The position numbers were made by a program, and so were the translations under genes. Shown here in pieces: positions 1-64,000 of a stretch of DNA of 64,000 nt. The notes under the pieces are model-generated. The model made no database searches, was not told where the DNA came from, and saw only the letters and a list, made by a program, of their open reading frames with translations. How positions within the stretch are numbered: position 1 is the stretch's first letter; each line of letters begins with the position of its first letter. This DNA comes from Candidatus Omnitrophota bacterium. GTDB taxonomy: Bacteria; Omnitrophota; Gorgyraeia; Zapsychrales; JANLHA01. The stretch covers positions 67,796 through 131,795 of the forward strand of contig JAKQKX010000063.1 in NCBI GenBank assembly GCA_029560465.1, written 5' to 3'.

Positions 1-202
1 AAATGGAGGGGGTCATCCGGATGCGTTTGCGACAGTAACCTTTATAACTGCAAATTAAAAGCAGCGGGCGGATGCGTTTCCCGGGCCGGAGGATGAAGTC
101 CCGGATGCCATGAAAAAGGATGGGGTCAATCTGGTCGAGCCTATAATTTTGATAAGCCTTGCTTAAAAAGGTGTCTAAACTTTGGTCGATTTTTTTTCTC
201 AT
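1..202 (-). CDS. polyprenyl diphosphate synthase (IspA/IspB-type), N-terminal fragment running off the window start
   Basis: The reverse-complement translation from the ATG at 202..200 reads MRKKIDQSLDTFLSKAYQNYRLDQIDPILFHGIRDFILRPGKRIRPLLLICSYKGYCRK. GKRxRPLL is the characteristic N-terminal motif of trans-prenyltransferases. Confidence 0.55.
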   Translation of the reverse strand, partial: MRKKIDQSLDTFLSKAYQNYRLDQIDPILFHGIRDFILRPGKRIRPLLLICSYKGYCRKRIRMTPSI

Positions 203-342
203 TTGTGTTAACATGGGCATTATCCTAACATAGCTGGGGCACGGCTGCAACTTTTATGTCATTGGGGCCTGCTGTTGTCCTCAACCCGGCGTTGGTGTTT
301 TTAAATAACAGAAAAGGCATTTATTTTGAAAAGGAGTTTGTT

Positions 343-903
343 ATGAAGAATCGTTTTTGGGCGGGACTGCTGGTGCTGTTGTTATGTCCTGGTTCGCTTT
401 GGGCGGATGAGATTCTTTTAAAAAACGGGAATAAGATTGACGGAAAGATCCTGGAAGAGAGCAAGTATTCCATTAAGGTGCTGGTGGATAAAAAGATTCA
501 GACGTTTTACCTCTCGGAAATTGAGAAAATCACCCGGGACGAGGAAATCGCCAAAGAGAAAAAAGAGAAAAAAGAAGGGGATGCTAAGAAGAAAGAACTG
601 ATCCTGAATTTGCTGAAGGCCAATTTAGCCCGGGACAATATGCAGAAGATTTTCAATCAGATTATCGAACAGGCGCCGGAGGAAACCCAGTCGCGGCTGC
701 GTAAAATTTTGTTGCCGGATGAAATTATTGAAAGGCTTGTTCCGCTTTATTCTAAATACTATTCTTCCGAAGAACTACAGGATTTGATCAATTTTTATAC
801 CAGCCCAACCGGGAAAAAGCACCTTGAAAAGACCCCAGAGCTTCTGGAAGAAACGTTGGTGGAAGCCGTGAAATATTTTCAGGATAAAGTCGCGGAACAG
901 TAA
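343..903 (+). CDS. secreted protein: N-terminal beta-hairpin motif plus a Lys/Glu-rich linker plus a DUF2059-like helical C-terminus
   Basis: The internal ATG at 343 has an AAAGGAG RBS 9 nt upstream. A signal peptide (MKNRFWAGLLVLLLCPGSLWA) follows. The C-terminus (ILNLLKANLARDNMQKIFNQIIEQ...LQDLINFYTSPTGKKHLEK) resembles DUF2059. The 5' extension from 256 lacks an RBS. Confidence 0.4.
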   Translation: MKNRFWAGLLVLLLCPGSLWADEILLKNGNKIDGKILEESKYSIKVLVDKKIQTFYLSEIEKITRDEEIAKEKKEKKEGDAKKKELILNLLKANLARDNMQKIFNQIIEQAPEETQSRLRKILLPDEIIERLVPLYSKYYSSEELQDLINFYTSPTGKKHLEKTPELLEETLVEAVKYFQDKVAEQ

Positions 904-1008
904 CCCATCGGCCCCCTAAGCCCTATGTGAGGGGGGCTGATGTCCCGCTATGGGTTGCGTATATCACGTCCTGTTTCTTAAACAGCGGTAATTAATGCCG
1001 GAAAAATC

Positions 1009-1037
1009 TTGACCGCATTTTTTCTCTATGATATCAT
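1009..1037 (+). promoter_or_regulatory. sigma70-like promoter upstream of the GH94 gene (TTGACC-17-TATCAT)
   Basis: -35 TTGACC is at 1009..1014 and -10 TATCAT at 1032..1037, about 60 nt upstream of the ATG at 1100. Confidence 0.4.
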
Positions 1038-1099
1038 CCCACTTATTCTTGATTTAAAAAATAGGAAAATATTTTTACCTGGAAGAAAGGTTTACGCCC

Positions 1100-3517
1100 A
1101 TGAAGTACGGTTCTTTTTCAAAATCGGGGTTGGAATACGTGATTTCCACGCCGCTGACCCCCCGGCCCTGGATTAATTATCTTACGAATGAAAACTACTG
1201 CAGCATCATTTCCCATTGCGCGGGGGGATACAGTTTTTATAAAGACTGCCGCACAAACCGGATAACCCGTTGGGCGCCGGAAAACTGGCATTTTGACCGG
1301 CCTGGGAAATATATATTTATGAGGGATGGCGCAAAGGCGTGGTCCTTAACTTATCAGCCCCTGCGGGTTAAGCCCCAAAAATACGAATGCCGCCACGGAT
1401 TGGGTTATACAACAATTTCCGCGGTCAATAACGGCGTTCATTCGGAAGTGACCTATTTTGTCCCGGAACACGATTCCTGCGAGGTTTGGTTGGTCAAGAT
1501 TTCCAATCAGACCAAAAAGGAGAAGAAACTGGAAATTTATCCCTATGTAGAATTCCTGATCGGGGATTATCATGAGGAGATCCGGTACCGGAATATTATG
1601 AACCTGTACACGCGGGTCTGGTTTGATAAAGGACAGAAGGCTGTCTTTGCCCAAAAAACCGCGCAGTGGCAGGGGATGAATATCCAGCCGTTTGATTCGC
1701 TGATTTATTTTGCCTCGTCCCTGGCCGTGAAAGGATGCTGCACGCAAAAGGACGCTTTTCTCGGGCGGTATAATTCCGAGGAGAAGCCGGAAGCGGTTTT
1801 AGAAGGGCGTTTTAAGAATTTTCCTCTTTGTTCAGGGGAAGACGGCATTGGGTCTTTTAAGCATAGCGTGACTCTGAAGCCCGGGGAGACGAAAGAATTT
1901 TCAGTTATTTTGGGGCAGACGCCCGATGTCCCGGGTGTAGGGAAGCTGATTGCCAAGTACCGCGACCTGAAGCAGGCCAGAGCGGAATTTGAGAAGACCC
2001 GAGAGCTGTGGCGCAGGCGCGTCACGGAGAATATTGTTTTGGAGACCCCGGACAAGGATTTTAATACTTTATTTAATGTGTGGGTCAAGTATCAGTTATA
2101 TATTTGTAACCTGTGGTCGCGGTCTCCGAGTTTTTATCATGAAGGGTCCGGCGGCCGGGGGTACCGGGATTCGGCCCAGGATTCCGAAGCCGTTGTGTCC
2201 ATTAACGCGTCTTTAACCCGTCAAAAGATTTTGAAACTGGCCTCCTTGATCCGTCGTGATGGCACGTCTGCCCCAGGATGGTCGGAAACAGCGGGGCCGC
2301 ACAAATTCCTCCCGAATAAAGATCATCCCGTTTGGCTGACGACGACTGTCACGGCCTATATTAAGGAAACGGGCGACAAGGATATCTTGTGTGAATATGT
2401 CCCGTATTTGAAGGATAAATGGATCAACGGATGGGAGGTTGATCCGAATTATCACGGCGGCGCGCAGACGGACGGGGAAGGGACATTGCTGGAGCATTTG
2501 GAAAAGAACTTAAGTTTTTGTTTTAATGATGTCGGAGAGAAGGGCTTTCCACGGATCGGGCACGCCGACTGGAATGACGCGATTGACGCGGCGGGCATCA
2601 AGCACAGGGGGGAAAGCGTCTGGCTGGCGCAGGCCTTAGTCCGTTCTTTGAAAATGCTGGCCGAGCTCTGTCAGCTCGTGAATGAGGAACAGAAAAAATC
2701 CGAATACCTGCAGATGGCCAAAACCATGACGGAACGCATTAATAACGCCGGCTGGGACGGGGAATGGTATTCCCGCGGGTTTGATGACCAGGGGCAGGTT
2801 TACGGCAGCAAACAGGATAAAGAGGGCAAGATATTTTTAAACACGCAGGCCTGGGCGGTTCTTTCCGGAGTGGCCGAAGGCGAACGGTTGAAAAAGATTT
2901 TACAGTCCACGGATAAGCATTTGAACGGCCCGCACGGATTGGCGCTGTTCGCCCCGGCGTTTTCAGGCTGGGTTAAAAGGCTGGGCCGGATCAGCATGTT
3001 TTCAGAAGGAACGAAAGAAAATGCGGCGGTGTTCTGCCACGCGGCCACGTTCATGGCGGTGGGTTACGCCATGGCCGGGTACGGCGCGAAAGCTTACGAA
3101 GCGGTCTGCAAAATTATGCCTAATAAACAGAAAAATATGGACCTTTATAAAACTGAACCCTATGTGTTCGCGGAATATTTGGTCGGGCCGGATAATCCTT
3201 ACCGGTATGGGGAAGGTGCTTTTACCTGGATCACGGGAACATCGGGTTGGAATTTTATGCTGGCGACAGAGTGGATCTGCGGGGTCCGCCGGGATTTCCA
3301 GGGGCTCAAAATCGATCCATGCCTGCCTCCGCAGTGGAAGAAATGTTGTGTGCGCCGGCCTTTTAGGGGGGATATTTACGAGATTGAAATCCTCAACCCG
3401 AAAGGGAAAGAAAAGGGCGAGAAGACGATAACGGTAGACGGACAACGGATAGATGGGGACGTTATAGTTCCTTTTAAAGACGGCCAGGTCCACCGCGTTA
3501 AGGTGGTTCTGGGATAA
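1100..3517 (+). CDS. GH94 glycoside phosphorylase (cellobiose/cellodextrin/laminaribiose/chitobiose phosphorylase family)
   Basis: The 805-aa product has the N-terminus EYVISTPLTPRPWINYLTNENYCSIISHCAGGYSFYKDCRTNRITRW, which is collinear with the cellobiose phosphorylase N-terminal domain. The GHADWNDA motif matches the GH94 catalytic region (GRADWND), and the length is typical for GH94. Confidence 0.85.
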   Translation: MKYGSFSKSGLEYVISTPLTPRPWINYLTNENYCSIISHCAGGYSFYKDCRTNRITRWAPENWHFDRPGKYIFMRDGAKAWSLTYQPLRVKPQKYECRHGLGYTTISAVNNGVHSEVTYFVPEHDSCEVWLVKISNQTKKEKKLEIYPYVEFLIGDYHEEIRYRNIMNLYTRVWFDKGQKAVFAQKTAQWQGMNIQPFDSLIYFASSLAVKGCCTQKDAFLGRYNSEEKPEAVLEGRFKNFPLCSGEDGIGSFKHSVTLKPGETKEFSVILGQTPDVPGVGKLIAKYRDLKQARAEFEKTRELWRRRVTENIVLETPDKDFNTLFNVWVKYQLYICNLWSRSPSFYHEGSGGRGYRDSAQDSEAVVSINASLTRQKILKLASLIRRDGTSAPGWSETAGPHKFLPNKDHPVWLTTTVTAYIKETGDKDILCEYVPYLKDKWINGWEVDPNYHGGAQTDGEGTLLEHLEKNLSFCFNDVGEKGFPRIGHADWNDAIDAAGIKHRGESVWLAQALVRSLKMLAELCQLVNEEQKKSEYLQMAKTMTERINNAGWDGEWYSRGFDDQGQVYGSKQDKEGKIFLNTQAWAVLSGVAEGERLKKILQSTDKHLNGPHGLALFAPAFSGWVKRLGRISMFSEGTKENAAVFCHAATFMAVGYAMAGYGAKAYEAVCKIMPNKQKNMDLYKTEPYVFAEYLVGPDNPYRYGEGAFTWITGTSGWNFMLATEWICGVRRDFQGLKIDPCLPPQWKKCCVRRPFRGDIYEIEILNPKGKEKGEKTITVDGQRIDGDVIVPFKDGQVHRVKVVLG

Positions 3518-3556
3518 GAGCGGGTGGGGCTTGTGTGATATTAGAGAAACGCTTTT

Positions 3557-3585
3557 TTGACAAAGTAAAACATGCGTGATAGAAT
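3557..3585 (+). promoter_or_regulatory. near-consensus sigma70 promoter upstream of the ABC binding-protein gene (TTGACA-17-TAGAAT)
   Basis: -35 TTGACA is at 3557..3562 and -10 TAGAAT at 3580..3585, in the 200-bp gap before the ATG at 3721. Confidence 0.5.
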
Positions 3586-3720
3586 ACGCCGTTATCTATT
3601 CTTATATTAAAGACATAATGTTTAATTTAATCATCCCAATGATTTAAAGCTCATCCCCGAAGTCGTCGTTTTCAATATGAATTTGTTCTACTCATTGGGG
3701 CCTCATTTAAAGGAGCGGGT

Positions 3721-5031
3721 ATGAAAGGGAAATTGCTGTTGGTGATCGGGTTTTGTGCCTTGGCGACCATTATCTGGAGTTGTCAAAGTTGCGGGCCGGC
3801 TGTGCCTCCCAATAAAAATATGATTACGGTATGGCATTGGATGACCGATCGGCATGACGCTTTCAATGAATTGGCCAAGCGCTATCAGGCCGAAACGGGC
3901 GTGGAAGTGGTTTTTGAATTATACGCCCCGTCTGACGTTTATTCCCAAAAAATTATAGCCGCTGCCCAGGCGCATATCTTGCCGGATATTTTTGGCATCC
4001 TGGATAAAAAGGCCGTGTTCGCAACGTTTATTGAAAGCGGATTCATCGCCAATTTGACGGAGGAATTTCAGAAAGATGAGGCGGCATGGGAAAAAAGCCT
4101 TTTCCCAAAAGCCCTTTCCGCCAACCGTTTTGAAGAAGGCAATGTTTATAATATTAAACCGGGTATTTACGGGGTTCCGATTGATGTGACCAATATCCAG
4201 ATGCTTTATAACAAGAAGCTGCTGGAGAAAGCCGGGGTCGTGCGTGCTCCCCAGACGTTTGACGAGTTCCTGGCCGCGACCGAAGCCCTGAATCGGGTCG
4301 GCGTTTCCGGGCTGGTTTCCGGTTGGGGCGAGCTTTGGATGGCGGATTGCTTCGCGTCTAATTACGCGTTTAATATTATGGGAGAAGACAAGGTCATGAA
4401 CACGTTCCGCGGGAAAGTGCCGTACACTGACCCGGAATGGATTGAAGTGTTCCGGATTTTTGATATTTTACGGCAAAAAGGCGCTTTGGTGGAAGGGATT
4501 GTGACTAAAGCCAATAAGTACGCGGAACAGGACTTTGCCTTGGGCCGGGCCGCTTTCGCGTTTAACGGGTCCTGGTGCGTGAATGTGTACCATGAGATGA
4601 ACCCGGATTTGGAGTATGGGATTATCCTTCCTCCTAAATATAACACGAGTCTTCCCATGCGGATTTGGGGAGGCGCAGGATCATCGTTTGTTGTCAATAG
4701 CGCTTCTGAAAAACAGGATAAAGCCGTCGCTTTCCTGAAATGGCTTTCCGCAAAAGAACAACAGGCGTATTTGTCTCAGGAAACTTTGAACCTGCCGGCT
4801 AACCGGTATGCGCTGACCGATATCCCGGCTGTGCTTTCGGAATTCGCCCGGGCCATGGACGCGACCACCCATCCGACGATTTGGCCGTTGAATGAGGAAC
4901 CCTTGGTGATCGAGGCGTTTGACAAGGGGATTCAATCGATTATCATAGGAGAGAAAACTCCCGAACAAGTTGCCCAGGACGTGCAGAACGTGAAAGAGCG
5001 TGAGATGGCGAAAAAACAAAAACGGAAATAA
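3721..5031 (+). CDS. carbohydrate ABC transporter substrate-binding lipoprotein (family 1 SBP)
   Basis: A lipoprotein signal (LLLVIGFCALATIIWSCQSC) is present. The 436-aa size and sequence pattern fit sugar-binding SBPs. Two permease genes lie immediately downstream. Confidence 0.75.
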   Translation: MKGKLLLVIGFCALATIIWSCQSCGPAVPPNKNMITVWHWMTDRHDAFNELAKRYQAETGVEVVFELYAPSDVYSQKIIAAAQAHILPDIFGILDKKAVFATFIESGFIANLTEEFQKDEAAWEKSLFPKALSANRFEEGNVYNIKPGIYGVPIDVTNIQMLYNKKLLEKAGVVRAPQTFDEFLAATEALNRVGVSGLVSGWGELWMADCFASNYAFNIMGEDKVMNTFRGKVPYTDPEWIEVFRIFDILRQKGALVEGIVTKANKYAEQDFALGRAAFAFNGSWCVNVYHEMNPDLEYGIILPPKYNTSLPMRIWGGAGSSFVVNSASEKQDKAVAFLKWLSAKEQQAYLSQETLNLPANRYALTDIPAVLSEFARAMDATTHPTIWPLNEEPLVIEAFDKGIQSIIIGEKTPEQVAQDVQNVKEREMAKKQKRK

Positions 5032-5053
5032 CTTTTAAACGAAATTAATCATA

Positions 5054-5983
5054 ATGTCTTTGGCTCTCAAAAGCAAATTTTCACTTCCAAACCTTCGAGA
5101 TCACCTGGAGAGTTTCGCGTTTGTCCTGCCCGCCGTCCTTATTTTTTGTATATTTTATATCGTCCCATTTTACGAAATATTTAAACTGTCCCTGCAGGAA
5201 TGGGATGGCATCAGTTTATCCAGAAGTTATATTGGATTTGAGAATTTTAAAGAATTGTTGGTTGACCAGGGCTGGTGGAGGTCGATGTGGAATGCCGCCT
5301 ATATTACCCTGGTGGCCCTGACCTTTCAGAATGCGCTGGCCTTTGCTCTGGCCCTGGCCTGTGACCAGGAAATTTTTATGAAAGGGGTGTACCGGGTTAT
5401 TTTCTTTATCCCTCCGGTGCTTTCCGAAGTCGTGGTCGGGCTTATCTGGTCCTGGATTCTTTATTCCGGCATGCAGGACGGCCAGCATATCGGGTTGTTG
5501 AATACTGCTTTGGAAAAAATCGGTTTTTCGAACCTGATCACCAATTGGCTGTCCAATCCCAAGACGGTGTTGACCTGCATCGCCGTGGTCCATTCCTGGA
5601 AAGGGTTTGGGTGGGGCTTCATCATGTTTTTAGCCGGGTTGCAGACGATTGACCGCCAGCTATATGAGGCGGCGCGGGTGGATGGCGCCGGGTCGCTCAG
5701 TGTTTTTAAAAATGTGACGGTTCCCATGATGCTGCCGGTGATCGTGGTTGTGATGATTTTAACGATCCTGGGGGCGATGCAGGCTTTTGTCCTTATCCTG
5801 ACGTTGGCGGGCAGTTCGGGGCTGGGGGATTATACCGCCGTCCCGGTGACCAAGATCTTGGCGGCCATGACCGGGCAGAACCGCTACGGTTATGCCTGCG
5901 CCATGGGGGTTAATTTCGGGATGATTTTAATAGCCGTGTCTTTTGTCCTCAAGAAAATGTCCGAACAGATGAAACAGGCTTAA
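5054..5983 (+). CDS. sugar ABC transporter permease (MalF/UgpA-like)
   Basis: Six predicted TM helices with an EAA-type loop (LYEAARVDGAGSLSVFKNVTVP). Confidence 0.8.
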   Translation: MSLALKSKFSLPNLRDHLESFAFVLPAVLIFCIFYIVPFYEIFKLSLQEWDGISLSRSYIGFENFKELLVDQGWWRSMWNAAYITLVALTFQNALAFALALACDQEIFMKGVYRVIFFIPPVLSEVVVGLIWSWILYSGMQDGQHIGLLNTALEKIGFSNLITNWLSNPKTVLTCIAVVHSWKGFGWGFIMFLAGLQTIDRQLYEAARVDGAGSLSVFKNVTVPMMLPVIVVVMILTILGAMQAFVLILTLAGSSGLGDYTAVPVTKILAAMTGQNRYGYACAMGVNFGMILIAVSFVLKKMSEQMKQA

Positions 5984-5997
5984 AAAGAGGAATACAT

Positions 5998-6870
5998 ATG
6001 ATCAGCAAATACAGGGTGATCCGGGCTGTTAAGGCGACATTGATCCATATTTTTCTTTTGACCGTGACCATAACGTGCTTGTTCCCGTTGTTTTGGATGG
6101 CCCGTTCGGCGCTGATGAGCAACAAAACGATTTTTACGGATAAATCCCTGATTCCGGCGGAGATTCATTTTGATAATTTCGTGAAGGCTTGGACGCAAGG
6201 ACAGTTCGGCATGTATTCGCTCAATAGCCTCATTTACACCTTTTCCGTTGTGATTGGGATCGTGGTGATTTCGTCTCTGGCGGCTTATGCTTTTTCCCGG
6301 CTGGAGTTCCCGGGCAAGAATTTCTTCTTTTACATGTTTGTCATGGCCATGATGATCCCGCTCCCCGGGAGTTTTGTCCCGTTAACGGTGTTGATGACGA
6401 AGTTGGGGTTCATCAATTCGTCGTACCCGTTTGTCCGGCAGCTGGGGTATGTGCTGTGTATGATCAACGTGGGCTTATCGCTCAGTATTCTGCTTTTAAA
6501 AACTTTTTTTGACAAGATGCCTCCGGACCTGGAAGACGCCGCCCGTATTGACGGTTGCTCGAAGCTGGGGATATGGAGGCATGTGGCTTTACCCTTGGCC
6601 CGGCCGGCCATTGCCGTTATCGTGATTTTTAACGCATTGAATGTTTGGAATGAGTATATCCTGGCGATGTTGTTGTTAAACGACATCCCGAATCATCCTA
6701 CCATCATGCCGATCCAAAGGGGCCTCATGGTTTTTCAGGGAACATACCTCGCGGACTATCCTCTTTTGATGGCTGGGTTGACCATCGCTGCCGTTCCAAT
6801 TATTTTGGTGTATCTTCTGATGCAAAAGCACATTATTAAAGGTTTGTCATCCGGCGCTGTCGTTGGATAA
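5998..6870 (+). CDS. sugar ABC transporter permease (MalG/UgpE-like)
   Basis: The EAA loop (LEDAARIDGCSKLGIWRHVALPLARPA) is typical of MalG-type permeases. Confidence 0.8.
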   Translation: MISKYRVIRAVKATLIHIFLLTVTITCLFPLFWMARSALMSNKTIFTDKSLIPAEIHFDNFVKAWTQGQFGMYSLNSLIYTFSVVIGIVVISSLAAYAFSRLEFPGKNFFFYMFVMAMMIPLPGSFVPLTVLMTKLGFINSSYPFVRQLGYVLCMINVGLSLSILLLKTFFDKMPPDLEDAARIDGCSKLGIWRHVALPLARPAIAVIVIFNALNVWNEYILAMLLLNDIPNHPTIMPIQRGLMVFQGTYLADYPLLMAGLTIAAVPIILVYLLMQKHIIKGLSSGAVVG

Positions 6871-6893
6871 TCAGAACTGGGAGGGTTTTTATT

Positions 6894-9506
6894 GTGAGAA
6901 AAAACAAACAAGGGGAAAAAACTGTATTAGGATTTTTATTCCTGGCCGGATTTCTTTCGCTGGGGTTGGTGACGTCGGGCTGGACGCAGGGTGCGGATGG
7001 CGAAAGCCTTGTTGTTGATAGGGCGGTTGAGGCGAAGCAGGCTACTGAAGCGGAGGGTTCTCTCGCGCCGAGCCCGGAAGAAGAGCTTTTGGCGGAACCC
7101 GAGGGCGTTGCTGTTGCGGAGGATCCCTCAGAGGAAACGGAAGCTCCGGAAGCGGGTGAGGGAAAGACGGAAGAGGAGAGTCCGGCCGAGGGTGCTGCCG
7201 TGGATGAGGTTTCTAAAGAAGAAATGAATATTACTTTGCCGGTGGGAGGGGAGGCTGTCCCTTACACGGACATCGAGCTTGAGGCGGGGGCGACCAAGGA
7301 TGATTTTGTCCGGAAATCCTGGGAACTGTCCAGCCAGAGGAAATTAGAGCAGCTGGATAAGCTGGTGGCGGTGGCGTTGGCACTTTTTGATGGGGAGGCC
7401 CGCAAAGAACAAGCGTCTTTGTCTGGATTCCCAGGGCGGGGTAAGGAAAAGGATTATGCTTATTTAAACACGGTGGCGACCATCCTGTTTGTGCAGGCGG
7501 AAGCGATGATGAATTATGGCCGTACGGAAGAGTCGATCGCGACATTCCAGAAAATTATTGATGAATATCCCTGGGCGCAAGCTTGGGATCCTTCTCGGGG
7601 GTCATACTGGTCTGTGGCGGAAAAGAGCCAGGCGAGCATTGATGTCATGACCGGGAAAGTCGAAGAAGAGCCGGACGAGCCGCCGACACGGTTGCGGACG
7701 CTGCCTTCCCTGGCCTTTCCCGGAACGGTCCAAGTGGTCGATTATCATAAATACGGGGAGTTTCTCGATGTGGGAACAGACCGGTATCATTATAAGATTA
7801 ATGACCTTAAAGGGTTGAAAGAGGCTGTGGGGGAAGGGGTTTATCCCAATACCGCGGATGTGTTTAAGGATCCGAAATATAAGCAGGCAAAAAAAGAAGG
7901 CCGCCTTGAAGGCAGCCACTGGGATTTTGTGCACAGCGATGACCTGGAAGCCGCTTTTTATAAATGGGCGACGGCCCCGGAACCCGGCGGCGTCAAGCTT
8001 TTTTACCTGGGTATGATTTTTGAAAAAGCGCAAATGTATTATGAGGCCATTAAAACTTACCAGGCCATTATCGTTCATTTTCCAAAGACGGTCGGGTGGA
8101 CGTATTGGCAGACGCCTTGGTATCCGGCTCAAGCCGCGGTTTCCAAGATTATTTATTTGGTGCGTTCCCACCCGGAATTAAATTTAAAAGTGAAATGGAT
8201 GAAAATAGAAGTTAAGAACGGTTTTGATAATGATGTCAGCAACGATGTTGTGGTTACGTATCCTGGTGTCATTCAGGAAAGAGGGTGGATGGATAAAGTT
8301 AAGGAAGGGCTGAACCTGGATAAAAAGAAGGTGCCTTTACGCAATGTCACGCGGCGTTTGGGGGAAGGCAAGGTTTCTCTGGTGCAGTATGATAACGGCC
8401 ACTGGCAGCTCCTGGTGGAAGGCAAGCCGTATGTTATTAAAGGAGTCACGTATGCTCCGACCAAAATCGGTCAGAGCCCGGATAAGGGGACCTTGGTGTC
8501 TTGGATGTATGAAGATACCAACAAGAACGGCAAGGCGGATGGACCGTTTGATGCCTGGGTGGACGCCAACGGTAATAATCAGCAGGACCCGGATGAATTG
8601 GTCGTCGGGGACTTTCAGTTGATCCAGGAGATGGGCGGCAATACCCTCCGGGAATACCACCAGCCGTTTAAACCGAACAAGGACGTTCTGAGGAAGCTTT
8701 ATGAGGAATATGGGATCCGGGTGATCCTGGGGGATTTCCTTGGGAAATACACTCTGGGGTCTGGGGCGTCCTGGTTTGAAGGGACCGATTATGAAAATCC
8801 GGAACATCAGAAGAATATGATGGAATCCGTCCGTCAAATGGTTATGGAACATAAGGATGAGCCTTATCTTTTGTTTTGGCTTTTAGGGAACGAGAACAAT
8901 TACGGAGTCGCCTCTAACGCAGATAAGAAGCCGGAGGCGTATTATAAATTCGCCAATGAGGTGGCTAAAATGATCAAAAGCATTGACCCTAACCATCCGG
9001 TGGCGTTATGTAACGGCGACACCCTGTATCTGGATATTTTCGCGAAGAACGCTCCGGATATTGATATGTTTGCGGCCAATGTTTATCGCGGTGATTATGG
9101 TTTCGGCGCTTTCTGGCAGCAGATTCAGGAGTCGACCGGGAAAGCGGCTTTTATTACCGAGTATGGCTGCCCGGCCTACGCCAAGCATCTCACGAAAGCG
9201 GAGGGGGAAGAAGCGCAGATGAACTATCACCGCGGCAACTGGCATGATATTGAAGCGAATATGGCGGGCCACCCGGAGGGCGCGGGGAACGCCATTGGGG
9301 GGGTTGTCTTTGAGTGGACGGATGAATGGTGGAAGAATTATGAGCCGTTTTATCATGACCGCCGGTCTGATGCGATCGGGCCTTTCCCCGGCGGATACTA
9401 TTATGAAGAATGGTTTGGTATTACAAGCCAGGGCAATGGAACGCACAGCCCCTTTATGCGCCAGTTGAGGAAAAGTTATAAATTTTATAAGGAAGCCTGG
9501 AATTAA
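6894..9506 (+). CDS. secreted multidomain clan GH-A enzyme, GH72-like (Gas/Gel/Phr-type glucanosyltransferase/glucanase fold) with an N-terminal acidic linker and two Trp-rich helical modules
   Basis: GTG start with a signal peptide. Residues ~30-110 form a low-complexity E/A/P-rich linker. Two copies of the ...DEYPWAQAWDPSRGSYW / ...HFPKTVGWTYWQTPWYPAQA module follow. The C-terminal TIM-barrel motif series is YVIKGVTYAP, GGNTLREYHQP, LFWLLGNENNYG (acid/base NE), DMFAANVYRGDYGF and FITEYGCPAY (nucleophile E). Confidence 0.7.
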   Translation: MRKNKQGEKTVLGFLFLAGFLSLGLVTSGWTQGADGESLVVDRAVEAKQATEAEGSLAPSPEEELLAEPEGVAVAEDPSEETEAPEAGEGKTEEESPAEGAAVDEVSKEEMNITLPVGGEAVPYTDIELEAGATKDDFVRKSWELSSQRKLEQLDKLVAVALALFDGEARKEQASLSGFPGRGKEKDYAYLNTVATILFVQAEAMMNYGRTEESIATFQKIIDEYPWAQAWDPSRGSYWSVAEKSQASIDVMTGKVEEEPDEPPTRLRTLPSLAFPGTVQVVDYHKYGEFLDVGTDRYHYKINDLKGLKEAVGEGVYPNTADVFKDPKYKQAKKEGRLEGSHWDFVHSDDLEAAFYKWATAPEPGGVKLFYLGMIFEKAQMYYEAIKTYQAIIVHFPKTVGWTYWQTPWYPAQAAVSKIIYLVRSHPELNLKVKWMKIEVKNGFDNDVSNDVVVTYPGVIQERGWMDKVKEGLNLDKKKVPLRNVTRRLGEGKVSLVQYDNGHWQLLVEGKPYVIKGVTYAPTKIGQSPDKGTLVSWMYEDTNKNGKADGPFDAWVDANGNNQQDPDELVVGDFQLIQEMGGNTLREYHQPFKPNKDVLRKLYEEYGIRVILGDFLGKYTLGSGASWFEGTDYENPEHQKNMMESVRQMVMEHKDEPYLLFWLLGNENNYGVASNADKKPEAYYKFANEVAKMIKSIDPNHPVALCNGDTLYLDIFAKNAPDIDMFAANVYRGDYGFGAFWQQIQESTGKAAFITEYGCPAYAKHLTKAEGEEAQMNYHRGNWHDIEANMAGHPEGAGNAIGGVVFEWTDEWWKNYEPFYHDRRSDAIGPFPGGYYYEEWFGITSQGNGTHSPFMRQLRKSYKFYKEAWN

Positions 9507-9534
9507 GGAGATACGGTTGTCCTCAATATAAAAT

Positions 9535-9564
9535 TTGCTAAATAACAGGTAAAAATGCTATAAT
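9535..9564 (+). promoter_or_regulatory. sigma70-like promoter (TTGCTA-18-TATAAT) upstream of the Trp-rich module gene
   Basis: -35 TTGCTA is at 9535..9540 and -10 TATAAT at 9559..9564, in an AT-rich 230-bp gap. Confidence 0.4.
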
Positions 9565-9740
9565 TACTCCATTGTTTTTAGTTTTATAATCTTAATAGGA
9601 GAGGGGGTGTGGAGAACGGATCTAGTTTTTATCACTACTATCTGACCGCAAGGTTAGATTTCCCCGGCAAGAGGCTGGGAACTGATATAAATAATTTATT
9701 TGAAGGAAATTGGGTTTAACAAATTGGAGGTAACTTAGAG

Positions 9741-10601
9741 ATGCACAAAAAGATTTTGTTATGCATGATGGCGGCCATCTTAGGCGTGTCCTTAGCCATT
9801 CCGGTGCCAGCGGCTGCTTATAATTTTGGAGATTACCGTTCCGTGACACTGATCACGAGTGCTTGGCAGGCCTTAGGGGAGAATGATTTGGAAGCCGTAT
9901 TGGCTTATACGAATAAATGTGTTGAATTATATTCTGAGCAGGCCAAAAAAATGCAGGCCAGCCTGACGGCTTATCCAACCGGCACTAATGATGAAATTTT
10001 CTCTTACTGGGCGTTAAACGATATCGCGACCGGTTTGTTTATTCAGGGTGAAGCGTACCGCAAGGCCAAAATGACAGACGAAGCGGTGAAAGCGTATCAG
10101 ACCGTTGTGGATGAGTATACCTATGGCCAGTGCTGGGATCCGAAGGGATGGTTCTGGAAACCGGCGGAAGCCGCGAAAGAGAAAATTGCTATGATCGAAT
10201 CCGGATCAAATCTGGATTTTGGCGACTATACCTCCATGACTTTAACGGTTAAAGCTTGGGAAGCCCTTGGCAACAAAGATCTGGACAGTGTCGTGGCCTA
10301 TACGAATAAGTGCCTGGAGCTTTATGAAGCGAAAGCTAAAGAGATGCAGGAATCCATGACCGAATATGCTTGGGAATCCAAAGACAAGATTTTCTCTTAC
10401 TGGGCGCTCAATGACGTTGGAACCTGCTATTTTATCAGAGGCGAAGCTTATTTGAACGCCGGGAAGAAAGAAGAAGCGAAGAAAAACTTCAAGAAACTGG
10501 TAGACGAATATTATTTCTCGCAGTGCTGGGATCCGAAGGGCTGGTTCTGGAAGCCGGCAGAAGGCGCCCAGCAGAAACTAGAGGCTCTGGAGGAAGAATA
10601 A
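9741..10601 (+). CDS. secreted protein made of two tandem copies of a Trp-rich helical module of unknown function
   Basis: A signal peptide precedes residues 28-147 and 158-277, which are about 55% identical to each other. Both copies end in YGQCWDPKGWFWKPAE / FSQCWDPKGWFWKPAE. Confidence 0.75.
   Translation: MHKKILLCMMAAILGVSLAIPVPAAAYNFGDYRSVTLITSAWQALGENDLEAVLAYTNKCVELYSEQAKKMQASLTAYPTGTNDEIFSYWALNDIATGLFIQGEAYRKAKMTDEAVKAYQTVVDEYTYGQCWDPKGWFWKPAEAAKEKIAMIESGSNLDFGDYTSMTLTVKAWEALGNKDLDSVVAYTNKCLELYEAKAKEMQESMTEYAWESKDKIFSYWALNDVGTCYFIRGEAYLNAGKKEEAKKNFKKLVDEYYFSQCWDPKGWFWKPAEGAQQKLEALEEE
9822..10571 (+). repeat. intragenic tandem duplication (2 x ~390 nt) encoding the Trp-rich module
   Basis: The DNA and protein self-similarity is visible by eye: FGDYRSVTLITSAWQALGENDLEAVLAYTNKC versus FGDYTSMTLTVKAWEALGNKDLDSVVAYTNKC. 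Confidence 0.7.
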
Positions 10602-10640
10602 TCCCGTCCGCGGGCCTTTGGTGTTGATCCGTATTTCTTA

Positions 10641-10690
10641 AACAGGATCCTCAAGGGTGTTTCCTCAACTTGAGGATCCTGTTTTTCTTT
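10641..10690 (+). terminator. rho-independent terminator
   Basis: A perfect 15-bp stem (AACAGGATCCTCAAG ... CTTGAGGATCCTGTT) is followed by TTTCTTT, directly after the stop at 10601. Confidence 0.8.
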
Positions 10691-10756
10691 ATCATCCTGC
10701 AGTCAATTTAATATTAGGTTATGGGTGTTGATTTACATGAAAGGGCGAGATGTCTT

Positions 10757-11398
10757 ATGAACAAAATTGTCTTTTTCTGGGGGCTGTGTTTCCTGGTAAT
10801 ATGCGGCTGCAACCGGAGCAGTTCCAGCCTGACATCACAGGGAAATTCGAACCGGAATGTTGAACAGGAAGAAACCAATTTCCAGCCGTTCCTTGTTTAT
10901 AAAGACAAAGGGTCCAGGGGAAATCATTTTGTCCCTTCCGGTTTTATGCCGAACGGGAAATGTATTAATTTTAACGACGCCTGGCAGGAAAATTGTTATG
11001 ACGGCAAAACCTGTATTCGTGTGGAGTATGACGTGGCTTGCTCGAAAGATGATCAGAAATGGGCCGGCATTTATTGGCTGAACCCGGCGAATAACTGGGG
11101 CAGCCGTAAGGGCGGGTTTAACCTCGCGGGCGCCAGGGAGTTGAGCTTTTGGGCCAAGGGCGAAAAAGGCGGCGAACGTATTGAGGAATTCAAGATGGGC
11201 GGGATTACCGGGGATTTTCCGGATTCCGACATGGCGATCATCGGGCCGGTGATCCTGACGAACGAGTGGCGCAAATACACGATCGATTTGAGGGGCCGCG
11301 ATTTGTCTTACGTGAGCGGCGGCTTTTCTTGGTCGACGAATGTCGACGTAAATCCCGACGCCTGCACGTTTTACCTGGATAATATCCAATATCAATAG
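10757..11398 (+). CDS. lipoprotein with a possible carbohydrate-binding-module-like beta-sandwich domain
   Basis: The internal ATG at 10757 gives the lipobox FLVICGC. The body is rich in aromatic/Gly/Asn residues (GIYWLNPANNWGSRKGGFNLAGARELSFWAKGEKGGERI), typical of CBM-like folds. Confidence 0.45.
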   Translation: MNKIVFFWGLCFLVICGCNRSSSSLTSQGNSNRNVEQEETNFQPFLVYKDKGSRGNHFVPSGFMPNGKCINFNDAWQENCYDGKTCIRVEYDVACSKDDQKWAGIYWLNPANNWGSRKGGFNLAGARELSFWAKGEKGGERIEEFKMGGITGDFPDSDMAIIGPVILTNEWRKYTIDLRGRDLSYVSGGFSWSTNVDVNPDACTFYLDNIQYQ

Positions 11399-11423
11399 TA
11401 GTCGCTATTCACGGTCTTTATGA

Positions 11424-11456
11424 AGGGGGGGCGGGTTACCGTTCCCCCGTTTTTTT
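11424..11456 (+). terminator. rho-independent terminator
   Basis: The GGGGGGGCGG ... CCGTTCCCCC stem contains two G-U pairs and is followed by TTTTTTT. Confidence 0.6.
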
Positions 11457-11659
11457 GTCCCGGCAGCCCCGCATTGATATCACGAACCCGCCGCTGTCGT
11501 CGCTCGACTTGCCCGCCCGGCGAGCCCCTCCTTAAAAATCGAAAGGGCTCTCCGAGAGTTGTTCTTCTTTGCATTTTGTTTCTTTTTTTCTTGTACTCCC
11601 TTATATCCTTTGTTATATTCATATCAAGCTTATAAATATTATTATCATAAGGAGATGAT

Positions 11660-12982
11660 ATGTCGAGAGCTGCAAAGTCTATTTTAGTGTTTTTGCTCTT
11701 ATTGCTTTTTGTCTCCGTCGGAGTACTGACGTATGTCGCTTTTCAGAAGCAAGAGTCCGATAAATCAAAATTATCCCTGGAAAAGCAGATGGATGATTTT
11801 CAGCAGAGGGAGAAAAAATATATCCTTGAGAATAAAGATTTGCAGGAGAAGTTGAAGGATGTTGAAAAGAAGAAAGCCGAACTTGAAGAACGCTTGAGTT
11901 CTTTTGGCGGTGATATGGAGTCCCTCAACAAGCAGATCGCGGATTTAACCAGTGAACGGGAAGTTTTGCAGGAAAAAATCGCGGAGCTGGAAAAGGAACG
12001 GAACACCTTATTGACCAGGGTTAAAGAAAAGCCGGAGCCGCAGATTGTTTATAAATACGTGGACCGGGAAACCGGCGCGCCGGTGGAGTCCCCGGGGGCG
12101 GCCTCTCCCGCGGCGGGGAAGAAGCCGGAAGAACCGGTGATCAGCAAAGAAATCCCGGCGGTGAGGGTTCCGGAGATATCTCCTGACAACGAAACATATT
12201 GGGCTCAGGTCATCCGGGAAAAAACTTCCCTTGAGCTGGAGGTGAACACTTTAAAAAAGAAATTGGATGCCAATATGCTCGAACTGGAAGCCTTAAAAAA
12301 ATCCAATTCCGACTTGGAATTAGAAATCGCCGAGTTAGCGAATACCAAAGATTCCATCGAGAGAGAGATCAAACATGGCAAAGATCTGGCGGATAATTTG
12401 TCTTTGGCTTTAGCACGGGCGGAGAATGATAAGGAATTCTTAAACGGCCGGTTTGCAAAACTCAACGATGAAAATTCATCCTTGAGGGTCCAGATTAAAG
12501 ATTTGACATCAACCAAGATCGCCCTGGAAAAAAGTATTGTCCGCTTGCAGGATGAGAAGAAGGACGTGGAGCGGAAATTGATGGAAACCGAGCATGTCAT
12601 TCAAAACCGCATTGATGAAATCTGGCAGATTAAGGACAGCCTAGAGAAGAATTTTCAGATGTCCGGAGCCTCGTCAAAGGCGGTCGAGTTGCCGCCAATT
12701 GTTGTTTCTGGCGCTGGAGAAACGTCGACAAGGGCCGCCCCGGAGGTTATTTTGACCGTCCCGGGGTTTAACGGCAACATCGTTTCTGTGAATGATGAAA
12801 ATAATTTTGTTATCGTTGATTTAGGGCAGAATGATGGCATCAAGCTTGGGGATAACATGAGCGTTTACCGGGGCGCGGAATATGTCGCGGCCCTGGAAGT
12901 GATCCAGGTGCGCAAAGATATAGCCGCCGCGGACATTAAAAACAAAGTCACCACAATCCGTGTCGGTGACGCCGTACGATAA
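11660..12982 (+). CDS. membrane-anchored long coiled-coil protein with a C-terminal beta-rich (SAF/FlgA-like) domain
   Basis: An N-terminal TM helix is followed by ~300 aa of heptad-repeat K/E/L-rich sequence. The C-terminus reads NIVSVNDENNFVIVDLGQNDGIKLGDNMSVY. Confidence 0.5.
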   Translation: MSRAAKSILVFLLLLLFVSVGVLTYVAFQKQESDKSKLSLEKQMDDFQQREKKYILENKDLQEKLKDVEKKKAELEERLSSFGGDMESLNKQIADLTSEREVLQEKIAELEKERNTLLTRVKEKPEPQIVYKYVDRETGAPVESPGAASPAAGKKPEEPVISKEIPAVRVPEISPDNETYWAQVIREKTSLELEVNTLKKKLDANMLELEALKKSNSDLELEIAELANTKDSIEREIKHGKDLADNLSLALARAENDKEFLNGRFAKLNDENSSLRVQIKDLTSTKIALEKSIVRLQDEKKDVERKLMETEHVIQNRIDEIWQIKDSLEKNFQMSGASSKAVELPPIVVSGAGETSTRAAPEVILTVPGFNGNIVSVNDENNFVIVDLGQNDGIKLGDNMSVYRGAEYVAALEVIQVRKDIAAADIKNKVTTIRVGDAVR

Positions 12983-12993
12983 TTCAGGACAAC

Positions 12994-13998
12994 GTGACCA
13001 GGAAACGTAAAGTCAGCATAGAGGATGTCGCCCGCCGCGCCAAGGTTTCCATTACAACCGTTTCGCGTGTTATCAACAATGTTCCCACCGTCAGCCAGCA
13101 AAATCGTTCTAAAGTTGAAGAAGCGATCACCGCTTTGAAATATAAGCCGGATGTCAGCGCCCAGCGTTTGGCCAGCGGCACCAATAATGCCATCGGCTTG
13201 GTCATGCCCGGCTATCCGGGGATTTTTTATTCTTTTTACGCCATCGAAATTATCCGGGGGGTGGGGCATGCCTGTGAGACCCTGCGCCTGGATTTGGTGT
13301 TTCATATCACCAACGGGTTTAATCCGCTGAATACTAATAGCGTTGGAGGCGTCATTTTTGCCGATATCATTGAGAACCGGAAACAGGTTGAAGAAGCGTT
13401 ATCCGCCGATATACCTTGCATGGTCATTAATAATGTCGTGGATGACCTGGATGTGAATTATATCGGGATCGATAACGTCGCCGGAGGCCGTATTGCCGCC
13501 GATTATCTTGTCAGCCTGGGGCACCAGCGTGTCGCTATGATTACCGGAAAATTACAGACACAAGCCGGGTTTCAGCGCTTTGAAGGTTTTCAGCAGGGGC
13601 TTCAGAAGGAAAACATAGCTTTGAAGGATGAATATGTGGTTGAGGGGGATTATTCCCGCCGCAGCGCCCGGAATGCGACGGAGAAACTTCTCGCGCTTCC
13701 TCAGCCGCCGACCGCTATATTTGCGGCAAGCGATGATATGGCTTTGGAGGTCATTACCGTGATACAGGAAAGAGGGATGAAGGTCCCTGATGATATTTCG
13801 GTGATCGGGTTTGACGATAATCCCGCCAGCCTTTATGGCGCTATTGCTTTGACCACGATCCGGCAGTCTTTGTTCCAGATGGCCGAATACGCCGTGAAAT
13901 ACCTGCAGAACATAATGTCCGGGAAAAAGAAATCCGCTGTCCAGATGGTTTTAACTCCGCAGCTTGTTGTCCGCGATTCCTGCCGTGCCCTGAAGTAG
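12994..13998 (+). CDS. LacI-family transcriptional regulator
   Basis: GTG start. The N-terminal HTH (VSIEDVARRAKVSITTVSRVINN) is followed by a periplasmic-binding-fold sugar sensor domain. Confidence 0.85.
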   Translation: MTRKRKVSIEDVARRAKVSITTVSRVINNVPTVSQQNRSKVEEAITALKYKPDVSAQRLASGTNNAIGLVMPGYPGIFYSFYAIEIIRGVGHACETLRLDLVFHITNGFNPLNTNSVGGVIFADIIENRKQVEEALSADIPCMVINNVVDDLDVNYIGIDNVAGGRIAADYLVSLGHQRVAMITGKLQTQAGFQRFEGFQQGLQKENIALKDEYVVEGDYSRRSARNATEKLLALPQPPTAIFAASDDMALEVITVIQERGMKVPDDISVIGFDDNPASLYGAIALTTIRQSLFQMAEYAVKYLQNIMSGKKKSAVQMVLTPQLVVRDSCRALK

Positions 13999-14178
13999 AC
14001 AGACCCTTCCTTCAAAAGCAGCCTTGTCTGGCCACAGATTTTCATTATCTTATTAAGATGGGGCCTTGAAAAATTTAACCTGGCCAGGGACGGCCTGGCA
14101 GCATGAAAACATTGACAAATCAATGATTTAGCGCTAGTTTAATAATTCAAGAACAGGGGACGGACGCGAGGAAATTGT

Positions 14179-14352
14179 ATGCACAAAACCATAACCATCT
14201 TTATGTACTTGTTGTGGGGATTGACTATTCTGGCGGTCTTTGCGGCGACTTTTAAAGATTTTCAGTATGAAGATCTGAACCTGATCGCACTGGTGTCGTT
14301 TGTTTTCGCGGTTCTTAATTCCATCCTGGCATTAACAATGAATAAAAAGTAA
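14179..14352 (+). CDS. small (57 aa) two-TM membrane protein
   Basis: ATG with a GAGGA RBS 6 nt upstream. The product MHKTITIFMYLLWGLTILAVFAATFKDFQYEDLNLIALVSFVFAVLNSILALTMNKK is below the ORF-track length cutoff. Confidence 0.35.
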   Translation: MHKTITIFMYLLWGLTILAVFAATFKDFQYEDLNLIALVSFVFAVLNSILALTMNKK

Positions 14353-14367
14353 TGGATAATAAACAGT

Positions 14368-16254
14368 ATGTTTGATAGAGAATATCAATGTGTCGTGATT
14401 GGGGGAGGACATGCGGGGGTCGAAGCGGCCTTGGCTGCGAGCCGTATGGGCTGCGAAACGCTCTTGGTGACGTTGTCTTTCCCAACGATCGGGCAGATGA
14501 GCTGTAATCCGGCGGTCGGGGGCGTGGGGAAGGGGCAGCTTGTCAAAGAAATCGACTGCCTTGGCGGGGAAATGGCTTTGGCCGCTGACCGCACGGGCAT
14601 CCAGTTCCGGCGGCTTAATGCTTCGAAAGGACAGGCGGTCCGTTCGAGCCGGTGTCAGAGTGACCGCAAACAATACAGGGAATATATGCAGGACGTTATC
14701 CGTCGGCAGGCGCGGCTCACGGTCTTGGAAGACGAAGCCTGCGCGTTGCTAGTCCGTCATTCTCAAATAACAGGTGTCAGGACGAGCCAGGGATTAACCC
14801 TGGGTGCCCGGGCGGTGGTGATCGCTGGCGGGACATTTTTAAACGGTCGGATCCATATCGGAAAGACAATCGTCCCGGGCGGACGCATTGATGAGCCGGC
14901 GTGCGTGCGGCTTGCCGCCAGTTTGTCGGAATTGGGTTTTGAAGTCCTGTCGTTTAAGACCGGAACCCCGCCAAGGCTCGACGGGAAGACCATAGACTTT
15001 TCCTCTTTGGAAGAGCAGCATTCGGATAACCCGCCTTTGCCGTTTTCATTCCGGACGCCGTCGATCCCTCCGGGGCAGGCCCTCCGACCGTGTTACATCA
15101 CCCGGACATGTGAGAAGACGCATGATATCATCCGGGCGAATATGCATTTATCTCCCATGTATTCGGGGCAGATTCATTCCACAGGGGTCCGGTATTGCCC
15201 TTCGATTGAAGATAAATTAAAGAAATTCAGTGACAAATTGTCTCACCACGTGTTTTTAGAGCCGGAGGGGCTGGAGACTGATGAATATTATCCCAATGGG
15301 ATTTCGACCGGCTTGCCTGCCGAGGTCCAGGAGGCCTTTGTGCGTTCTATCCCGGGGCTCGAACGGGTTAAAATTAACCGTTACGGGTACTCTATTGAAC
15401 ACGGCGTTATTCGTCCGACGGAACTTAAAGCTACGCTGGAAACGAAAAGGATCAGGGGGCTTTATTGCGCGGGACAGGTTAACGGCACCACCGGATACGA
15501 AGAAGCGGCGGCGCAGGGGATTGTGGCCGGGATCAATGCGGCTTGCGCCGTGCTGGGCAAGGAACCGCTTATTTTAGGCCGTGATGAATCGTATATCGGT
15601 GTTTTGATTGACGACCTGACCACCAAGGGGACCGAAGAACCTTACCGGATGTTCACCTCCCGGGTGGAATACCGGCTGATTATCCGGGAGGATAACGCGG
15701 ATAAACGTTTGATGAAATACGGGTATGAACTTGGCCTGCTCCCGGGCGCGGATTATGACGGGATGTTGCGCAAATATGAGCTTATCGATAAGGAGATTTT
15801 TCACCTACAGTCAACGGTTGTTAGTCCCGGCCCGGACATTGACCGGGTTTTAGAAAAGAATAACAGCAGCCCTTTGCGGCAGCCGACCCCCTTGAGCCTG
15901 ATTTTAAAACGGCCGGAGATGACTTACGCGATGATCGCCCCGTTTAACGGGAATTTAAAGGATCAAGCTCTCCCGGTCATTGAACAGGTCGAGTATGAGA
16001 TCAAATATGAAGGGTTTATCAAGCGGCAGCTCAAGGATGTGGAGAAGTTCCGGCATATTGAAAATATTAAGATCCCGGGAAACATTGATTACTCCCGTAT
16101 TCCCGGGCTTTCAATAGAGATTCAACAGAAGCTTCTTTCATTCCGTCCGTTAACGTTGGGGCAGGCTAACCGTATCTCCGGAGTTACTCCGGCGGCCATT
16201 TCCATCTTGATGATTTACCTGAAAAAATTAAGCCTGGAACGGGCCCGCGGTTAA
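14368..16254 (+). CDS. mnmG: tRNA uridine-5-carboxymethylaminomethyl modification enzyme MnmG (GidA)
   Basis: An FAD-binding N-terminus (CVVIGGGHAGVEAALAASRMG) and a 628-aa length fit MnmG. Confidence 0.9.
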   Translation: MFDREYQCVVIGGGHAGVEAALAASRMGCETLLVTLSFPTIGQMSCNPAVGGVGKGQLVKEIDCLGGEMALAADRTGIQFRRLNASKGQAVRSSRCQSDRKQYREYMQDVIRRQARLTVLEDEACALLVRHSQITGVRTSQGLTLGARAVVIAGGTFLNGRIHIGKTIVPGGRIDEPACVRLAASLSELGFEVLSFKTGTPPRLDGKTIDFSSLEEQHSDNPPLPFSFRTPSIPPGQALRPCYITRTCEKTHDIIRANMHLSPMYSGQIHSTGVRYCPSIEDKLKKFSDKLSHHVFLEPEGLETDEYYPNGISTGLPAEVQEAFVRSIPGLERVKINRYGYSIEHGVIRPTELKATLETKRIRGLYCAGQVNGTTGYEEAAAQGIVAGINAACAVLGKEPLILGRDESYIGVLIDDLTTKGTEEPYRMFTSRVEYRLIIREDNADKRLMKYGYELGLLPGADYDGMLRKYELIDKEIFHLQSTVVSPGPDIDRVLEKNNSSPLRQPTPLSLILKRPEMTYAMIAPFNGNLKDQALPVIEQVEYEIKYEGFIKRQLKDVEKFRHIENIKIPGNIDYSRIPGLSIEIQQKLLSFRPLTLGQANRISGVTPAAISILMIYLKKLSLERARG

Positions 16255-16276
16255 GGACCCTGTTTTTGTTGTTATT

Positions 16277-16957
16277 ATGATGCCGCGCAAGAACACTCAA
16301 CAAATCCGCTTCTTGATATTCCTCCTGCTGGCAGCCTTTTTCCTGGCTTTGAGTCCGTTTATCCATTTTGATCAACAGGCCGTTCAGGATTACCTGAAAC
16401 GGTTTCCCGTATTCTGGTCGGCCTTGGTCTTTATTTTTTTGTACGTTGGTTTGACCTTTTTCGTCTGGGTAGGCCCTAAAGATGTCCTGCGGATCGCGGG
16501 GGCGTTCTTGTTCGGCCCGTACCTCAGTACGGTGATCGTTTGGTTCGGCGAGATGGGAAACGCGTGCGTGATGTTTTCTTTAAGCCACCATTTCGGCCGA
16601 GGATATGTCGCCGAACGGATGCCGGGGCAAATGGAGCGCCTGGATCACATGATGGCGGGAAAAAGTTCCTGGGGGATTTTTTTCGCGAAATTTTTTCCGG
16701 TGATCCCGTTCCGGTTTCTGGACCTTGCTTGTGGCCTCACCCGGATTTCGTTGAAGAAATATCTCCTGATTTCGGCAGTCGCGTCGCCTTTAAGGATTTT
16801 TGTGATCCAGTTTTTTGTCGCTTTGGGCGTGGACACAATCCTTAACCCCGCCAAATTGTCTGTGTACCTGGAACAACACCCAGCCATATTTCTCGCCGTC
16901 GCCTCTTATGTGATTGGCGCATTTGTCATGGTCGTTGTTTTTAAGAAAAAGCCGTGA
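16277..16957 (+). CDS. TVP38/TMEM64 (DedA-like) family membrane protein
   Basis: A multi-TM protein containing the characteristic FGPYLSTVIVWFGEMGNACVMFSLSHHFGR region. Confidence 0.6.
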   Translation: MMPRKNTQQIRFLIFLLLAAFFLALSPFIHFDQQAVQDYLKRFPVFWSALVFIFLYVGLTFFVWVGPKDVLRIAGAFLFGPYLSTVIVWFGEMGNACVMFSLSHHFGRGYVAERMPGQMERLDHMMAGKSSWGIFFAKFFPVIPFRFLDLACGLTRISLKKYLLISAVASPLRIFVIQFFVALGVDTILNPAKLSVYLEQHPAIFLAVASYVIGAFVMVVVFKKKP

Positions 16958-17591
16958 GGCTCCTTGCGCCGGTGCGTGGCGTCGTCCCGCAGGTTAAATC
17001 AAGGATGATTTCCGCCATCATGGCCGCGCAAGCCGTCACGCGGGGGGCCAGGGGAGGGTGACCTTGTGCGGTGTCGGTGGTCAAGTCTCCGACCAGGTAA
17101 ATGTTATTCATTTTTTTGACGGCAAGCGGCTGCTTTTCCAATAAGCCGGCCATGCCGACCCCGCTCACCACAACCGGCGCCCGGTTGTGGTAGAACGAAA
17201 CAAACGCGTGTTTAGATTCAACACGGTCAAAAGCCTCCACGATAAAATCGCAGCCGTTAAAGAATTGTTCCCCTTGGGCCGGGGCCCAGGATACCGTAAA
17301 AAGCCGCACGGCGCAGTCCGGGTTAATGGCCAGCAGGCGTTGGCGCAGCGTTTCGGTTTTCATCCGGCCGACTTCATCAAGATAGTAGTGTTGACGGTTG
17401 AGGTTGGAGTAATCAACCTTATCTGCATCCAGAATCTCAAAGTTTTTGAATCCGCAGCGGGTCAGGATGACCGCGACATTGGAGCCCAGCCCTCCGGCGC
17501 CCCCGATGCCGATCTTTTTCGACTGGATCCTTCGGAGCTGATCAGGCCGGAGATATTTGAGAAGGTTGTCTTCAAAAGGGTTCATGTCCAT
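16941..17591 (-). CDS. thiF: ThiF/MoeB-family adenylyltransferase (ThiS-activating E1-like)
   Basis: A Rossmann motif (KIGIGGAGGLGSNVAVIL) lies in the thiS-G-H context. The start is uncertain: I chose the internal ATG at 17591, and the ORF extends to 17666. Confidence 0.75.
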   Translation of the reverse strand: MDMNPFEDNLLKYLRPDQLRRIQSKKIGIGGAGGLGSNVAVILTRCGFKNFEILDADKVDYSNLNRQHYYLDEVGRMKTETLRQRLLAINPDCAVRLFTVSWAPAQGEQFFNGCDFIVEAFDRVESKHAFVSFYHNRAPVVVSGVGMAGLLEKQPLAVKKMNNIYLVGDLTTDTAQGHPPLAPRVTACAAMMAEIILDLTCGTTPRTGARSLTAFS

Positions 17592-17728
17592 TGACGGTAT
17601 GAATGAAATTTCCGCGGTTTTTCCCGCTAGGGGTGTGCCCCAATCATAACATAAACACAACGGCAACGGAAGTAATTCGTCAGGGCCTCGATGGCGCTGA
17701 ACGTCTCCCGGTTCGAAGGGAGAGGGGG

Positions 17729-17962
17729 TTAATAACGGCTGGAGGGGCGAGCTTCGATCAGCAGGATCTGGGTGATGCGTTTGGCGATTTTCACGAATGA
17801 GTAGCCGGTGATAACCACGTAGATGCTGATTTGAATGTGTCCCAGATCTTTGTTCAGGGCGTCAAAAAACGTTAAGGTGAGTCCGATAAAAACAGAAAAT
17901 ATCCCGGTCATGTGGCAAAACAGGCTAAGCCGCTCTAAGGCATATGTGTTTTCTGCTTTCAT
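17729..17962 (-). CDS. small (77 aa) two-TM membrane protein
   Basis: An AAGGAG RBS lies 6 nt upstream on the - strand. It sits in the 448-bp gap between thiH and thiF. Confidence 0.35.
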   Translation of the reverse strand: MKAENTYALERLSLFCHMTGIFSVFIGLTLTFFDALNKDLGHIQISIYVVITGYSFVKIAKRITQILLIEARPSSRY

Positions 17963-18114
17963 GTTGTTTCTCCTTGTTTTTCATTCCCGTTTACGGCGGG
18001 TTTGCTGGCGGAAGACATGACCTAACAGCCTATTAAATAAAGACTTTGGTGAAAGTATAACATATTTTTCCGTTGAAAAGAACAATATTCCTGGACCTGA
18101 CGGGATAATTGCTT

Positions 18115-19140
18115 TTAGATGTTGGGGATCGGCCGCCAGTCTGTAAAGACCGGATCAAAGTCACGCTGTTTTAGCATCTTTAAGATGTCGTCCACGCTGC
18201 GGTTATCCTGAATATCAAACTGGGGGTCCTGCGCGGAAGGATCCGCAAGGGTGTACCCGCCCACCGAGGTTTTTGACCCCGCTGACATCCGTGTCACGCC
18301 GCATTCAATGAGATGGTCACGCAGCCGGGGTGGTTCACGCGTGGACAGGTTTATGCCGACCCTGGGGAAAAATATCCGCGCCAGGCAAATGATTTTTGTG
18401 AATGCGATATCGTCGATTGTCTGGGGGGCGAGGCCCTGTCCTTTAATTTGCCTTAGGCGGGGGAAGGACAAGCTGTATTCAACAGCCGGGTAATTTTTTT
18501 CCAGGGAGCGCAGGTGCTGAAACAACGCGAGGAGATCCTCGGCCGTGTCCCCTAAGCCGAGCAGAATCCCCAGGGAGATCGACCGCATCCCGGCGCGGGC
18601 GGCCCGCTCCGGAGTCCCCAGGCGGTAATCATAATTTTTCTTTTTCCCGCCCAGATGGACCTCCTGGTAGCGTTTCCGGTTATAGGTTTCCTGATAAACC
18701 GTGATCCCGTCAACGCCCTGCCGGTAGAGCGCGCGGTATTCGTCGGTTTCCATGGGATGCACTTCCAGGCTGATCCCCGTGAAATGTCCCCTGGCAGCCT
18801 CGACCGCGTCCTGAAGATAGGAGATCGGAGTCATGGCGTAAGATTCTCCAGTCAGCAGCAGAATATTCTCAATCCCGGTTTGCGAAACCTGCCGCATTTC
18901 GTTTTGGATTTCCGTCAGGGAGAGCTTGATCCGTTTAATTTTTTGCCGGTTGTTAAACCCGCAGTAGGTGCAGAAGCTGCTGCAGTGGTTGGAAAGATAA
19001 ATCGGCGCGTAGAGCGACATGGTCCGGCCGAAGTACTGCCGGGTTAAAGCGGCCGCTTCCTGGGCCAACGCTTCTGTTGTGCCCGGGGATGTATCCTTAA
19101 GGACGGATTGAATGGACTCATAGGACAGTAAAGGTTTCAT
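18115..19140 (-). CDS. thiH: 2-iminoacetate synthase ThiH (radical SAM tyrosine lyase)
   Basis: The CSSFCTYCGF radical-SAM Cys triad, the 341-aa length and a position between thiG and thiF all fit ThiH. Confidence 0.85.
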   Translation of the reverse strand: MKPLLSYESIQSVLKDTSPGTTEALAQEAAALTRQYFGRTMSLYAPIYLSNHCSSFCTYCGFNNRQKIKRIKLSLTEIQNEMRQVSQTGIENILLLTGESYAMTPISYLQDAVEAARGHFTGISLEVHPMETDEYRALYRQGVDGITVYQETYNRKRYQEVHLGGKKKNYDYRLGTPERAARAGMRSISLGILLGLGDTAEDLLALFQHLRSLEKNYPAVEYSLSFPRLRQIKGQGLAPQTIDDIAFTKIICLARIFFPRVGINLSTREPPRLRDHLIECGVTRMSAGSKTSVGGYTLADPSAQDPQFDIQDNRSVDDILKMLKQRDFDPVFTDWRPIPNI

Positions 19141-19166
19141 GATTTTGATCTTTCGTCGCGGGTGTT

Positions 19167-20000
19167 TCAGGACGCCGTTGATTCATTATAAAGAAATTCT
19201 GTTAAGGGAGAGGACGCTTTGGCAAACGGGCGTGGTCCCGGCGGCTGGCTGAGATACGCCTGGCGTCCGGCCTGGATAGCCAGGGCGAAAGCTTGGGCCA
19301 ATCCGGCTGGGTTCCCGGCGGTGGCCACGGCTGTGTTTACCAGAACGGCGTCCGCCCCCATTTCCATGGCTTCACAGGCCTGCGAGGGCGAGCCGATCCC
19401 GGCGTCAACCACGACAGGGATATCTATTTCTGCAATCAGGATTTGAATTAGGTCTTTAACCCGCAGTCCTTGGTTACTCCCGATGAGAGACCCCAAAGGC
19501 ATGACTGTGGCAGCTCCGGCCTGAACCAGAGCCCGGGCGATGTTTAAATCCGGGAGAATATACGGCAGGACCGTAAATCCCTCCTTCGCAAGAATTTCTG
19601 TGGCTTTGACGGTTTCCGCGTTGTCGGGGAGCAGGTATTTGCTGTCGTTGATCACTTCTATTTTGACCCAGGTCCCGTATCCGGCTTCCCGGGCTAACCG
19701 TGCCAGCCGGACGGCCTCAGCCGCGTTCCTTGCTCCCGAGGTGTTTGTTAATAATGTGATATCCGGCGGGAGATATTCGAGGATATTGTCTTCATGCCGG
19801 GTAAGGTCAATGCGCCGTAACGCCACGGTAACGACCTGTGTTCCGGAGGCCCGGATACAATCCCTGACTTCGGCCTTATTCTTGAATTTGCCTGTTCCCA
19901 TCAGGAACCGGGAAGATAAAACTTTTCCGCCGACCATGAAAGGGTCTGTCTGGCCTGCACGGTTGACAGTGTCAGCGAGTCGTTCTGATTTTATATTCAT
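19167..20000 (-). CDS. thiG: thiazole synthase ThiG
   Basis: The 277-aa product has the ThiG-typical N-terminus (MGTGKFKN...[15 protein letters not shown]) and a C-terminal extension. Confidence 0.85.
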
Positions 20001-20017
20001 GTTTTCTCCTGCGACAC

Positions 20018-20218
20018 CTATCCTCCACCGACAAAACTCACAAGTTCGATACGGTCCCCTTCACAGAGTTGGACGCTTTGCCAGAGGTCTTTATGAATGA
20101 TATCCCCGTTGAGTTCGACAATAACATACGGGTTATTTTTACAGAGGCCTTGAATGACCCTTGATAAAGGCTGGGGGCCGGTCAAGGCGTGTGTTTTTCC
20201 GTTAATGGAAATTTTCAT
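20018..20218 (-). CDS. thiS: sulfur-carrier protein ThiS
   Basis: A 66-aa ubiquitin-like protein ending in the GG dipeptide. Confidence 0.85.
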   Translation of the reverse strand: MKISINGKTHALTGPQPLSRVIQGLCKNNPYVIVELNGDIIHKDLWQSVQLCEGDRIELVSFVGGG

Positions 20219-20457
20219 ATTCTTTTAAGTGTTGTGGGTTATCCGCGGTCATGCGCGATATTGAGCCATTTTAGAATATTTTTGAATAATTTGCAAATAG
20301 ATAAAAGGCGGTGCGCCCGGAGCAGGATATATGGGGCCTGTCCGGGAGTTTTAAAAAGAAGATTATTTTTTGACTTTATAGAATAGGAGTGAGATAATAA
20401 CACTTCAAATGATGGCGTTTAGGCCAAGAGACGCCGGAGACGTGCTATTCGTATCTT

Positions 20458-20652
20458 ATGCCTGAATATATTTGCCCTTACTGCAAAAATCCGATTTACG
20501 ATGACGACGCGTTGTTATGTCATTTTTGTGGTGGAAGTTTGCATCGGGCCGGGGATGGTGTTTTTAGTAAGATGAAGTACAAGTGGTCTTTCTTGGCTAT
20601 CATAATAACCGTTTTGATTGTGGCGTTTTTTTTGTTTCTGGGGAGGCTTTGA
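20458..20652 (+). CDS. zinc-ribbon small membrane protein
   Basis: A CxxC-17-CxxC motif (CPYCKN...CHFCGG) is followed by a C-terminal TM helix. Confidence 0.4.
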   Translation: MPEYICPYCKNPIYDDDALLCHFCGGSLHRAGDGVFSKMKYKWSFLAIIITVLIVAFFLFLGRL

Positions 20653-20662
20653 AGAAAAAATT

Positions 20663-21091
20663 ATGAGCCATGTTGATTTAAAAAGATATCCCGAAGGGGA
20701 GATAAAGCAGGAAACGGAAGTGTTTGGATATCAGCTTCTGTTGGACCTTTACAGTTGCCAGCCAGGCGCGTGTGATGATTTAACATTGAATTACCGGTTT
20801 CTGGATGAAATGGTTGATGCTTTGGGGATGCAAAAACAGACCCCGCCCAATATTTTCAGGAGTGACGCGACCCGTTTCCCGGAAAAAGCGGGTTTGTCCG
20901 GCTGGGTCCCGTTGATCGAGAGTTCGATCGTGATCCATACGTTATCGGTCAAGAATTTCATTAGCGTGGATATTTATTGCTGCCGGAAATTTGATGTCGT
21001 GTTTGCCGAAAAATTTTGCCGAGAATACTTCAAGCCCCAGCGTCTGGAAGCGCAGTATCTTCTTCGGGGCACGGATTATTATAAAGAGTAA
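20663..21091 (+). CDS. S-adenosylmethionine decarboxylase-like pyruvoyl-enzyme proenzyme (SpeH/class 1b fold), divergent
   Basis: The internal ATG at 20663 starts a protein with LYSCQPGACDD (compare LYGCDPELLDD), the ES self-cleavage site context IESSIVIHT (compare ISESHLAIHTWPE), and VDIYCC (compare VDVFTCG). Confidence 0.55.
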   Translation: MSHVDLKRYPEGEIKQETEVFGYQLLLDLYSCQPGACDDLTLNYRFLDEMVDALGMQKQTPPNIFRSDATRFPEKAGLSGWVPLIESSIVIHTLSVKNFISVDIYCCRKFDVVFAEKFCREYFKPQRLEAQYLLRGTDYYKE

Positions 21092-21169
21092 GGGATTACA
21101 GCAAGAGCACCCAAGAGGGAATGGCCGGGCACGGGGTTCCCTCGTTTTCTTTCTGGAGAGGTAAATGAC

Positions 21170-23650
21170 ATGCTCCCGTACAATACAAATGAAATAGCCC
21201 GTATTGAAAAGAAATGGCAGGGACTCTGGGACGAACGCCAGATTTTTAAAACCCCGGAAGACAGCCGGCGGCCGAAATTTTATTGCCTGGAAATGTTCCC
21301 GTATCCTTCGGGGAAAATTCACATGGGCCATGTCCGAAATTACACGATTGCCGACGTTGTCGCCAGGTTTAAGCTCATGCAGGGTTTTAACGTTTTGCAT
21401 CCCATGGGGTATGACGCTTTTGGCCAGCCGGCGGAAAACGCCGCCATTAAGCATAAAACACATCCCGCCCAGTGGACGTACGCTTGCATTGACCAGATGC
21501 GCGGGAACTTAAAACGCATGGGTTTTTCTTACGATTGGAGCCGGGAGCTGGCGACCTGTCATAAGGACTATTACCGCTGGAATCAGTGGATTTTTTTGAA
21601 GATGTTCGAGAAAGGGCTGGCTTATAAAAAGAGTTCTTCCGTTAACTGGTGTCCCAGTTGCGAAACAACCCTGGCGAATGAGGAGGTCATCCAGGGGCAG
21701 TGCTGGCGCTGCAAGAATGACGTCGTTCAAAAAGACCTGGAACAATGGTATTTGAAAATTACCCATTATGCGGGAGCCTTGCTGGAGGATTTGAAAAAAC
21801 TGGACAATTGGCCGTCGAGGGTCGTGGCCATGCAGGAGAACTGGATCGGCAAAAGTTACGGGGTGGAGATCTATTTCAAATGGCAGAAGACCGGAGAAAT
21901 CCTTCGCGTGTTTACCACCCGCCCGGACACGATTTTTGGTGCGACTTATGTCGTCCTGGCCCCGGAACACCCGTTCGTGAAACCGTTGGTCGCTGGCACG
22001 GGTTACGAACAGGCCGTTATGGATTTTGTGGCCAAGGTCGGACAGATGAGCAAGAGCATGCGGGTGTCTGGCGATGATCGGAAAGAGGGGGTCTTTACCG
22101 GCCAATACGCCGTGAATCCTGTTAATGGAGAGCCTATTCCGGTTTGGGTGGCGGATTATGTCCTCATGGAATACGGGACCGGCGCGATTATGGCGGTCCC
22201 GACGCATGACCAAAGAGATTTTTTATTCGCTAAAGAGCACTGCCTTCCCATGCGCATTGTGATTCAGGACCCGGTGCGGCCGGAGATGTCGGTGGAAGAG
22301 ATGACGGAGGCGTATGAGGGGGAGGGCCGGCAGGTGCGTTCCGGGGCGTTCGATGGCCTCCCCAATGAGGAAGGGAAGAAACAGATCGCACGCTGGATGG
22401 AAGCCGAAGGCAAGGGGAAGATCGCCGTTTATTGGCGGTTAAGGGATTGGCTGATTTCCCGGCAGCGTTATTGGGGTACGCCGATTCCGATGATTTATTG
22501 CCCGGCTTGCGGGGTTGTCCCTGTCCCGGAGAAGGATCTTCCTGTTGAGCTTCCGGAAGACGTGCGGTTTACCGGCGAGGGAGGGAGCCCGTTAAGCCAG
22601 AGTGACAGTTTTGTGCGCGTGGCGTGCCCGGCCTGCGGGAAAGACGCCCGGCGGGAAACGGATACGATGGCGACATTTTTTGATTCCTCGTGGTATTATC
22701 TGCGGTATATCTCCCCCTGCGATGATAAGCAGGCCTTTCATCCCGGGCAGGCGGCTTATTGGATGCCGGTGGACCAGTATATCGGGGGCATTGAACACGC
22801 GATCCTGCATTTACTTTATTCCCGTTTTTTTACCAAGTTTCTCAAGGATTTGGGGCTCGTGAACGTCGATGAGCCGTTTACCCGGCTTCTCACGCAGGGC
22901 ATGGTGCTTAAGGACGGCGAAGTCATGTCTAAATCTAAGGGGAACACCGTAGACCCGGACGCGGTCATCGCCAAATACGGGGCGGATACGTTGCGCTTGT
23001 TTATCCTTTTCGCCGCCCCGCCTGAAGACCAGCTTGAATGGAATGATAATGCGATCGACGGGTCCTGGAAATTTTTAAGCCGGGTTTGGAATTGCGTCCA
23101 GCAGAAATACCGTCCGGCCGATCAAGCATACGCGTATGAAAATTTAACCGGGGACGCCAAGGATCTGGAGCGGGAAAGGAATTTTGTGGTTAAGAAAGTG
23201 ACGGAAGATCTATCCAACGGCTTTAAGTTTAATACGGCCATTAGCCAGGTTATGATTCTTATGAACCGGATAGATAAGTTCAGCGCAGACGGGGATCCCC
23301 TGAGGCAGGCTGTTTTTAATCAGGCGGTCCGTACCGTGGTTTTGCTTCTGTCCCCCCTGACTCCGCATATGTGTGAGGAGCTCTGGCAGATGATGGGGAA
23401 CCGAGAAGAGAGCGTCAGCCGGGTTCCTTGGCCGGGTTATAAAGAGAACGCCCTTGAGAAGGATGTTGTGTTGATGGTGGTTCAGATTAACGGGAAACTC
23501 CGCAGTAAGCTGGAAGTGCCTGTGAACATTCCTGAAAATGAATTGCGAGACCGAGTGCTGTCTGATGAAAATATTCAGCGTCATCTGGAAGGAAAGCAGG
23601 TCAAAAAATTTATTGTAGTGCCGCAAAAACTTGTGAACATTGTCGTGTAA
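21170..23650 (+). CDS. leuS: leucyl-tRNA synthetase
   Basis: HMGH is present in [14 protein letters not shown], as is the KMSKS motif; the product is 826 aa. Confidence 0.95.
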
Positions 23651-23776
23651 TATGAGATACGGTTTTCTCCGCAGGGTTCCTTTCGCTTGTTTTCAGCCCG
23701 ATTTTTAATATTTTTGATATAGAATTATTGATTTCTAGCTTTTTTTAGCATTTTTAAAAAAATGAAGAATTCCCTC

Positions 23777-23805
23777 TTGACTTTTAGTGTACTATGTAAC
23801 ATAAT
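23777..23805 (+). promoter_or_regulatory. sigma70-like promoter (TTGACT-17-CATAAT) overlapping a palindrome ATGTAACAT; candidate GntR auto-operator
   Basis: -35 is at 23777..23782 and -10 at 23800..23805. The palindrome ATGT-A-ACAT at 23795..23803 overlaps the -10. Confidence 0.4.
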
Positions 23806-23847
23806 ACAGTTAGGTCAGCAATCCATTGACCTTTATTTTATAGGCCT

Positions 23848-24240
23848 ATGATTAATTTTGACATTACATTTAAACCAGGCGTGCCGATTTACGAACAGGT
23901 CATTTTCGCTGTGAAAAAATCTATCGTTGCCGGCCACCTGAAGCCGGGAGACCGGTTCCCCTCGGTTCGCGAAATGAGCCGGGAATTGCGCATTAATCCT
24001 AATACGGCGCAGAAAGTGGTTTCTCACCTGGTGAATGAACGGTTGCTTCAGGTAAAACCCGGGATCGGCAGTGTTGTATCAGAGTTAAGCCTGGCGAACC
24101 AGGAACAGAGGGGGGAAGTTCTTCAGAACGAAGTTGAACGGCTCGTTGTGGAAGCCAAGCGGCTTTCCATTGCCAAAAAGGAGCTGCTGGACGCGGTTCA
24201 GCGCCAGTGGGACAATAACAACACGAAAGAGACGCTATGA
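23848..24240 (+). CDS. GntR-family (YtrA-like, short) transcriptional regulator
   Basis: A winged-HTH N-terminus (IYEQVIFAVKKSIVAGHLKPGDRFPSVREMSRELRINPNTAQKV) in a 130-aa protein. Confidence 0.8.
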   Translation: MINFDITFKPGVPIYEQVIFAVKKSIVAGHLKPGDRFPSVREMSRELRINPNTAQKVVSHLVNERLLQVKPGIGSVVSELSLANQEQRGEVLQNEVERLVVEAKRLSIAKKELLDAVQRQWDNNNTKETL

Positions 24241-25145
24241 AGACCGTTATAGAAACCAGAAGCTTAACGAAGAAATTCGGAGCTAAAACCATTTTGGCGC
24301 AAATTGATCTGGATGTGCCGGCAGGAAGCATTTACGCGTATTTGGGGCCGAACGGGGCCGGAAAGACGACCACCATCAAAACCATGGTCAATATCCTGCG
24401 GCCGACCAGGGGCACAGTAAAAATTTTGGGGGTGGATTCCACGGCTCTGGACGCGAAAGAGTTTCGGCAGATCGGGTATGTTTCGGAAAATCAGGTGCTG
24501 CCGGAAGGGATGACGGCAAACGCGCTTTTTGATTATTGCCGGCCCATGTACCCACAGTGGGATGAAGGATTCTGCCAGTCTTTGACCCGGCAGTTTGACC
24601 TCCCTTGTGATGAACCCATTGAGAAATTATCCCGGGGCATGAAAATGAAAGCGGCGCTCATTGCGTCTTTGGCCTATCGTCCTAAGCTGCTGATCTTAGA
24701 TGAGCCTTTCAGCGGCCTGGATCCGGTGGCACGCAAGGATTTGATGGACGGGATCATGGAATTGACCGGAACGGAGGAGTGGACGATTTTTATATCATCG
24801 CATGATATAGAGGAAGTGGAACACTTGGCGGACTGGGTCGGGTTTCTGCATAAAGGGCAGTTGAAACTAAGCGAAACCACCGAATCCCTGCAAGCCCGGT
24901 TTAAAAGGATCAATATTACCCTGAAAAACCCGCTGGAATCGGAGGTGCCTTTTCCTGCGAACTGGCTGTTGCCCCAGCAGGAGGGCCGGTTTCTGTGTTT
25001 TGTGGACAATTCTTTCCAGCCCGGGGAGAGCGAAAAGCAGTACAGAAAAGGATTGCCGGCGGTTTCCACGATTGAAATCCAGGGGATGTCTCTGAAAGAA
25101 ATATTTTTGATTCAGGCCAGGCAGTTAAAAATGTTGAATATATAG
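24237..25145 (+). CDS. ABC transporter ATP-binding protein with a C-terminal extension
   Basis: Walker A (GPNGAGKTT), the signature LSRGMKMK and Walker B (LLILDEP) are present. Start and stop overlap the neighbouring genes. Confidence 0.85.
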   Translation: MKTVIETRSLTKKFGAKTILAQIDLDVPAGSIYAYLGPNGAGKTTTIKTMVNILRPTRGTVKILGVDSTALDAKEFRQIGYVSENQVLPEGMTANALFDYCRPMYPQWDEGFCQSLTRQFDLPCDEPIEKLSRGMKMKAALIASLAYRPKLLILDEPFSGLDPVARKDLMDGIMELTGTEEWTIFISSHDIEEVEHLADWVGFLHKGQLKLSETTESLQARFKRINITLKNPLESEVPFPANWLLPQQEGRFLCFVDNSFQPGESEKQYRKGLPAVSTIEIQGMSLKEIFLIQARQLKMLNI

Positions 25146-25156
25146 GAGAAAAACAT

Positions 25157-26815
25157 ATGCCACATGCGTATTTAGTCTTTGAGAAAGATCTCAGGCAATT
25201 TCGTTTGATCCTGTTGTCGTGGTTGGGCGCTGTCGGTGTAACCCACGGGGTCGCCTTGCTCGGAGGGATGTTGCTAAATACCCATTTTATGTTCAGGATC
25301 ACGCAACCCCTGGTTTTACAATGGCTGTCGGCCTTGCAGGCAGTCTTGATTCTTATCTTTGTGCCGTTGATTGTCCAGTCCGATCCGATGGTTGGGACAA
25401 CAGCGTTTTGGTTAACCCGTCCGATTTCCCGCCTTTCTCTCCTCCGGGCGAAGGCCGTGCTTGTGGGAAGCGTCTTTGTCGGGATCCCGTTGTTGCTGGA
25501 GATCGCGGTCCTGGCGCTCAACGGGCTTGCCTGGAAAGATGTTTTACCGGCGGCCTTGCTGATCGCGCTGGAAAAAAGCGCTTTTATCGTTCCGGTTTTC
25601 TTGGTGGCCAGCCTCACGGGAAAATTTCATGAATTTTTTATAGCGGGGATAGCCGCGGTTTTAGGGTGTGTTGCCGCATGGACTCTTCTTCCTGCCTTGG
25701 TCCCGGGGTTGTGCTTCAGCGGGGCCCCGGGGACGGCGTTGGGATCACTTCAACAGCAAATGTTAATTGTTTTTGTGAGCGTGCTTTTGATAGGCCATCA
25801 GTATAAAACCCGTCGGACACAAAGGACGATTGTGGGTGTCTTGGCCGGGGCGCTGTTCATCCCTTGGGCCCTGTGTGTCCTGCCGCAGGGCGTGTTGCAA
25901 CAGGAGGTCTGCCGGATTAACCCGCCGCAGGTGGTCATTCAGACAGGCCAGGCCGTGGTTGCCGAGGATATGGTTTCCGGGAACCGCCTGGCACGGGACC
26001 GCATCGTGTCGATTCCAATCCACGTGCGTGGGCTTCGCTCCGGCCAATTCGCCGTGCTCCTCCGGGTATCCGGCCCATTGATCGCTTATGGCCCGGATGT
26101 TCAACTCCGTTCTTCCGGGCCTTTAAGGTCTCCTGCCGTATTGCTCTCGAGTCGCGAGTTACAGGATCCGATCCAGCATGCCCTTAAAGATTTTATCGTG
26201 ATGAATCCTTATCAGGGGGCCGACAACAGGTATCCTGTTTTTCGGCTGCCGGAAACAGTGTACGATCAATATCAGAAACAGAGCGGGGTATACGAGGGCT
26301 TGGGGGCGTTTGATATTTATGAGTACCGGATTGGGGCGAGGATGCCTTTGGTCCGCGGGGCTAAACGTTTTTCGGGGAGGACGGAAAGCGTTGTTCTTGA
26401 TGTCATTGAAAAGCCTTCCGGGGTCGCAGTGATTGTTGGAGAAAAGACCCTGAATGTGTCCTCGGCCTTCTCGAAGGGGGGGGCTCCTGCCGGAGGCGAT
26501 ACGTCCTTAGATTTTTCCGGGACGTATGTGTTGGTCCATCCTGGGCGCAAGGAAGCGTTTTTGGTTGATATCCTTGATCAGCCGGGGATAAGAATAGACC
26601 TGGCTTGGCCGGTAAGGGCGGACCGGCTGGGTTTTAAGGTTAAGCGGTATGATTTTCCCGGGCTTAACGTCGGTGGGTCTGTTACCGGTGTTCAGAAGTC
26701 ATGGCTGAAGGAGGCGGAACTGATCCGTTTGGAGGCACGGGAACTCGGTGTTTTTGAGAGAAACTTGCGTTTTTCCGATTTTGTCCTTCCTGAAGTCGGG
26801 GAGTTAAGAAAGTGA
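25157..26815 (+). CDS. ABC-2-like membrane permease fused to a large (~330 aa) extracytoplasmic domain of unknown function
   Basis: Six N-terminal TM helices are followed by a soluble domain with no motif I recognise. The arrangement is GntR-ATPase-permease. Confidence 0.5.
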   Translation: MPHAYLVFEKDLRQFRLILLSWLGAVGVTHGVALLGGMLLNTHFMFRITQPLVLQWLSALQAVLILIFVPLIVQSDPMVGTTAFWLTRPISRLSLLRAKAVLVGSVFVGIPLLLEIAVLALNGLAWKDVLPAALLIALEKSAFIVPVFLVASLTGKFHEFFIAGIAAVLGCVAAWTLLPALVPGLCFSGAPGTALGSLQQQMLIVFVSVLLIGHQYKTRRTQRTIVGVLAGALFIPWALCVLPQGVLQQEVCRINPPQVVIQTGQAVVAEDMVSGNRLARDRIVSIPIHVRGLRSGQFAVLLRVSGPLIAYGPDVQLRSSGPLRSPAVLLSSRELQDPIQHALKDFIVMNPYQGADNRYPVFRLPETVYDQYQKQSGVYEGLGAFDIYEYRIGARMPLVRGAKRFSGRTESVVLDVIEKPSGVAVIVGEKTLNVSSAFSKGGAPAGGDTSLDFSGTYVLVHPGRKEAFLVDILDQPGIRIDLAWPVRADRLGFKVKRYDFPGLNVGGSVTGVQKSWLKEAELIRLEARELGVFERNLRFSDFVLPEVGELRK

Positions 26816-26883
26816 TCGTCGCCACGCTTTCCCGGACAACCGGGGAACGCGAGGGTTCTTTTCTTAAAAGATAGATAGAGGAG

Positions 26884-28890
26884 ATGATTATGAATAACGG
26901 AGTCAAACGGGTTTCTGCGGTGGTTATATTAGGGAGTGTCCTGCTCTGGACGGCCTGGGCGTACGCATACCAGCATGTCAGGATGGAAGGATATCAGCTG
27001 GTCACTGATTACGATCAGGACGGGACATACACGCCTTTTTTTGTCAAGGGGGTCGGGTACAACGCTATCCCCACCGGGGCTTTCCCGAGTGAATACGGAA
27101 TATGTTGGTATAAAGGCATTATTAACGGAAAACCCCAATTCGACTGCCCGGGGGTTCAAGAATATGAAGACCCGGTGATGATGGAAAGGGACCTGGCTAT
27201 TATCAAATCCATGAACGCCAACACAATCCGGACCTGGGGCAAGGTGACGCCGCAGTTGATGGATCAGGCCCAGGCTATGGGATTGAAGGTTATCGCCGGC
27301 TATTGGCTGGATCATAATCTGGATTTTATGAAGAGGGACCTCTCCGGCGTGGAGAAGGATTTTCTGCAGTATGTCCGGGCTTTTAAGGATCATCCGGCGC
27401 TCTTGATGTGGGTCGTGGGGTATCAGAATGAAACAGACCTTTGTAATTTCCAGGGAGCTCAAAGCGATTGCAGCCGGGCGGAGCAGGCCAAGGCCTATTA
27501 TGATTTTGTGAATGCTTTGGCCCGCCAGATCAAGACGCTGGAGGGGGATTCTTTTCATCCCGTGATGATGATCTCCGCGGACCTGGGGGATATCGGCCAG
27601 ATTGCGACCGATGAAAGGCTGAAGGACGTTGATATTCACGGATGCAATGTTTACCGGGGGCCGGACTTCAGTAATTTCTTTGAGTTGTACGCCAACCGTT
27701 CGGCCAAGCCGCTTTTGATTTCGGAATTCGGTTCAGACGCGTGGTTTGTTTTGGACGGTAAACGGCCGGAGAAAGGGGTTGAGAGGCAGGATCTCCAGGC
27801 TTCTTTCCTGGCTGAAGAGTGGGATACTTTGCTGAAATATTCGGGTGGGCGCGGCGGGTTTGTTCTGGGCGGGGTTGTCTCCCCTTTTGCCGACAGCTGG
27901 TGGCAGTATAAAGGCGAGTGGTCGCCCACATGCGCGACGCATGACCGTAATTATATCGTCGGTTTTTATTCCGGACCGGACGGGTTTACTAACCCGGAGT
28001 GGTTCGGCCTCGTGGCCTTGAAACGCCCGGAGGAAGGCCAAAAGTACGACTGGGTTAAGCCCAGGCTCGCCTATACCGTCATGCAGCAGAAATTTACGGA
28101 CCGGCCTCCGGAGCGGCCTTGGCAGGGTTTTGGCAAAGGGACGCTGAGGACGGACGTGTCCTGGAATTACACCGCCGGGTATCATTTTACGCCCCTTCAA
28201 CCGGGGCAGGTTACTCAACTGGGCGGCTTGTTTAACGGGACCAAAATGGTGTCCCTGTGGAACAAGACGACGGGGGTGCTGCTGGCGAAGGCGAAGGTGG
28301 CGTCGGCCAACACGTGGTCTTACAGTGATATCTCTCCGGTAGAGGTTATTCCGAGTTACACGTATACCGTCGCGGTGACATTGGACGGGAGCGGGGGCAG
28401 CCACACCTATGATATCCCCGCCCTGCCGCTGACATGCGGGGATATTCGGATCGAAGGTTCGACATTCGCTTACGGAAGTGCCCGGCCGGTTTCGACAGTG
28501 TTGCCGCAGATGTACGGGCAGGCTGATATTAATTTTGTCCCTCAACGGAAAGGGAACAACCGCGCGCCGATTCTCCTTTCTTCACCGGTGATTTCTCCGC
28601 GCTCCATCTCGGAGAATAAGAAGGGGACGCTGACGGTGCAAGCCAAAGATGAAGACGGGGACACTTTGGTTTACCGGTGGCTCCCCAGTGTCGGGAGCAT
28701 TGAGGGCGACGGGCCCCAGGTGACGTATATCCCGCCGGATGTCTCAGAAAAGACGTTGGAAAACGTCGTCAGCCTTATCAGCGACGGCCGGGGGGGGATT
28801 GTATACGGGAATGTCCTTTTTGAAGTTTTTCCGGTATTTGATCAAACGGCCCCGGAGGAGACAACGAGCCATGAAACGACAGGTCTTTAA
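26884..28890 (+). CDS. secreted GH72-like clan GH-A enzyme (paralog 2) with a DUF4082-like and Ig/PKD-like C-terminal extension
   Basis: A signal peptide is followed by FFVKGVGYNAIP, DLAIIKSMNANTIRTWGKV, LMWVVGYQNETD, VDIHGCNVYRGPDF and LISEFGSDAWF. These are collinear with the 30144..31382 and 6894..9506 proteins. Confidence 0.7.
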   Translation: MIMNNGVKRVSAVVILGSVLLWTAWAYAYQHVRMEGYQLVTDYDQDGTYTPFFVKGVGYNAIPTGAFPSEYGICWYKGIINGKPQFDCPGVQEYEDPVMMERDLAIIKSMNANTIRTWGKVTPQLMDQAQAMGLKVIAGYWLDHNLDFMKRDLSGVEKDFLQYVRAFKDHPALLMWVVGYQNETDLCNFQGAQSDCSRAEQAKAYYDFVNALARQIKTLEGDSFHPVMMISADLGDIGQIATDERLKDVDIHGCNVYRGPDFSNFFELYANRSAKPLLISEFGSDAWFVLDGKRPEKGVERQDLQASFLAEEWDTLLKYSGGRGGFVLGGVVSPFADSWWQYKGEWSPTCATHDRNYIVGFYSGPDGFTNPEWFGLVALKRPEEGQKYDWVKPRLAYTVMQQKFTDRPPERPWQGFGKGTLRTDVSWNYTAGYHFTPLQPGQVTQLGGLFNGTKMVSLWNKTTGVLLAKAKVASANTWSYSDISPVEVIPSYTYTVAVTLDGSGGSHTYDIPALPLTCGDIRIEGSTFAYGSARPVSTVLPQMYGQADINFVPQRKGNNRAPILLSSPVISPRSISENKKGTLTVQAKDEDGDTLVYRWLPSVGSIEGDGPQVTYIPPDVSEKTLENVVSLISDGRGGIVYGNVLFEVFPVFDQTAPEETTSHETTGL

Positions 28891-29914
28891 AATGGGTGTT
28901 TTGTGTGCGGCGCTTCTGGCGTGGCCGGACTCGGCCGCCGGAGATACGTTTTACCTGCGGTCCGGGAGAATTATTGAAGGAACGGTTGTCGAAGAAACGG
29001 ACGATGCCTTGAAAATTAAGACCGAACGGAGGATTTTCTCCCTGCAGAAGCGCCTGATCCAGAGGGTGGAAACATCGAGCCCCGTCGTCACCAAAGTCGG
29101 CACACGGAACCCCTATCCTTCCCGCGCGCCCCAACCGGGAAGCCCGGGAAGGCCGTTTACGCCGGTTGACATTGAAATCCTCTCGGAAGGGCATACCCTT
29201 TCGCCCGCCGTTCGGGAAGAGATCGTGTATGTGATCTCCAAGATGTTCGTGGTTTTCGAAGATGTGTTGGGCCTTGATTTTAACCGGGAGCGCATGTTCA
29301 AAGCCCGCGTCTTCGGGGATTTCGCCGCGTATCAATCCTATCAGGCACAGGTATCGACGTCCCGGTCGGACACGGGCTTTTATTCAATACAAAATAAAGA
29401 AATGGTCCTCTGGAAAAATGACAGCGGCCGTAAAATGTTGCGTATCCTTTATCACGAAGCCAGCCGCGCGATTTTGCACAGACAAATCCCACGGTGTCCG
29501 CCTTGGATCGACGAGGGATTAGCGGAGTTTTTTGAGTATGGGGCCATGGAAGAGGATTCTGTGGTCGTGCAGCCGCAGATGCACAAGGATGAACGGGTGA
29601 AAGCATGGCTGCGGGCTGGAACGCTTATGCCTCTGGAACCGTATCTCCGTTTGCCGGACGCGGAATGGCGGCAGCGCAATGAACGGCAGGACGCCCCGAT
29701 GAGCACCATGGCCTGGTCCCTGATAACGTTTTTACTGTCAACGGAAAAAGGCCGGGCCGCATTTTCCGGGGTGGTCCATGAACTCAGGCGGTTTAATCAT
29801 AAGAATTTTCCAAGTTACCGGGCGATCGAGCATTATTATCCGGGGGGGCTTAAGGCAATGGAGGCGGAATGGCGCGCCTGGATTCCGCGGCCGAGAAAAG
29901 AGAGCAGCTTTTGA
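28871..29914 (+). CDS. secreted protein, DUF1570-like putative peptidase-type domain with an N-terminal beta-hairpin motif
   Basis: I chose the ATG at 28871 (MKRQVFKMGVLCAALLAWPDSAAG) because it gives a clean signal peptide. The product has a conserved LYHEASRAILH segment. Its N-terminal motif TFYLRSGRIIEGTVVEETDDALKIKT is shared with the 343..903 protein. Confidence 0.45.
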   Translation: MKRQVFKMGVLCAALLAWPDSAAGDTFYLRSGRIIEGTVVEETDDALKIKTERRIFSLQKRLIQRVETSSPVVTKVGTRNPYPSRAPQPGSPGRPFTPVDIEILSEGHTLSPAVREEIVYVISKMFVVFEDVLGLDFNRERMFKARVFGDFAAYQSYQAQVSTSRSDTGFYSIQNKEMVLWKNDSGRKMLRILYHEASRAILHRQIPRCPPWIDEGLAEFFEYGAMEEDSVVVQPQMHKDERVKAWLRAGTLMPLEPYLRLPDAEWRQRNERQDAPMSTMAWSLITFLLSTEKGRAAFSGVVHELRRFNHKNFPSYRAIEHYYPGGLKAMEAEWRAWIPRPRKESSF

Positions 29915-30143
29915 TCAGCGTTTGGCTGTTGTTCTGAAGAAAAAAACGGCGTGCGGGCGGCCACCCACACACCGTAAGTAACCCGAGGATAGCATAGGAG
30001 CCAGTCCTCAGTCCTGTGTTGCGTTCTTAGTATAGCAAGGCACTGTCTCCTTGGCAATCGTCATCTTAAAGGAGGTGGTGCTTTTTTTATGGCCGGGAGG
30101 GAATTTTGACGGGAACCAGGTTAAAACTTGAAAGGAGGATAAT

Positions 30144-31382
30144 ATGAACAGGACAGGGATCAAATACGGGCTGGCGACGGGGGTCATCATGGCGGTTATC
30201 CTGTTAGGGATTTCACCTTGTTGGGCGTATCCTTATGTCAGGGTGGACGGGCGGCGATTATTGACGGATTTTGACCGGGACGGGCGGTATGAGCCGTTTC
30301 TTGTGAAAGGGATGGGGTATTCCAACACCCCGATCGGGTCGTTCCCGTCCCAGTACGGGTTATGCTGGTACCGCGGCACGTCCGACGGGCAGCCGCAGTT
30401 TGAATGCCCAGGGGATCAGGAGTATGACAATCCGCTTCTTCTGGACCAGGACCTTCCGTTGATTAAAGACATGAATGCCAACACGATTCGGACTTGGGGG
30501 AAGGTCACGCCGGAACTTCTTAAGAAAGCTAATGAGCTGGGGCTGAAGGTCATTGCCGGTTACTGGATTCCTCATCAGCTGGATTATGTGAACGGGGACC
30601 TGGCCGCGTTGGAGAAGGACATCCTTGACTATGTCGCGGAATTCAAGGATGACCCGGCGATTTTAATGTGGGGAATTTCCAACGAGAATGAAGTGGCCTT
30701 TTGCACCTTCAAAGATGCGGGCCCCTCTTGCCGGCGGGAGGATCAGGCGGCCGCTTTTTACAAGCTTATGAATACGATTGCCCGTAAAATCAAGGAGCTG
30801 GAAGGGGAGTCGTTTCATCCGGTGATGATGGTTTCCGCTGACCTCGGGGACATCGGGGTCCATGCGGGGGATGAGGCGCTGCCTGACGTGGATGTCCACG
30901 GATGCAATGTTTATCGCGGCGGGGACTTCGGCCCCAAAGCGAACAATTTCTTCCAGCAGTATGAAAAGCGCTCCCGAAAACCGGTTTTAATCACCGAATT
31001 CGGAACGGACGCCTGGTTTGTCCTGGGAGCGGATCACCCGGAGAGAGGGAAAGAACGGCCGGACATGCAGGCTAAGTATATCGCGGAGTCTTGGGACACG
31101 ATTATGGCGTATCACGTGACCCGTGGCGGGCCGAACATCGGCGGCGTGGTGTTTCAGTATGCCGATGGATGGTGGAAATATAAAGGGGATTGGGATCCTT
31201 CTGCGGCCACGCATGATTGCGGATATACGCCGGATGTTCACGCGGGGCCGGACGGGTACATGAATGAAGAATGGTTTGGGGTGATGGCTTTGGAGCCGAA
31301 TCCTGTTCCTGGGCAACTGGACATCCTGCACCCTCGGCCGGCGTATGACGTGATCAAGGAAAAGTTTGCCGGCGAGCTTTAA
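30144..31382 (+). CDS. secreted GH72-like clan GH-A enzyme (paralog 3, catalytic domain only)
   Basis: A 412-aa product with a signal peptide. The motif series is FLVKGMGYSN, CPGDQEYDNPLLLDQDLPLIKDMNANTIRTWGKV, LMWGISNENEV, VDVHGCNVYRGGDF and LITEFGTDAW. It parallels yeast Gas1: [44 protein letters not shown] and FFSEYGCN. Confidence 0.7.
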   Translation: MNRTGIKYGLATGVIMAVILLGISPCWAYPYVRVDGRRLLTDFDRDGRYEPFLVKGMGYSNTPIGSFPSQYGLCWYRGTSDGQPQFECPGDQEYDNPLLLDQDLPLIKDMNANTIRTWGKVTPELLKKANELGLKVIAGYWIPHQLDYVNGDLAALEKDILDYVAEFKDDPAILMWGISNENEVAFCTFKDAGPSCRREDQAAAFYKLMNTIARKIKELEGESFHPVMMVSADLGDIGVHAGDEALPDVDVHGCNVYRGGDFGPKANNFFQQYEKRSRKPVLITEFGTDAWFVLGADHPERGKERPDMQAKYIAESWDTIMAYHVTRGGPNIGGVVFQYADGWWKYKGDWDPSAATHDCGYTPDVHAGPDGYMNEEWFGVMALEPNPVPGQLDILHPRPAYDVIKEKFAGEL

Positions 31383-31446
31383 ATCCGGGGCCGGTCTGTT
31401 TAAAACAAGAAGGGTTCTGGTCAGAAACATTAAACGAGAGGAGATC

Positions 31447-31911
31447 ATGATGAAACGGTATTTAATTCTTTTAACGGCCGTGTTGGGTTTGTTTGCCGTA
31501 TCGACGGCCGCGCTGGCGCTGGATTTCGGTGATTATAAATCATCCACGCTCACGGCCAAAGCCTGGGGCGCGCTGAACAGCAAAGATTACAAGGAAGCGA
31601 TTATTTACACGGACAAATGCATTGAACTGTATTCGGATAAAGCTCGGGAGATGCAGGCTAAGATGAACGAATACCCGTCCGGGGCGACGGAGGAGATTCA
31701 CACGAATTACTGGGCGCTGAACGACGTGGCGACAAGTTTGTTCATAAAAGGGAAAGCTTTGCTTGAGCTGGGCCAGGAAGACCAAGCGAAGGATGTTTTT
31801 AAAACATTGATCGGGGAATTTACATACGGTCAATGCTGGGACCCGAATGGGCCGTGGTTCTGGGCTCCGGCCAGGGCGGCGAAAGATCAGTTGCTGGTCT
31901 TGGAAGGGTAG
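31447..31911 (+). CDS. secreted single-copy Trp-rich helical module protein
   Basis: The ATG at 31447 has a GAGAGGAG RBS. After a signal peptide the protein reads LDFGDYKSSTLTAKAW...TYGQCWDPNGPWFWAPARAAKDQL, which is the same module as in 9741..10601. Confidence 0.7.
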   Translation: MMKRYLILLTAVLGLFAVSTAALALDFGDYKSSTLTAKAWGALNSKDYKEAIIYTDKCIELYSDKAREMQAKMNEYPSGATEEIHTNYWALNDVATSLFIKGKALLELGQEDQAKDVFKTLIGEFTYGQCWDPNGPWFWAPARAAKDQLLVLEG

Positions 31912-31991
31912 ACAAGGGGGACGGGGGCTGATGGTGTTCAGGCGGATCCTGTTCGCGTTCGCGCCGTCAGCCCTCTGGCCTTTTTGTCGTT

Positions 31992-33968
31992 TTATGGCCC
32001 AGTGCCGTATCGTTTTATAAAATCCTCGAAATACGCCGCCACGGATGAGTTCCCGGGATACCGGCTCCGGGCCTCTTTTAACAGGGCTTCCGCCTCCTGT
32101 CCATAATGGTCTTTTTCGAGCATATGGATTAACTGAAGATATGTCCGCGGATCAGGATGGCGTTCCAGCAGTCCTTGAACAGCCCAACGATATTGTTCCA
32201 CGTTATTTTGTTTTAAATACAGCACCATCAGCCGGGTTTTTATATAAAACAGCTGGGTTGTATCCGGGTTTAATGTCAGGGCGGCTTCATAATGTTGGAT
32301 GGCTTTTTTATCTTCTCCCGAGGAACGATAAATATCAGCCAAATTTAATCTGGGGGAAAAGGATCGCGGGGCTTGTTTTATAGCTGCCAGAAAATCCTGT
32401 TGTGCAGTTTGGATGTCCCCTTCCTTAAGGTGGATGACACCGAGATTATTGAACAAATATGGCGAAGAAAAGCCTTCCTGCCGGGCCTGTGCGATCACTT
32501 CCTCCGCCTGCGCGTAATCCCCTTTTAAAGTTAAAAATGTGGCCAGGTTTTCGTATGTTCGGGGAACGCAATGATGGCCCAGCTTTAATGCGCGCCGCGC
32601 GAGATCCACCGCCTGGTCCAGCCGGCCTTCATCAGCGTAGAGCTTAGATAGGGTTATTAAAGGGATGAGGTTCTCGGGGCAAACTTTCAACCAATATTCA
32701 CAGTAACTTTTTTCTGACCTGGCTATCAAATGGTACGTCTGCGTCCAGAAAATAAAATACAGCGCCAGGAATCCCAAACACGCGTGTTTCACGAAAGGCC
32801 TTAATTTGTCAAGGACCCGGATAATCCCCGACGCGAAAAGCAAGAATAGCCCAATACTCGAAAAATACATCCAATGGGATTCAATCACCATCCCCATATA
32901 AGCATGGGTCAAACTGGCGGGAAAGACAAAAAGGCAGCCGATGCCAAACCATGCGATGGCCGGGGCGGTTATGCCCTTAGACGGTCTGTGGGTTAAGAAT
33001 AAGAAAAAGATCAATACAAGCGCGGCGAGACCGTTCCACATCCAAACACCTTGACGCATCAGAGGTACGTTGTAAATAAAGACAATTCCTTCCGGGTAAA
33101 TGAACCGTGAGATATACTGAAATATTAACTGGGTTATGGCGGCCAGATAGCTCGGGAAGGGGGGAGAAAGCAGGAGGATCCTTTGCATAAAATTTGATTC
33201 TCCCCGGCACAACCTTAGCCAGATGAACAGGTCTATCAATGAAAGGGTGAAAAAAGGAAGAAGGAATTTGACGTGAGATGCCCGGTGGTTTTTATTAATC
33301 AATTTTATAAAAATTAAAAGATAGAGGGGAAAAATGGCTGCGGCTTCAAAAAACAGGAGTCCGCAGAGAAAGGATAAAAGCCCCGCGAAGTAGTATCCCG
33401 GCTTTTTCACGGCGCTTGTCATATATTTCCAAACACATAATAAACTCGCTTGCAAGAACAGCGCGTAAAAAAACACAAAGCCGGCACTGGGCATATGGAT
33501 ATAAAACGCGTGAATGGGGTGGACGGCAAATAAGGCGGAAGCGAGAAACGCCGTTCTCCGGTCACGCGTGATAATGCCGATGAGTTTAAAGAATAAAAGC
33601 ACGTTCGCAAGAAACGCCAGCCAGATGAAGAACCGCAGCAAATGCGGGCGTGATTGAAAGCGGTGAAATAAGAACATGTTTGTCGAATAATAAAGAGGGG
33701 CGTAATGGTGCGTCTTAGGTGGGACTTGAATGAAAAAGTCTTGGGGCGTTTGAAAGACCGCCTGGTATTTCCGATCCAGAAAGTTATAATCATCAATTAA
33801 AAATTCATTGGAAAAACTGGGGGCATAAGAAAAGAAAGAAAGGGCGATCAGCAAAAGCGCCATCCCTTTCCAGGAGCACAGGGCCTGCCGTAATTTTTCA
33901 CCGATGTCCTTCATCACAGGCTTCATGGATATCCTTTTTATAAGACAAATTTTATGATAGGGTAACAC
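31992..33968 (-). CDS. TMTC/PMT_2-like multi-pass membrane protein with C-terminal TPR repeats (putative protein O-glycosyltransferase family)
   Basis: About 11 TM helices include an FSNEFLIDD motif of the NxFxxDD type. Around five C-terminal TPR repeats follow. The start may be one of the internal ATGs (MKPVMKD). Confidence 0.55.
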   Translation of the reverse strand: MLPYHKICLIKRISMKPVMKDIGEKLRQALCSWKGMALLLIALSFFSYAPSFSNEFLIDDYNFLDRKYQAVFQTPQDFFIQVPPKTHHYAPLYYSTNMFLFHRFQSRPHLLRFFIWLAFLANVLLFFKLIGIITRDRRTAFLASALFAVHPIHAFYIHMPSAGFVFFYALFLQASLLCVWKYMTSAVKKPGYYFAGLLSFLCGLLFFEAAAIFPLYLLIFIKLINKNHRASHVKFLLPFFTLSLIDLFIWLRLCRGESNFMQRILLLSPPFPSYLAAITQLIFQYISRFIYPEGIVFIYNVPLMRQGVWMWNGLAALVLIFFLFLTHRPSKGITAPAIAWFGIGCLFVFPASLTHAYMGMVIESHWMYFSSIGLFLLFASGIIRVLDKLRPFVKHACLGFLALYFIFWTQTYHLIARSEKSYCEYWLKVCPENLIPLITLSKLYADEGRLDQAVDLARRALKLGHHCVPRTYENLATFLTLKGDYAQAEEVIAQARQEGFSSPYLFNNLGVIHLKEGDIQTAQQDFLAAIKQAPRSFSPRLNLADIYRSSGEDKKAIQHYEAALTLNPDTTQLFYIKTRLMVLYLKQNNVEQYRWAVQGLLERHPDPRTYLQLIHMLEKDHYGQEAEALLKEARSRYPGNSSVAAYFEDFIKRYGTGP

Positions 33969-34095
33969 ACGGACTTAAGCAAGGGATTTTCAATCAGAGG
34001 GCCAGGCTCCTGGACGACCGGGACCCCCTGTTCTCTATTGGGTGAGCGGGCGGGCGCTTCGGGCGCGGGATAACTCCCCTGGGAGAATAATCATT

Positions 34096-34123
34096 TTGAC
34101 AGGCGGCGTTTTTTTGGTAATAT
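34096..34123 (+). promoter_or_regulatory. sigma70-like promoter (TTGACA-16-TAATAT) upstream of comEA
   Basis: -35 is at 34096..34101 and -10 at 34118..34123. Confidence 0.4.
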
Positions 34124-34210
34124 GAGAGAACCTTTCCTCAGGAAAACCTTTCCCCCGTTTCTTATATTCATTCATAATTTTATTTTCCCCCGCGGAATGG
34201 CGGAATATTT

Positions 34211-34564
34211 ATGGTCGTTCATCTGACAAGGCAGGAGCGTTTGGTTTTATGTTACCTGGTTGGCGTCCTGTCGGTGGGGACCGGGTTGCAGGGGCTGATC
34301 AAAGGACGCCCGGACACGTTGCCACGGGAACAAACTTTGCCGGGCAGGGAACCCGGTGGGAAATTGGATATTAACAGCGCGTCCGAGGAAGAGCTTGTCG
34401 GCTTGCCTTGTGTCGGCCCGGTCATGGCCCGGCGGATCATGGCTTACCGCAGGGAACACGGTCCGTTTCATGACCTTTCGCAATTAAAGGAGATTAAGGG
34501 GATCGGCCGGGTTACGTATTTCAAGCTGGGCGCGCACGTGACAATACCGGAGCCTAACCCATGA
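34211..34564 (+). CDS. comEA: ComEA-like helix-hairpin-helix DNA-binding competence protein
   Basis: The C-terminal tandem HhH reads DINSASEEELVGLPCVGPVMARRIMAYR...LSQLKEIKGIGRVTYFKL. Confidence 0.75.
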   Translation: MVVHLTRQERLVLCYLVGVLSVGTGLQGLIKGRPDTLPREQTLPGREPGGKLDINSASEEELVGLPCVGPVMARRIMAYRREHGPFHDLSQLKEIKGIGRVTYFKLGAHVTIPEPNP

Positions 34565-36168
34565 CAGCCCTTGTCTTTCCCCGGTGTCCTTTGCTGGGGG
34601 TCTGCGTGTGTTTTATCCTGGGGATTGTCTTGAATCAATCCTTTAAGGTCCCGTTTGCGGTTTTATTCCTGTTCACCGTGTTGTTTTTGTCCCTGAGCCT
34701 GCTCATCCGGAAGGCAACATTGGCGACTATTTTTATCCTGGTGGCTATTATTTTTTTGGGGGGGCTTTATTCCGGGAATTATCAGCTAGTCCCTTCCCGA
34801 CACGTGAGCCGTATGCCTTATAGGGATCGGGCGGGTCTTGTCATGGTGGAAGGGGTGGTGATCTCCGATGCGGAACTCAGGGGATTTTTCGGAAGGAAAA
34901 AGACCGTTTTTATTCTGGAGCTTAAACGAATTCGGTCGGAAGGGGGATGGAAAGAAACGGAGGGGCGGATCCTCGTTAATCTTTTTCGTGACGAAGACGT
35001 CCGGTATGGGGACGCCCTGCTCCTGGAGGGGGCTTTGCATCGGCCCTTTAATTTTTCTAAAAACGGCATTTTTTCTTACCGAGAGTATTTGCGGCGTCAA
35101 GGCATCCTGTTTATTTTAAGCGTTAAAAAGACGGGGCGCGTGGAGAAGTTGACGCCACGCCGGGGGCGCGTCATGACGGGGGGGATCCTTGGCCTCAAAC
35201 ACGCATTGAAGGGCATCCTTAGGAAGCATCTGCCGGACGATGAGGCCGGGATTATGCAGGCTTTCCTTTTGGGGGATCGCAGCGGCATTCCGAAAAACGT
35301 TTATGGCCTTTTTAAAGTCTCCGGGGTGGCCCACATTATCGCGATATCCGGGTTCAACATCGGCATCGTCGCGTCTGGGATATTGTTTTTCCTGAAAATG
35401 TTCCCCATTCCCCGGCGGGGGCAATATCTTTTAACCATAGCTTTGCTGATTTCCTACGCCTTCCTGACCGGCGGTCAGCCATCGGTTGTCCGGGCCACAA
35501 TTATGGCTGTTGTTTTCCTGCTTGGGTTTCTTGTTGAACGGGAGCCGGAGCCCATGAATTCTTTGGCGCTGGCCGCTTTAATCATTTTGCTGATGAATCC
35601 GTTGAATGTGTTTGATGCCGGGTTCCAGCTTTCTTTTCTCAGCGTCATCGCTATTTATCTTTTTTATTCAGGGACCCTGGATATTTTGTGCAAACTCTTT
35701 CATCGGATCGAGCCTTGGCTGGGCAACGGGAAGAAGCCGGGCGGGGCAGGGAAATTATGCGGTGTCCGGTGCTGGGTTCTGTACCATCTTCGGCAATCCC
35801 TCGCGCTTTCTTTGGCGGTCTACGCGGTGGTGGGCCCTTTGATTGCGTATTATTTCCGTTTAATAACGCCCATTGTCGTTTTTGCGAATATCGTGGTCGT
35901 TCCTTTAGCCTCGTTTTTGATATTTTTGGGGATGGGGCTTTTGCTGGTTGGTGTCCTTTTCCCGTTTGGGGCGGCCGCCTTTGCCAACTGCATTACGGTC
36001 CTGCTGAATCTTATGGTGGTGAGCGTGGGCTTCTGTGCACGGATTCCCGGGGCGTATATAGAGTTAAAAAGGGCCCCTTTGTGGGCGGTGATTGTCTATT
36101 ACGCGCTGGTGGCGTCGGTTTTCTTAACCACGCGCCTTCTTAAAAAAAAGGAGGGCCTGTCATTATAG
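34561..36168 (+). CDS. comEC: ComEC/Rec2 DNA-uptake channel (DUF4131 plus competence domain, no metallo-beta-lactamase domain)
   Basis: A polytopic membrane protein whose start overlaps the comEA stop. The competence-domain region reads GVAHIIAISGFNIGIV. At 535 aa it is too short to carry the usual C-terminal MBL nuclease domain. Confidence 0.7.
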   Translation: MTALVFPRCPLLGVCVCFILGIVLNQSFKVPFAVLFLFTVLFLSLSLLIRKATLATIFILVAIIFLGGLYSGNYQLVPSRHVSRMPYRDRAGLVMVEGVVISDAELRGFFGRKKTVFILELKRIRSEGGWKETEGRILVNLFRDEDVRYGDALLLEGALHRPFNFSKNGIFSYREYLRRQGILFILSVKKTGRVEKLTPRRGRVMTGGILGLKHALKGILRKHLPDDEAGIMQAFLLGDRSGIPKNVYGLFKVSGVAHIIAISGFNIGIVASGILFFLKMFPIPRRGQYLLTIALLISYAFLTGGQPSVVRATIMAVVFLLGFLVEREPEPMNSLALAALIILLMNPLNVFDAGFQLSFLSVIAIYLFYSGTLDILCKLFHRIEPWLGNGKKPGGAGKLCGVRCWVLYHLRQSLALSLAVYAVVGPLIAYYFRLITPIVVFANIVVVPLASFLIFLGMGLLLVGVLFPFGAAAFANCITVLLNLMVVSVGFCARIPGAYIELKRAPLWAVIVYYALVASVFLTTRLLKKKEGLSL

Positions 36169-36175
36169 ATTCCCC

Positions 36176-36203
36176 TTGTATTTCACAAGAATTGGTATAC
36201 AAT
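36176..36203 (+). promoter_or_regulatory. sigma70-like promoter (TTGTAT-16-TACAAT)
   Basis: -35 is at 36176..36181 and -10 at 36198..36203, upstream of the permease gene. Confidence 0.3.
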
Positions 36204-36322
36204 AAAACACAATTTTGCGAAGGAGCCCTTATGGATGTTTCTCTGGCACCGCAGATTTCATGCCTTCGCAGGATTCCCCGAGAGGCGTATTAGGATAAAG
36301 ATACCCGCAAAAAGATTGTGTT

Positions 36323-37594
36323 ATGTTTGAAGCCAAGTCTATCGCTTTAACGATATTTGTTGTTTCTTATGTCCTGTTCGCTTTCTTGAGCCACAGACGG
36401 GCCGCTGTTGCTGTTGTCGGCGCCGGTCTGCTCGTTTTATCGCGGGCCATCTCGCTGAAAGAAGCCTTTTTATCGGTCAATTGGAATGTCATGGGCATTT
36501 TTGTCGGCATGCTTGTCGTGGCGGACGTCTTTATGAAAAGCCGCGTCCCGGCCTATTTGGCGGAAGTTATTGTGGACAAGGCCAAGAGTACGGCGTGGGC
36601 CGTCTTGTCGATTTGTTTTATGACAAGTTTTATTTCCGCTTTCGTTGAGAATGTGGCCACGGTTTTGATCGTGGCTCCGGTCGCGCTGGCCTTGGCTGAA
36701 AAGCTCAAAATCAATCCCATGAATATGATGATCGCCATAGCCGTATCGAGTAATCTTCAGGGGGCGGCCACATTGATCGGGGACCCGCCCAGCATGCTTT
36801 TAGGCGGCTTTGCCAAGATGACCTTCTCGGACTTCTTTTTTTATAAGGGCAAACCGAGTATTTTTTTCGCCGTGGAATTGGGCGCGATTGTTTCTTTTTT
36901 TGTTCTTTATCATTTATTTAGGAACCATAAAGAAAAGGCGGAAAGTATCGCTCCAGAAAAAATCCAGTCTTGGGTGCCGACGTTTATTTTAGTCGCTGCT
37001 ATTTTTGTTTTAGCGGCCGCCTCTTTTTGGGACAAGGGGTTCTCTTATAGCGCCGCGGTCATATGCCTGTTCGCGGGCGCCGTGGCAATGTTATGGGAAA
37101 AATGCGTCAATAAAAGCCCTGTCATACAGGGGTTAAAATCCCTGGATTGGGACACCACCTTTTTTCTGATGGGGATTTTTATCCTGGTCGGCAGCCTGAC
37201 CTTAACGGGATGGATAGATCTTTTTTCTAATGTCTTGTCTCAACTGATCGGGGAAAGGATTTTTTTGGGTTACACCCTCATTGTGTTATTGTCGGTGGTG
37301 CTCTCGGCCTTTGTCGATAACGTTCCTTTCCTGGCGGCGATGCTTCCTGTCGCCCTCTCTGTGGCTGATAAGCTGCATAGACCCCCGGAGCTGTTCCTTT
37401 TCGGGCTGCTGATCGGAGCGAGTTTAGGCGGCAATATCACGCCCATTGGTGCTTCGGCTAATATCGTCGCCTGCGGGTTACTTAAGAAGGAGGGGTACGT
37501 CGTCAGTTTTAAAGATTTCTTAAAAATAGGGTTTCCCTTTACCATGGCGGCGGTGACAGCCGCTTATATATTTGTCTGGTTTGTTTGGAAATAA
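36323..37594 (+). CDS. ArsB/NhaD-superfamily (CitMHS/DASS-like) anion permease
   Basis: Twelve or more TM helices with an internally duplicated topology and GDPPSMLLGG / GGNITPIGASANIV hairpin motifs. Confidence 0.55.
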   Translation: MFEAKSIALTIFVVSYVLFAFLSHRRAAVAVVGAGLLVLSRAISLKEAFLSVNWNVMGIFVGMLVVADVFMKSRVPAYLAEVIVDKAKSTAWAVLSICFMTSFISAFVENVATVLIVAPVALALAEKLKINPMNMMIAIAVSSNLQGAATLIGDPPSMLLGGFAKMTFSDFFFYKGKPSIFFAVELGAIVSFFVLYHLFRNHKEKAESIAPEKIQSWVPTFILVAAIFVLAAASFWDKGFSYSAAVICLFAGAVAMLWEKCVNKSPVIQGLKSLDWDTTFFLMGIFILVGSLTLTGWIDLFSNVLSQLIGERIFLGYTLIVLLSVVLSAFVDNVPFLAAMLPVALSVADKLHRPPELFLFGLLIGASLGGNITPIGASANIVACGLLKKEGYVVSFKDFLKIGFPFTMAAVTAAYIFVWFVWK

Positions 37595-37669
37595 AAAATA
37601 ATCCAAATGCCAGGTTGTTTTCCCGTATTAAACAGTTTGTTTTTGTATTAAAAAAGGAGGTAGGAGAAA

Positions 37670-39769
37670 ATGAGCAGTTCTGGTTTTTTTATTTTAACGC
37701 CCATCTGTTCAATTGCGGCATTGGTGTTTGCGCTGTACCTTGCTTTTTCCATTATGCGCGAGGATGAGGGAAATGACAAGATGAAGGAGATCGCTTTGGC
37801 CGTGCGGCTGGGGGCGCGGGCATATCTCAAGCGCCAATATCTAGGAGTGTCCCTGTTTTTTATCGTCATGTTTATTATTTTGCTGTGGATGGCTTTTAAG
37901 AATTATGTGGTCATCTTTGTGCCTTTCGCGTTCTTAACCGGCGGATTCTTTTCAGGGCTGTCCGGATTCATCGGCATGTCGGTGGCCACGCAATCGTCCA
38001 ACCGCACCGCCGCGGCGGCCATGAAGAGCCTGAACTCGGGATTACGGGTGGCTTTCTCCAGCGGGGCGGTCATGGGATTAACCGTTGTCGGCCTGGGCCT
38101 GCTTCACCTGACGGCATGGTATTATTTTCTGGATTGGTTTTATTCCGGCCATCCGCTTCCCGCAAATATGGATAAAATTACCGCGATCACGTCAGCGATG
38201 CTGACCTTCAGCATGGGCGCCAGTTCTCTGGCGCTTTTCGCCCGGGTCGGCGGAGGGATTTTTACCAAGGCCGCGGATGTCGGCGCCGATTTGGTCGGGA
38301 AAGTCGAGGCGGGGATCCCGGAAGACGACCCGCGCAATCCTGCGGTTATCGCCGATAATGTTGGGGATAATGTCGGTGACGTCGCGGGGATGGGGGCGGA
38401 CCTCTTTGAATCTTATGTCGGGTCCATTGTCGCGACAAGCGCCCTGGGCGTTGCGGCTGGTTTAGGCGTGGCCGGAGTCACGGTCCCCATGGTCATGGCG
38501 GCCGTTGGGATCGTCGCCTCGATCATCGGCACGTTTTTCGTGAGTACAAAAGAGGACGCGACGCAACAGGCGTTGTTGGCCGCGTTGAGGAAAGGGGTTT
38601 GGGGCAGCTCCATCATAATGGCCATTGCGTCCTATTTCCTTATCCGGTGGATTTTAGGGGTGGAGCATATGGGAGTTTATTGGTCGGTTTTGGCGGGCCT
38701 TCTGGCAGGGGTCATCATCGGAGTCGTAACAGAATATTACACGTCCAGCAATTTTAAACCGACAAAATATATCGCCGAGCAATCTTTAACCGGCCCGGCA
38801 ACGGTCATCATCGCGGGTCTTTCTGTCGGGATGATGTCTACGGCGATTCCCGTTCTTGTGGTGGGAGCCGCGATCCTGGCCAGTTACTTCCTTGCCGGCG
38901 GCGCCACAAATTTTAATTCCGGCCTCTATGGTATTGCTATTTCAGGGGTTGGGATGCTTTCCACATTAGGGATTACTTTGGCCACGGACGCTTACGGGCC
39001 GGTTGCGGACAATGCCGGCGGAAACGCGGAAATGGCCGGGTTGCCTCCCGAAGTCAGGAAGAGAACGGATGCTCTGGATTCCCTGGGCAATACGACCGCA
39101 GCCACAGGAAAAGGATTTGCCATCGGATCCGCGGCGTTAACCGCTTTGGGGCTGATCGCCGCTTTTAACAGCCAGGTTGTTTTGCTGGGCAAAACAATGA
39201 ATCTTAGCTTGCTGAATCCTAACTTGCTGGTTGGTTTATTCATCGGAGGCATGCTCCCGTTTTTATTCTGTTCCATGACGATGCGTGCGGTTGGCCGGGC
39301 CGCCGGACTGATTGTCGTCGAAGTGCGCCGGCAATTTAAGGAAATCGCCGGTTTGATGCAGGGGAAGGCCAAACCTGATTATGCCCGGTGTGTGACCATC
39401 GCCACGGCTGCTGCGCAGAAGGAAATGGTTCTTCCTTCATTGCTGGCCATTGTCGCGCCTATTTTAACCGGGGTCCTGATCGGCCTGGAAGCTGAAATGG
39501 GGCTGCTGGCCGGCGCCACGGTGAGCGGCTTTGTCCTGGCCATCATGATGGCCAACTCCGGCGGGTCCTGGGATAACGCGAAAAAATATATTGAGGAAGG
39601 ACATCACGGCGGCAAAGGCTCTCAGGCTCACAAGGCCGCTGTTGTGGGAGACACGGTGGGAGATCCGTTTAAGGACACTTCGGGGCCGAGTTTGAATGTC
39701 CTTATTAAACTCATGTCGATTGTCGCGATCGTCTTTGCCTCGTTTGTTATGAGCGTCTCGTTGTTTTAA
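37670..39769 (+). CDS. hppA: membrane-bound K+/H+(Na+)-translocating pyrophosphatase
   Basis: [22 protein letters not shown] and [18 protein letters not shown] are signature motifs of this family; the product is 699 aa. Confidence 0.95.
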
Positions 39770-39954
39770 ATACGGGCCGTTGGATAACAACGGAAGGCTA
39801 CGAATTTTTGCGGCGGGGAAAACGTGCCTGCCAAACGGTAAGCGTTTGGCTTGACTGGGTGGAAGGGTTGTTTTATAATCTTTCCAGCTACTCTTCTTCA
39901 ATCCCTTGAAAAGCGCCCGCGGGGTGGGTCTATAAAGGATCACGGATTTTCTGT

Positions 39955-41526
39955 ATGGCCGTTCAAAAACCACAGAGAGAAACCTGGTCTTCTAAAATAG
40001 GCATTATTCTGGCTGTTGCCGGGTCAGCGGTCGGACTAGGGAATTTCTTGCGTTTCCCGGCCAAAGCCGTGGCTAACGGCGGCGGCGCTTTCATGATCCC
40101 GTACTTTGTTTCGCTGCTGTTGATCGGGATCCCTCTTATGTGGATCGAATGGACTTTAGGCCGGTTCGGGGGCGGGTTCGGGCACGGAACGGCCCCGGGC
40201 ATTTTCCATAGCATTGCCAGGAAAAACCGCTTCATCAAATATTTCGGCGTTATCGGCATTTTTGGCCCGCTCGTCATTTTCATGTATTATCTTTATATTG
40301 AGTCGTGGTCTTTGGCCTACAGTTTTTTTGCCATAACCGGCAAGTTAAGCCAGGCCACTGATCAGATCCAAATGCGGGGATTCCTTCAGGGCTTTCAGGG
40401 GCTAACCTCAAACCAGTTCTTTTCAAGCCTTGCCCCGGCCTACACGTTTTTTTTAATTACTTTTGTTTTGAATATTTTTGTCATTTATCACGGGATTAAA
40501 GGCGGGATAGAACGGCTTTGTAAATGGGCCATGCCGTCATTATTTTTATGCGGATTGGTGCTGATGATCAGGGTCATGACCCTGGGGGCTCCTGATCCCA
40601 GCCGGCCGGATTGGAACGTTTTGAACGGGTTTGGGTTCCTGTGGAATCCTGACTTAAGCGCGCTTAAATCCGCCCAGGTCTGGCTGGAGGCGGCCGGACA
40701 GATCCTGTTCACCTTGAGCGTCGGGATCGGGGTTATCCTCACGTATGCGAGTTATTTATCGAAGACGGATGACATTGTTTTATCCGGTCTTACAGCGGCC
40801 AGCATGAACGAAATCGCGGAGATCATCATCGGCGGGAGCATAGTCGTGCCCGCCGCTTTTGTGTTTTTCGGGCCGGTGGATATCCGCGCCGTGGCGGATT
40901 CCGGCGTGTTTAACCTGAGCTATGTCACCATGCCGCTTATTTTACAGCACCTGCCTTTAGCGGACATCCTGAGTTTCCTCTGGTTTTTGCTGCTGTTCAT
41001 CGCAGGCATCACCTCTTCAGTTTCCTTGGCGCAACCGGTGATCGCTTTCATGGAAGATGAATTTAACCTTTCCAGGAGGAAGACGGTCGCGATTTTTGCC
41101 GTCGCAACTTTTATTTTATGCCAGCCTGCCGTGCTGTTTCTTGGGAGAGGGGTTGTGGATGAACTGGATTTCTGGGGAGGCACGTTTTTCCTGGTTATCT
41201 TCGCGACGATCGAAGCCATCTTGTTCAGCTGGGTTTTGGGCATGGAAGCCGCTTGGGACGAGATCCATTTAGGGTCGGAGATGGCGGTCCCCCGCGTTTA
41301 TAAATTTATTATAAAGTATGTGACCCCCCTGTTTCTATTAGTTATTCTCGGGACGTGGTTTTTTCAGAAATGGCTCCCGGTTATCTTGATGGAAGACGTG
41401 GCTCCAGAGAATAAAATTTATATTTTGGCAACAAGAGTGGGGTTGTTCCTGATTTTTTCTATGATCGCCCTCATGGTGAAGGTGGCATGGAGAAGAAAAA
41501 GGCAAACAGCGGGGGGGGCGCAATGA
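39955..41526 (+). CDS. neurotransmitter:sodium symporter (NSS/SNF) family transporter
   Basis: The NSS N-terminus reads AVAGSAVGLGNFLRFPAKAVANGGGAFMIPYFVSLLLIGIPLMWIEWTLGR. Confidence 0.9.
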   Translation: MAVQKPQRETWSSKIGIILAVAGSAVGLGNFLRFPAKAVANGGGAFMIPYFVSLLLIGIPLMWIEWTLGRFGGGFGHGTAPGIFHSIARKNRFIKYFGVIGIFGPLVIFMYYLYIESWSLAYSFFAITGKLSQATDQIQMRGFLQGFQGLTSNQFFSSLAPAYTFFLITFVLNIFVIYHGIKGGIERLCKWAMPSLFLCGLVLMIRVMTLGAPDPSRPDWNVLNGFGFLWNPDLSALKSAQVWLEAAGQILFTLSVGIGVILTYASYLSKTDDIVLSGLTAASMNEIAEIIIGGSIVVPAAFVFFGPVDIRAVADSGVFNLSYVTMPLILQHLPLADILSFLWFLLLFIAGITSSVSLAQPVIAFMEDEFNLSRRKTVAIFAVATFILCQPAVLFLGRGVVDELDFWGGTFFLVIFATIEAILFSWVLGMEAAWDEIHLGSEMAVPRVYKFIIKYVTPLFLLVILGTWFFQKWLPVILMEDVAPENKIYILATRVGLFLIFSMIALMVKVAWRRKRQTAGGAQ

Positions 41527-41823
41527 CCTTTGGCGGGTGGTTTTCCTTGATCCTTTCCTGGACCGGGATATTGACCCTGGCCGGGTTCTGCTTTTTTTGT
41601 GTTTTCAGGAAGGATTCCGGGCTTGATTGATTCATGGCGCGGGATGGTCCCCCGCCGGATGTCCGCTTGTTTTAGGCCCTTGGCCCATTTAAAATCCTAG
41701 AAATATTCCTGCCTATTCTCGATGGATGTGTTTTTTGGGTATTAGAGATGGACTATTTTTATTAATAATATTAGAATACAAATAGCTTTATAATTGCCAG
41801 AGATTTAAACGGGAGGGCGAAGA

Positions 41824-41852
41824 TTGACAAAAAAGATATCCTGTGATAAATT
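41824..41852 (+). promoter_or_regulatory. sigma70-like promoter (TTGACA-16-ATAAAT, TG-extended) upstream of bamD
   Basis: -35 is at 41824..41829. The extended -10 is TGTGATAAATT at 41842..41852. Confidence 0.4.
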
Positions 41853-41885
41853 GGCGCAGTATTTAACTCTTTACAAGAAGAAAAT

Positions 41886-42845
41886 ATGATAAAAAAAATT
41901 TTTTTCCCCGCGTTTTTCCTTCTAACATGGTTGGCGTTTCCTGTTCCTTCCGAAGCGTTGTGGGTGTGGACCCCGCAGACGAATAAGTGGGAAAACCCCA
42001 AACTGACGGTGAAGGGCACTCCGGCTGAACAGCTTGAATTTTCCATCGAATTGTACCATGCCAAACAATTTGAGAAAGCCGTAGCCGAGTTGAAAAAACT
42101 CATTAAATATTATCCCCGCGCCCGGGAAGCGGCCGAGGCGCAGTTTTATCTTGGAGTCATAGAAGAGGAAGAGGGCAATTATTCAAAAGCGTTTAAAAAT
42201 TATCAAACGGTGGTGGATAAATATCCCTTTTCCGAGCGTTTCGGCGAAATCATTCAGCGGCAGTATAACATTGGTGTAAAATTGCTTGAAGGAAAAGCGA
42301 AAAAACGTTTTTTTCAGGGGGGGATGGGAACGGAAGCATTGGTTGTGGACATTTTCCGGACAGTCATTAAGAATTCGCCTTACGGCCCTTATGCCGCTCC
42401 GTCACAGTATAATATAGCGTTGTATTTGCAGGGGGAAGGCCTTTTGCCGGAGGCCAGGGACGAGTTCGAGAAAACCCTCAACGATTATCCGGAAAGCGCG
42501 TGGGCCCAAAAAGCCCGGTACCAGATTGCGCTAGCCGACGCGAAGAGGTCTTCAGCCCCGCCGTATGAACAGAAGGTCACCCAGGTCGCTATTCAGGAAT
42601 TGGAGGGCGTCCTGAAAGACTCTTCTGACGCGGCGCTCTCCAAGGAAGCGAATGAGCAGATTAAAGCTTTGAAGGATAAAGAGGCCCAGCAGAATTTCCT
42701 GATCGCGGAGTTTTACGAAAAAAGGAAAGAATACCGGGCCGCTAAAATTTATTACGGTAAGATTGTAGAAAATTACAAGGATACCACGTGGGCTTCCAGG
42801 GCGTTGAGTAAAATTAGAGGCCTGAACGATTTCGAGCAGCCATGA
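41886..42845 (+). CDS. bamD: outer-membrane protein assembly factor BamD-like TPR lipoprotein
   Basis: A signal peptide is followed by TPR helices (LEFSIELYHAKQFEKAVAELKKLIKYYPRAREAAEAQFYLG). YfiO/BamD-like architecture. Confidence 0.6.
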   Translation: MIKKIFFPAFFLLTWLAFPVPSEALWVWTPQTNKWENPKLTVKGTPAEQLEFSIELYHAKQFEKAVAELKKLIKYYPRAREAAEAQFYLGVIEEEEGNYSKAFKNYQTVVDKYPFSERFGEIIQRQYNIGVKLLEGKAKKRFFQGGMGTEALVVDIFRTVIKNSPYGPYAAPSQYNIALYLQGEGLLPEARDEFEKTLNDYPESAWAQKARYQIALADAKRSSAPPYEQKVTQVAIQELEGVLKDSSDAALSKEANEQIKALKDKEAQQNFLIAEFYEKRKEYRAAKIYYGKIVENYKDTTWASRALSKIRGLNDFEQP

Positions 42846-43378
42846 AATTATTTTTAAGTTTCCGTTTTTGGTTTATAACCGCGGTTTTGTTTGGAATGGC
42901 CGGGTGCGGCTACACGACGCAGTCCGCGCTGCCAGCCCGTTTAAAAACGATTTTTGTCGAACCGTTCATTAACAGTATTGACTACACGGCTGACGGCGAC
43001 CGGCAGATCTATTTCCCTCTCCTGGAAGTCAAGGTGCGCAACGCCGTTATCGATCGTTTTTTATTTGACGGGAATCTTCGGGTAACGGAGAAAGACCAGG
43101 CCGACCTTGTTTTAAGCGGGGAACTGGTCCGTTACGAGCGGTACGCTCTCCGTTATACTGATAATGATGATGTCCAAGAATACCGGGTGCATGTGATTGT
43201 TAATTTGGTCATGAAAGACCGCCGGCATAATGAAGTGCTTTGGGAAGAATCCGGGTTCGCCGGGGAAGCGACATATTTTGTTTCCGGGGCCTTGGCGACA
43301 ACGGAAAGCTCGGCTCTGGAGGAGGCGACGGTGGATTTGGCTAGGCGGGTTGTTGAACGGACGATTGAAAATTGGTAA
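42842..43378 (+). CDS. lptE: LptE-like LPS-assembly lipoprotein
   Basis: The lipobox reads FGMAGCGY and the product is 178 aa. The gene lies immediately upstream of a holA-like gene, matching the conserved lptE-holA neighbourhood. Confidence 0.45.
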   Translation: MKLFLSFRFWFITAVLFGMAGCGYTTQSALPARLKTIFVEPFINSIDYTADGDRQIYFPLLEVKVRNAVIDRFLFDGNLRVTEKDQADLVLSGELVRYERYALRYTDNDDVQEYRVHVIVNLVMKDRRHNEVLWEESGFAGEATYFVSGALATTESSALEEATVDLARRVVERTIENW

Positions 43379-43423
43379 GGAGGCGCGCCCGAGAGAGGGA
43401 GCTTTGCCGTCGATATTTTACCT

Positions 43424-44113
43424 GTGCCGGGCATCAGAGAGAGACCCATGAGCGAAGCGATCATCATGATTCTGGGGGACGACCCCAGTCCGAAGGAAAA
43501 GAAGCTGGCCGCCTTGAAAGAGCAATGCCTGACATCAGCTGACGCGTTAAAATTGGACTATGATAGTTTGGACGCTTACAAGTTGTCTCCCCGGGTGTTG
43601 CAGGAAACCCTTCTGGCTTTGCCGGCTGTGGCTGGCCGGCGGTTGGTGATCGTCAGGAATTGCCAGCATTTGACCAAGCCGGTGAAAGATGTTTTGGCCG
43701 CGTATGCCGCCGCTCCTTTCGAGCATTTGATGCTGGTTCTGGAAGCCGCCCGGATTCCCGCATCAGACCCTTTCGTCAAGAAATTCCATAAGAAAGCGGA
43801 AATCTTTGATTTTTCCAAAGGCGGGAAACAGAATGTTTTTGATATGACCAAGGCCATCTCGGCCCGGCAGACGGCTGAGGCGCTGCGAATTCTTTCGGAA
43901 TTGTTAAAGGAAGGGGATCAGCCGCTGCAGATTATGGGGGCGCTGGTATGGTTTTGGCGTGAAATACAGAATCGTTTATCCCAGGCCCGCTATGTAAAAG
44001 GGTTACAGTTTTTGCAGGAAGCGGATTTGAATATTAAACGCAGTCGTTTATATCCGGATTATGCGTTGGAATTGGTCGTCGTGCAACTGACCGGCCTTTT
44101 GGCACATGGATAA
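43424..44113 (+). CDS. holA: DNA polymerase III delta-subunit (HolA)-like, short form
   Basis: The clamp-loader delta N-domain pattern (IIMILGDDP...RRLVIVRNCQHL...LMLVLEAARIP) is present, as is the conserved lptE-holA synteny. Confidence 0.5.
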   Translation: MPGIRERPMSEAIIMILGDDPSPKEKKLAALKEQCLTSADALKLDYDSLDAYKLSPRVLQETLLALPAVAGRRLVIVRNCQHLTKPVKDVLAAYAAAPFEHLMLVLEAARIPASDPFVKKFHKKAEIFDFSKGGKQNVFDMTKAISARQTAEALRILSELLKEGDQPLQIMGALVWFWREIQNRLSQARYVKGLQFLQEADLNIKRSRLYPDYALELVVVQLTGLLAHG

Positions 44114-44141
44114 AGCGGAATAATATCAGGACAGCGGAGCT

Positions 44142-44417
44142 TTACGAGGCGATTTTATTGGCCATCGTGCTGAAACGGGATTTACGCCGTGCGACGGTAT
44201 TCTTATGGATAAGGTTGCGTTTGGCGGCCTTATCCAGTTTTTTGTAAACTGATTTTAACTGAGTTGTGGCTTCGGTTTTGTTGTTGCTGGTGACCGAAAC
44301 GAGAAATTTCTTAATCGTTTTCTTCAATTCAGTTTTAACATCAAGATTACGCATCCGATTTTTATGATTTTTTCGCAGTTCTTTAATACCTGATCTTCTT
44401 TGTGGCAACTTACTCAC
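44142..44417 (-). CDS. rpsT: 30S ribosomal protein S20
   Basis: A 91-aa basic protein with a C-terminal ...RNLIHKNTVARRKSRFSTMANKIAS signature (K/R-rich). Confidence 0.9.
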   Translation of the reverse strand: MSKLPQRRSGIKELRKNHKNRMRNLDVKTELKKTIKKFLVSVTSNNKTEATTQLKSVYKKLDKAAKRNLIHKNTVARRKSRFSTMANKIAS

Positions 44418-44459
44418 TCCTTTCTTTTGAATTTTATACTATAGCAGAGAGGCTTTTGA

Positions 44460-46052
44460 ATGTCAAATGATAATTCCGGACAACCTGATTCTCACGGGTC
44501 CCTCATCAAATCCACATCTATTATTTCAGTTGGAACGTTAGCGTCTCGGGTGCTTGGGTTTGTCCGGGATGTGATTTTAGCCAGATTTTTCGGCACGGGA
44601 TTTCAGGCCGACGCGTTTTTTGTGGCTTTTAAAATCCCAAACCTTTTTCGTGATTTTGTGGGTGAAGGTGCGGCTAATGCCGCTGTGGTCCCGGTGTTTT
44701 CAGAATATCTTATCCAGAAAAACCGCGAGGAATTCTGGCATTTTGTGAGCGTCATTCTGGCTTTGGCCCTGATTTCATTAACTTCGTTGACTTTGTTGGG
44801 CATCCTCCTGGCGCCGCATATTGTGCGGCTCCTCGCCCCCGGGTTTATGGCCCATCCGGAAAAATTGGCTCTCACGATTCATCTCACCAAGATCATGTTC
44901 CCGTACCTCATTTTAATCGGGTTAACCGCTTATTCCATGGCCGTTCTTTACGCCTTCCGTTCGTTCGCCGTCCCGGCGTTTAGCCCCTGCCTGCTCAACA
45001 TCGCAATCATTATAAGCGCGCTTTTATCCTCCCGTTTCTTGACGGAACCTGTGTATGGCCTGGCCGCCGGGGTTTTGATCGGAGGTCTTCTGCAACTGGT
45101 GATGCAGATCCGGCCGATGTTAAAAACTGGTATCAAAATTTATAAGCCGTTGCCGTTGAACCACCCCGCCGCGATCCGGGTGGGGCACCTGCTCTTACCG
45201 CGGGTGATCGGAGCCGGCGTGTATCAGTTGAATATTTTTATCGACACATTTTGTGCGTCCCTTTCCACAATCGTTGGGGCGGGCGGGATATCCGCCATCT
45301 ATTATTCGAACCGGATTATCCAGTTCCCGATGGGGATTTTTGGCTTCGCGCTCGCTTCAGCCATGCTGCCCACGCTGTCCAGCCTGGCCACCCAGAACAA
45401 TCTGGCACAGCTTAAAAAAACCCTGGTTTTTATCCTGGAGAACATCTTTTTTGTTATGGTCCCTTTTAGCGTTGTCCTGATGCTGCTGGCCAACCCGATT
45501 ATCCGGATTTTGTTTCAGCGCGGCGAGTTCAACCAGTATTCGACAACGATCACATCCTGGGCACTGTTGTTTTATGCGATCGGGCTGTTCAGTTTTGGGG
45601 GGATCAAGATTCTGGTCACCGCTTTTTACGCCCTGCAGGATACGAAAACTCCTGTAAAAATCGCTGCGGTTTGCTTGGTGATTAACGCGGCCTTGAACAT
45701 CGTGCTGATGATCCCGTTAAAAGTGGGAGGCATCGCTTTAGCCAGTTCCGTCTCGGCCTCGATTGATTTTATCTGGCTTTTTTATTGTTTGAATAAACGG
45801 TTGGGGGGGCTTAACGGCGGGTTTAGAATTTTTATCGTCAAGGTGCTGGCGGCCGGTGTTGTCGCCGGAGGAGCGGTTATCCGGATATGGAACACCGCGT
45901 GCATCCCGAACGAAATGATACGGCTTTCTTTGGCGATAGTCCTGGGGTTCATGTTTTACGGGGTGTTGTGCTTTATATTAAGGATCGAACAAGCCCGGAA
46001 TATTTACCGCTGGTTGCAGAATTTCGGGATGAAAAGCCGGATGAAAACATAA
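44460..46052 (+). CDS. murJ: lipid II flippase MurJ (MviN)
   Basis: The N-terminus ARFFGTGFQADAFFVAFKIPNLFRDFVGEGAANAAVVPVFSEY is typical of MurJ. The divergent rpsT-murJ arrangement is common. Confidence 0.9.
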   Translation: MSNDNSGQPDSHGSLIKSTSIISVGTLASRVLGFVRDVILARFFGTGFQADAFFVAFKIPNLFRDFVGEGAANAAVVPVFSEYLIQKNREEFWHFVSVILALALISLTSLTLLGILLAPHIVRLLAPGFMAHPEKLALTIHLTKIMFPYLILIGLTAYSMAVLYAFRSFAVPAFSPCLLNIAIIISALLSSRFLTEPVYGLAAGVLIGGLLQLVMQIRPMLKTGIKIYKPLPLNHPAAIRVGHLLLPRVIGAGVYQLNIFIDTFCASLSTIVGAGGISAIYYSNRIIQFPMGIFGFALASAMLPTLSSLATQNNLAQLKKTLVFILENIFFVMVPFSVVLMLLANPIIRILFQRGEFNQYSTTITSWALLFYAIGLFSFGGIKILVTAFYALQDTKTPVKIAAVCLVINAALNIVLMIPLKVGGIALASSVSASIDFIWLFYCLNKRLGGLNGGFRIFIVKVLAAGVVAGGAVIRIWNTACIPNEMIRLSLAIVLGFMFYGVLCFILRIEQARNIYRWLQNFGMKSRMKT

Positions 46053-46104
46053 TGAACTGCGGCCGAATTTATCCTGTTCTCTTTCCGGGTTCCCGGGGTT
46101 TGTC

Positions 46105-47346
46105 ATGGACTTAAAAGAAAAAGTCAAGAATTTGCCTTTGACAAGCGGTGTTTATTTGATGAAAAACAGCGCCGGGGAGGTCATCTATGTGGGCAAGGCG
46201 GTGAGCCTTAGGAAGCGGGTGCAGTCGTATTTCCGGAAAAAACATGTGATCTCCAAAGTGGATTCCCTGGTGGGGGAGATCTCTGACATCGACTGGCTCA
46301 CGACACAGTCCGAAGCGGAAGCGCTTATTTTGGAAGCCAGCTTGATCAAGAATTTCCAGCCCAAGTATAATGTGGACCTGCGTGACGACAAGACCTATCC
46401 GCTCATTGAGGTGACCGGAGACCCGTTCCCGGGAATTTTTGTGGTGAGGCCGCGGATCATGAATCCGGCGTCACGTTATTACGGCCCGTACGTAAGCCCC
46501 AAATTGATCCGTGAAGCGCTGACTTTTATCCGACGGATCTTTCATTTCCGGACTTGCGACCCGTTCCCGGACAAACCGTGCCTGGATTATCATCTTGGCC
46601 TGTGCGCCGCGCCCTGTTGCGGAAAGATCAGCCGCCGGGATTATGCGGCCGTTATTCGTCATGTCTGCCAGATTTTGGAAGGAGAGAAGAACGAACTGTT
46701 CCGTGACCTTGAGCGGGAGATGGAGGGCCTTTCTCAAACCCGCCGTTTTGAGCAGGCCGCGAAAGTGCGCGACCAGGTATACGCTTTGGGCGCACTGTAC
46801 TCCGGGACCAAGGAACTGAATTTTTATAAAGAGGCAGAGCAGCTCCAGCGCGCCCTGGGACTGCCGCGCCGGCCGGACCGGATTGAAGCGTTTGATATTT
46901 CCAATATCATGGGCCACCATAGCGTTGGGTCTATGGTGTCGTTTCTAAACGGGAAGGCGGATAAAAGCAATTACCGGCGGTTCCGAATTAAAGAGGTGAA
47001 GGGAATTGATGACTTCAGGATGATGGCCGAGGTGGTTCGCCGGCGTTACGCGCGGCTTAAAGCGGAACAAAGGCTTTTCCCGGACTTAATCTTGATCGAC
47101 GGCGGCAAAGGTCAGCTTTCGGCGGCCCAGCAAGAGCTGGTCGCCTTGGAGCTGGATATCCCGATGGTATCTTTGGCCAAAAGGGAAGAAGAAATATTCT
47201 TGCCGGGCCGGAGAAAAGCTGTTATTCTTTCCAAAGATTCTTTAGGGCTGATGCTTCTGCAGAGGATTCGCGATGAGGCGCACCGGTTCGCGGTTGCGTA
47301 TCACCGGAAGGTGCGAGGGAAGAGTGTTTTTTTAAGAAAGCAGTAA
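46105..47346 (+). CDS. uvrC: excinuclease ABC subunit C, short form (GIY-YIG, Cys-rich, UVR and RNaseH-like domains; no C-terminal HhH)
   Basis: The GIY-YIG motif (GVYLMKNSAGEVIYVGKA), the Cys motif (CLDYHLGLCAAPCCG), a UVR motif and the EndoV-like segment (EAFDISNIMG) are all present. At 413 aa the product is about 200 aa shorter than canonical UvrC. Confidence 0.7.
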   Translation: MDLKEKVKNLPLTSGVYLMKNSAGEVIYVGKAVSLRKRVQSYFRKKHVISKVDSLVGEISDIDWLTTQSEAEALILEASLIKNFQPKYNVDLRDDKTYPLIEVTGDPFPGIFVVRPRIMNPASRYYGPYVSPKLIREALTFIRRIFHFRTCDPFPDKPCLDYHLGLCAAPCCGKISRRDYAAVIRHVCQILEGEKNELFRDLEREMEGLSQTRRFEQAAKVRDQVYALGALYSGTKELNFYKEAEQLQRALGLPRRPDRIEAFDISNIMGHHSVGSMVSFLNGKADKSNYRRFRIKEVKGIDDFRMMAEVVRRRYARLKAEQRLFPDLILIDGGKGQLSAAQQELVALELDIPMVSLAKREEEIFLPGRRKAVILSKDSLGLMLLQRIRDEAHRFAVAYHRKVRGKSVFLRKQ

Positions 47347-47354
47347 GTTGGAAT

Positions 47355-47726
47355 TTGGGACGGGATGATTTTGGGTTTCCGGGACGCGGGGGCATAAGGG
47401 TGAGTGGGAAATTTTCAAAAGGCCTCACGGATTTTGAGTGGGCGGTTTTAAAAGCGACACTGGAAATCCCATTGGGGGAGACCCGGTCGTACAAATGGGT
47501 CGCGGAGAGAATCGGCCGGCCGCAGGCGGCGCGGGCGGTGGGGCAGGCTTTACGAAAGAATCCGTACCCGATTATTATTCCCTGCCACCGGGTTATCAAG
47601 GCCAACGGGGATCCGGGCGGTTACGGCGGCAAACAAGACCCGCGGAAAGCGCGTCTGCTAGCGCAAGAAAGGGATATCGCCGCGAGGATACGGCTCCTCG
47701 GGGCAAGGGGAGGGGGTGGCGCCTGA
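47355..47726 (+). CDS. ogt: methylated-DNA--protein-cysteine methyltransferase (Ogt/MGMT) DNA-binding/active-site domain
   Basis: The PCHRV active-site motif and the upstream RSYKWVAERIGRPQAARAVGQALRKNP helix are present. Confidence 0.8.
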   Translation: MGRDDFGFPGRGGIRVSGKFSKGLTDFEWAVLKATLEIPLGETRSYKWVAERIGRPQAARAVGQALRKNPYPIIIPCHRVIKANGDPGGYGGKQDPRKARLLAQERDIAARIRLLGARGGGGA

Positions 47727-47853
47727 AGGGCGGGATGAAAGAACGTTTAATTGTTCCCAGGGCGCTTGTCCGGATGTACAATAGGAACATATAATATTTT
47801 TTGGGATGGAAAGAATCCGTTTGGGGGATCATTAAAAAGAAAGAGGTTAGCTC

Positions 47854-48933
47854 ATGGATATTAAACAACTGTTCAGGATCATGATTGACAAAAAGGCATC
47901 GGATTTATTCGTGAGCGCGAAATCCCTGCCGCGGGCCAGAATCAACGGGGTCGTTAAGATTATTTCTGAAGAGATGATCAGCGAGGAGCAAATGGACCAG
48001 ATCGCCGCGACGGTGTTGAATAATGAAGAGCGGAAAAAGTTGTTCCATTTTAACAAAGATATTGATTTTATCTATAACGAACCGGAGGTGGGGCGGTTCC
48101 GCATTAACCTTTCCATCGAGCGGGGGCACCCGGCGGTGGTGGCCCGCCATATTAAGACGAGCGTGGAGTCTTTTGAATACCTCAAACTGCCGGTTGACCT
48201 GCTGAAGACGTTTTGCGAGGAATCTTCTGGGCTGGTGATCCTTTCGGGCCCGGCGGGCAGCGGAAAGTCCACGACCATCGCCAGCATGATCGATTATATC
48301 AACAATAACAGCGAGAAGCATATCGTAACGATCGAGGACCCCATCGAGTTTATTTTCGCGGATAAAAAGAGCATGATTAACCAGCGTGAACTCGGAACGG
48401 ACGTCCATTCCTACCCGGCGGCCCTGAAACACGTCACGCAGCAGAGCGCGGATATTATTTATATCGGCACGATACGCGACGTCGACACCATGCGCGCGGC
48501 CATCACCGCAACCGAGCTGGGGAGTTTTGTCCTGACCACCTTTCACACGGTCAACGCGGTCCAGGCCATCACCCGCATCGTCAATTTTTTCCCCCCGTAC
48601 CTGCACGAAGAATTGCGCATGCAGTTGGCCATTATTTTAAAAGGCGTGATCTCCCTGCGGCTGATCCCCTTAAAAGACGGGTCGGGCCGGGTGCCGGCGT
48701 ACGAAACCATGGTCGTCACCCCGACCATCTCCCGCCTGATCCGGGAAGGGAAGATTAATGAAATTCAGAAATTTATCGATGAAGGCGAATTATACGGGAT
48801 GCAGTCGTTTAAGAAATCCCTCGTGCACCTGGTTAAAGAGGAATATGTTGACGAAGAGGACGCCCGCCGTTTCGCCGACAGCAAAGACGAATTTAACCTG
48901 GAGCTGAAGGGGTTGAAACGGTACCATAAATAA
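47854..48933 (+). CDS. pilT: type IV pilus retraction ATPase PilT/PilU family
   Basis: Walker A (GPAGSGKSTT), the IVTIEDPIEF Asp box and the His box (FHTVNAVQA) are present; the product is 359 aa. Confidence 0.85.
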   Translation: MDIKQLFRIMIDKKASDLFVSAKSLPRARINGVVKIISEEMISEEQMDQIAATVLNNEERKKLFHFNKDIDFIYNEPEVGRFRINLSIERGHPAVVARHIKTSVESFEYLKLPVDLLKTFCEESSGLVILSGPAGSGKSTTIASMIDYINNNSEKHIVTIEDPIEFIFADKKSMINQRELGTDVHSYPAALKHVTQQSADIIYIGTIRDVDTMRAAITATELGSFVLTTFHTVNAVQAITRIVNFFPPYLHEELRMQLAIILKGVISLRLIPLKDGSGRVPAYETMVVTPTISRLIREGKINEIQKFIDEGELYGMQSFKKSLVHLVKEEYVDEEDARRFADSKDEFNLELKGLKRYHK

Positions 48934-49384
48934 AACGGCAGGCCATGATTATCAGGCATCTGGCAACCCATCCGGGGCTTTGATGTTGCGCGTTTGCCAG
49001 TAAGCGACACGTTGAATTTTAAAACTTTTCTTCCCACAGGCAGGGACTCCTCCCAGGCCTTCTTGAAATCTTTTGCTATACGCGACAGCCGCATTGTCCA
49101 CAAGAGAAATCCGCTATCAGAGCACATCCAACATCTTTGAACGCAAGCAGGATTGGTTCGCCTGGCCAGGAAATTTTTCAATTATACATTTATTGAGAAT
49201 TTTAATCGTGTTATAGTACGCAGAGTATTTGCTTGTTATTATTGAACTTACCTAAAGGGGCCCTTTTCCGTTTGGGTCATGGCTTGGGTGGCTACCCCAT
49301 GAAGTTTTGCATGAGAAAGGATTCAAGAGAAATGGAACGATGGTCGCGCCCTGGCGGGATACGGCAAAGGGTGCAGGAGGTGTT

Positions 49385-49894
49385 ATGATTCGAAGAAGTT
49401 GTGGTGTCGTGTTCGTTTTGTTTTTCTTGACCGCTATAATAATGACACGCGCATACGCCATCCAAGCTGATGATTTGAAGGTGGCGTTTTTATACAATTT
49501 TGCTAAATATGTTGAATGGCCTGTCAATACCCCCGAGGGGACGATAAGTATATGCACGTATGGTTCGCCTCCCGGCGCTTTGAAAACCATTGAGCAAAAG
49601 AATGTTAAAGGCAAAACGGTCCAAACAAAATATTTAAGCGATGCCGGGGCGGCGACGAGTTGTCAGATCGTGTTTGTCAGATCAGGCCCCCAAGCCGCCA
49701 GGATTCTTGCTGCGGTGAAGGGGGCGAGTGTTTTAACCGTTGGGGAAGAGGAAGGGTTCCTTGATAACGGAGGAATTATTAATTTTAAGCTAACGGGGGA
49801 AAAAATCGGGTTTGATATTAACGCGACTTTGGCGCGTGCTAACGGATTAACGATCAGTTCGCAACTTCTTAAATTGGCGGATGAGGTCAGATAA
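49385..49894 (+). CDS. DUF4154/YfiR-like periplasmic protein
   Basis: The internal ATG at 49385 has an AGGAGG RBS. A signal peptide is followed by DLKVAFLYNFAKYVEWP and a C-terminal GFDINATLARANGLTISSQLLKLA, as in YfiR-family repressors. Confidence 0.6.
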   Translation: MIRRSCGVVFVLFFLTAIIMTRAYAIQADDLKVAFLYNFAKYVEWPVNTPEGTISICTYGSPPGALKTIEQKNVKGKTVQTKYLSDAGAATSCQIVFVRSGPQAARILAAVKGASVLTVGEEEGFLDNGGIINFKLTGEKIGFDINATLARANGLTISSQLLKLADEVR

Positions 49895-51311
49895 AATGAA
49901 ATTTTTCCGGGATATTTCAATCAAATACATGATCGCCATCATTATTACGCTCACGTGTGAATCCGTGTTATTTATCGCCTGTTTGGCATATGTTATAAAT
50001 GATGTTAAAAGTTTCCGTCAGGAAATACCCAAAAATATCGGGACATTGGCGCAAGTGTTGGGCCAAAACAGTGTTTCAGCCATCATGTTTAAAGACGCGG
50101 ATAGCGCTAAAGATGTTCTGAACGCCCTGAGCACCAATTCCCACATAATTTCGGCAGCCATATATGTTGGGGATGGAAATCTCTTCGCGACCTACGTTAG
50201 AGATAATGCCCGTGTTGTTTTTCCAGAAAACATTTTAGAGAATGATTATGTTTTTGCCGAAAACACCTTGAATTTTTTCCAGGAAATTGTTTCCGATGAT
50301 GAAAAGGTGGGCACAATTTTTATCCAAACCGACCTTTTGGAAATGAGCACGCGCCTAAAAAAATTTATTGTTATTTCATTGTTAATTATGTTTTTGTTAT
50401 TACTGTTGTCTTTGGCCATGGGAATTTATATGGGGGGGAAGATTTTATATGTCATTGAGCACCTCATTCAGCTGTTTACAAGAATCGGTGAAGGCAATTT
50501 AACGCAACGCGTATCTTTTGAGTCGCGCAACGAAATCGGTAAATTAGCCCAATTTTTTAATACTTTTATCGGTAATATTGAAACAATGGTGAGTCAGGTC
50601 AAACAATGCGCGGAGAAGGTATCAACGGCGGCAAAGGCTTTTAAAGGAAACTCCAAAGGCATTTTAGAGGGTACCGAACAGCAATCCGCGGGGTTTGAAG
50701 AATTGTCGGCTTCCGTGCAGGATACGGCGGCAGATGCTAACAGGGTTAATGAAATTACGCAAGAAACGGCAAGGAGTGCTGAAGTCATGAAGGGAAGCAT
50801 GTCCGTTACCATTGAAGCCATGGATAGTATCGAGAAAAGTTCAACCCAGATTAAAGAGGCGGTTTTTATCATAACCAATATAGCGGATCAGATAAACCTG
50901 TTGGCTCTTAATGCGGCTATTGAAGCGGCACGAGCCGGTGAGCATGGCAGAGGCTTTGCCGTTGTCGCTGACGAAGTTCGGAAACTTGCCGAGCAAAGCT
51001 CATCTTCCGCCAATGATATTGATAAGATGGTGAATGGCAGCTCGCAACAAGTAGCCCATGGTGTTCAATTGGCCCAGAAATTGGGAGAAGAGCTTAATAA
51101 AATAGTAGCCAATATGAATCAAGTTGCCAATCATGTCGCCGGCATTTCTACAAAAGTTCAATCCCAGGCAGCGACGATGGAACAAAACACTTCTATAACG
51201 GACGCTAACGCTACCAACGCGAAAGAATTGCAAGAAGTTGCTGTGAAAGTGTTTGAATATGCCGATACTTTGCATACCTTAATTGCAAAATTTATCGTTG
51301 GGAATCATTAA
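49881..51311 (+). CDS. methyl-accepting chemotaxis protein (TM plus ~170-aa periplasmic sensor plus TM plus HAMP plus MCP signalling domain)
   Basis: The start overlaps the upstream stop by 14 nt. The signalling-domain core reads [34 protein letters not shown]. Confidence 0.85.
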
Positions 51312-51368
51312 TGTCCCCGGTTATTGAACTTGGGGTGTCATGCCTAAATTTTAAAATAGGGCGGACCG

Positions 51369-52199
51369 GTGGATAAGAAAAAAATCCTTATTATTGATGA
51401 TGAACAAACCCAGAGGGTCCTGTTATCCAGGATATTTGAAGGGGCCGGCCATGCCGTGATGCAGGCGGAAGACGGGCAAAAAGGTCTTCAGATGACCCGG
51501 GATATTAAGCCTGATCTTATTGTCACCGATGTCCTTATGCCCAAGATGGACGGCTTTACCTTTTTCAAGGAGCTCAAAACCAGCGACCTCACAGCCCATA
51601 TTCCTGTCCTGATTATAACGGGAAGGGCGAAAATGGAGGAGACGTTTAAAGTCATGGGGGCCGATGACTTTATCCTTAAACCCGTCCAGGCCGAAGACTT
51701 GGTGGCAAAGGTGGATCGGTTGCTGGGCTGCTCCAAGACGGCAGATGCGCCCCCGCGGGGCCGCAAAAGAGTCTTGGTTGCGGGAGAGGACGGTGAAACG
51801 GCCCGGAACATCGCGTTGCTTTTGGATCGGGAAGGTTGTCACACGGATATGGTCACCTTGGACGCCCAGGTTATCTCACGGGCGCTTATGTTCCTTCCGG
51901 ATATCATTGTGATTGATATTTTGATGGAAGGGTTGCCGTCTTACACCATTATTAAGGTTTTGCGCCAGATGTCCGAATTTGAAAATATCCCCATGATCGG
52001 GTACTGTTTTTACAGATTACCCGGCCTTCAAAGCGAAGGGGGGCAACAAAAGGCCCTGAATGAGGATGCCGCGGCAGAGGCGTGCCGGAAAGCGGGGCTC
52101 ACTGACTATTTGGGGCGGTGGCATGAAAGCACTTTTATCAAGAGTATCGTTCAATATTTAGAAGGGCCTCCTGGTGACGAAACTGACGTTGATTTTTAA
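51369..52199 (+). CDS. response regulator with one canonical and one degenerate receiver domain (CheY-like)
   Basis: REC1 has KILIIDDE...DLIVTDVLMPKMDG...K. The second REC-like domain (KRVLVAGED...DIIVIDILMEG) lacks some acidic-pocket residues. Confidence 0.7.
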   Translation: MDKKKILIIDDEQTQRVLLSRIFEGAGHAVMQAEDGQKGLQMTRDIKPDLIVTDVLMPKMDGFTFFKELKTSDLTAHIPVLIITGRAKMEETFKVMGADDFILKPVQAEDLVAKVDRLLGCSKTADAPPRGRKRVLVAGEDGETARNIALLLDREGCHTDMVTLDAQVISRALMFLPDIIVIDILMEGLPSYTIIKVLRQMSEFENIPMIGYCFYRLPGLQSEGGQQKALNEDAAAEACRKAGLTDYLGRWHESTFIKSIVQYLEGPPGDETDVDF

Positions 52200-52458
52200 A
52201 ATAGAAGACGAGCAGGAGCGCAGAAAAGCCTTGCTGGAATACGCCAAGACGTTAAAAGTTAATTTTCTTCACGCGCAAAGAACAGGGGGCGAATACAGCG
52301 AGAATGAACTGGCTGTCTTTATATACAATGCTGAACGGGCTTTGAAAAAATTTTCGGCTTTTGAGGTCAATTTTTTTGTGGCCGCCTTTGCTGTGTTGGT
52401 GTCCCTGGTGGCAATGATATTTTTTCTTGTTGGCCTTTTCATGCCTAAGGTGCCGTAA
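52174..52458 (+). CDS. hypothetical 94-aa protein with a C-terminal TM helix
   Basis: The ORF overlaps the upstream stop. I see no recognisable motif, so this is only weakly supported. Confidence 0.25.
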   Translation: MTKLTLIFKIEDEQERRKALLEYAKTLKVNFLHAQRTGGEYSENELAVFIYNAERALKKFSAFEVNFFVAAFAVLVSLVAMIFFLVGLFMPKVP

Positions 52459-52524
52459 AAAATGATCTGTTTCCTCTCGCCTGCCCTTGGGTCGGAGGGT
52501 GCGTTTCTTTCCGTATTTCTTTCG

Positions 52525-52552
52525 TTGTTTTTCGGACGTGTTATGTTATAAT
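52525..52552 (+). promoter_or_regulatory. sigma70-like promoter (TTGTTT-16-TATAAT) upstream of prfB
   Basis: -35 is at 52525..52530 and -10 at 52547..52552, which is 40 nt before the ATG at 52592. Confidence 0.4.
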
Positions 52553-52591
52553 ATCCTCCAATCCTTAACTCTAAATATTATAAATATTTAT

Positions 52592-53692
52592 ATGTCTAAT
52601 AATACTATCATACAGCTTAAAATGCTCAGGGAAAAAGTCTGCCAGCTGACAGGTTTTCTGGACCTTTCCAAAAAACAGGAAGAAATAGTGGCGATTCAAC
52701 AAAAAATGTCTCAGCCGAATTTTTGGGATGATAATGAGGCCGCTAATAAAATTATGCAGAATCTGAAATTCCTGAAATCCTGCGTTGAACCTTTTGAGGA
52801 GATTACCGGTAAGTTGAATGATTTAGGAGAGTTGGCCGAGTTGTCGGAAGGGGAAGAGTCATCCCTACAGGAAATCGAACAAGACCTGGCGGGACTGCAG
52901 AAGGATATTGCGGATTTAGAAACCAAGTCCCTTCTGTCCGGTCCGTTCGACCGCAATAACGCGATCCTCAGTATTAACGCCGGGGCCGGCGGGACTGAGT
53001 CGTGTGACTGGTCCAATATGCTTTTGAGGATGTATATGCGCTGGGTTGAAAATATGAGGTACAAATTGTCCACCACGGACATCCTTCCGGGGGAAGAAGC
53101 CGGCATCAAGAATGTGACCCTGCGCATTGAGGGCCCGATGGCGTACGGGTACCTTAAAGGGGAAAAAGGGGTTCACCGGCTGGTCCGGATATCGCCGTTT
53201 GACGCCAATAAACGGCGGCACACGTCTTTTGCGTCTGTTGACGTGATCCCTGAAATCGAGGATGATATTGAGGTGGAGATCAACCTCGATGACCTGAGGA
53301 TTGATATTTTCCGTTCATCCGGGCCGGGCGGGCAGAGCGTTAACACGACCGACTCGGCGGTGCGGATCACCCATGCTCCTTCCGGAATCGTCGTCCAGTG
53401 CCAGAACGAGCGTTCTCAGTTGCAGAATAAGCAGATGGCGATGCGTATCCTCAAGGCCAGGCTGTATGAAAAAAAACAGAAAGAACAGGAAGATCGGATG
53501 GCCAAGGAATACGGCCAGAAACAAAAAATCGAATGGGGCAGCCAGATCCGTTCTTATGTCATGCATCCGTATAATATGGTGAAAGACCACCGGACCGACG
53601 CGGAAACCGGGAACGTGTCCCGGGTTATGGACGGCGACTTGAGTTTGTTTATTGACGCGTTCTTGCGCTGGAAGCCGGAAAGCGCGGTCTGA
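52592..53692 (+). CDS. prfB: peptide chain release factor 2, encoded in a single frame (no programmed +1 frameshift site)
   Basis: The SPF tripeptide (RISPFDANKRRHTSF) and the GGQ motif are present. The N-terminal region GFLDLSKKQEE is continuous where frameshifting genes carry CTT TGA C. Confidence 0.9.
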   Translation: MSNNTIIQLKMLREKVCQLTGFLDLSKKQEEIVAIQQKMSQPNFWDDNEAANKIMQNLKFLKSCVEPFEEITGKLNDLGELAELSEGEESSLQEIEQDLAGLQKDIADLETKSLLSGPFDRNNAILSINAGAGGTESCDWSNMLLRMYMRWVENMRYKLSTTDILPGEEAGIKNVTLRIEGPMAYGYLKGEKGVHRLVRISPFDANKRRHTSFASVDVIPEIEDDIEVEINLDDLRIDIFRSSGPGGQSVNTTDSAVRITHAPSGIVVQCQNERSQLQNKQMAMRILKARLYEKKQKEQEDRMAKEYGQKQKIEWGSQIRSYVMHPYNMVKDHRTDAETGNVSRVMDGDLSLFIDAFLRWKPESAV

Positions 53693-53766
53693 AGGCGTGG
53701 GGGTACAGGGCCGTTTGATGAAGAATTTTTGATAAAACAAATAACGTTGAGGAGGCAGCGGTTCTC

Positions 53767-56751
53767 ATGTTCGGATTTTTTATAGGAAAATTTATCGTGC
53801 GGCGCGCGCAAGCGGCGATCAACGCGCTGGAACCGAAAGTTCATATTTATCTGCCGCCGGATCTTCCTTTGCCATCGATAGCCACCATCAAGAGGATGAG
53901 TAAGGCCGTTTCCAGGATCAACGCGCTGGAGCCGCAGTTTGAAAAATACACGGACGGGGAGCTGAAAGCCAAGACAGAGGAATTTCGTGCCCGGTACCGG
54001 CAGGCGACGGAGGCCCCCAAGAAAGATTTTCTTCAGATTGAACAAAGCCTCCGGGAAGCCGCGTCGAATGAAGAGCGGGACGACCTGAATATCCGGCTGG
54101 CCGCATTTAAGGAAGAATTGAAGAAGGCCCGGCAGGCGGCGTTGACGGATATTTTGCCGGAAGCGTTCGCGGCGGTCCGGGAGGCGGCCAAACGCACGCT
54201 GGGCATGCGGCATTACGATATCCAGCTTTTGGGTGGGATGGTTTTGCATGAAGGGCGGATCGCCGAAATGGCGACCGGAGAAGGGAAGACGCTGGTGGCC
54301 ACGCTGCCGGCGTATTTGAATGGCTTGACCGGGGAAGGGGTGCATGTGGTGACGGTCAATGATTATCTCGCCCGCCGCGACCGGGAATGGATGGGCCCGG
54401 TTTATGAATTCCTTGGCTTGAGCGTCGGTGTGATTCTGCATGAGCTTAACGCGAACGAGCGTCAGGACGCGTATGCCTGTGATATCACCTACGGGACGAA
54501 TAATGAGTTCGGGTTTGATTATTTGCGGGATAACATGGTGATTGCCAGGGAAGAAATGGTGCAGGCCCAGCATTATTTTGCCATTGTCGACGAAGTCGAC
54601 AGTATTCTTGTGGATGAGGCGCGCACGCCGCTGATCATTTCCGGGCCGGCCGAAGAATCAACGGATAAATATTACACGGCGAATACCATCGCGCAATCCT
54701 TGAAAGGGCGGCGAATCACGGAACAGGAAGAGATCGACGCCAAGTACCGGAACATCGACTTGTCGGCGGGATATGACTATGTCGCGGATGAAAAAAACCG
54801 GTCTATTTCCATGACAGAACAGGGGGAGGAAAAGGCGGCCAGGATGTTCGGCATTGACAACCTCCATGATATGGAAACAATCGAATACCGGCATCATATC
54901 CTGCAGAGCCTGAAGGCCAAAGAATTTTTTAAGCGCGACGTGGATTACGTCGTCCGCGATGGGGAAGTCCTGATCGTGGATGAGTTCACCGGGCGTCTCA
55001 TGCCGGGGCGGCGGTGGTCGGACGGCCTGCACCAGGCGGTTGAGGCCAAGGAAGGCATCAAGATCGAACGGGAAAATCAGACTTTGGCGACCATCACATT
55101 CCAAAATTATTTTCGCATGTATGAAAAACTTTCCGGAATGACCGGGACCGCTTACACCGAAGCCAACGAGTTCAGCCAGATTTATAAGCTGGATTGCGTG
55201 GTTATGCCGACGAACCGGCCGTTAAAGCGCGAGAACTATTCGGACTGCGTCTACAAGAGCGTCCGGGAGAAATTCGACGCCGTGGTGGAAGAAATTGCCG
55301 GCTGTTATCAAAAAGGCCAGCCGGTTCTTGTGGGTACGATTTCCATCGAGAAATCCGAATACCTGTCCGCTTTGCTGAAGCAGCGCGGCATTCCACACCA
55401 GGTGTTGAACGCGAAATACCATGAGTTGGAAGCGCAGATCGTTGCCCAGGCCGGCCGTTATCAGGCCGTGACGATCGCCACCAATATGGCTGGGCGGGGG
55501 ACGGATATTGTCTTGGGCGGCAACGCAGAATTCCTGGCGAGGAGCTTAGCTGAACAGGAAGTCCAAGAGGGCGAGGAGGAAAGCGAGAAAGAAATCCGTG
55601 TTAAAAAATTTTTGGCGCAGTTCCGGGAGCAGGTGAAAAATGAGCACCAGCGGGTGATTGATGTCGGGGGGCTGCATGTGATCGGAACTGAGCGGCACGA
55701 AGCCCGGCGTATCGATAACCAGTTGCGCGGCCGGTCCGGCCGTCAGGGCGACCCGGGGGCCTCGCGTTTTTTTGTTTCCCTGGAGGATGACCTCATGCGG
55801 CTTTTTGCTTCCGACCGGATCGTGTCCCTTATGGAGAAGCTGGGGATGGAGGAGGGGCAGGTCATTGAGCATCCCTGGGTGACGCGGGCGATTGAAGTGG
55901 CGCAAAAGCGGGTGGAAACTCAGAATTTTGAATTCCGCAAACAGCTTCTGGAATATGACAATGTGATGAACAAGCAACGGGAAGCTATCTACGGTTTGCG
56001 CCGGAGCATCCTGGAAAGCACCAATGTCAGAGACCGGGTGATGGAAGCGATAGAAGATGTCCTGTCTTCCCTCGTGGATCAATGTCTTTTTAACGGCCAG
56101 GATGAAGCGTCCTGGGACCTGGACGGCCTTCAGGTGTCCTTGCATTCAAAATTCCATTATGATTTGTCCCAGGTTCGGGGCCAGCTGGCGGACATGAAAC
56201 CCGAAGAGATCAAAGACCTGATTATCCGCGGCGTCAAAGAACTTTATCAGCAGAAGGAGCGCGAGATCGGGGTCGAAAATATGCGCGGTCTTGAGAAAGT
56301 GGTGCTCCTCAATACCCTGGACGCGAAATGGAAAGATCATTTGTACGCCATGGATCAGCTTAAAGGCGGCGTGGGCTTGCGTTCGTACGGGCAAAGGGAC
56401 CCGCTGATTGAATATAAGAGAGAAGGCTATGAAATGTTTCAGATGATGTTCGCTTCCATCAGCGATGAGGTGGCGGAGATTATTTTTAAAGTGCAGCCCC
56501 TGCCGGGGTCGGCGCGTATGCGTGGCGTGTTTGACTCCCTTCCGCAGAATTTTGTGCACGATGAGGTTTCGAGTTTTTCCGGGGATACCGCCCCGCAGCC
56601 CGGCGCCCAGGAACCGCCTCAACCGCAACGGCCGCAGAATCCGCCCCCGCCGGCTTCCCAGCCGTATCATAAAAGCGGGCCCAAGGTTGGGCGGAACGAC
56701 CCCTGCCCCTGCGGGAGCGGCAAGAAGTATAAGAAATGCTGCGGTTCATAG
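53767..56751 (+). CDS. secA: preprotein translocase ATPase SecA
   Basis: DEAD-like motor motifs and the C-terminal zinc finger [14 protein letters not shown] are present; the product is 994 aa. Confidence 0.95.
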
Positions 56752-56770
56752 CTGGCAAAAGGTGAATGAT

Positions 56771-58453
56771 ATGGGCCAGGAAGAACATACTTTAGAAAAA
56801 CTCCTGCAGCTGGCTGCGGAGAACAAAGAAACAAGTTTTTTTGAGTTCCTTTGCAGTTATTCCGCGATCCTCTGTTTTTTGTCCGCCATTTTGCTTATCT
56901 TATCTTATCCATGTTTTGATTTTTGGCCGCTTGTCTGGGTGGCCCTGATCCCCATGATGTGGGCTTTTGAAGATAAGCTCCCCGCAGAGGCTTTCCGGCT
57001 GGCTTATTACGCGGGGGTTGTTTTTTTCGCGGGGATGTTTTATTGGTTTATTTCCATGCACGTCACGGCGGGTATCCCGCTGTTCCTGGCGATATTGGCC
57101 GTGGGGGGGATGGTGGGGTATTTATCCCTTTATTTTGGGTTTTTTGGCTACGGCTACGCGCTTGTGCGTAAACGGATCCCGGTTTTCCGGTACATCTTTG
57201 TCCCTTCGCTCTGGGTGGGGCTTGAGTTTATCCGGGACAGGTTGTTCACCGGGTTTGGGTGGGCGAGCCTGGGCCATTCTCAATATAAATTTTTGCCGGT
57301 CATCCAGATCGCGGACATCACCGGCGTCTTCGGCGTGTCGTTTTTTATTGTTTTGATAAACCTTGTTTTGCTGGATACGCTCAAGAATTTTTTCGTTGAA
57401 GACAAGTCTTTTAAACACCGGGTTATGTGGGTCCCGCTTGTGAGTGCCGCGTTGATGTCCGCCCTTGTCCTTGGATACGGGGGCTGGCGTTGCCGCGCCG
57501 GAGCCTATGCCGGCGAGAAAACAGATATCACGGTAGCCGTCGTGCAGGGGAACATCCCTCAGCAGATGAAATGGATCCCGTTGAACTGGCCGGAAATCAT
57601 GGAGAGGTACTTATCTTTGTCCAAATCGGTGCTGAAGGCCAAGCCGGATTTGATCATATGGCCGGAAACATCTTTCCCGGGGTATTTGTGGGAGTCCATT
57701 CATATGTTCACTGATATGCAGGAGGCGGTGCGGTTTTGGATCCGTACGCCGATTTTGTTCGGCGCCGTGCATCAGGAGGGGGAGAGGTATTATAATTCCG
57801 CGTTTTTAATGACCGCGGAAGGGCAGGTGCGCAAGAAACATGATAAGCTGCACCTGGTCCCTTTTGGAGAATATGTCCCTTTCCGGGAACAGCTTCCCGC
57901 AGTGGCGGCGTTGATCCCGATCCTTGACTTTCAATGGGGCCAGGTTCCGACGCTTTTCCCTGTGACGCGCCGGGTCAAGGAGGCGGCCTCTGTTCCTGGG
58001 GCCGGGGGCAGGTCCGGGGAACGGTTTGAAACTGTGCCGGCATATTATTCGGTTCTGATTTGTTTTGAAGATACCGTGACATCGGTGGCCAGGGCGTTGG
58101 TTTTAAACGGCGCTAACCTTTTGGTGAACATCACTAATGACGCCTGGTTTCTGGCTGAAAAAGCTCCCTGGCTGCACCTTCAGGCCTCCGTCTTTCAGGC
58201 GGTCGCGCACCGCCGCTTTCTTGTCCGCGCGGCGAACACCGGCGTCACGTGTTTTATCTCGTCCACGGGAGAGGTGATCAAGTATGTTCAGGATCACAAG
58301 CACAAAAAAGTTTTTGTGGAAGGCGTTGCGACGGCCGGGGTACGCCTTCTTAACCACAGATCTTTCTATACCGTCCATGGAGATGTGTTCGCTTATCTTT
58401 GCCTGGTTTTAACAGCTTGGGGAATAATAATATTAAAAAGGAGTGTACGGTAA
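56771..58453 (+). CDS. lnt: apolipoprotein N-acyltransferase
   Basis: The internal ATG at 56771 avoids overlap with secA. Membrane helices are followed by a CN-hydrolase domain (VVQGNIPQQMKW ... FEDT...). Confidence 0.8.
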   Translation: MGQEEHTLEKLLQLAAENKETSFFEFLCSYSAILCFLSAILLILSYPCFDFWPLVWVALIPMMWAFEDKLPAEAFRLAYYAGVVFFAGMFYWFISMHVTAGIPLFLAILAVGGMVGYLSLYFGFFGYGYALVRKRIPVFRYIFVPSLWVGLEFIRDRLFTGFGWASLGHSQYKFLPVIQIADITGVFGVSFFIVLINLVLLDTLKNFFVEDKSFKHRVMWVPLVSAALMSALVLGYGGWRCRAGAYAGEKTDITVAVVQGNIPQQMKWIPLNWPEIMERYLSLSKSVLKAKPDLIIWPETSFPGYLWESIHMFTDMQEAVRFWIRTPILFGAVHQEGERYYNSAFLMTAEGQVRKKHDKLHLVPFGEYVPFREQLPAVAALIPILDFQWGQVPTLFPVTRRVKEAASVPGAGGRSGERFETVPAYYSVLICFEDTVTSVARALVLNGANLLVNITNDAWFLAEKAPWLHLQASVFQAVAHRRFLVRAANTGVTCFISSTGEVIKYVQDHKHKKVFVEGVATAGVRLLNHRSFYTVHGDVFAYLCLVLTAWGIIILKRSVR

Positions 58454-58540
58454 TAGTTGTTCTTGTATAATAAAAAACAATAAGTTAAAGCCCGCTTAGA
58501 AAATCGGAATAATTTTATTTCATTTAAAAATCCTGCCGCG

Positions 58541-58927
58541 ATGAAACAGGGGCCAAAATTTTATTTCAGCATGGCTTGGGCCGAAATCATGGTGGCCGCG
58601 GCGGTCCTGGTTTCCGCCTTGCCGGTTTTGGGGGGCAAGAGGATCGCGCCGGCGGGCGCGTTGTCTGTCGATGAATGGTTCCTGTTGTCCTGCGCGATTT
58701 CGTCGGGGTTCCTTTTCTTCGTGGCTGTCCTCACTCTGGCAGGCAACACGATGTGGAAACTTTTGCATTTTGTTGTGGCGGGAATCACAGCGGTTATGAG
58801 CGTGGCGTTTTTGATGATGGTGTTTCGGACCCGGAGCCCGTTCCAGGGAGCCTATCTTGTTCCTCTGGCGGTCGCGGCGCTGATTGCCGGGAATTTGCTT
58901 AAGATGAAGAAGTGTGATTGTCCTTAG
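58541..58927 (+). CDS. hypothetical 4-TM membrane protein
   Basis: The product is hydrophobic throughout and I see no motif in it. Confidence 0.4.
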   Translation: MKQGPKFYFSMAWAEIMVAAAVLVSALPVLGGKRIAPAGALSVDEWFLLSCAISSGFLFFVAVLTLAGNTMWKLLHFVVAGITAVMSVAFLMMVFRTRSPFQGAYLVPLAVAALIAGNLLKMKKCDCP

Positions 58928-58963
58928 AATTCAGTCAAGGCAATAGAAATCCAGGAGGGGCCC

Positions 58964-59701
58964 ATGACGAGGGATAAAAAATCCGTTGCTGTCATTATTT
59001 GTTTGTGTGTTGTCGTGTATGGGACGGGCCTGTTATCTTTACGGGCCAATCCGGATGTGTTCGGGAACGTCCCATTATCCCTGCACCGCCAGGTGTTGGT
59101 TTTATTGTTTCTCACGCTGTCGCTGTCTTCGCTGGTGATGCTGCTGTTTAAAGAATGGGGGAGGAAAATATTCCTGGGGGCTAACGCGCTTCTGTGCCTT
59201 TATCTGTCCTGGATCGGGATGAGGTTTGCTGCGCAGGATGTTTTGCCGTTTATTTTGCTTAATATCGTTGTGCTTTTGTTTTTCAGCCAGGGGAAGATTA
59301 AGCTGGCGTTCGCGCGGAAATGGGAATACGCCCGCAAGAGCGTTTTAATCGTCGATGACGATGAGGGTATCATTAAAACGGTTAAGGGGATCCTTCTTCC
59401 CAACGGATTCAGCGTCCTGACGGCGGTGTCCGGAGAGAAAGGGATACAGGTCGCTAAAAGGCAGAAACCGGATTTAATTATCCTGGATGTTATTCTGCCT
59501 GGCATTAAGGGCCGGGAGGTCTGCGCCACACTGAAACAGGCCGAAGAAACCAAGAACATCCCGGTGCTTTTTTTAACGGCCAAAGATTCTATGGATGATA
59601 TTCACGCGGAATTGGCTGCCGGAGCGACCTCTCATTTGACAAAACCTGTCCACGCCAAGACCCTTCTGGCGGAAGTGCGGCGTATTTTTGAACAGCATTA
59701 A
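58964..59701 (+). CDS. membrane-anchored stand-alone receiver (3-4 TM helices plus a C-terminal REC domain)
   Basis: The N-terminus is hydrophobic. The REC domain reads VLIVDDDEGIIKTVKGIL...DLIILDVILPGIKG...LFLTAK and has no output domain. Confidence 0.65.
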   Translation: MTRDKKSVAVIICLCVVVYGTGLLSLRANPDVFGNVPLSLHRQVLVLLFLTLSLSSLVMLLFKEWGRKIFLGANALLCLYLSWIGMRFAAQDVLPFILLNIVVLLFFSQGKIKLAFARKWEYARKSVLIVDDDEGIIKTVKGILLPNGFSVLTAVSGEKGIQVAKRQKPDLIILDVILPGIKGREVCATLKQAEETKNIPVLFLTAKDSMDDIHAELAAGATSHLTKPVHAKTLLAEVRRIFEQH

Positions 59702-59839
59702 TTTGATCACGGACATATCAGGGGGAGGGCGCCCAGGTTGCCCGCGGGAGCGCAGTGTCCTGCCGGGATGCGGGATTTTGTGGGCAAGAGCCTATAACCG
59801 ATAGGCGGTTAACGAGGCGACCCGTTTGAAGGAGGTCTT

Positions 59840-60322
59840 ATGGACATTATCAGCGTGCCAGTCCGGAAACCGGATGATGTGAATGTGGTCTTGGGGCAGA
59901 CTCATTTTATCAAGACCGTGGAAGATTTGTATGAGGCCATTGTGTCTTCCGCTCCCGGGTTGAAGTTTGGTGTCGCATTTTGCGAGGCGTCGGGCGCGTG
60001 CAAAGTGAGGGTGGAAGGCAATGATGAGGGGATGAAGGCCTTGGCCGCGGAGAACGCGCTCGGGATCGGGGCGGGGCACACGTTTATCATCTGCATGCAG
60101 AACGGGTTCCCGATCAATATTTTAAACGCCGTTAAAAGTGTTTGCGAGGTTTGTTCTGTCTTTGCCGCCACCGCGAATCCTCTGGAAGTGATTGTGGCGG
60201 ATAACGGGACCGGCCGGGGGGTCCTGGGCGTGATCGACGGGATGAAATCGGCCGGAGTCGAGGATGAGCAGGATATCGCCTGGAGGAAGGATTTTCTAAG
60301 AAAAATCGGGTATAAACGATAA
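59840..60322 (+). CDS. adenosine-specific-kinase-like (PF04008-type) small protein
   Basis: A 160-aa product. KFGVAFCEASGACKVRVEGND...HTFIICMQNGFPINILNAV...VFAATANPLEVIV resembles that family, but this rests on memory-level recognition only. Confidence 0.35.
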   Translation: MDIISVPVRKPDDVNVVLGQTHFIKTVEDLYEAIVSSAPGLKFGVAFCEASGACKVRVEGNDEGMKALAAENALGIGAGHTFIICMQNGFPINILNAVKSVCEVCSVFAATANPLEVIVADNGTGRGVLGVIDGMKSAGVEDEQDIAWRKDFLRKIGYKR

Positions 60323-61309
60323 ATGGATTTTCGCACATTACAAAAAAAGACATCCAGGGCGGCGGCCCGTTATGGCATGCTGTTTGCCTGTTTTCTGGTT
60401 GAGCACCTGCCCTTCCTCCTTGTGAAAGGGCTGCTGACCGTTATGCTGTCCGCCGCGTTCCGGTTGACGTTCCGCCTCAAGCGGATCGCCCGGGAGAGCC
60501 TGAAGATCGCGTTTGGCCAGGAGAAATCGGAAGAGCAGATCGAGCAAATTATCCATGACTGTTTCAAGACGATCCGTAAAGGGAGTATCGAGCTGTTGTA
60601 TTTCTCCCGTTACCCAGAAAGAGTGGGCACGCTGTTTACCATGGAAGGGAAAGAGCACCTGGATGCGGCGCTCAAAAAAGGGAAAGGCGCGATCATGGTC
60701 ACCGCCCATTTCGGGAATTTTCCTCTTATGATGCTGCAGATGGCGCAGAGCGGGTATGCCGTGAACGTGATCATGCGCCGCGCCAGGGATAAAAAGCTCG
60801 CGGATGTGATTTTAAAGATGATGAACCGGGAAAAGGTGCATACGATTTACACCCAGCCTCGCCGGGAATGTGTCCTGGAGTCTTTGAGGGTTTTGCGGAA
60901 TAATGAACTGTTGTTTATTTTGATGGACCAGCATTTCGGCAGCGAAGGTGGTGTTTTGGTGGACTTTTTCGGGCAGCAGGCAGCAACCGCTACGGGGCCC
61001 ATTGTGATCGCCAACCGCACCGGAGCCCCGGTCCTGCCGATTTTTAACGTCCGGCAGGAAGGCCACCAGCAGAAGATCTTTATCGAACCGGAGATGCCTT
61101 TGCAAGAATGCGAATCCGCCGAGGAGGCGGTCCGGGTGAATGTCATGGCCCTGACGAAAATTATTGAGCAGTATATCCGCCGGTACCCCCATGAATGGGG
61201 CTGGATGCATAAGCGCTGGAAAAAAATCCAGGATGACCCGGCCGGCGTGTCTGACCTGTTTGCCGAGAGAGAAGCGTTTTCCCGGGTGTCCTGCGGGAAA
61301 AGCGCTTAA
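60323..61309 (+). CDS. lipid A biosynthesis (Kdo)2-lipid IVA acyltransferase family (LpxL/HtrB-like LPLAT)
   Basis: An N-terminal TM anchor, the acyltransferase H-box region (AIMVTAHFGNFPLM), a 328-aa length and a C-terminal HEWGWMHKRWK are typical of this family. Confidence 0.65.
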   Translation: MDFRTLQKKTSRAAARYGMLFACFLVEHLPFLLVKGLLTVMLSAAFRLTFRLKRIARESLKIAFGQEKSEEQIEQIIHDCFKTIRKGSIELLYFSRYPERVGTLFTMEGKEHLDAALKKGKGAIMVTAHFGNFPLMMLQMAQSGYAVNVIMRRARDKKLADVILKMMNREKVHTIYTQPRRECVLESLRVLRNNELLFILMDQHFGSEGGVLVDFFGQQAATATGPIVIANRTGAPVLPIFNVRQEGHQQKIFIEPEMPLQECESAEEAVRVNVMALTKIIEQYIRRYPHEWGWMHKRWKKIQDDPAGVSDLFAEREAFSRVSCGKSA

Positions 61310-61318
61310 GGAGGAAGG

Positions 61319-61504
61319 ATGTCTTTGGATAAAAAAATCAAGTCTAACAAGGCGGCGTTACTCGTGACGGGGTTTGCGGTCTTGATCGCGGGCATCATTA
61401 TGATTCTTGTCTGGTGGCAGGATGTGGTGAGCCTTTTTAAAGGGGCCGTCGGGATGGGGGTCGCCTTGGGGGGCCTGCTTCTTTTGTATATGGTGAAGGA
61501 ATAG
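61319..61504 (+). CDS. small (61 aa) two-TM membrane protein
   Basis: Tightly spaced between the lpxL-like gene and the HAD gene. Confidence 0.4.
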   Translation: MSLDKKIKSNKAALLVTGFAVLIAGIIMILVWWQDVVSLFKGAVGMGVALGGLLLLYMVKE

Positions 61505-61560
61505 GGAACCACGCGTTTTGCCGCCGGCGCCAGGAAAGTCTTTTGAGGAGAAACAAAATC

Positions 61561-62220
61561 ATGATGACGATTAAATTGGTAATTTTTGATTTGGATGGGA
61601 CGCTGATCGACGCTTATAAACCCGTGGAACGCAGCATTAATTATACGATGAAGCAGTTTGGGTTCCCTCCGGTCAGCGCCGAGACGATCAAAAGGACCGT
61701 GGGCTGGGGGGACAGGCACCTTTTGCAAAATTTTATCGGAGAGAAGGACCTGGACACCGTTCTGGCGGTATACCGCAAACATCACCAAACGTCTTTAAAA
61801 AAGGGGTCTAAAACGATTCCGGGTGCCAAACGCGTTTTGAATTATCTCAAGCAACGGGGATATAAAATCGCGGTGGCGAGCAACAGGCCGACGGCCTTTT
61901 CCGATATCGTTATCCGGCACCTGGAATTGAAAGAGTATTTTGACTATGTCCTGTGCGGGGACCGGGTCCATCGGCCTAAGCCGTACCCGGACATATTAAA
62001 AACGATCATGCTGAAATTTGATATTTGTCCGGCAGAGTGCCTTTATGTGGGGGATATGACGATTGATATCCAGACGGGGCAAAGAGCCGGCGTGAAGACC
62101 GTTGCCGTGATCACCGGATCTTCGACCAAAGAGGAGCTGCAGGAATTAAAGCCGTATGCTCTGATCAAGGATATCCGGGAACTCATAGAGATATTGGAAG
62201 ATATTCACGGGACGGGTTGA
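61561..62220 (+). CDS. HAD-superfamily phosphatase (phosphoglycolate-phosphatase-like)
   Basis: The ATG at 61561 has a GAGGAG RBS. Motif I (IFDLDGTLID) is present, with motifs II-IV (VASNRP, K..., GDMTIDIQTG). Confidence 0.75.
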   Translation: MMTIKLVIFDLDGTLIDAYKPVERSINYTMKQFGFPPVSAETIKRTVGWGDRHLLQNFIGEKDLDTVLAVYRKHHQTSLKKGSKTIPGAKRVLNYLKQRGYKIAVASNRPTAFSDIVIRHLELKEYFDYVLCGDRVHRPKPYPDILKTIMLKFDICPAECLYVGDMTIDIQTGQRAGVKTVAVITGSSTKEELQELKPYALIKDIRELIEILEDIHGTG

Positions 62221-62345
62221 TGGGTGTGGGGGCAGGAGTTTTTTGTTGCTTTTTTTTGTATTCCTGCTATAAATGTAACTTTAAATAACTATTTAAGTTA
62301 AGAGTAAATCCTGCGCGCGGTATGACAGAGGAGGTGTTTTGAACG

Positions 62346-62426
62346 ATGAGCAAGAAAAAACGAAGAGGCAAGCTGAATTGGCGCTCTAAAAAAGCGAATC
62401 ACGGTACCAAACCCAATAAAGGATAG
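62346..62426 (+). CDS. 26-codon highly basic ORF, possible ribosomal protein bTHX-like
   Basis: MSKKKRRGKLNWRSKKANHGTKPNKG. A GAGGAGGTG RBS lies 9 nt upstream. It resembles Thermus Thx (GKGDRRTRRGKIWRGTYGK). Confidence 0.3.
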   Translation: MSKKKRRGKLNWRSKKANHGTKPNKG

Positions 62427-62550
62427 TTGGCAGCCATTTTGACGGGATATCTGACTCTTCTTGAAGACTCTTTATTAAAATAATAAGGATGTCATTTTTA
62501 AAATAGATTTAAGCTTTTAGGAAACCGGTCAATTTTTATCAGGAAGGAAT

Positions 62551-62958
62551 GTGGTCATGTCTTTTAGTCTGGGCGTCAAAAAGACTGTTTCCGGAATTCT
62601 TCTGTGTTTCTTGAGTGTTTCGTTATACGGCTGTATTTATCTGGTCGTGGGGGGCGTTGGAGCCCTTGGCGGGTACGTTGTGAGCCCTGATACCGTGGAA
62701 GGCGTGATGAGCGGGGATTTCACGGAAGTCTGGGACCGGACGCTGGAGGTGGTTTCTGTTATGGGCATCATTCAGGAACAGAATGAACCCGGCGGGATTA
62801 TTATTGTGAATATTCAGGGGACCCGGGTTACCATCACTCTTTACAGCGTTTCGAATTCCCTGGTCAAGATGTCGGTCAAGGCCCGCAAAGCCTTTTTGCC
62901 GCGTGTCCGTGTTGCGCAAGATGTTTATGTGAAGATAGAGAAGTCCCTTTACGAATAA
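62551..62958 (+). CDS. DUF3568-like small lipoprotein
   Basis: The lipobox reads SLYGC and the body is beta-rich; the product is 135 aa. Confidence 0.5.
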   Translation: MVMSFSLGVKKTVSGILLCFLSVSLYGCIYLVVGGVGALGGYVVSPDTVEGVMSGDFTEVWDRTLEVVSVMGIIQEQNEPGGIIIVNIQGTRVTITLYSVSNSLVKMSVKARKAFLPRVRVAQDVYVKIEKSLYE

Positions 62959-62981
62959 TTACCGTTCCTTGATAAGAATTG

Positions 62982-63010
62982 TTGACAATTAGGTCACTCT
63001 TATTTAAAAT
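62982..63010 (+). promoter_or_regulatory. sigma70-like promoter (TTGACA-17-TAAAAT) for tRNA-Phe
   Basis: -35 is at 62982..62987 and -10 at 63005..63010, which is 14 nt upstream of the mature tRNA 5' end. Confidence 0.5.
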
Positions 63011-63024
63011 GTTGAAACTTGTGT

Positions 63025-63100
63025 GCCGAGATAGCTCAGTTGGTAGAGCGAAGGCCTGAAAAGCCTTGCGTCCCCAGTTCAATTCTGGGTCTCGGCACCA
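63025..63100 (+). tRNA. tRNA-Phe (anticodon GAA), CCA encoded
   Basis: It folds by hand into a cloverleaf with acceptor arms GCCGAGA/TCTCGGC, D-arm GCTCAGTTGGTAGAGC, anticodon stem AAGGC/GCCTT with loop CTGAAAA, and T-arm CCCAGTTCAATTCTGGG. It ends in ACCA. Confidence 0.9.
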
Positions 63101-63113
63101 TCTTTTTTATGAG

Positions 63114-63162
63114 CCGTCTTGTTATGCGGGAGGATTGAGCGCTTTGACAAGACGGTTTTTTT
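63114..63162 (+). terminator. rho-independent terminator after tRNA-Phe
   Basis: A 9-bp stem (CCGTCTTGT ... ACAAGACGG) is followed by seven T residues. Confidence 0.6.
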
Positions 63163-63315
63163 ATCCCACCCGGACCTCGGCCCTTGGGGGTGGCATGGCG
63201 GAGATTTATTCCTTAATGATTGTTTCCTGCCAGCTCATCCATTACAATACAGGCAGGCGTTAGAAGTGGTCCCCTGCGCCCGTTGGCGTTTTTTTCTAAC
63301 CGAGGAAGCTTTCTA

Positions 63316-64000
63316 ATGCAGAACCAAGAAAGAAAGTCTTTGTTTGTTGACCGGGCCCGCGTGGTCGCCTTCGCCCTCATCGTCCTTTGGGGCGGGGCGG
63401 TTTATTCCAATTCGCTTCACAACAGTTTCCACCTAGATGACGATATTTTTATTGTCCATAATCCTGCTGTCCGTTCTTTGTGGAACTGGCCGGCGCTTTG
63501 GTCGAGTTTTAACACCCGTTTTATGACGGGATTAAGCTTCGCTTTCAATTACCGGGTGGGCGGGTATAAGGTCGTTGGGTACCATGTCGTTAGCCTTCTG
63601 CTCCATTTTATGAACGCGTTTTTGGTTTTCGTGTTCGTGCGCAAGCTGTTACAGACGCCTTTCTTTGAAGGCCGGGAATCGGCCGGCGCCAGCCCGCCGG
63701 CGGCTGTCACCGCCGTGTTGACCGCCTTGGTTTTTTTGATTCATCCCCTGCAAACCCAGGCGGTTAATTATATTTCGCAACGGGCGACGCTTTTGGCCGC
63801 GTTTTTTTACTTGCTTTCTCTCGCGTTTTATCTGAAATGGGCCGGGGCCGCTCACCGGGATTATTATTTCGCTTCCTTGACCGCGGCGGTTCTCGCGATG
63901 TTTTCCAAAGAACTTGCGTTTACCCTGCCATTGATGCTTTTTATTATCAACATGTTTTTTCTCCGCCGGCCGTATGAAAGCCTCCTGGGGGTTTTGAGGC
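63316..64000 (+). CDS. TMTC/PMT_2-like membrane protein (N-terminal part; continues past the window end)
   Basis: The ATG at 63316 has a GAGGAAG RBS. TM helices contain an NSFHLDDD motif of the NxFxxDD type. This is a paralog of the 31992..33968 protein. Confidence 0.55.
   Translation, partial: MQNQERKSLFVDRARVVAFALIVLWGGAVYSNSLHNSFHLDDDIFIVHNPAVRSLWNWPALWSSFNTRFMTGLSFAFNYRVGGYKVVGYHVVSLLLHFMNAFLVFVFVRKLLQTPFFEGRESAGASPPAAVTAVLTALVFLIHPLQTQAVNYISQRATLLAAFFYLLSLAFYLKWAGAAHRDYYFASLTAAVLAMFSKELAFTLPLMLFIINMFFLRRPYESLLGVLR

Follow-up and report, generated by a model that had tools for sequence, protein, structure and literature searches.

The window, the 64-kb stretch of DNA from a Candidatus Omnitrophota genome analysed here, carries a real sugar-harvesting gene cluster which is kept across the Omnitrophota, an uncultured nanobacterial phylum. 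With slightly better than even confidence, we regard it as an Omnitrophota ABC-transporter-based β-glucan utilisation locus whose target is most likely a β-1,3-linked glucan (laminarin, curdlan or mixed-linkage type). The cluster consists of nine genes, all on the + strand. A first-pass annotation had the open reading frames, their coordinates and their common strand right, but it counted eleven consecutive genes and labelled one enzyme GH72-like, and neither of these held. Products of 870, 286, 213, 440 and 334 aa also appear in public gene calls of identical contigs. The logic of the locus is ordinary, and several of its proteins come from uncharacterised families. Sugar transport, glycolysis and acetogenesis have been reported for most Gorgyraia and Velamenicoccia genomes (PMC10066038).

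Throughout the phylum one gene order keeps returning (SBP, two permeases, GH-A enzyme, CBM-like protein, then coiled-coil protein and LacI), and the clustering is therefore far beyond chance. The GH-A enzyme, with at least 1000 homologues, is encoded in 381 species genomes. Synteny was counted in the best 80 loci, with the informative loci for each gene as denominator. The second permease gene lies at most 2.5 kb upstream of the GH-A gene in 53/65 loci, and so does the SBP gene in 47/51, while the CBM-like gene is directly downstream in 77 of 78. A LacI gene follows the locus in 38/52 cases and the coiled-coil gene lies 3' of the GH-A gene in 37/52, always immediately ahead of LacI, so that the coiled-coil protein is a conserved LacI partner. 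A ROK sugar kinase/regulator is also found in distant loci (37/52). GH94 is an accessory, variable member: of 45 informative loci, 13 have it upstream, a count that speaks against the β-1,3 foraging reading. The pathway logic proposed earlier (extracytoplasmic GH-A enzyme and binding proteins, ABC importer, GH94 and LacI) holds and is strengthened by this phylum-wide synteny.

The GH-A enzyme (6894..9506, + strand; 870 aa) is exported by a signal peptide, which is followed by an acidic linker (residues ~33-130), a TPR-like helical domain (~135-425), a β-sandwich (~431-519) and a (β/α)8 barrel with E667 as acid/base and E756 as nucleophile. In Pfam, the protein matches a GH2_C-type barrel (1.2e-11). 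When its AF2 model (pLDDT 78, pTM 0.79) was compared by Foldseek, GH158 enzymes came out best (9p26, 5e-13; BuGH158 6pal, 1.4e-11), followed by GH2 (2e-10) and GH72 Gel4 (1.3e-8). GH158 was also first in a phmmer search against the PDB (1.9e-11) and in a profile search (5.7e-15 versus 5e-8 for GH2), the next-best matches being GH2 glucuronidases and galactosidases. The two glutamates align with Glu143/Glu229 of GH158(Pro) (PMC13195107) and are invariant among 37 homologues. The enzyme is thus a clan GH-A barrel whose nearest solved relatives are GH158 endo-β-1,3-glucanases, a family reported to need the β-1,3 linkage strictly (PMC13195107). Since identity in the structural alignment is only 18-21%, and the sequence match spans about 130-140 residues, we do not place it in GH158. 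The GH72 label was discarded: the window protein scores 12 bits (E = 0.12) where the Pfam cut-off is 25.9, and GH158 and GH2 are ahead throughout, GH158 leading in sequence, profile and fold comparisons alike. The weakly matched GH72 and Glyco_hydro_cc Pfam families both act on β-1,3-glucans, which also favours such a target.

Three sister genomes (L012, L014 and L018) and 13 metagenome contigs encode a GH94 protein that matches laminaribiose phosphorylase (LBP; 6ggy, 1e-269), its gene being upstream, and on the same strand, of the SBP, permease, GH-A, 286-aa TPR-like and lipoprotein genes. It mostly adjoins the SBP gene, lies 1.5-4.5 kb off in five contigs, and in one locus (L104) abuts the GH-A gene directly. 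In these lineages, the LBP homologue thus occupies the upstream position held in the window by its own GH94, which supports a β-1,3-glucan as substrate. The β-1,3 substrate suggested by the first-pass annotation therefore gains from the GH158 relatives and from the sister LBP homologue, but not from the window's own GH94, which is not of the LBP type.

This GH94 phosphorylase (1100..3517, + strand; 805 aa) has no signal peptide and matches the Pfam catalytic (3.7e-103) and supersandwich (4.3e-70) domains. Against the PDB, its matches are the cellobiose phosphorylase of C. thermocellum (CtCBP, 1e-147), the chitobiose phosphorylase of V. proteolyticus (VpChBP, 3e-125) and LBP (5e-43), and it is 36-38% identical to the first, 34-35% to the second and 24% to the LBP-like protein of the sister loci, so that an LBP-type assignment fails. 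The best 120 homologues listed are at least 64% identical, and every named one is from Omnitrophota. By sequence, the enzyme belongs to a subfamily within the CBP/ChBP branch that is specific to Omnitrophota. Its specificity residues do not point clearly to one acceptor. The catalytic and phosphate residues are kept (DWND Asp, YRD Arg and FCH His), and a YRD[ST]AQD motif is common to this enzyme and VpChBP. Three active-site motifs (GRG[YW]RD, GTKEN and xADWNDxxD) are of the LBP type, unlike those of CBP and ChBP. Equivalents of Gln165/Arg166 and Arg362, which in CgCBP contact the +1 glucose (PMC5309861), are absent.

Overall, the window GH94 resembles LBP less than it does the cellobiose and chitobiose phosphorylases, which argues against the β-1,3 reading. 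Its top solved match, and the label 'cellobiose phosphorylase' given to its orthologues by JGI, would suit a locus for cellobiose, cellodextrins or mixed-linkage (β-1,4-containing) glucans, in which the GH-A enzyme would free such oligosaccharides and GH94 would be a cellobiose phosphorylase. We consider this unlikely, since the window enzyme is as distant from CBP as ChBP is (~36%), the +1-site residues are missing, an LBP homologue takes its place in sister loci and the GH158 enzymes reportedly require a β-1,3 linkage.

More in favour of β-1,4-containing substrates comes from the CBM-like lipoprotein (10757..11398, + strand; 213 aa), to which a public protein (P0121) is identical; translation could also begin further upstream, at 10721, for a product of 225 aa, but the start at 10757 is more likely. 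It is from a family without a Pfam model: the family has 1644 matches, and in all 120 listed no precomputed Pfam domain is present, most of these being 380-aa two-domain forms. The protein models as a CBM30/CBM11-like β-sandwich (AF2 pLDDT 78; Foldseek CBM30 1.3e-6 and CBM11 5e-6, then CBM29, CBM8, CBM22 and CBM4), in agreement with the earlier CBM-like call, and its family has invariant aromatic residues. That CBM30, CBM11 and CBM29 modules all bind β-glucans fits a β-glucan locus, but the ligands of CBM30 and CBM11 are β-1,4 and mixed-linkage (β-1,3-1,4) glucans, which counts against a β-1,3 target.

Two further proteins accompany the enzyme. The 286-aa exported protein (9741..10601, + strand) contains two tandem TPR-like modules (Pfam TPR_6, 1e-11). 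By BLASTP, they match GH-A residues 134-252 (7e-19 and 6e-18) and, more weakly, residues 369-431 (3e-5); the 'Trp' module described earlier is real and is now read as two copies of the N-terminal helical module of the GH-A enzyme. Its gene was found only in the window's clade (9/52 loci) and in LBP-type metagenome loci. The coiled-coil protein (11660..12982, + strand; 440 aa) is membrane-anchored with a small C-terminal β domain, and Pfam returned sub-threshold coiled-coil matches and a weak FlgT_C match only.

Together with the GH-A and CBM-like proteins, these two could act on the envelope or periplasmic glucan of the cell itself, remodelling it in the manner of a GH72 transglycosylase, with the importer serving for recycling. 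In the close clade, conservation of the GH-A enzyme (59-69%) is about that of GidA (63-74%), which fits such a housekeeping role as well as foraging. A 68%-identical homologue just clears the Pfam cut-off for GH72 glucanosyltransferases (27.1 versus 25.9 bits), the helical modules match YbgF/CpoB-type TPR_6, and a membrane-anchored coiled-coil protein is kept in the locus. Moreover, the extracytoplasmic proteins have Sec or lipoprotein signals only, and genes for LptE and a BamD-like protein in the window suggest a diderm organism; the GH-A enzyme may therefore be periplasmic, and not secreted or on the cell surface as first proposed. Nevertheless, we find an envelope function quite improbable, because the constant tie to an importer, to LacI/ROK sugar regulators and to disaccharide phosphorylases is the pattern of a catabolic locus, and a glucan synthase is absent from it.

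The importer is of the CUT1 type. Its SBP (3721..5031, + strand) has a lipoprotein-like signal, IIWSC, as read from the N-terminus, and matches SBP_bac_8 (9e-35) and SBP_bac_1 (3e-32). The two permeases (5054-5983 and 5998-6870, + strand), of the MalF/MalG-UgpA/UgpE type, match BPD_transp_1 (2e-17 and 5e-15), and the UgpA/UgpE, MalF/MalG and GlcT/GlcU models of NCBIfam all score under their cut-offs. The importer had been called ATPase-less and, indeed, the ORFs scanned in the window include no ATPase of the MalK/MsmK type, and none of 81 loci has an ORF with Walker A and LSGGQ/E. The closest solved structures of the SBP are the chitin-oligosaccharide-binding NagB1/NagB2, which match at only 8e-20, and a ligand is therefore not assignable. 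This match, which counts weakly against a β-1,3 target, the resemblance of GH94 to VpChBP and the view that some Omnitrophota are predators degrading prey surface polysaccharides (PMC10066038, PMC12583861) would suit a locus of a predatory or parasitic cell for GlcNAc glycans (chitin oligosaccharides or prey cell-wall glycans) with a chitobiose-type GH94, but this is very improbable, as such SBP matches are generic for CUT1 proteins, no chitinase-type GH18, GH19 or GH20 was found at the locus, and the neighbours of the GH-A enzyme and the sister LBP-type GH94 point to glucose-based β-glucans.

The locus comprises at least five transcription units and is thus no single operon. A promoter-like site precedes GH94 (1009..1037, + strand; TTGACC, 17-nt spacer, TG-extended TATCAT; 10/12 matches), and its TTGACC and TGnTAnnnT are kept in eight genomes (the window's, L001, L003, L006, L008, L009, L010 and L015). 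The near-consensus promoter noticed earlier at 3557..3585 (+ strand), ahead of the SBP-permease-permease-GH-A unit, was borne out: TTGACA, a 17-nt spacer and a TG-extended TAGAAT give 11/12 matches, and some 12 related genomes keep TTTTTGACAA and TGnTAnAAT ahead of their SBP gene. A third site lies 5' of the 286-aa gene (9535..9564, + strand; TTGCTA, 18-nt spacer, TG-extended TATAAT; 10/12 matches). Downstream of this gene, the strong terminator first placed at 10641..10690 is an intrinsic one (10640..10693, + strand), with a 16-bp stem (hairpin 10640-10684, -26.7 kcal/mol, z = -6.4) followed by the U-run UUUUUCUUU; it is kept in L001-L003, where two single-base changes turn G-C into G-U and leave the pairing intact. 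A terminator-like hairpin (11425..11458, + strand; 10-bp G+C-rich stem, then a T-run; -21.7 kcal/mol, z = -1.8) follows the lipoprotein gene, and the leader of the coiled-coil gene (~100 nt) is near-identical between the window and L001-L003. Only 11 bp separate the coiled-coil gene from the gene of the 334-aa LacI-family regulator (12994..13998, + strand; LacI HTH 2.4e-16, Peripla_BP_3 6.8e-34). The two regions proposed for LacI binding (3517..3720 and 960..1100) yielded no operator of the LacI type, which tells against the foraging reading. A weak candidate operator read from the SBP leader is the palindrome AATCAT-CCCA-ATGATT (3628..3643, + strand), which is not kept in L001-L003; its ATCATCCCA motif recurs at 1033-1041, and exact ATCATCCCA has three copies in the 64 kb, two of them in the SBP and GH94 leaders.

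Taken as a β-1,3-glucan utilisation locus, the cluster would work in four steps. Judging by its fold, its catalytic residues and the linkage of its gene, the exported GH-A enzyme, a retaining glycosidase (6894-9506), would cut the glucan outside the cytoplasm, either in the periplasm or at the surface of the cell, helped by the CBM-like lipoprotein (10757-11398) and the secreted TPR-like-module protein (9741-10601). The lipoprotein SBP and the two permeases, clear in family and with oligosaccharides as the presumed ligand, would import the products with an ATPase encoded elsewhere. The cytoplasmic GH94 (1100-3517), which has the family's catalytic residues, would then convert a β-linked disaccharide into a sugar-1-phosphate and a free sugar, saving one ATP. 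As the conserved linkage suggests, the GH94 gene and the transporter/GH-A unit, each with a promoter of its own, are probably both repressed by LacI.

Among known systems, the GH72 β-1,3-glucanosyltransferases (fungal Gas/Gel; PF03198), a fungal cell-wall family, share the clan GH-A barrel (Gel4, Foldseek 1.3e-8), but GH158 and GH2 score better and the Pfam match falls short (E = 0.12; 12 versus 25.9 bits). The cellobiose/cellodextrin ABC importers with a GH94 cellobiose phosphorylase in anaerobes such as C. thermocellum, whose CtCBP (PDB 3qde) is the top solved GH94 match (1e-147), offer the same energy-saving import followed by phosphorolysis, whereas the window enzyme is 36-38% identical, lacks the +1-subsite equivalents Gln165/Arg166 and Arg362 (PMC5309861) and has a companion hydrolase from no known cellulase family. 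With the Bacteroides β(1,3)-glucan utilisation loci of BuGH158 (PMC7157763; PDB 6pal) and the processive GH158(Pro) (PMC13195107), the locus shares its nearest GH-A relative by sequence and fold, the catalytic glutamate pair and dedicated non-catalytic glycan-binding proteins encoded beside the enzyme. It differs in importing by an ABC system instead of SusC/SusD, no SusC/D or TonB-dependent receptor gene being found among the scanned locus genes, and in having a disaccharide phosphorylase and LacI and ROK regulators; its enzyme, at 18-21% identity, models with an N-terminal helical domain and β-sandwich in place of the C-terminal Ig-like domain.

The laminaribiose phosphorylase loci of Paenibacillus sp. 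YM-1 and Acholeplasma laidlawii encode an ABC sugar importer. In the window, by contrast, GH94 shares only 24% identity with the LBP type, and the part of the glucanase would fall to an unclassified GH-A protein that carries a TPR-like domain. Genes for CBM-like, TPR-like and coiled-coil proteins come in addition, and the host is a diderm nanobacterium of the PVC group. What the two have in common is the predicted sequence of an extracellular β-1,3-glucanase step, SBP-dependent ABC import and cytoplasmic phosphorolysis by GH94, the family of both laminaribiose phosphorylases (PMC6484121), and it is in such a context that the sister Omnitrophota protein matches PsLBP (6ggy) at 1e-269.

The best reading of positions 1100 to 13998 is a catabolic beta-glucan locus. 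Where the first-pass annotation had claimed eleven consecutive genes, nine long ORFs were counted, all on the + strand. These code for a GH94 phosphorylase (1100-3517), a solute-binding protein (SBP, 3721-5031), two permeases (5054-5983 and 5998-6870), a clan GH-A glycosidase of 870 amino acids (6894-9506), a 286-aa protein (9741-10601), a small lipoprotein, a 440-aa coiled-coil protein (11660-12982) and a 334-aa LacI protein (12994-13998). Public gene calls on contigs with the same genes give lengths of 870, 286, 213, 440 and 334 aa, and since an identical 213-aa protein is present in the public data, the lipoprotein gene more likely spans 10757-11398 than 10721-11398. In such a locus, the GH-A enzyme would cleave a glucan outside the cytoplasm, aided by the lipoprotein, the ABC system would import the oligosaccharides, the disaccharide would be split by phosphate in the cytoplasm, and expression would be repressed by LacI, in other lineages by ROK too. 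The sequence data show the genes and their families, the catalytic residues, the conservation and the expression signals; from these, the substrate, the place of cleavage, the specificity of the window GH94 and the regulation are inferred.

The clustering of these genes is real and goes far beyond chance. The 870-aa protein has at least 1000 database relatives, the best 120 of which are 59-79% identical to it; those among the 120 that carry a name come nearly all from Candidatus Omnitrophota MAGs. Some relatives are labelled 'uncultured Planctomycetales' and are interleaved with Omnitrophota records at equal identity. Relatives were found in 381 species in a scan with one genome per species. 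When the window proteins were mapped by tblastn onto the best 80 loci, the recurrent order was SBP, permease, permease, GH-A and CBM-like protein, with the coiled-coil and LacI genes further on. Counting only loci with sufficient flanking DNA, the second permease gene lies at most 2.5 kb upstream of the GH-A gene in 53 of 65 loci and the SBP gene upstream in 47 of 51, and the CBM-like, LacI and coiled-coil genes are downstream in 77 of 78, 38 of 52 and 37 of 52, respectively. A GH94 gene was upstream in only 13 of 45 informative loci. These counts indicate that the importer, the GH-A enzyme and the CBM-like protein form the core unit and that the phosphorylase is a variable add-on. Among the mapped loci, the 286-aa gene is limited to the clade of the window. 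Distant lineages show a duplicated CBM-like domain, an extra barrel-only GH-A paralogue (43 of 52 loci) and, in addition, a 545-aa TPR protein and a ROK sugar kinase/regulator (ROK in 37 of 52). In distant Omnitrophota loci such as L034, genes for a 1224-aa HEAT-repeat protein, a PD40 protein and two PilZ-domain proteins stand ahead of the importer (155-6711), and those for the TPR protein and the ROK regulator/kinase come after the second GH-A paralogue and before the coiled-coil gene (14686-17780). The GH-A protein is conserved about as well as GidA, a point in favour of a rival explanation by which the locus would serve the remodelling of envelope glucan; catabolism of a beta-glucan is the reading that we prefer.

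With regard to transport, the SBP (Pfam SBP_bac_1/8) and both permeases (two BPD_transp_1 domains) would belong to a CUT1-type importer, the full cluster of which also includes a MalK/MsmK-type ATPase. No MalK/MsmK-type ATPase was found among the 30 other window ORFs scanned against Pfam, nor any ORF with Walker A and LSGGQ/E in the 81 related loci. The importer therefore has no ATPase in cis, as the first-pass annotation had described it. A shared ATPase encoded elsewhere is common in CUT1-type systems.

The GH-A enzyme carries a Sec-type signal peptide followed by an acidic linker rich in Glu, Ala and Pro (residues ~33-130, window 6990-7283), which is found only in the closest relatives, the remoter homologues aligning from about residue 130. 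In its AlphaFold model (pLDDT 78, pTM 0.79), a helical TPR-like domain, a beta-sandwich and a (beta/alpha)8 barrel come after the linker, and Pfam detects TPR_6 and a GH2_C-type TIM barrel. The best solved relatives in a phmmer search belong to GH158 (9oro, 1.9e-11; BuGH158 6pal, 1.1e-9). A profile of 37 homologues likewise gave GH158 with 5.7e-15 and 1.6e-13 versus 5e-8 for the best GH2, and a fold search placed GH158 first (5e-13 to 2e-11), then GH2 glucuronidases (2e-10), GH5, GH35 and the GH72 member Gel4 (1.3e-8). In GH158, the (beta/alpha)8 barrel bears a Glu acid/base in an NE motif and a Glu nucleophile ~86 residues on, which in GH158(Pro) are Glu143 and Glu229 (PMC13195107). With these align E667 (GNE) and E756 (TEYG) of the window protein, 89 residues apart. 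Neither varies in the alignment of the family, which makes an active retaining glycosidase very probable.

We would not assign the enzyme to GH158 itself, since the sequence match spans only ~130-140 residues, the fold comparison gave 18-21% identity and a TM-score of ~0.5 against the target, and the architecture differs: GH158 has an eight-stranded Ig-like domain C-terminal to the barrel (PMC13195107), which is absent from our model, where a low-confidence loop and a helix follow the barrel and the extra domains are N-terminal. GH2 was rejected, because the GH2_C barrel model was matched (44.8 bits) without PF02837 or PF00703 and the N-terminal region is helical and TPR-like in the model. The earlier label 'GH72-like' is defensible as a remote resemblance, and one 68%-identical homologue (P0008) even lies just over the Pfam GH72 gathering cut-off with 27.1 versus 25.9 bits; the window protein, however, reaches 12.1 bits (E = 0.12) against PF03198, and 'clan GH-A, closest to GH158' describes it better. 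An insertion, EDTNKNGKADGPFDAWVDANGNNQQDPDE (window 8514-8597, residues ~541-568), separates the first strand of the barrel from its first helix; it has Asp, Asn and Gly positions that are invariant in the 37 homologues, and the model is of low confidence here. It resembles a pair of calcium-binding loops of the EF-hand or dockerin type and gave no Pfam dockerin match. Elsewhere in the window (24237-28890), a 552-aa ORF without a Pfam match (25157-26815) comes after the gene for an ABC ATPase (24237-25145). The next ORF, of 668 aa (26884-28890), has a Big_9 domain and a barrel that weakly resembles GH2_C (E = 5e-4); it may encode another GH-A-type enzyme, not closely paralogous to the 870-aa protein.

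The 286-aa protein had been described as a 'Trp-module' protein. It consists of two tandem copies of a module of ~125 residues that is homologous to the N-terminal module of the GH-A enzyme (BLASTP 7e-19 and 6e-18 to residues 134-252, weaker to residues 369-431), so that by sequence this protein, which has a signal peptide, is a free-standing duplicate of that module. The CBM-like nature proposed for the lipoprotein is supported, at the fold level only: its model (pLDDT 78) is a beta-sandwich (jelly-roll) with Foldseek matches to modules that bind beta-glucans, namely CBM30 (1.3e-6) and CBM11 (5e-6) at TM-scores of 0.5-0.6, followed by CBM29, CBM8, CBM22 and CBM4. Membership of a defined CBM family was rejected, given 10-18% identity to CBMs and no Pfam match for the window protein. 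The lipoprotein family comprises 1644 database proteins and has invariant aromatic residues; among the 120 matches listed, not one carries a precomputed Pfam domain, and two-domain forms of 380 aa are in the majority. The coiled-coil protein is anchored in the membrane at its N-terminus and ends in a small beta domain that FlgT_C matches weakly; it is tied to the system solely by its conserved place immediately before LacI. Since LptE and a BamD-like protein are encoded in the window, the cell is probably diderm, and Sec or lipoprotein signals alone are insufficient to establish surface exposure; the GH-A enzyme would act outside the cytoplasm.

The call of a GH94 phosphorylase was confirmed by full-length matches to PF06165 (N-terminal beta-supersandwich, 4.3e-70) and PF17167 ((alpha/alpha)6 catalytic domain, 3.7e-103) and by the catalytic, phosphate-site and -1 site residues: HADWND, with the catalytic Asp of DWND, GYRDS, with the Arg and Asp of YRD, and VFCH, with the His of FxH, align with the cellobiose phosphorylase (CBP) CtCBP and the chitobiose phosphorylase (ChBP) VpChBP and are conserved in 12 Omnitrophota orthologues. 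The best 120 relatives are at least 64% identical, and all those with an organism name are Omnitrophota. Solved matches were C. thermocellum CBP (1e-147), ChBP (3e-125) and, in partial stretches, the laminaribiose phosphorylase (LBP) 6ggy (5e-43). The window enzyme is 36-38% identical to CtCBP and 34-35% to VpChBP, which are 36% identical to each other; being as far from CBP as ChBP is, it cannot be given their function by homology. In CgCBP, the +1 subsite includes Gln165 and Arg166, from an N-domain helix of the partner subunit, and Arg362 (PMC5309861). In the alignment, which here runs through loop regions, the window enzyme has RYRNIMNLY in place of NFQRNF of CBP, with loss of the Gln165/Arg166 equivalents, and its EGSG-GRGYRD loop, shorter by one residue, has no Arg where Arg362 would align. 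On these grounds, limited to alignment, an assignment as CBP (EC 2.4.1.20) is not supported. Nor is LBP (EC 2.4.1.31) supported for the window enzyme, in view of the partial match to 6ggy and 24% identity to LBP-like proteins. Motifs near the active site are fixed and distinctive across the 12 orthologues, among them IGHADWNDAID and GTKEN. The patterns GRG[YW]RD, xADWNDxxD and GTKEN are shared with LBP-like proteins (GKG-GRGWRD, SADWNDGLD and GTKEN in the LBP type); by pattern and loop length, these three motifs are closer to the LBP type than to CBP or ChBP, which is a hint and no more. A locus for beta-1,4 or mixed-linkage glucan is a rival to be set against these observations, with the larger overall similarity to CBP on one side and the missing CBP +1-site residues on the other. 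A GlcNAc-glycan locus serving predation is a further rival.

Support for a beta-1,3-linked substrate came mainly from sister loci. In three of these (L012, L014 and L018), the SBP gene is closely preceded, on its own strand, by the gene for a GH94 of 912-934 aa, with gaps of ~100, 120 and 80 bp. The L012 protein matches the Paenibacillus laminaribiose phosphorylase PsLBP (6ggy) over residues 31-896 with E = 1e-269, and the L014 and L018 copies, 57-58% identical to it, belong to the same close, full-length type. By sequence, this enzyme is a good candidate for a laminaribiose phosphorylase. A metagenome scan with the L012 protein yielded 13 further contigs (L093, L096, L098, L100, L101, L103, L104, L107, L108, L110, L111, L116 and L125) with a 55-61%-identical copy on the same strand upstream of the locus, in which the downstream order is SBP-permease-permease-GH-A-TPR286-lipoprotein. 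The copy adjoins the SBP gene in most of them, is 1.5-4.5 kb away in five and abuts the GH-A gene in L104. Four contigs with a copy of 55-61% identity and enough downstream DNA lack the locus, and remoter copies in the scan (47-51% identical) showed no linkage to the SBP-GH-A-lipoprotein genes. Hence, two different GH94 types occupy the same upstream position in related lineages. A further arrangement linking the GH-A family with the laminaribiose-phosphorylase type is seen in the metagenome contig L148 (5-1891 and 13488-14672), where two barrel-only GH-A paralogues are found ~8 kb upstream of a laminaribiose-phosphorylase-like GH94 gene, with a ROK gene downstream of the latter. Together with the GH158 affinity of the hydrolase, the LBP-type GH94 upstream in sister loci suggests a beta-glucan, probably beta-1,3-linked, as the substrate class of the catabolic locus.

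At least five transcription units are indicated in the region by promoters, terminator and hairpins. The near-consensus promoter reported at 3557-3585, before the SBP gene, stood up to comparison, with 11 of 12 matches, an extended -10 and conservation in ~12 genomes; that of the GH94 gene (1009-1037) has 10 of 12 matches and is conserved in 8. The SBP, both permease and GH-A genes, separated by 14-23 bp, are probably one operon. A separate promoter-like site (9535-9564) stands before the 286-aa gene, which ends in the strong terminator noted before, a hairpin at 10640-10684 with a 16-bp stem (-26.7 kcal/mol, z = -6.4) that is kept in L001-L003, three related genomes, where G-C to G-U changes preserve pairing. 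A hairpin with a T-run (11425-11458) follows the lipoprotein gene. The coiled-coil and LacI genes are 11 bp apart, with a common leader nearly identical in four genomes. These ~100 nt (~11560-11659) are almost the same in the window and L001, L002 and L003, the rest of the spacer diverging, and contain an inverted repeat, TATCAT-AAGGAG-ATGATA, that brackets the Shine-Dalgarno sequence; the leader may be a regulatory element. LacI has the expected HTH (PF00356, 2.4e-16) and periplasmic-binding-protein-like effector (PF13377, 6.8e-34) domains. A search for operators found no conserved palindrome and no cre-like site in the promoters, and neither the GH94 nor the SBP spacer contains an inverted repeat that reaches 12 nt; its role as putative regulator of the locus is therefore proposed from conserved linkage.

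On the upstream side of the locus, an ORF at 256-903 with DUF2059 and Lepto_7_Nterm (LA_0442/LA_0875 N-terminal) domains, whose synteny is limited to the closest loci, is followed by a G+C-rich hairpin (906-942; -25.3 kcal/mol, z = -3.3). In the Pfam scan of window ORFs, the gene after LacI is mnmG (gidA, 14368-16254). Between them is a 57-aa hydrophobic ORF (14180-14353), also called as a gene in public contigs, with TTGACA (14112) and the palindrome TTAGCGCTAG (14128-14137) ahead of it. In L012 (1175-2653) and L018 (336-1730), mnmE (trmE) closely precedes the gene for the laminaribiose-phosphorylase-type GH94, and mnmG comes after LacI, so that the two flank the whole sugar locus.

Omnitrophota are mostly ultra-small and widespread; to our knowledge, none has been isolated in pure culture, and we know of no account of what they feed on or of whether they are free-living or host-dependent. 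For such a phylum, a locus conserved across it is a concrete, testable candidate for the main sugar-acquisition route, because hundreds of species carry it with the same gene order. A wider reading, which we put forward tentatively and consider on the whole unlikely, is that it is the core carbon-entry system of Omnitrophota, with which beta-1,3-type glucans would be harvested from the environment or from hosts or prey, there from their surfaces or storage glycans. It would then be built from three CAZyme-type families so far unclassified or uncharacterised: a GH-A family related to GH158 and fused to a TPR-like module of its own, a CBM-like family that is new, and a GH94 subfamily whose specificity is new or evolved convergently. 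Enrichment, stable-isotope probing or cultivation could take the suggested substrate class as a lead.

In the literature, no account of this locus was found; genome surveys of Omnitrophota mention only 'sugar transport' and 'GH2' or 'GH2-like' hydrolases (PMC10066038; bioRxiv 10.64898/2026.06.07.730766). The design of the system is ordinary. It combines a GH-A family that is unclassified and has a TPR-like module to itself with a CBM-like family without a Pfam model and a distinct GH94 subfamily, and all three deserve biochemical study. The ABC-importer-plus-GH94 systems of anaerobes and laminaribiose phosphorylase loci follow the same logic. The nearest relatives of the hydrolase are found in the beta(1,3)-glucan PULs of Bacteroides (PMC7157763), in comparison with which the window locus has no SusC/D among its scanned genes, uses a phosphorylase in place of a beta-glucosidase and encodes unrelated binding proteins.

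Follow-up and report, generated by a model that had tools for sequence, protein, structure and literature searches.

The DNA analysed here, called the window, is a stretch of 64,000 nucleotides from an uncultivated Omnitrophota bacterium. It contains three open reading frames, A, B and C (Table 1), with the same boundaries as were given in an earlier sequence-only reading. That reading took the three proteins for paralogs, and this is borne out by sequence and profile comparisons, in which their similarity is far above chance. B and C are 55% identical over 397 aa (E 2e-163), and the catalytic part of A is 30% identical to C over 361 aa (E 1e-32). Comparing the A-type with the B/C-type profile, hhalign gives a probability of 100% and an E-value of 6e-90 over 336 columns. 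Signal peptides are legible at the N-termini of all three sequences. A, B and C are Sec-exported and belong to a single large family of prokaryotic glycosidases in clan GH-A, with its (beta/alpha)8 fold.

Table 1 Features of the window discussed in the text, in order of position.
Feature	Position	Strand	Basis or remark
GH94 disaccharide phosphorylase, 805 aa	1100..3517	+	Pfam GH94 3.7e-103
CUT1-type sugar ABC importer	3721..6870	+	Pfam SBP_bac_8/SBP_bac_1, BPD_transp_1
Importer, solute-binding protein	3721..5031	+	
Importer, permeases	5054..5983, 5998..6870	+	
Protein A	6894..9506	+	ORF, 870 aa, GTG start
A, acidic E/A/P-rich linker, aa 42-112	7017..7229	+	21 E, 13 A, 6 P in 71 aa
A, TPR-like module 1, aa 138-252	7305..7649	+	Trp-rich motif YPWAQAWDPSRGSYWSVAE; helical in AF2 model
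A, TPR-like module 2, aa ~351-428	7944..8177	+	contains TVGWTYWQTPWYPAQAA; Pfam TPR_6/TPR_2 at 369-399
A, catalytic barrel, aa 513-870	8430..9503	+	profile, Foldseek and hhalign matches
A, Glu667, predicted general acid/base (GNENNY)	8892..8894	+	aligns with NE of GH158(Pro) LGNESELN
A, Glu756, predicted nucleophile (FITEYG)	9159..9161	+	aligns with TEFG of GH158(Pro)
Secreted protein, two copies of the A-type TPR-like module	9741..10601	+	downstream of A orthologs in 55/80 loci
Putative lipoprotein, conserved operon member	10721..11398	+	52/80 loci
Membrane-anchored coiled-coil protein, conserved operon member	11660..12982	+	35/80 loci, many truncated
LacI-family regulator	12994..13998	+	Pfam LacI + Peripla_BP_3; 32/80 loci, also L004-L006
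Protein B	26884..28890	+	ORF, 668 aa
B, Tyr180-Gln181, in place of catalytic Asn-Glu	27421..27426	+	alignments
B, Glu281, nucleophile kept (LISEFG)	27724..27726	+	alignments
Protein C	30144..31382	+	ORF, 412 aa; signal peptide and GH-A catalytic domain only
C, Glu181, predicted acid/base (SNENE)	30684..30686	+	aligns with NE of GH158(Pro) and LaGH157
C, Glu285, predicted nucleophile (LITEFG)	30996..30998	+	aligns with TEFG of GH158(Pro) and LaGH157
Single-copy TPR-like module protein directly 3' of C	31447..31911	+	similar to each repeat of the 9741..10601 protein

A begins with a signal peptide and an acidic linker predicted to be disordered; two TPR-like modules and a beta-rich segment precede the C-terminal GH-A (beta/alpha)8 domain. 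Its AF2 model has a pLDDT of 75.7, and Pfam finds GH2_C (E 1.2e-11) plus TPR_6. An acidic linker and two Trp-rich modules had been described before, and both descriptions stand. The linker is confirmed by its composition and by predicted disorder, given that residues 25-121 have a pLDDT below 50. The Trp-rich modules are the two copies of a TPR-like module that recurs in neighbouring small proteins. Module 1 is 31-32% identical in BLASTP to both repeats of the two-copy protein downstream of A (E 2e-19 and 3e-18). Module 2 matches the small TPR protein at E 2e-5, and has helices at 351-425 in the AF2 model.

In the A ortholog alignment, conservation is weak in the N-terminal region, and ortholog lengths run from 736 to 873 aa. 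From about residue 273 onward, A is conserved also in homologs from Elusimicrobiota and Auribacterota, which have a shorter form of the protein. Identity is 59-79% among the best 120 ortholog clusters, and 46-85% across Omnitrophota in the 80 species loci kept.

B consists of a signal peptide, a GH-A domain at about residues 30-410 and a C-terminal beta-rich region. Pfam places an Ig-like Big_9 domain at 560-644 and also finds GH2_C (E 5.5e-4); two B orthologs (P0008 and P0009) carry PF13313 (DUF4082-like) in the C-terminal region. Paired cysteines are present in both B and C, as Cys74/Cys88 and also Cys187/Cys196.

The genes around A form a conserved operon. In loci L004-L006 and most of the 80 species-level genomes, its members are syntenic: solute-binding protein, two permeases, A, TPR protein, lipoprotein, coiled-coil protein and LacI regulator. 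CUT1 importer genes adjoin A orthologs in 52-55 of the 80 loci. In 14 of 80 genomes, no more than 6 kb separate A from a GH94 ortholog, and a divergent 908-aa GH94 adjoins A in 13 further loci; many loci orthologous to the A locus are without GH94. The operon neighbours housekeeping genes, for example mnmG. Few carbohydrate-related loci in Omnitrophota are as conserved as A and its operon.

The two-copy TPR protein has no relative in the PDB, and the lipoprotein has no Pfam or PDB match. The lipoprotein does have 1644 homologs, of which the named ones are nearly all from Omnitrophota; the usual form is two-copy and ~380 aa long. The single-copy protein behind C is 48-53% identical to each repeat of the two-copy protein (E 3e-51). 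The TTG listed as its start (31366) probably lies too far upstream, and its signal peptide starts MMKRYLILL. A 153-aa ortholog occupies the same place in locus L007. No outer-membrane uptake component is evident.

Motifs and catalytic residues

A collinear series of GH-A motifs had been proposed for the three proteins. The series is indeed present in all of them, but several details of its consensus are wrong. Motif 1 reads YVIKGVTY in A (513-520), FFVKGVGY in B (52-59) and FLVKGMGY in C (52-59). Motif 2 is DFQLIQEMGGNTLREYH in A (573-589) and DL(A/P)(I/L)IK(S/D)MNANTIRTWG in B and C (103-119); the Cys-bearing stretch said to stand ahead of it occurs in B and C (Cys74/Cys88), but not in A. For motif 3, with LFWLLGNENNY in A, LMWGISNENEV in C and LMWVVGYQNET in B, the proposed L(M/F)W..GNEN(E/N) fits A, but neither C (SNENE) nor B (GYQNE). 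Motif 4 is DMFAANVYRG in A (724-733) and D(I/V)HGCNVYRG in B and C (250-259), and motif 5 is FITEYG in A (753-758), LISEFG in B (278-283) and LITEFG in C (282-287). Two minor degenerate positions also fail, each the second residue of its motif: it is F in motif 1 of B and M in motif 4 of A. A sixth conserved motif, (F/Y)x(D)xWW(K/Q), was missing from the series (A 806-815, B 333-342, C 337-346).

The series is the pattern of clan GH-A, and in alignments its predicted acid/base Asn-Glu and nucleophile Glu fall on the corresponding residues of solved enzymes. Other features of the clan are also found: the (beta/alpha)8 fold in the AF2 models, hundreds of GH-A structural matches, and the conserved Glu pair. 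The clan's Asn-Glu at the end of strand 4 and Glu at the end of strand 7 are kept in A and C, with B as the exception at the acid/base. Glu667 and Glu756 of A are each invariant in 41 of 41 A orthologs. In an alignment of 60 family members, the nucleophile Glu is found in all 60 and the acid/base Glu in 55. In GH158(Pro), Glu143 is the acid/base of the catalytic pair Glu143/Glu229 (PMC13195107); the nucleophile of LaGH157 is E224, and the chain of its E224A mutant has Ala at the position aligned to Glu285 of C. A and C would then be expected to use classical retaining double displacement, with Glu667 and Glu181 as acid/base and Glu756 and Glu285 as nucleophile.

The counterpart of NSIRTWG, which holds the -2 subsite aromatic Trp77 of GH158(Pro), is NTIRTWG in B and C and NTLREYH in A. 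By sequence alignment, the GH158 subsite aromatics at -2 (Trp77) and +1 (Trp236) correspond to W118/W291 in C and Y588/Y762 in A, and both positions are aromatic in 60 of 60 family members. These residues would give A and C aromatic platforms at the -2 and +1 positions of GH158. Sequence alignment reached no mapping of Phe278, Glu285 and Tyr291 of GH158(Pro) onto the family. The GH157 nucleophile segment FITTEFGY aligns with LITEFGT in C, and the GH157 segment FYYADGWWKG with FQYADGWWKY in C, the counterpart in A being FEWTDEWWKN. The family alignment has D341 in 59, W343 in 59 and W344 in 55 of its 60 members.

B presents a different picture at the acid/base. Among the six B-type sequences, the Tyr is found in all six, followed by Gln in five and Glu in one; the other 54 of the 60 family members have Asn-Glu. 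B keeps the nucleophile and the binding-site residues, with the acid/base Asn-Glu replaced by Tyr-Gln. B is probably inefficient at hydrolysing normal glycosides, and it may serve in binding or as a specialised enzyme. It amounts to a natural experiment in acid/base loss. The Tyr-Gln pair, which is a functionally important difference, had been passed over by the sequence-only reading.

Placement near GH158 and GH157

Among characterised families, the bacterial endo-beta-1,3-glucanases (laminarinases) of GH158 and GH157 are nearest, and GH2 and the fungal GH72 are more distant. In phmmer searches of the PDB, the best matches of A are GH158(Pro) (9ORO/9P25) and BuGH158 (6PAL), and those of C are GH158(Pro) and LaGH157 (9FZ9/9G4N/9G5G). 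The family profile finds GH158(Pro) at 8e-25, BuGH158 at 5e-17, full-length LaGH157 at 4e-16, GH2 at ~1e-12 and the GH72 enzyme Gas2 (2W61/2W62) at 9e-7. The A-type profile finds GH158(Pro) at 1.7e-14 and BuGH158 at 2.6e-13. Foldseek puts GH158 on top for A (E 2e-12) and GH157 for C. The GH158 sequence matches range from 1e-10 to 8e-25, but cover ~130-200 residues (strands 2-7) at ~20-26% identity, and no characterised member of GH157 or GH158 exceeds that identity to A, B or C.

GH158 is like A and C in its GH-A barrel, its retaining mechanism (predicted for A and C) and its aligned NE and TEFG motifs. It is like the family as a whole in the -2 aromatic within N-x-I-R-x-W/Y, and in an aromatic ~6-7 residues past the nucleophile, at the +1 subsite. 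There are also differences. The HMMER match of GH158 to the family ends shortly after the nucleophile, and GH158 has an eight-stranded Ig-like domain after the barrel (PMC13195107) that C does not have. The C model ends ~30 residues past the barrel, while A ends at the barrel and has its extra domains, including the TPR-like modules that GH158 does not have, on the N-terminal side. In B and C, unlike GH158, strand 1 is followed by an inserted beta-hairpin that bears a disulfide, and the DxWWK motif after strand 8 of the family aligns with GH157, not GH158. Sequence similarity to GH157 (LaGH157; BcellWH2_01931) is weak, with phmmer at 1e-8 next to the profile value above, and LaGH157 is absent among the matches listed for A, both by sequence and in the Foldseek best 50. 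LaGH157 is ~530 aa long, with extra domains that C does not have.

For GH2, the Pfam model GH2_C (PF02836) scores 44.8 bits with A, 19.6 with B and 24.1 with C, where the cut-off is 21. The Pfam search of A, B and C found no GH2_N or GH2 Ig domain. GH2 enzymes (beta-glucuronidases, beta-galactosidases) are exo-acting, and they have N-terminal sugar-binding and immunoglobulin domains that A, B and C do not have.

The sequence-only reading had proposed a bacterial GH72-like family, but GH158, GH157 and GH2 all outscore GH72 by sequence and structure. The Pfam check it had suggested gives zero GH72 (PF03198) matches at E<=10 for A, B and C, while GH2_C matches all three. Among 60 relatives, GH2_C is found in 46 (best 1.8e-12) and GH72 in 17 (best 1.3e-5). 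GH72 structures (Gas2; Gel4, 8PE1) are not the nearest neighbours of the A or C models, and identity to them is 13-16%. The Gas2 alignment takes profile positions 9-279 to chain residues 5-278, reaching the nucleophile region. A and C do have the two catalytic Glu residues of strands 4 and 7, yet this is common to clan GH-A and not specific to GH72. GH72 has a Cys-rich C-terminal domain and a GPI signal, and neither occurs in A, B or C; C is without such a domain because it stops right after the barrel. No supporting evidence was found for glucan remodelling or transglycosylation, and the gene context (ABC importer, LacI, GH94 phosphorylase) is catabolic. With all of these against it, it is very improbable that the proteins are bacterial GH72 (Gas/Gel/Phr)-like beta-1,3-glucanosyltransferases that remodel glucan by transglycosylation.

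Nor does the claim hold that such a family would be unusual in bacteria. The family of A, B and C is well populated in prokaryotes, with 1338 clusters at 50% identity (E<=1e-30), which together with the better GH2_C matches is the outcome that the sequence-only reading had named as its refutation. The proposed surprise, fungal-type GH72 wall remodelling in triplicate in a bacterium, does not stand; what is found are GH158/GH157-like bacterial kin. Since the relatives form a large bacterial family near GH158 and GH157, and not GH72, the find is fairly ordinary. GH72 itself needs no rethinking, as these are bacterial beta-glucanase relatives from a populous family. The subfamily is <30% identical to any assayed enzyme, and would widen the sequence space of GH157/GH158-type laminarinases.

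Substrate and role of the operon

The linkage of ABC importer, LacI and GH94 is a catabolic signature. The best explanation overall, with a somewhat better than even chance of being right, is that A and C are retaining beta-glucan depolymerases near GH158/GH157. They would probably cleave beta-1,3 linkages and feed their products into an uptake pathway. A would be the depolymerase of an Omnitrophota-wide operon, cutting an extracytoplasmic beta-glucan. Its substrate would most likely be beta-1,3-linked: laminarin, or fungal or bacterial beta-1,3-glucan. The oligosaccharides released would pass to the CUT1 ABC importer, and in this genome the GH94 phosphorylase, predicted to complete the pathway in the cytoplasm, would convert them to glucose-1-phosphate and glucose, under LacI control. 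The TPR-like modules, both in A and in the separate proteins beside A and C, may be glycan- or partner-binding accessories.

Laminarin and fungal beta-1,3-glucan are substrates of the GH157 and GH158 enzymes that have been characterised (PMC13195107, PMC10229575, PMC7157763). Two Bacteroidota homologs (P0037 and P0020), ~30% identical to C, are flanked by GH16 and a ~1100-aa protein, in SusC/D loci that also have GH17, GH30 and an MFS transporter. Some other family homologs are fused to GH16. The Bacteroidota relatives sit in canonical laminarin utilisation loci, for which published accounts list GH149-GH0-GH16_3 or GH158 (PMC10108472; bioRxiv 10.64898/2026.01.10.698779). Recent papers seem to use the name GH158 for the relatives in marine laminarin loci. 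Searched alone against the PDB, the Bacteroidota relatives gave no GH157/GH158 match at E 1e-5.

It is conceivable, if somewhat unlikely, that A has the same fold and mechanism but cuts something other than beta-1,3-glucan: a beta-1,4 or mixed-linkage glucan (yielding cellobiose), beta-1,2-glucan, or a chitin/chitosan-type polymer. The GH94 of the window is most like cellobiose phosphorylase (3QDE, 1e-147) and chitobiose phosphorylase (3e-125), with laminaribiose phosphorylase at 5e-43, although only a minority of the loci orthologous to that of A have a cellobiose-type GH94. In the PDB, the binding protein is matched best, but weakly, by the chitin-oligosaccharide binders NagB1 (8e-20) and NagB2 (4e-18), and the beta-1,2-glucan binder Lin1841 is matched as well (9e-14). 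GH158(Pro) also cleaves mixed-linkage glucans (PMC13195107), but the -2 aromatic that selects the curved beta-1,3 chain in that enzyme is conserved here. There are also faint GH5_mannosidase and GH2 matches in orthologs, and homologs in termite-gut Endomicrobia. Set against these, beta-1,3-glucan is the specificity of the closest characterised catalytic domains and of the only relatives whose genomic context is informative.

Omnitrophota are ultra-small and possibly host-dependent; they have no cultures, and their lifestyle is debated. The substrate of A would therefore tell what these cells eat or attack. It would fit the proposed host-dependent lifestyle if the enzymes did not serve foraging at all, and instead acted on envelope glycan of the cell itself or on the surface of a host or prey. 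A is closely linked to genes for GH94, a LacI repressor and a sugar ABC importer, which makes this quite improbable, and no glycosyltransferase or export gene is seen in the conserved block. In its favour, A is unusually conserved for a secreted glycosidase, as the identities above indicate; it is linked to lipoprotein, coiled-coil and TPR module proteins that are largely restricted to the phylum, and its operon lies beside housekeeping genes.

A broader proposal, which is tentative and on balance unlikely, makes A the catalytic core of an undescribed, phylum-wide glycan-acquisition apparatus. This would combine a GH157/158-like glucanase, possibly divergent and still unclassified, with the TPR-like proteins, the duplicated lipoprotein and the coiled-coil protein, all feeding the ABC importer. 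The TPR-like module proteins would then be functional analogues of SusD-type binders, and B would be an acid/base-less glucan binder or an unusual transferase.

The preferred reading, in which A and C are beta-glucan depolymerases, has its closest parallel in the laminarin and beta-glucan systems of marine Bacteroidota, with their GH16, GH17, GH30, GH149 and GH158 enzymes. Like the A operon, as predicted here, these have an extracellular depolymerase, binding proteins, an importer, intracellular phosphorolysis and a regulator, and the marine Bacteroidota laminarin loci hold a catalytic domain homologous to that of A, B and C. The A operon, however, uses a CUT1 ABC importer where the Bacteroidota loci use SusC/D. 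Its accessories also differ, being TPR-like module proteins, a lipoprotein and a coiled-coil protein, and its phosphorylase is a variably present GH94.

Family placement of the three paralogs

The open reading frames that a sequence-only reading had claimed for three secreted glycosidase paralogs, here A, B and C, are all present (see the table), with signal peptides readable in each. Their relatedness is borne out by pairwise and profile comparison. Identity is 55% between B and C (E 2e-163) and 30% between C and the C-terminal 381 residues of A (E 1e-32), and profiles of the A-type and B/C-type lineages align in hhalign at a probability of 100% (E 6e-90). The series of five motifs proposed for them occurs in the order given, but three details of its consensus were wrong. 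The acid/base wording 'GNEN' fits A alone, given that C has SNENE and B has GYQNET; the Cys-bearing stretch is found in B and C only, both with paired cysteines; and two degenerate positions were off. A sixth motif, (F/Y)xDxWW(K/Q), is conserved in all three. The acidic linker of A (aa 42-112) and its two Trp-rich modules were confirmed.

The same reading proposed a bacterial GH72-like family in triplicate. The Pfam GH72 model matches none of A, B or C at E<=10. Pfam gives weak matches to its GH2 TIM-barrel model (A 1.2e-11, B 5.5e-4, C 2.4e-5), and NCBIfam gives LacZ/GUS matches only, far below threshold. Among PDB sequences, A best matches the enzymes GH158(Pro) (2e-11) and BuGH158 (1e-9), and C best matches GH158(Pro) (9e-11) and the 537-aa chain 9FZ9 (1e-8). 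The latter is called LaGH157 after its fold-search description, a GH157 enzyme with crystal structures holding laminaribiose and laminaritriose. Literature searches on the PDB entries 9FZ9, 9G5G and 9G4N, and on Labilibaculum antarcticum with laminarin, found no paper.

Families were ranked using a 60-sequence family profile (alignment A2). GH158(Pro) comes first (8e-25), followed by BuGH158 (5e-17), LaGH157 (4e-16, over the whole barrel), GH2 enzymes (~1e-12) and the yeast GH72 structure Gas2 (9e-7). The A-type profile again puts GH158 on top (1.7e-14 and 2.6e-13). GH72, outscored by GH158, GH157 and GH2, is therefore a true member of the same clan, though a more distant one, and the proposal of a bacterial family of fungal-type GH72 enzymes is not supported. 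Better scores for a well-populated bacterial family are an outcome that the reading itself had named as refuting it. A, B and C are very probably GH157/158-like clan GH-A enzymes and not GH72. Judged by sequence, they add new members to a type of bacterial beta-glucanase that is already known and populous. The GH157 and GH158 enzymes characterised so far cleave laminarin, curdlan and fungal beta-glucan (PMC13195107, PMC10229575, PMC7157763); GH158(Pro) also cleaves mixed-linkage glucan (PMC13195107).

Catalytic residues and paralog B

HMMER aligns Asn-Glu in A (N666-E667) and in C (N180-E181) with LGNE in GH158(Pro) and INE in LaGH157, and the Glu of TE(F/Y)G (A E756, C E285) with the nucleophiles. 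GH158(Pro) is a retaining enzyme whose covalent intermediates have been trapped, with Glu143 and Glu229 as catalytic residues (PMC13195107). Its Trp77 forms a -2 subsite platform that selects a curved beta-1,3 chain (PMC13195107). The motif around Trp77, NSIRTWG, corresponds to NTIRTWG in B and C and to NTLREYH in A, and the Trp77 position is aromatic in 60/60 family sequences. The nucleophile Glu is likewise invariant (60/60), and the acid/base is Glu in 55. The 41 A-type orthologs compared all keep N666, E667, E756, Y588, W812 and W813.

Gln takes the acid/base position in five sequences, every one of them B or an ortholog of B. Tyr for the preceding Asn occurs in six of the 60, all of them B and its orthologs P0005-P0009. 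Variants in this lineage are GYQNE, GYENE and SYQNA, with Tyr-Glu in one ortholog. The nucleophile and the other pocket residues are retained in B. A two-residue register shift, in which the downstream Asn-Glu of B (QNE) would take over as acid/base, is thought unlikely because the B-type ortholog P0008 (SYQNA) lacks that Glu. We infer that B does not act as an ordinary hydrolase; possible roles are as a binding protein, or as an enzyme that needs an activated substrate or another catalytic base. The B lineage is a natural acid/base-less clan GH-A protein, with a DUF4082-like region and a Big_9 Ig-like domain at the C-terminal end.

Gene neighbourhoods

A stands fifth in a block of genes that all run in one direction. 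Between the binding protein and LacI, both included, this block is syntenic in other Omnitrophota (loci L004-L006). A tblastn survey of 80 loci at species level, of which many are truncated, finds the binding protein (52/80), the permeases (54/80 and 55/80), the TPR protein (55/80), the lipoprotein (52/80, in synteny with A), the coiled-coil protein (35/80) and LacI (32/80). In a paper on Omnitrophota giant genes, this operon does not figure.

Features of the window, with coordinates and strand where assigned
Feature	Coordinates	Strand	Remarks
GH94 phosphorylase	1100..3517	+	A block, gene 1
Solute-binding protein	3721..5031	+	A block
Two permeases	5054..6870	+	A block, directly before A
A	6894..9506	+	870 aa
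TPR-like modules of A	7305..7649, 7944..8177	+	aa 138-252 and ~351-428
Secreted protein of two TPR-like modules	9741..10601	+	A block, 286 aa
Putative lipoprotein	10721..11398	+	A block, 225 aa
Terminator-like hairpin	11425..11448		directly after lipoprotein gene
Coiled-coil protein	11660..12982	+	A block
LacI	12994..13998	+	A block; mnmG next
GntR, YtrA-like, short	23848..24240		130 aa; overlaps start of ABC ATPase gene
GntR-ATPase-membrane protein stretch	23848..26815		conserved in locus L007
Multi-pass membrane protein			552 aa; after ABC ATPase, directly upstream of B
B	26884..28890	+	668 aa
Tyr180-Gln181 of B	27421..27426	+	replaces catalytic Asn-Glu
DUF1570-like protein	28739..29914		391 aa; between B and C
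C	30144..31382	+	412 aa
Single TPR-like module protein	31447..31911	+	follows C

The lipoprotein has 1644 homologs, mostly in a two-copy form of ~380 aa, and those with a named source are nearly all from Omnitrophota. Pfam and PDB searches gave it no match; an impression of likeness to a carbohydrate-binding beta-sandwich is therefore unsupported and not claimed. Its gene is followed by a strong hairpin resembling an intrinsic terminator (10 pairs, 8 of them G-C, then a T-run). This suggests that the transcript of A, the TPR protein and the lipoprotein ends there, with the coiled-coil and LacI genes transcribed apart from it.

A second conserved block contains B and C, in the order GntR, ABC ATPase, membrane protein, B, DUF1570-like protein, C and TPR-like module protein. 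The membrane protein has no family match. Its stretch with GntR and the ATPase is possibly an exporter operon that shares a transcript with B and C. The DUF1570-like protein has weak DUF1570 and basic-secretory-peptidase-like matches, and an N-terminal domain of the Leptospira LA_0442 type. Its true start is probably later than listed, because the listed start overlaps the end of B; the L007 ortholog has 345 aa.

The TPR-like module spans ~115-130 aa, with the conserved motif Y(G/A)QCWDP.G.FW.PAE. There are two copies in A, two in the protein after A and one in the protein after C, so the window has two instances of a glycosidase gene with a module-protein gene behind it. By sequence comparison, residues 138-252 of A resemble each half of the 286-aa protein (E 2e-19 and 3e-18), the likeness of residues 369-428 is weaker, and each half has 48-53% identity with the protein after C. 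No relative of the module protein was found among PDB sequences of solved structures. It is plausible that the module binds glycans or partners.

Spread, substrate and related loci

The glycosidase family is not rare: 1.84 billion cluster representatives, searched with a profile, gave 1338 matches at E<=1e-30 and 3242 at E<=1e-10. The B/C-type is scarce, with ~17 close clusters; the next relatives are Bacteroidota proteins at ~30% identity. C itself is matched at 100% identity by a protein whose annotation assigns it to a Candidatus Omnitrophota MAG. The A-type is abundant: at least 1000 clusters (90% identity level) match, and the best 120 have 59-79% identity and nearly all the TPR and GH2_C architecture. 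In species-representative genomes there are at least 593 A-type loci, mostly from Omnitrophota. Shorter homologs, which match A from about residue 273 on with 47-52% identity, occur in termite-gut and rumen Endomicrobia (L067, L069, L072, L076, L078, L080, L083, L085, L087) and in Auribacterota (L074, L077, L088). Residues ~273-870 of A are kept at 46-53% identity in Endomicrobia/Elusimicrobiota and Auribacterota. Among these 12 loci, ABC importer genes were found in L083 alone, and no other A-operon gene was found in any, save for a weak lipoprotein match in L087. What remains of interest is an enzyme and operon conserved across a phylum, accessory proteins specific to the lineage, and paralog B, which lacks the acid/base.

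In the mechanism we propose, A, B and C would be exported by Sec, and A and C would cleave beta-glucan by double displacement. The solute-binding protein would bind the oligosaccharides for import; in this genome GH94 would then phosphorolyse them, and LacI would sense the product.

GH94 is not a constant operon member; L004, L006 and L007 have none within 10 kb. Orthologs of the window's GH94 adjoin A in 14 of the 80 species-level loci. Another 13 loci (L012, L013, L017, L022, L024, L035, L036, L040, L042, L043, L044, L050, L057) have a divergent GH94-superfamily protein beside the A operon, nearly always just upstream of the binding-protein gene. It is 22-29% identical to the window's GH94. 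In L024 (35..2761) it has 908 aa, a size reminiscent of laminaribiose phosphorylase; Pfam matches it at GH94 superfamily level only, and NCBIfam does not match it. In L004, the 1147-aa protein upstream of the binding-protein gene (172..3615) is not a GH94; its domains are CBM4_9 and a C-terminal Hint/pretoxin-HINT.

The context of A says that a beta-linked oligosaccharide is imported and phosphorolysed inside. By itself it does not set the linkage, since the window's GH94 is closest to cellobiose (1e-147) and chitobiose phosphorylases (3e-125) in the PDB, ahead of laminaribiose phosphorylase (5e-43), and the best matches of the solute-binding protein are weak and mixed. NCBIfam has no match for this GH94. 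With moderate confidence, we take beta-1,3 as the linkage cleaved. Other candidate substrates are beta-1,4 or mixed-linkage glucan, beta-1,2-glucan and those of chitin type; a role in the envelope or in host interaction is a further alternative.

Canonical marine loci for laminarin utilisation contain two homologs from Bacteroidota, P0037 (436 aa) and P0020 (616 aa). These loci run SusC, SusD, surface proteins, GH16, the homolog, a ~1100-aa protein, GH17, GH30 and an MFS transporter; L003 has a Y_Y_Y-domain regulator upstream. Some homologs are fused to GH16 laminarinase domains. The ~1100-aa proteins have no tblastn similarity to the window's GH94 and, going by published locus compositions only, would be GH149. 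Such loci have been written GH149-GH0-GH16_3(-GH17-GH30_1) (PMC10108472), and a newer list has GH16_3, GH17, GH30_1, GH149 and GH158, with the Y_Y_Y regulator BguR in control (bioRxiv 10.64898/2026.01.10.698779). By elimination from these compositions, the Bacteroidota homolog is therefore presumably the gene labelled GH0 or GH158.

What the first reader, a model, noticed from the sequence alone, without database searches (positions are those of the whole stretch)
9741..10601. Unannotated ~125-aa Trp-rich helical module (consensus ...DEYxxGQCWDPxGWFWKPAE) in five copies, always beside or fused to the GH72-like enzymes
The module occurs twice in tandem in the secreted 286-aa protein at 9741..10601, and once in the secreted 155-aa protein at 31447..31911. 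It occurs twice more in the N-terminal half of the 870-aa GH72-like enzyme, as ...DEYPWAQAWDPSRGSYW and ...HFPKTVGWTYWQTPWYPAQA. The shared features are FGDYxSxTLTxKAWxALG, AYTxKCxELY and YWALNDVxTxxFIxGEA, with a strictly conserved C-terminus DEY(T/Y)(Y/F)(G/S)QCWDP(K/N)GxFW(K/A)PA. This looks like a TPR-like helical hairpin capped by an aromatic-rich loop. I do not recognise it as a named domain. Its strict co-occurrence with the glycoside hydrolases, as fused and stand-alone copies, suggests a glycan-binding or enzyme-docking function.
Basis: seen in the sequence. Interest (0 to 1): 0.7.

Follow-up and report, generated by a model that had tools for sequence, protein, structure and literature searches.

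The report
Trp-rich TPR module beside β-glucanases
A real, exported ~130-residue tetratricopeptide-repeat (TPR) domain with a conserved tryptophan-rich hairpin is repeated in tandem and sits next to, or fused to, GH158-like β-glucan-cutting enzymes in Omnitrophota and related uncultured bacteria; it is probably a non-catalytic helper of sugar-polymer capture, but what it binds is untested.

Summary

- **Copy count.** The window (a Candidatus Omnitrophota MAG) holds three canonical ~130-aa modules (E ~1e-57 to 1e-60). The 870-aa enzyme holds one clearly homologous divergent copy (E 1.5e-26). The claimed fifth copy is only a half-module (E 7e-4).
- **Family size.** There are 976 clusters (50% identity) with 1-7 modules per listed protein and up to ~9 in one locus. 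Nearly all sampled single-module members carry signal peptides.
- **Neighbouring enzymes.** They are GH158-like (profile E 8e-51), not GH72-like.
- **Linkage.** It is strong but not strict. 62 of 70 genome loci have the enzyme directly upstream, and 67 of 70 have an unannotated CBM-like lipoprotein directly downstream. Distant lineages repeat module + GH158-like (+ LacI) arrangements or fuse the module to a GH128-type domain. One paralogue class sits among housekeeping genes.

My best reading is a multivalent accessory binding module of a β-glucan capture and degradation apparatus. Glycan binding is slightly favoured over protein docking. It is a new variant of a known kind, of moderate interest.

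The parts
9741..10601 (+). Gene for the 286-aa exported two-module protein (signal peptide about residues 1-26, cleavage after AAA; GGAGG Shine-Dalgarno about 8 nt upstream of the ATG)
   Evidence: (100% identical to an Omnitrophota MAG 'tetratricopeptide repeat protein')
9816..10199 (+). Module 1 (canonical)
   Evidence: Module HMM E 5.8e-60. In the AF2 model: helices 34-46, 50-73, 90-108 and 112-125, a hairpin at 131-139 and a helix at 141-154
10209..10592 (+). Module 2 (canonical), abutting module 1 without a linker
   Evidence: Module HMM E 1.3e-60; AF2 model
31447..31911 (+). Gene for the 154-aa exported single-module protein (module at 31519..31905), 64 nt downstream of the 412-aa GH158-like enzyme
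   Evidence: E 2e-57
7299..7649 (+). Divergent full-length module inside the 870-aa enzyme (both Cys replaced by Ala; the WDP...W residues are kept)
   Evidence: Module HMM E 1.5e-26; alignment A1
7995..8153 (+). Half-module inside the 870-aa enzyme (last TPR hairpin, aromatic loop and final helix only)
   Evidence: HMM positions 73-125 only, E 7e-4; Pfam TPR_6 over residues 369-399
6894..9506 (+). 870-aa secreted enzyme: signal peptide, acidic linker, 1.5 modules, then a GH158-like clan GH-A catalytic domain (about 8304..9503)
30144..31382 (+). 412-aa secreted GH158-like enzyme, a paralogue of the catalytic domain above, directly upstream of the single-module gene
10721..11398 (+). p225: an unannotated CBM-like β-sandwich lipoprotein (likely start 10757, giving 213 aa). 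It is the most tightly linked neighbour of the module gene
   Evidence: within 1.5 kb downstream in 67 of 70 loci
11660..12982 (+). 440-aa protein with an N-terminal membrane anchor and long coiled coils; a conserved operon member
   Evidence: (present in 64 of 80 loci)
12994..13998 (+). LacI-family regulator of the locus
3721..6870 (+). ABC sugar importer: solute-binding protein plus two permeases
1100..3517 (+). GH94 phosphorylase, closest to cellobiose phosphorylase
   Evidence: 3qde, E 1.1e-147
9535..9564 (+). Promoter-like site in the 234-nt gap upstream of the module gene (consensus match only)
   Evidence: 10 of 12 matches, with an extended -10 TG
11425..11448 (+). Terminator-like hairpin after p225. 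It suggests that the module gene and p225 form a sub-unit (consensus match only)
   Evidence: 10-bp stem, 8 GC pairs, T-run

Best explanation
The module is a distinct, exported family of compact five-helix, TPR-like domains (~130 aa). A conserved Trp-rich β-hairpin (QCWDPxGWFWxPA) is inserted before the last helix.

I propose it is a non-catalytic, multivalent binding module. It occurs 1 to ~9 times per protein, stand-alone or fused. It belongs to an envelope-associated β-glucan capture and degradation apparatus with these other parts:
- a GH158-like endo-glucanase;
- a CBM-like lipoprotein (p225);
- a membrane-anchored coiled-coil protein;
- an ABC oligosaccharide importer;
- a GH94 phosphorylase;
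- a LacI regulator.

The most likely mechanism is glycan binding. The aromatic hairpin and the invariant polar residues (N67, D68, Q46) bind the glucan chain or its oligosaccharides. Tandem copies add avidity and hold substrate near the enzyme. This would resemble how SusD (a TPR scaffold) and the TPR domain of PgaA work beside glycan-processing enzymes.

**Shown:** the fold, export signals, modularity, family size, and genomic and fusion linkage.

**Inferred:** the ligand, the role of the hairpin, and the cellular location (periplasm or surface).

For: **Discrete, copy-number-variable unit.** Orthologues at the same operon position carry 2 or 3 modules. The listed representative proteins carry 1-7, and one Aureabacteria-like locus holds ~9 in a single gene. 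This is the behaviour of CBMs and similar binding modules.

**Export.** Nearly all of the ~40 single-module members printed have a signal peptide or lipobox.

**Linkage.**
- GH catalytic domain within 1.5 kb upstream in 62 of 70 genome loci; p225 within 1.5 kb downstream in 67 of 70.
- Distant single-module genes overlap or abut GH158-like genes (P0322 and P0303).
- Others form GH158-like <- LacI -> module triads (P0311 and P0521).
- Fusions occur to a GH128-type catalytic core, a GH72/GH2_C-like barrel, a GT2 cellulose-synthase-like domain and a chitobiase C-terminal domain.
- P0245 lies between a GH94 gene and an orthologous solute-binding protein.

The module associates with several different glycan-active folds. 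That points to a shared glycan rather than one protein partner.

**Residues.** The most conserved residues are Trp/Phe plus Asn, Asp and Gln, the usual make-up of sugar-binding sites.

**Precedent.** The TPR domain of PgaA binds PNAG and modulates the hydrolase PgaB (PMC9384988, abstract seen).
Against: - No binding data exist, and no member has been studied.
- I could not obtain model coordinates. It is therefore unknown whether the conserved Trp residues are exposed or simply form the hydrophobic cap of the domain.
- The operon already encodes a canonical-looking CBM-like protein, p225.
- The closest structural relatives (CpoB/YbgF, BamD) are protein-protein interaction modules.
- A two-module paralogue class with an intact motif sits in housekeeping neighbourhoods without CAZymes.
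- In the Aureabacteria-like locus, 12 or so modules occur with p225 homologues and LacI genes but no GH within 18 kb.
- The substrate is uncertain. GH158 points to β-1,3-glucan, but the GH94 is closest to cellobiose phosphorylase.
Confidence: 0.42

Rival explanations
1. The module is a protein-protein docking scaffold. Like CpoB/YbgF, BamD or the enzyme-binding face of PgaA/PelB TPRs, it would bind partner proteins. Candidate partners are the enzyme's own divergent module, p225 or the membrane-anchored coiled-coil protein. The tandem array would then assemble an envelope complex and would not touch the glycan.
For: - The closest folds are periplasmic protein-interaction TPR domains.
- NCBIfam's weak best hits are YbgF and BamD.
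- The operon has a separate CBM-like protein that could do the glycan binding.
- It also has a membrane-anchored coiled-coil protein. CpoB itself is a coiled coil plus a TPR domain (my own knowledge).
- p225 linkage (67 of 70) is tighter than GH linkage (62 of 70) and persists where no GH is nearby.
- The module gene and p225 may form their own transcription unit.
Against: - Fusion to, or adjacency with, several unrelated catalytic folds (GH158-like, GH128-type, GT2, chitobiase domain) is hard to explain by one co-evolving protein partner.
- A docking domain fused directly to its partner enzyme would be redundant.
- Housekeeping-context paralogues keep the motif without any of the partners nearby.
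Confidence: 0.33
2. The module is a cell-envelope anchor. It would bind peptidoglycan or another self envelope polymer, as LysM, SPOR or SLH modules do. Its role would be to retain secreted enzymes and binding proteins at the cell.
For: - The family is exported, tandemly repeated and sometimes lipid-anchored.
- Paralogues occur in non-CAZyme contexts with the motif intact.
- The module also occurs in giant multi-domain surface-type proteins carrying RHS, He_PIG and DUF4082 domains.
Against: The strong, recurrent and specific linkage to GH158-like enzymes, LacI regulators and sugar importers is not expected of a generic anchor. No known wall-binding motif is present.
Confidence: 0.1
3. The module is an ordinary TPR protein with no specific role in glycan use. 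The aromatic motif would be purely structural (a solenoid cap), and the linkage would reflect inherited operon structure within one phylum.
For: - The 80 best genome loci and most of the metagenome loci analysed are orthologous Omnitrophota operons, so most of the linkage counts are not independent events.
- Pfam sees only TPR repeats.
Against: - The linkage recurs with different gene orders and orientations in lineages only 40-47% identical, and as gene fusions.
- The module HMM does not hit the other TPR protein in the window.
- Conservation of N67, D68, W106, D107 and W113 across 206 modules is far higher than at typical TPR surface positions.
Confidence: 0.1

Closest known systems
YbgF/CpoB C-terminal TPR domain (PDB 2xev, 6g5s) and BamD (TPR_6-type periplasmic TPR domains)
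   Different: - Sequence similarity is confined to one ~25-residue hairpin.
- NCBIfam scores are far below cut-off: 22.5 against 90.1 for YbgF, and 18.6 against 81.4 for BamD.
- These relatives do not show the Trp-rich β-hairpin motif at the sequence level.
- There is no tol-pal or Bam gene context.
- The tandem head-to-tail arrays and CAZyme linkage are specific to this family.
SusD-like glycan-binding proteins of Bacteroidota PULs, together with SGBP-B-type β-sandwich lipoproteins (for example the Bacteroides β-1,3-glucan PUL that contains BuGH158; PMC7157763)
   Different: - No SusD/RagB Pfam hit was found and no SusC-type TonB-dependent transporter gene was seen; the importer is an ABC system.
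- SusD is a ~550-aa single domain, not a 130-aa repeatable module.
- This is an analogy only; homology beyond the TPR fold is not shown.
TPR domains of synthase-dependent exopolysaccharide systems (PgaA, PelB, BcsC, AlgK)
   Same: These are periplasmic TPR scaffolds that work beside glycoside hydrolases. The PgaA TPR domain binds both the polymer and PgaB (PMC9384988). One family member here is fused to a GT2 cellulose-synthase-like domain.
   Different: Those are long continuous TPR superhelices attached to an outer-membrane porin, within biosynthetic operons. The locus here is catabolic (importer, phosphorylase, LacI), and the two-module model has no global match to continuous TPR superhelices (Foldseek TM 0.37 or lower).
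Carbohydrate-binding modules (CAZy CBM families)
   Same: The genetic behaviour matches: a discrete non-catalytic module, tandemly repeated, fused to or encoded next to glycoside hydrolases of more than one family. Its conserved residues are rich in aromatics and in Asn, Asp and Gln.
   Different: The fold is all-α TPR, whereas most CBM families are β-sandwiches (my own knowledge). Carbohydrate binding, which is the defining criterion, is untested.

Membership tests
TPR superfamily (Pfam TPR_6 / TPR_2 / TPR_1 / TPR_8) | Sequence match to a TPR repeat model above the Pfam gathering score | tested here: met
   For the 286-aa protein: TPR_6 45.1 bits (cut-off 26.3), TPR_2 35.5 (27), TPR_1 30.4 (27.8), TPR_8 29.4 (25.7). 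The matches cover one hairpin per module, residues 99-126 and 229-255.
TPR superfamily | Antiparallel helix-turn-helix solenoid fold | tested here: met
   [not shown]
YbgF/CpoB (TIGR02795) | Equivalog score above cut-off; N-terminal coiled coil plus C-terminal TPR; tol-pal operon context | tested here: not met
   22.5 bits against a cut-off of 90.1. There is no coiled coil in the protein. The neighbours are CAZyme and transport genes, not tol-pal.
BamD (TIGR03302) | Family score above cut-off; a lipoprotein with five TPRs | tested here: not met
   12.9-18.6 bits against a cut-off of 81.4. The 286-aa protein has a Sec-type signal, not a lipobox.
SusD/RagB-like glycan-binding proteins | SusD_RagB Pfam domains, and a gene adjacent to a SusC-type TonB-dependent transporter | tested here: not met
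   No SusD or RagB hit at E up to 1. The locus importer is an ABC system, and none of the neighbouring genes scanned is a TonB-dependent transporter.
CAZy carbohydrate-binding module | Demonstrated carbohydrate binding by at least one member | not testable with these tools
   No member has been characterised, and literature searches found no description.
CAZy carbohydrate-binding module | A discrete, contiguous non-catalytic module appended to or associated with carbohydrate-active enzymes | tested here: met
   Fusions to GH158-like, GH128-type, GT2 and chitobiase C-terminal domains. Adjacency to GH158-like genes in several lineages.
   Neither window enzyme hits PF03198 at E up to 1. Some homologues carry only faint or weak PF03198 hits. 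No GH72 chain appears among the 60 PDB profile hits shown.
GH158 (neighbouring enzymes) | Sequence similarity to GH158 members, and the clan GH-A catalytic pair (acid/base Glu in an NE motif, nucleophile Glu) | tested here: met
   Profile A6 against GH158 chain 9oro_A gives E 8e-51 (176 bits), and BuGH158 6pal_A gives 6.3e-36; the next family, GH2, reaches only 4.9e-16. The GNEN and (I/V)TE(Y/F)G motifs are conserved. The Omnitrophota enzymes are divergent. Formal CAZy assignment and activity are not testable here.

The most novel reading that the evidence does not exclude
The module would be the founding member of an all-α, TPR-fold carbohydrate-binding module family. Together with the unannotated CBM-like lipoprotein p225 and a membrane-anchored coiled-coil protein, it would form a SusD/SGBP-like glycan-capture apparatus. 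That apparatus would have evolved independently of Bacteroidota PULs and would feed an ABC importer in Omnitrophota and related PVC-group candidate phyla.
Probability: 0.3. Interest if true: 0.65.

Novelty: new variant of a known kind. Interest (0 to 1): 0.45.

Why it matters
Omnitrophota are widespread, uncultured, very small bacteria whose way of feeding is still debated.

This locus is one of their most conserved carbohydrate systems. The module scan found 446 loci in the species-representative genome collection, and more than 1,000 homologues were found for each of the three proteins searched (the module protein, the enzyme and p225). Two of its core parts, the TPR module and p225, have no family-level annotation.

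If the module binds glucans, it would add a helical fold class to the known carbohydrate-binding modules. It would also show a PUL-like capture strategy outside Bacteroidota. Finally, it would give annotators a marker for β-glucan use in candidate phyla.

If instead it is a docking scaffold, it would define a new enzyme-assembly system in the envelope. Either answer needs only simple binding assays on a small, soluble, confidently modelled domain.

Tried and rejected
- **PDB sequence search with the 286-aa protein.** Nothing meaningful. The profile version matched only one TPR hairpin.
- **afdb50 fold library.** Unavailable. I could not ask how AFDB or UniProt annotates the fold.
- **Disulfide hypothesis (Cys34-Cys105 within a module).** Co-occurrence across 206 modules is only weak: odds ratio 2.2, p = 0.03. 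A third Cys column behaves similarly. I neither adopted nor excluded it. No coordinates were available to measure distances.
- **Metagenome scan aimed at single-module paralogues.** It mostly re-found the two-module operon. No close orthologue of the window's 154-aa protein appeared (best 57% identity), so conservation of the GH412 + single-module pair could not be assessed directly.
- **Structure job for p225 using locus-derived sequences.** I redid it after spending the last homologue search.
- **GH72 assignment of the enzymes.** Rejected in favour of GH158-like.
- **Laminaribiose phosphorylase assignment for the GH94.** Rejected. Cellobiose phosphorylase scores 1.1e-147 against 5.2e-43.
- **Membership of YbgF/CpoB, BamD or SusD.** Rejected.
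- **Literature.** Searches on Omnitrophota, GH and TPR terms and on GH158 found no description of this module.
- **Not attempted.** Prediction of the whole 870-aa enzyme, because the tool returns no coordinates or contacts, so module-to-catalytic-domain packing could not have been read.

Full report
**1. What is in the sequence**

ORF 9741..10601 (+) encodes a 286-aa protein. A GGAGG Shine-Dalgarno sequence lies about 8 nt upstream of the ATG. The protein has a Sec-type signal peptide (cleavage after AAA at about residue 26), then two ~130-aa units that abut without a linker and are 57% identical.

ORF 31447..31911 (+) encodes 154 aa plus the stop codon, with one unit that is 50% identical to module 1.

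I built an HMM from 206 diverse modules and searched the six-frame translation of the whole window.

| Window position | Location | E-value | Reading |
|---|---|---|---|
| 9816..10199 | 286-aa protein | 5.8e-60 | canonical module |
| 10209..10592 | 286-aa protein | 1.3e-60 | canonical module |
| 31519..31905 | 154-aa protein | 2e-57 | canonical module |
| 7299..7649 | 870-aa enzyme | 1.5e-26 | divergent full module |
| 7995..8153 | 870-aa enzyme | 7e-4 | C-terminal half only (HMM positions 73-125) |

The window therefore holds 4.5 copies, not five. The unrelated, strongly TPR-positive protein at 31992..33968 is not hit at all. The family signal is specific and is not a generic TPR signal.

**2. 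Fold**

I predicted the structure with AlphaFold2 on a 75-sequence alignment. Mean pLDDT is 90.7. Each module has helices at residues 34-46, 50-73, 90-108 and 112-125. A two-stranded hairpin follows at 131-132 and 138-139, exactly on Q-C-W-D-P-K-G-W-F-W, and then a final helix at 141-154.

- **Foldseek with the whole two-module model.** Only weak matches appear (E above 1e-3, TM 0.37 or lower). The pair of modules is not a continuous TPR superhelix.
- **Sequence level.** Pfam TPR_6, TPR_2, TPR_1 and TPR_8 pass their cut-offs, but only over one ~28-residue hairpin per module. NCBIfam gives sub-threshold YbgF and BamD hits. A module profile against PDB sequences matches only that same hairpin.

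There is no dedicated Pfam or NCBIfam family. Public annotation is just 'tetratricopeptide repeat protein'.

**3. The family**

The window protein is 100% identical to a protein from a Candidatus Omnitrophota MAG.

- **Size.** The word-indexed search gave 2,125 hits. The exhaustive search with the single-module protein found 976 clusters at 50% identity with E of 1e-3 or lower, and 462 with E of 1e-10 or lower.
- **Copy number.** It varies from 1 to 7 modules in the listed proteins. An Aureabacteria/Auribacterota-like locus holds ~9 in one gene.
- **Orthologues.** At the same operon position they carry either 2 or 3 modules.
- **Export.** Nearly all of the ~40 single-module members printed have signal peptides, and some have lipoboxes.
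- **Most conserved positions across 206 modules.** A15/W16, A42, Q46, W-A-L-N-D-V-x-T (N67 in 205 of 206), and A-Q-C-W-D-P-x-G-W-F-W-x-P-A (W113 at 93%).
- **Cysteines.** A disulfide is possible but not shown.

**4. The neighbours**

A profile of their catalytic domains (alignment A6; the clan GH-A NE acid/base and TE(Y/F)G nucleophile are conserved) gives these hits:
- GH158 chain 9oro_A, E 8e-51;
- BuGH158 (6pal), E 6e-36;
- GH2 enzymes, 5e-16 or weaker.

Neither window enzyme hits the GH72 Pfam model. Some homologues carry only faint or weak GH72 hits. Characterised GH158 enzymes act on β-1,3-glucans (PMC13195107; PMC7157763).

The locus reads, in order:
1. GH94, closest to cellobiose phosphorylase (1e-147)
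2. ABC solute-binding protein
3. two permeases
4. the 870-aa module + GH158-like enzyme
5. the two-module protein
6. p225
7. a 440-aa coiled-coil protein
8. LacI

The 440-aa protein has an N-terminal membrane anchor and long coiled coils.

A promoter-like site lies at 9535..9564 and a strong terminator-like hairpin at 11425..11448. These suggest that the module gene and p225 form a sub-unit, but they are consensus matches only.

**5. Co-occurrence test**

A scan of species-representative genomes found 446 loci that encode a relative. The best 80 all come from Omnitrophota-type MAGs.

- Of the 70 loci with at least 3 kb upstream, 62 have the GH catalytic domain within 1.5 kb upstream.
- Of the 70 loci with enough downstream sequence, 67 have p225 within 1.5 kb downstream.
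- Counts by gene across all 80 loci are.

These loci are mostly orthologous, so they show conservation rather than independent association. I therefore sampled distant members.

| Member | Loci | Context |
|---|---|---|
| P0322 (44% identical) | L165-L167 | overlaps a 452-aa GH158-like gene |
| P0303 | L168 | followed directly by a GH158-like gene |
| P0311, P0521 | L169/L170, L174/L175 | GH158-like <- LacI -> module triads, the second in a CAZyme-rich region |
| P0287 | L164 | two modules fused to a GH128-type catalytic core (PF11790) |
| P0245 | L177 | between a 906-aa GH94 and a solute-binding protein 58% identical to the window's |
| P0241 | L172/L173 | 3-module and ~9-module genes with four p225 homologues and two LacI genes; no GH within 18 kb |

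Other fusions include a GH72/GH2_C-like barrel, a GT2 cellulose-synthase-like domain and a chitobiase C-terminal domain.

There are counter-examples. A two-module paralogue class (L068, L069, L104, L122, L141) sits among acetyl-CoA synthetase, Sir2, fumarate reductase and other housekeeping genes, and it keeps the motif intact. Two short contigs were uninformative.

The link to glycan systems is real and recurrent, but it is not strict.

**6. Mechanism**

Three things are shown:
- an exported, self-contained TPR domain;
- variable tandem copy number;
- fusion or adjacency to glycan-active enzymes of several folds, plus a sugar regulator, an importer and a CBM-like lipoprotein.

Two readings compete.

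*(a) Glycan binding.* The behaviour is CBM-like: modular, repeated, fused, stand-alone beside enzymes, and associated with different enzyme folds. The conserved residues are Trp/Phe plus Asn, Asp and Gln. There are precedents in SusD and in the PgaA TPR domain (PMC9384988). In a two-stranded hairpin, alternate side chains face opposite sides, so some of W132, W137, F138 and W139 should be exposed. That last point is inference.

*(b) Protein docking.* The nearest folds (CpoB, BamD) bind proteins. The operon already has a CBM-like protein and a membrane-anchored coiled coil. p225 is the tightest partner.

I favour (a) slightly, 0.42 against 0.33, mainly because of the multi-fold fusions. A dual role like that of PgaA is possible. 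Envelope anchoring and 'just a TPR' are minor alternatives.

The tools returned no coordinates. I therefore could not measure tryptophan exposure, Cys-Cys distances or how the modules pack against each other.

**7. Comparison and novelty**

By tested criteria the module belongs to the TPR superfamily. It is not a member of YbgF/CpoB, BamD or SusD. It is a distinct, sizeable family that has no model of its own, and it has a characteristic aromatic hairpin and a characteristic genomic niche.

I rate it a new variant of a known kind. Interest is moderate (0.45). It is not startling to a CAZyme specialist, but it is cheaply testable. If it binds glycan, it would be a helical CBM class and evidence of a PUL-like capture system outside Bacteroidota.

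Noticed in passing
[not shown]
   Followed up: partly
window 11660..12982 (+): A 440-aa protein with an N-terminal membrane anchor, two long coiled-coil segments separated by a Pro-rich linker, and a small conserved C-terminal domain (...FNGNIVSVNDENNFVIVDLGQNDGIKLGD...). It is a conserved operon member (64 of 80 loci). Its role is unknown.
   Followed up: partly
window 26884..31382 (+): A second cluster of GH158-like paralogues precedes the single-module gene: a 668-aa protein (weak GH2_C plus a Big_9 Ig domain), a 391-aa ORF with a weak DUF1570 hit that overlaps the previous ORF by ~150 nt (so its real start is probably later), and the 412-aa enzyme.
   Followed up: partly
L172 and L173, about 3700..9920 and flanks: An Aureabacteria/Auribacterota-like contig carries a 3-module gene and a ~9-module gene (1,112 aa in cluster member P0390). 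Four p225 homologues and two LacI genes surround them, each p225 preceded by a ~480-500-aa gene. No glycoside hydrolase lies within 18 kb.
   Followed up: partly
L068, L069, L104, L122, L141: A two-module paralogue class with an intact motif lies in housekeeping neighbourhoods (acetyl-CoA synthetase, Sir2, fumarate reductase, PP-loop ATPase, nitroreductase). Genomes nzgw300 and nzgw301 carry both this paralogue and the operon copy.
   Followed up: partly
window 1100..3517 (+) and L177 5041..7761: The window's GH94 is closest to cellobiose phosphorylase (1e-147), while the adjacent enzyme is closest to β-1,3-glucan-active GH158. The substrate logic of the operon (β-1,4, β-1,3 or mixed-linkage) is unresolved. 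A distant locus pairs the modules with a longer, 906-aa GH94.
   Followed up: partly
window 31992..33968 (-): A 658-aa polytopic membrane protein with a C-terminal canonical TPR array lies convergent to the single-module gene. The module HMM does not hit it, and it does not appear to be part of the system.
   Followed up: no
L001, L005-L008 and other loci: Many of the best-matching genome records are titled 'uncultured Planctomycetales bacterium' (binchicken co-assemblies). They carry the same operon at 65-97% identity as records titled Candidatus Omnitrophota, so the taxon label in those titles looks unreliable.
   Followed up: no
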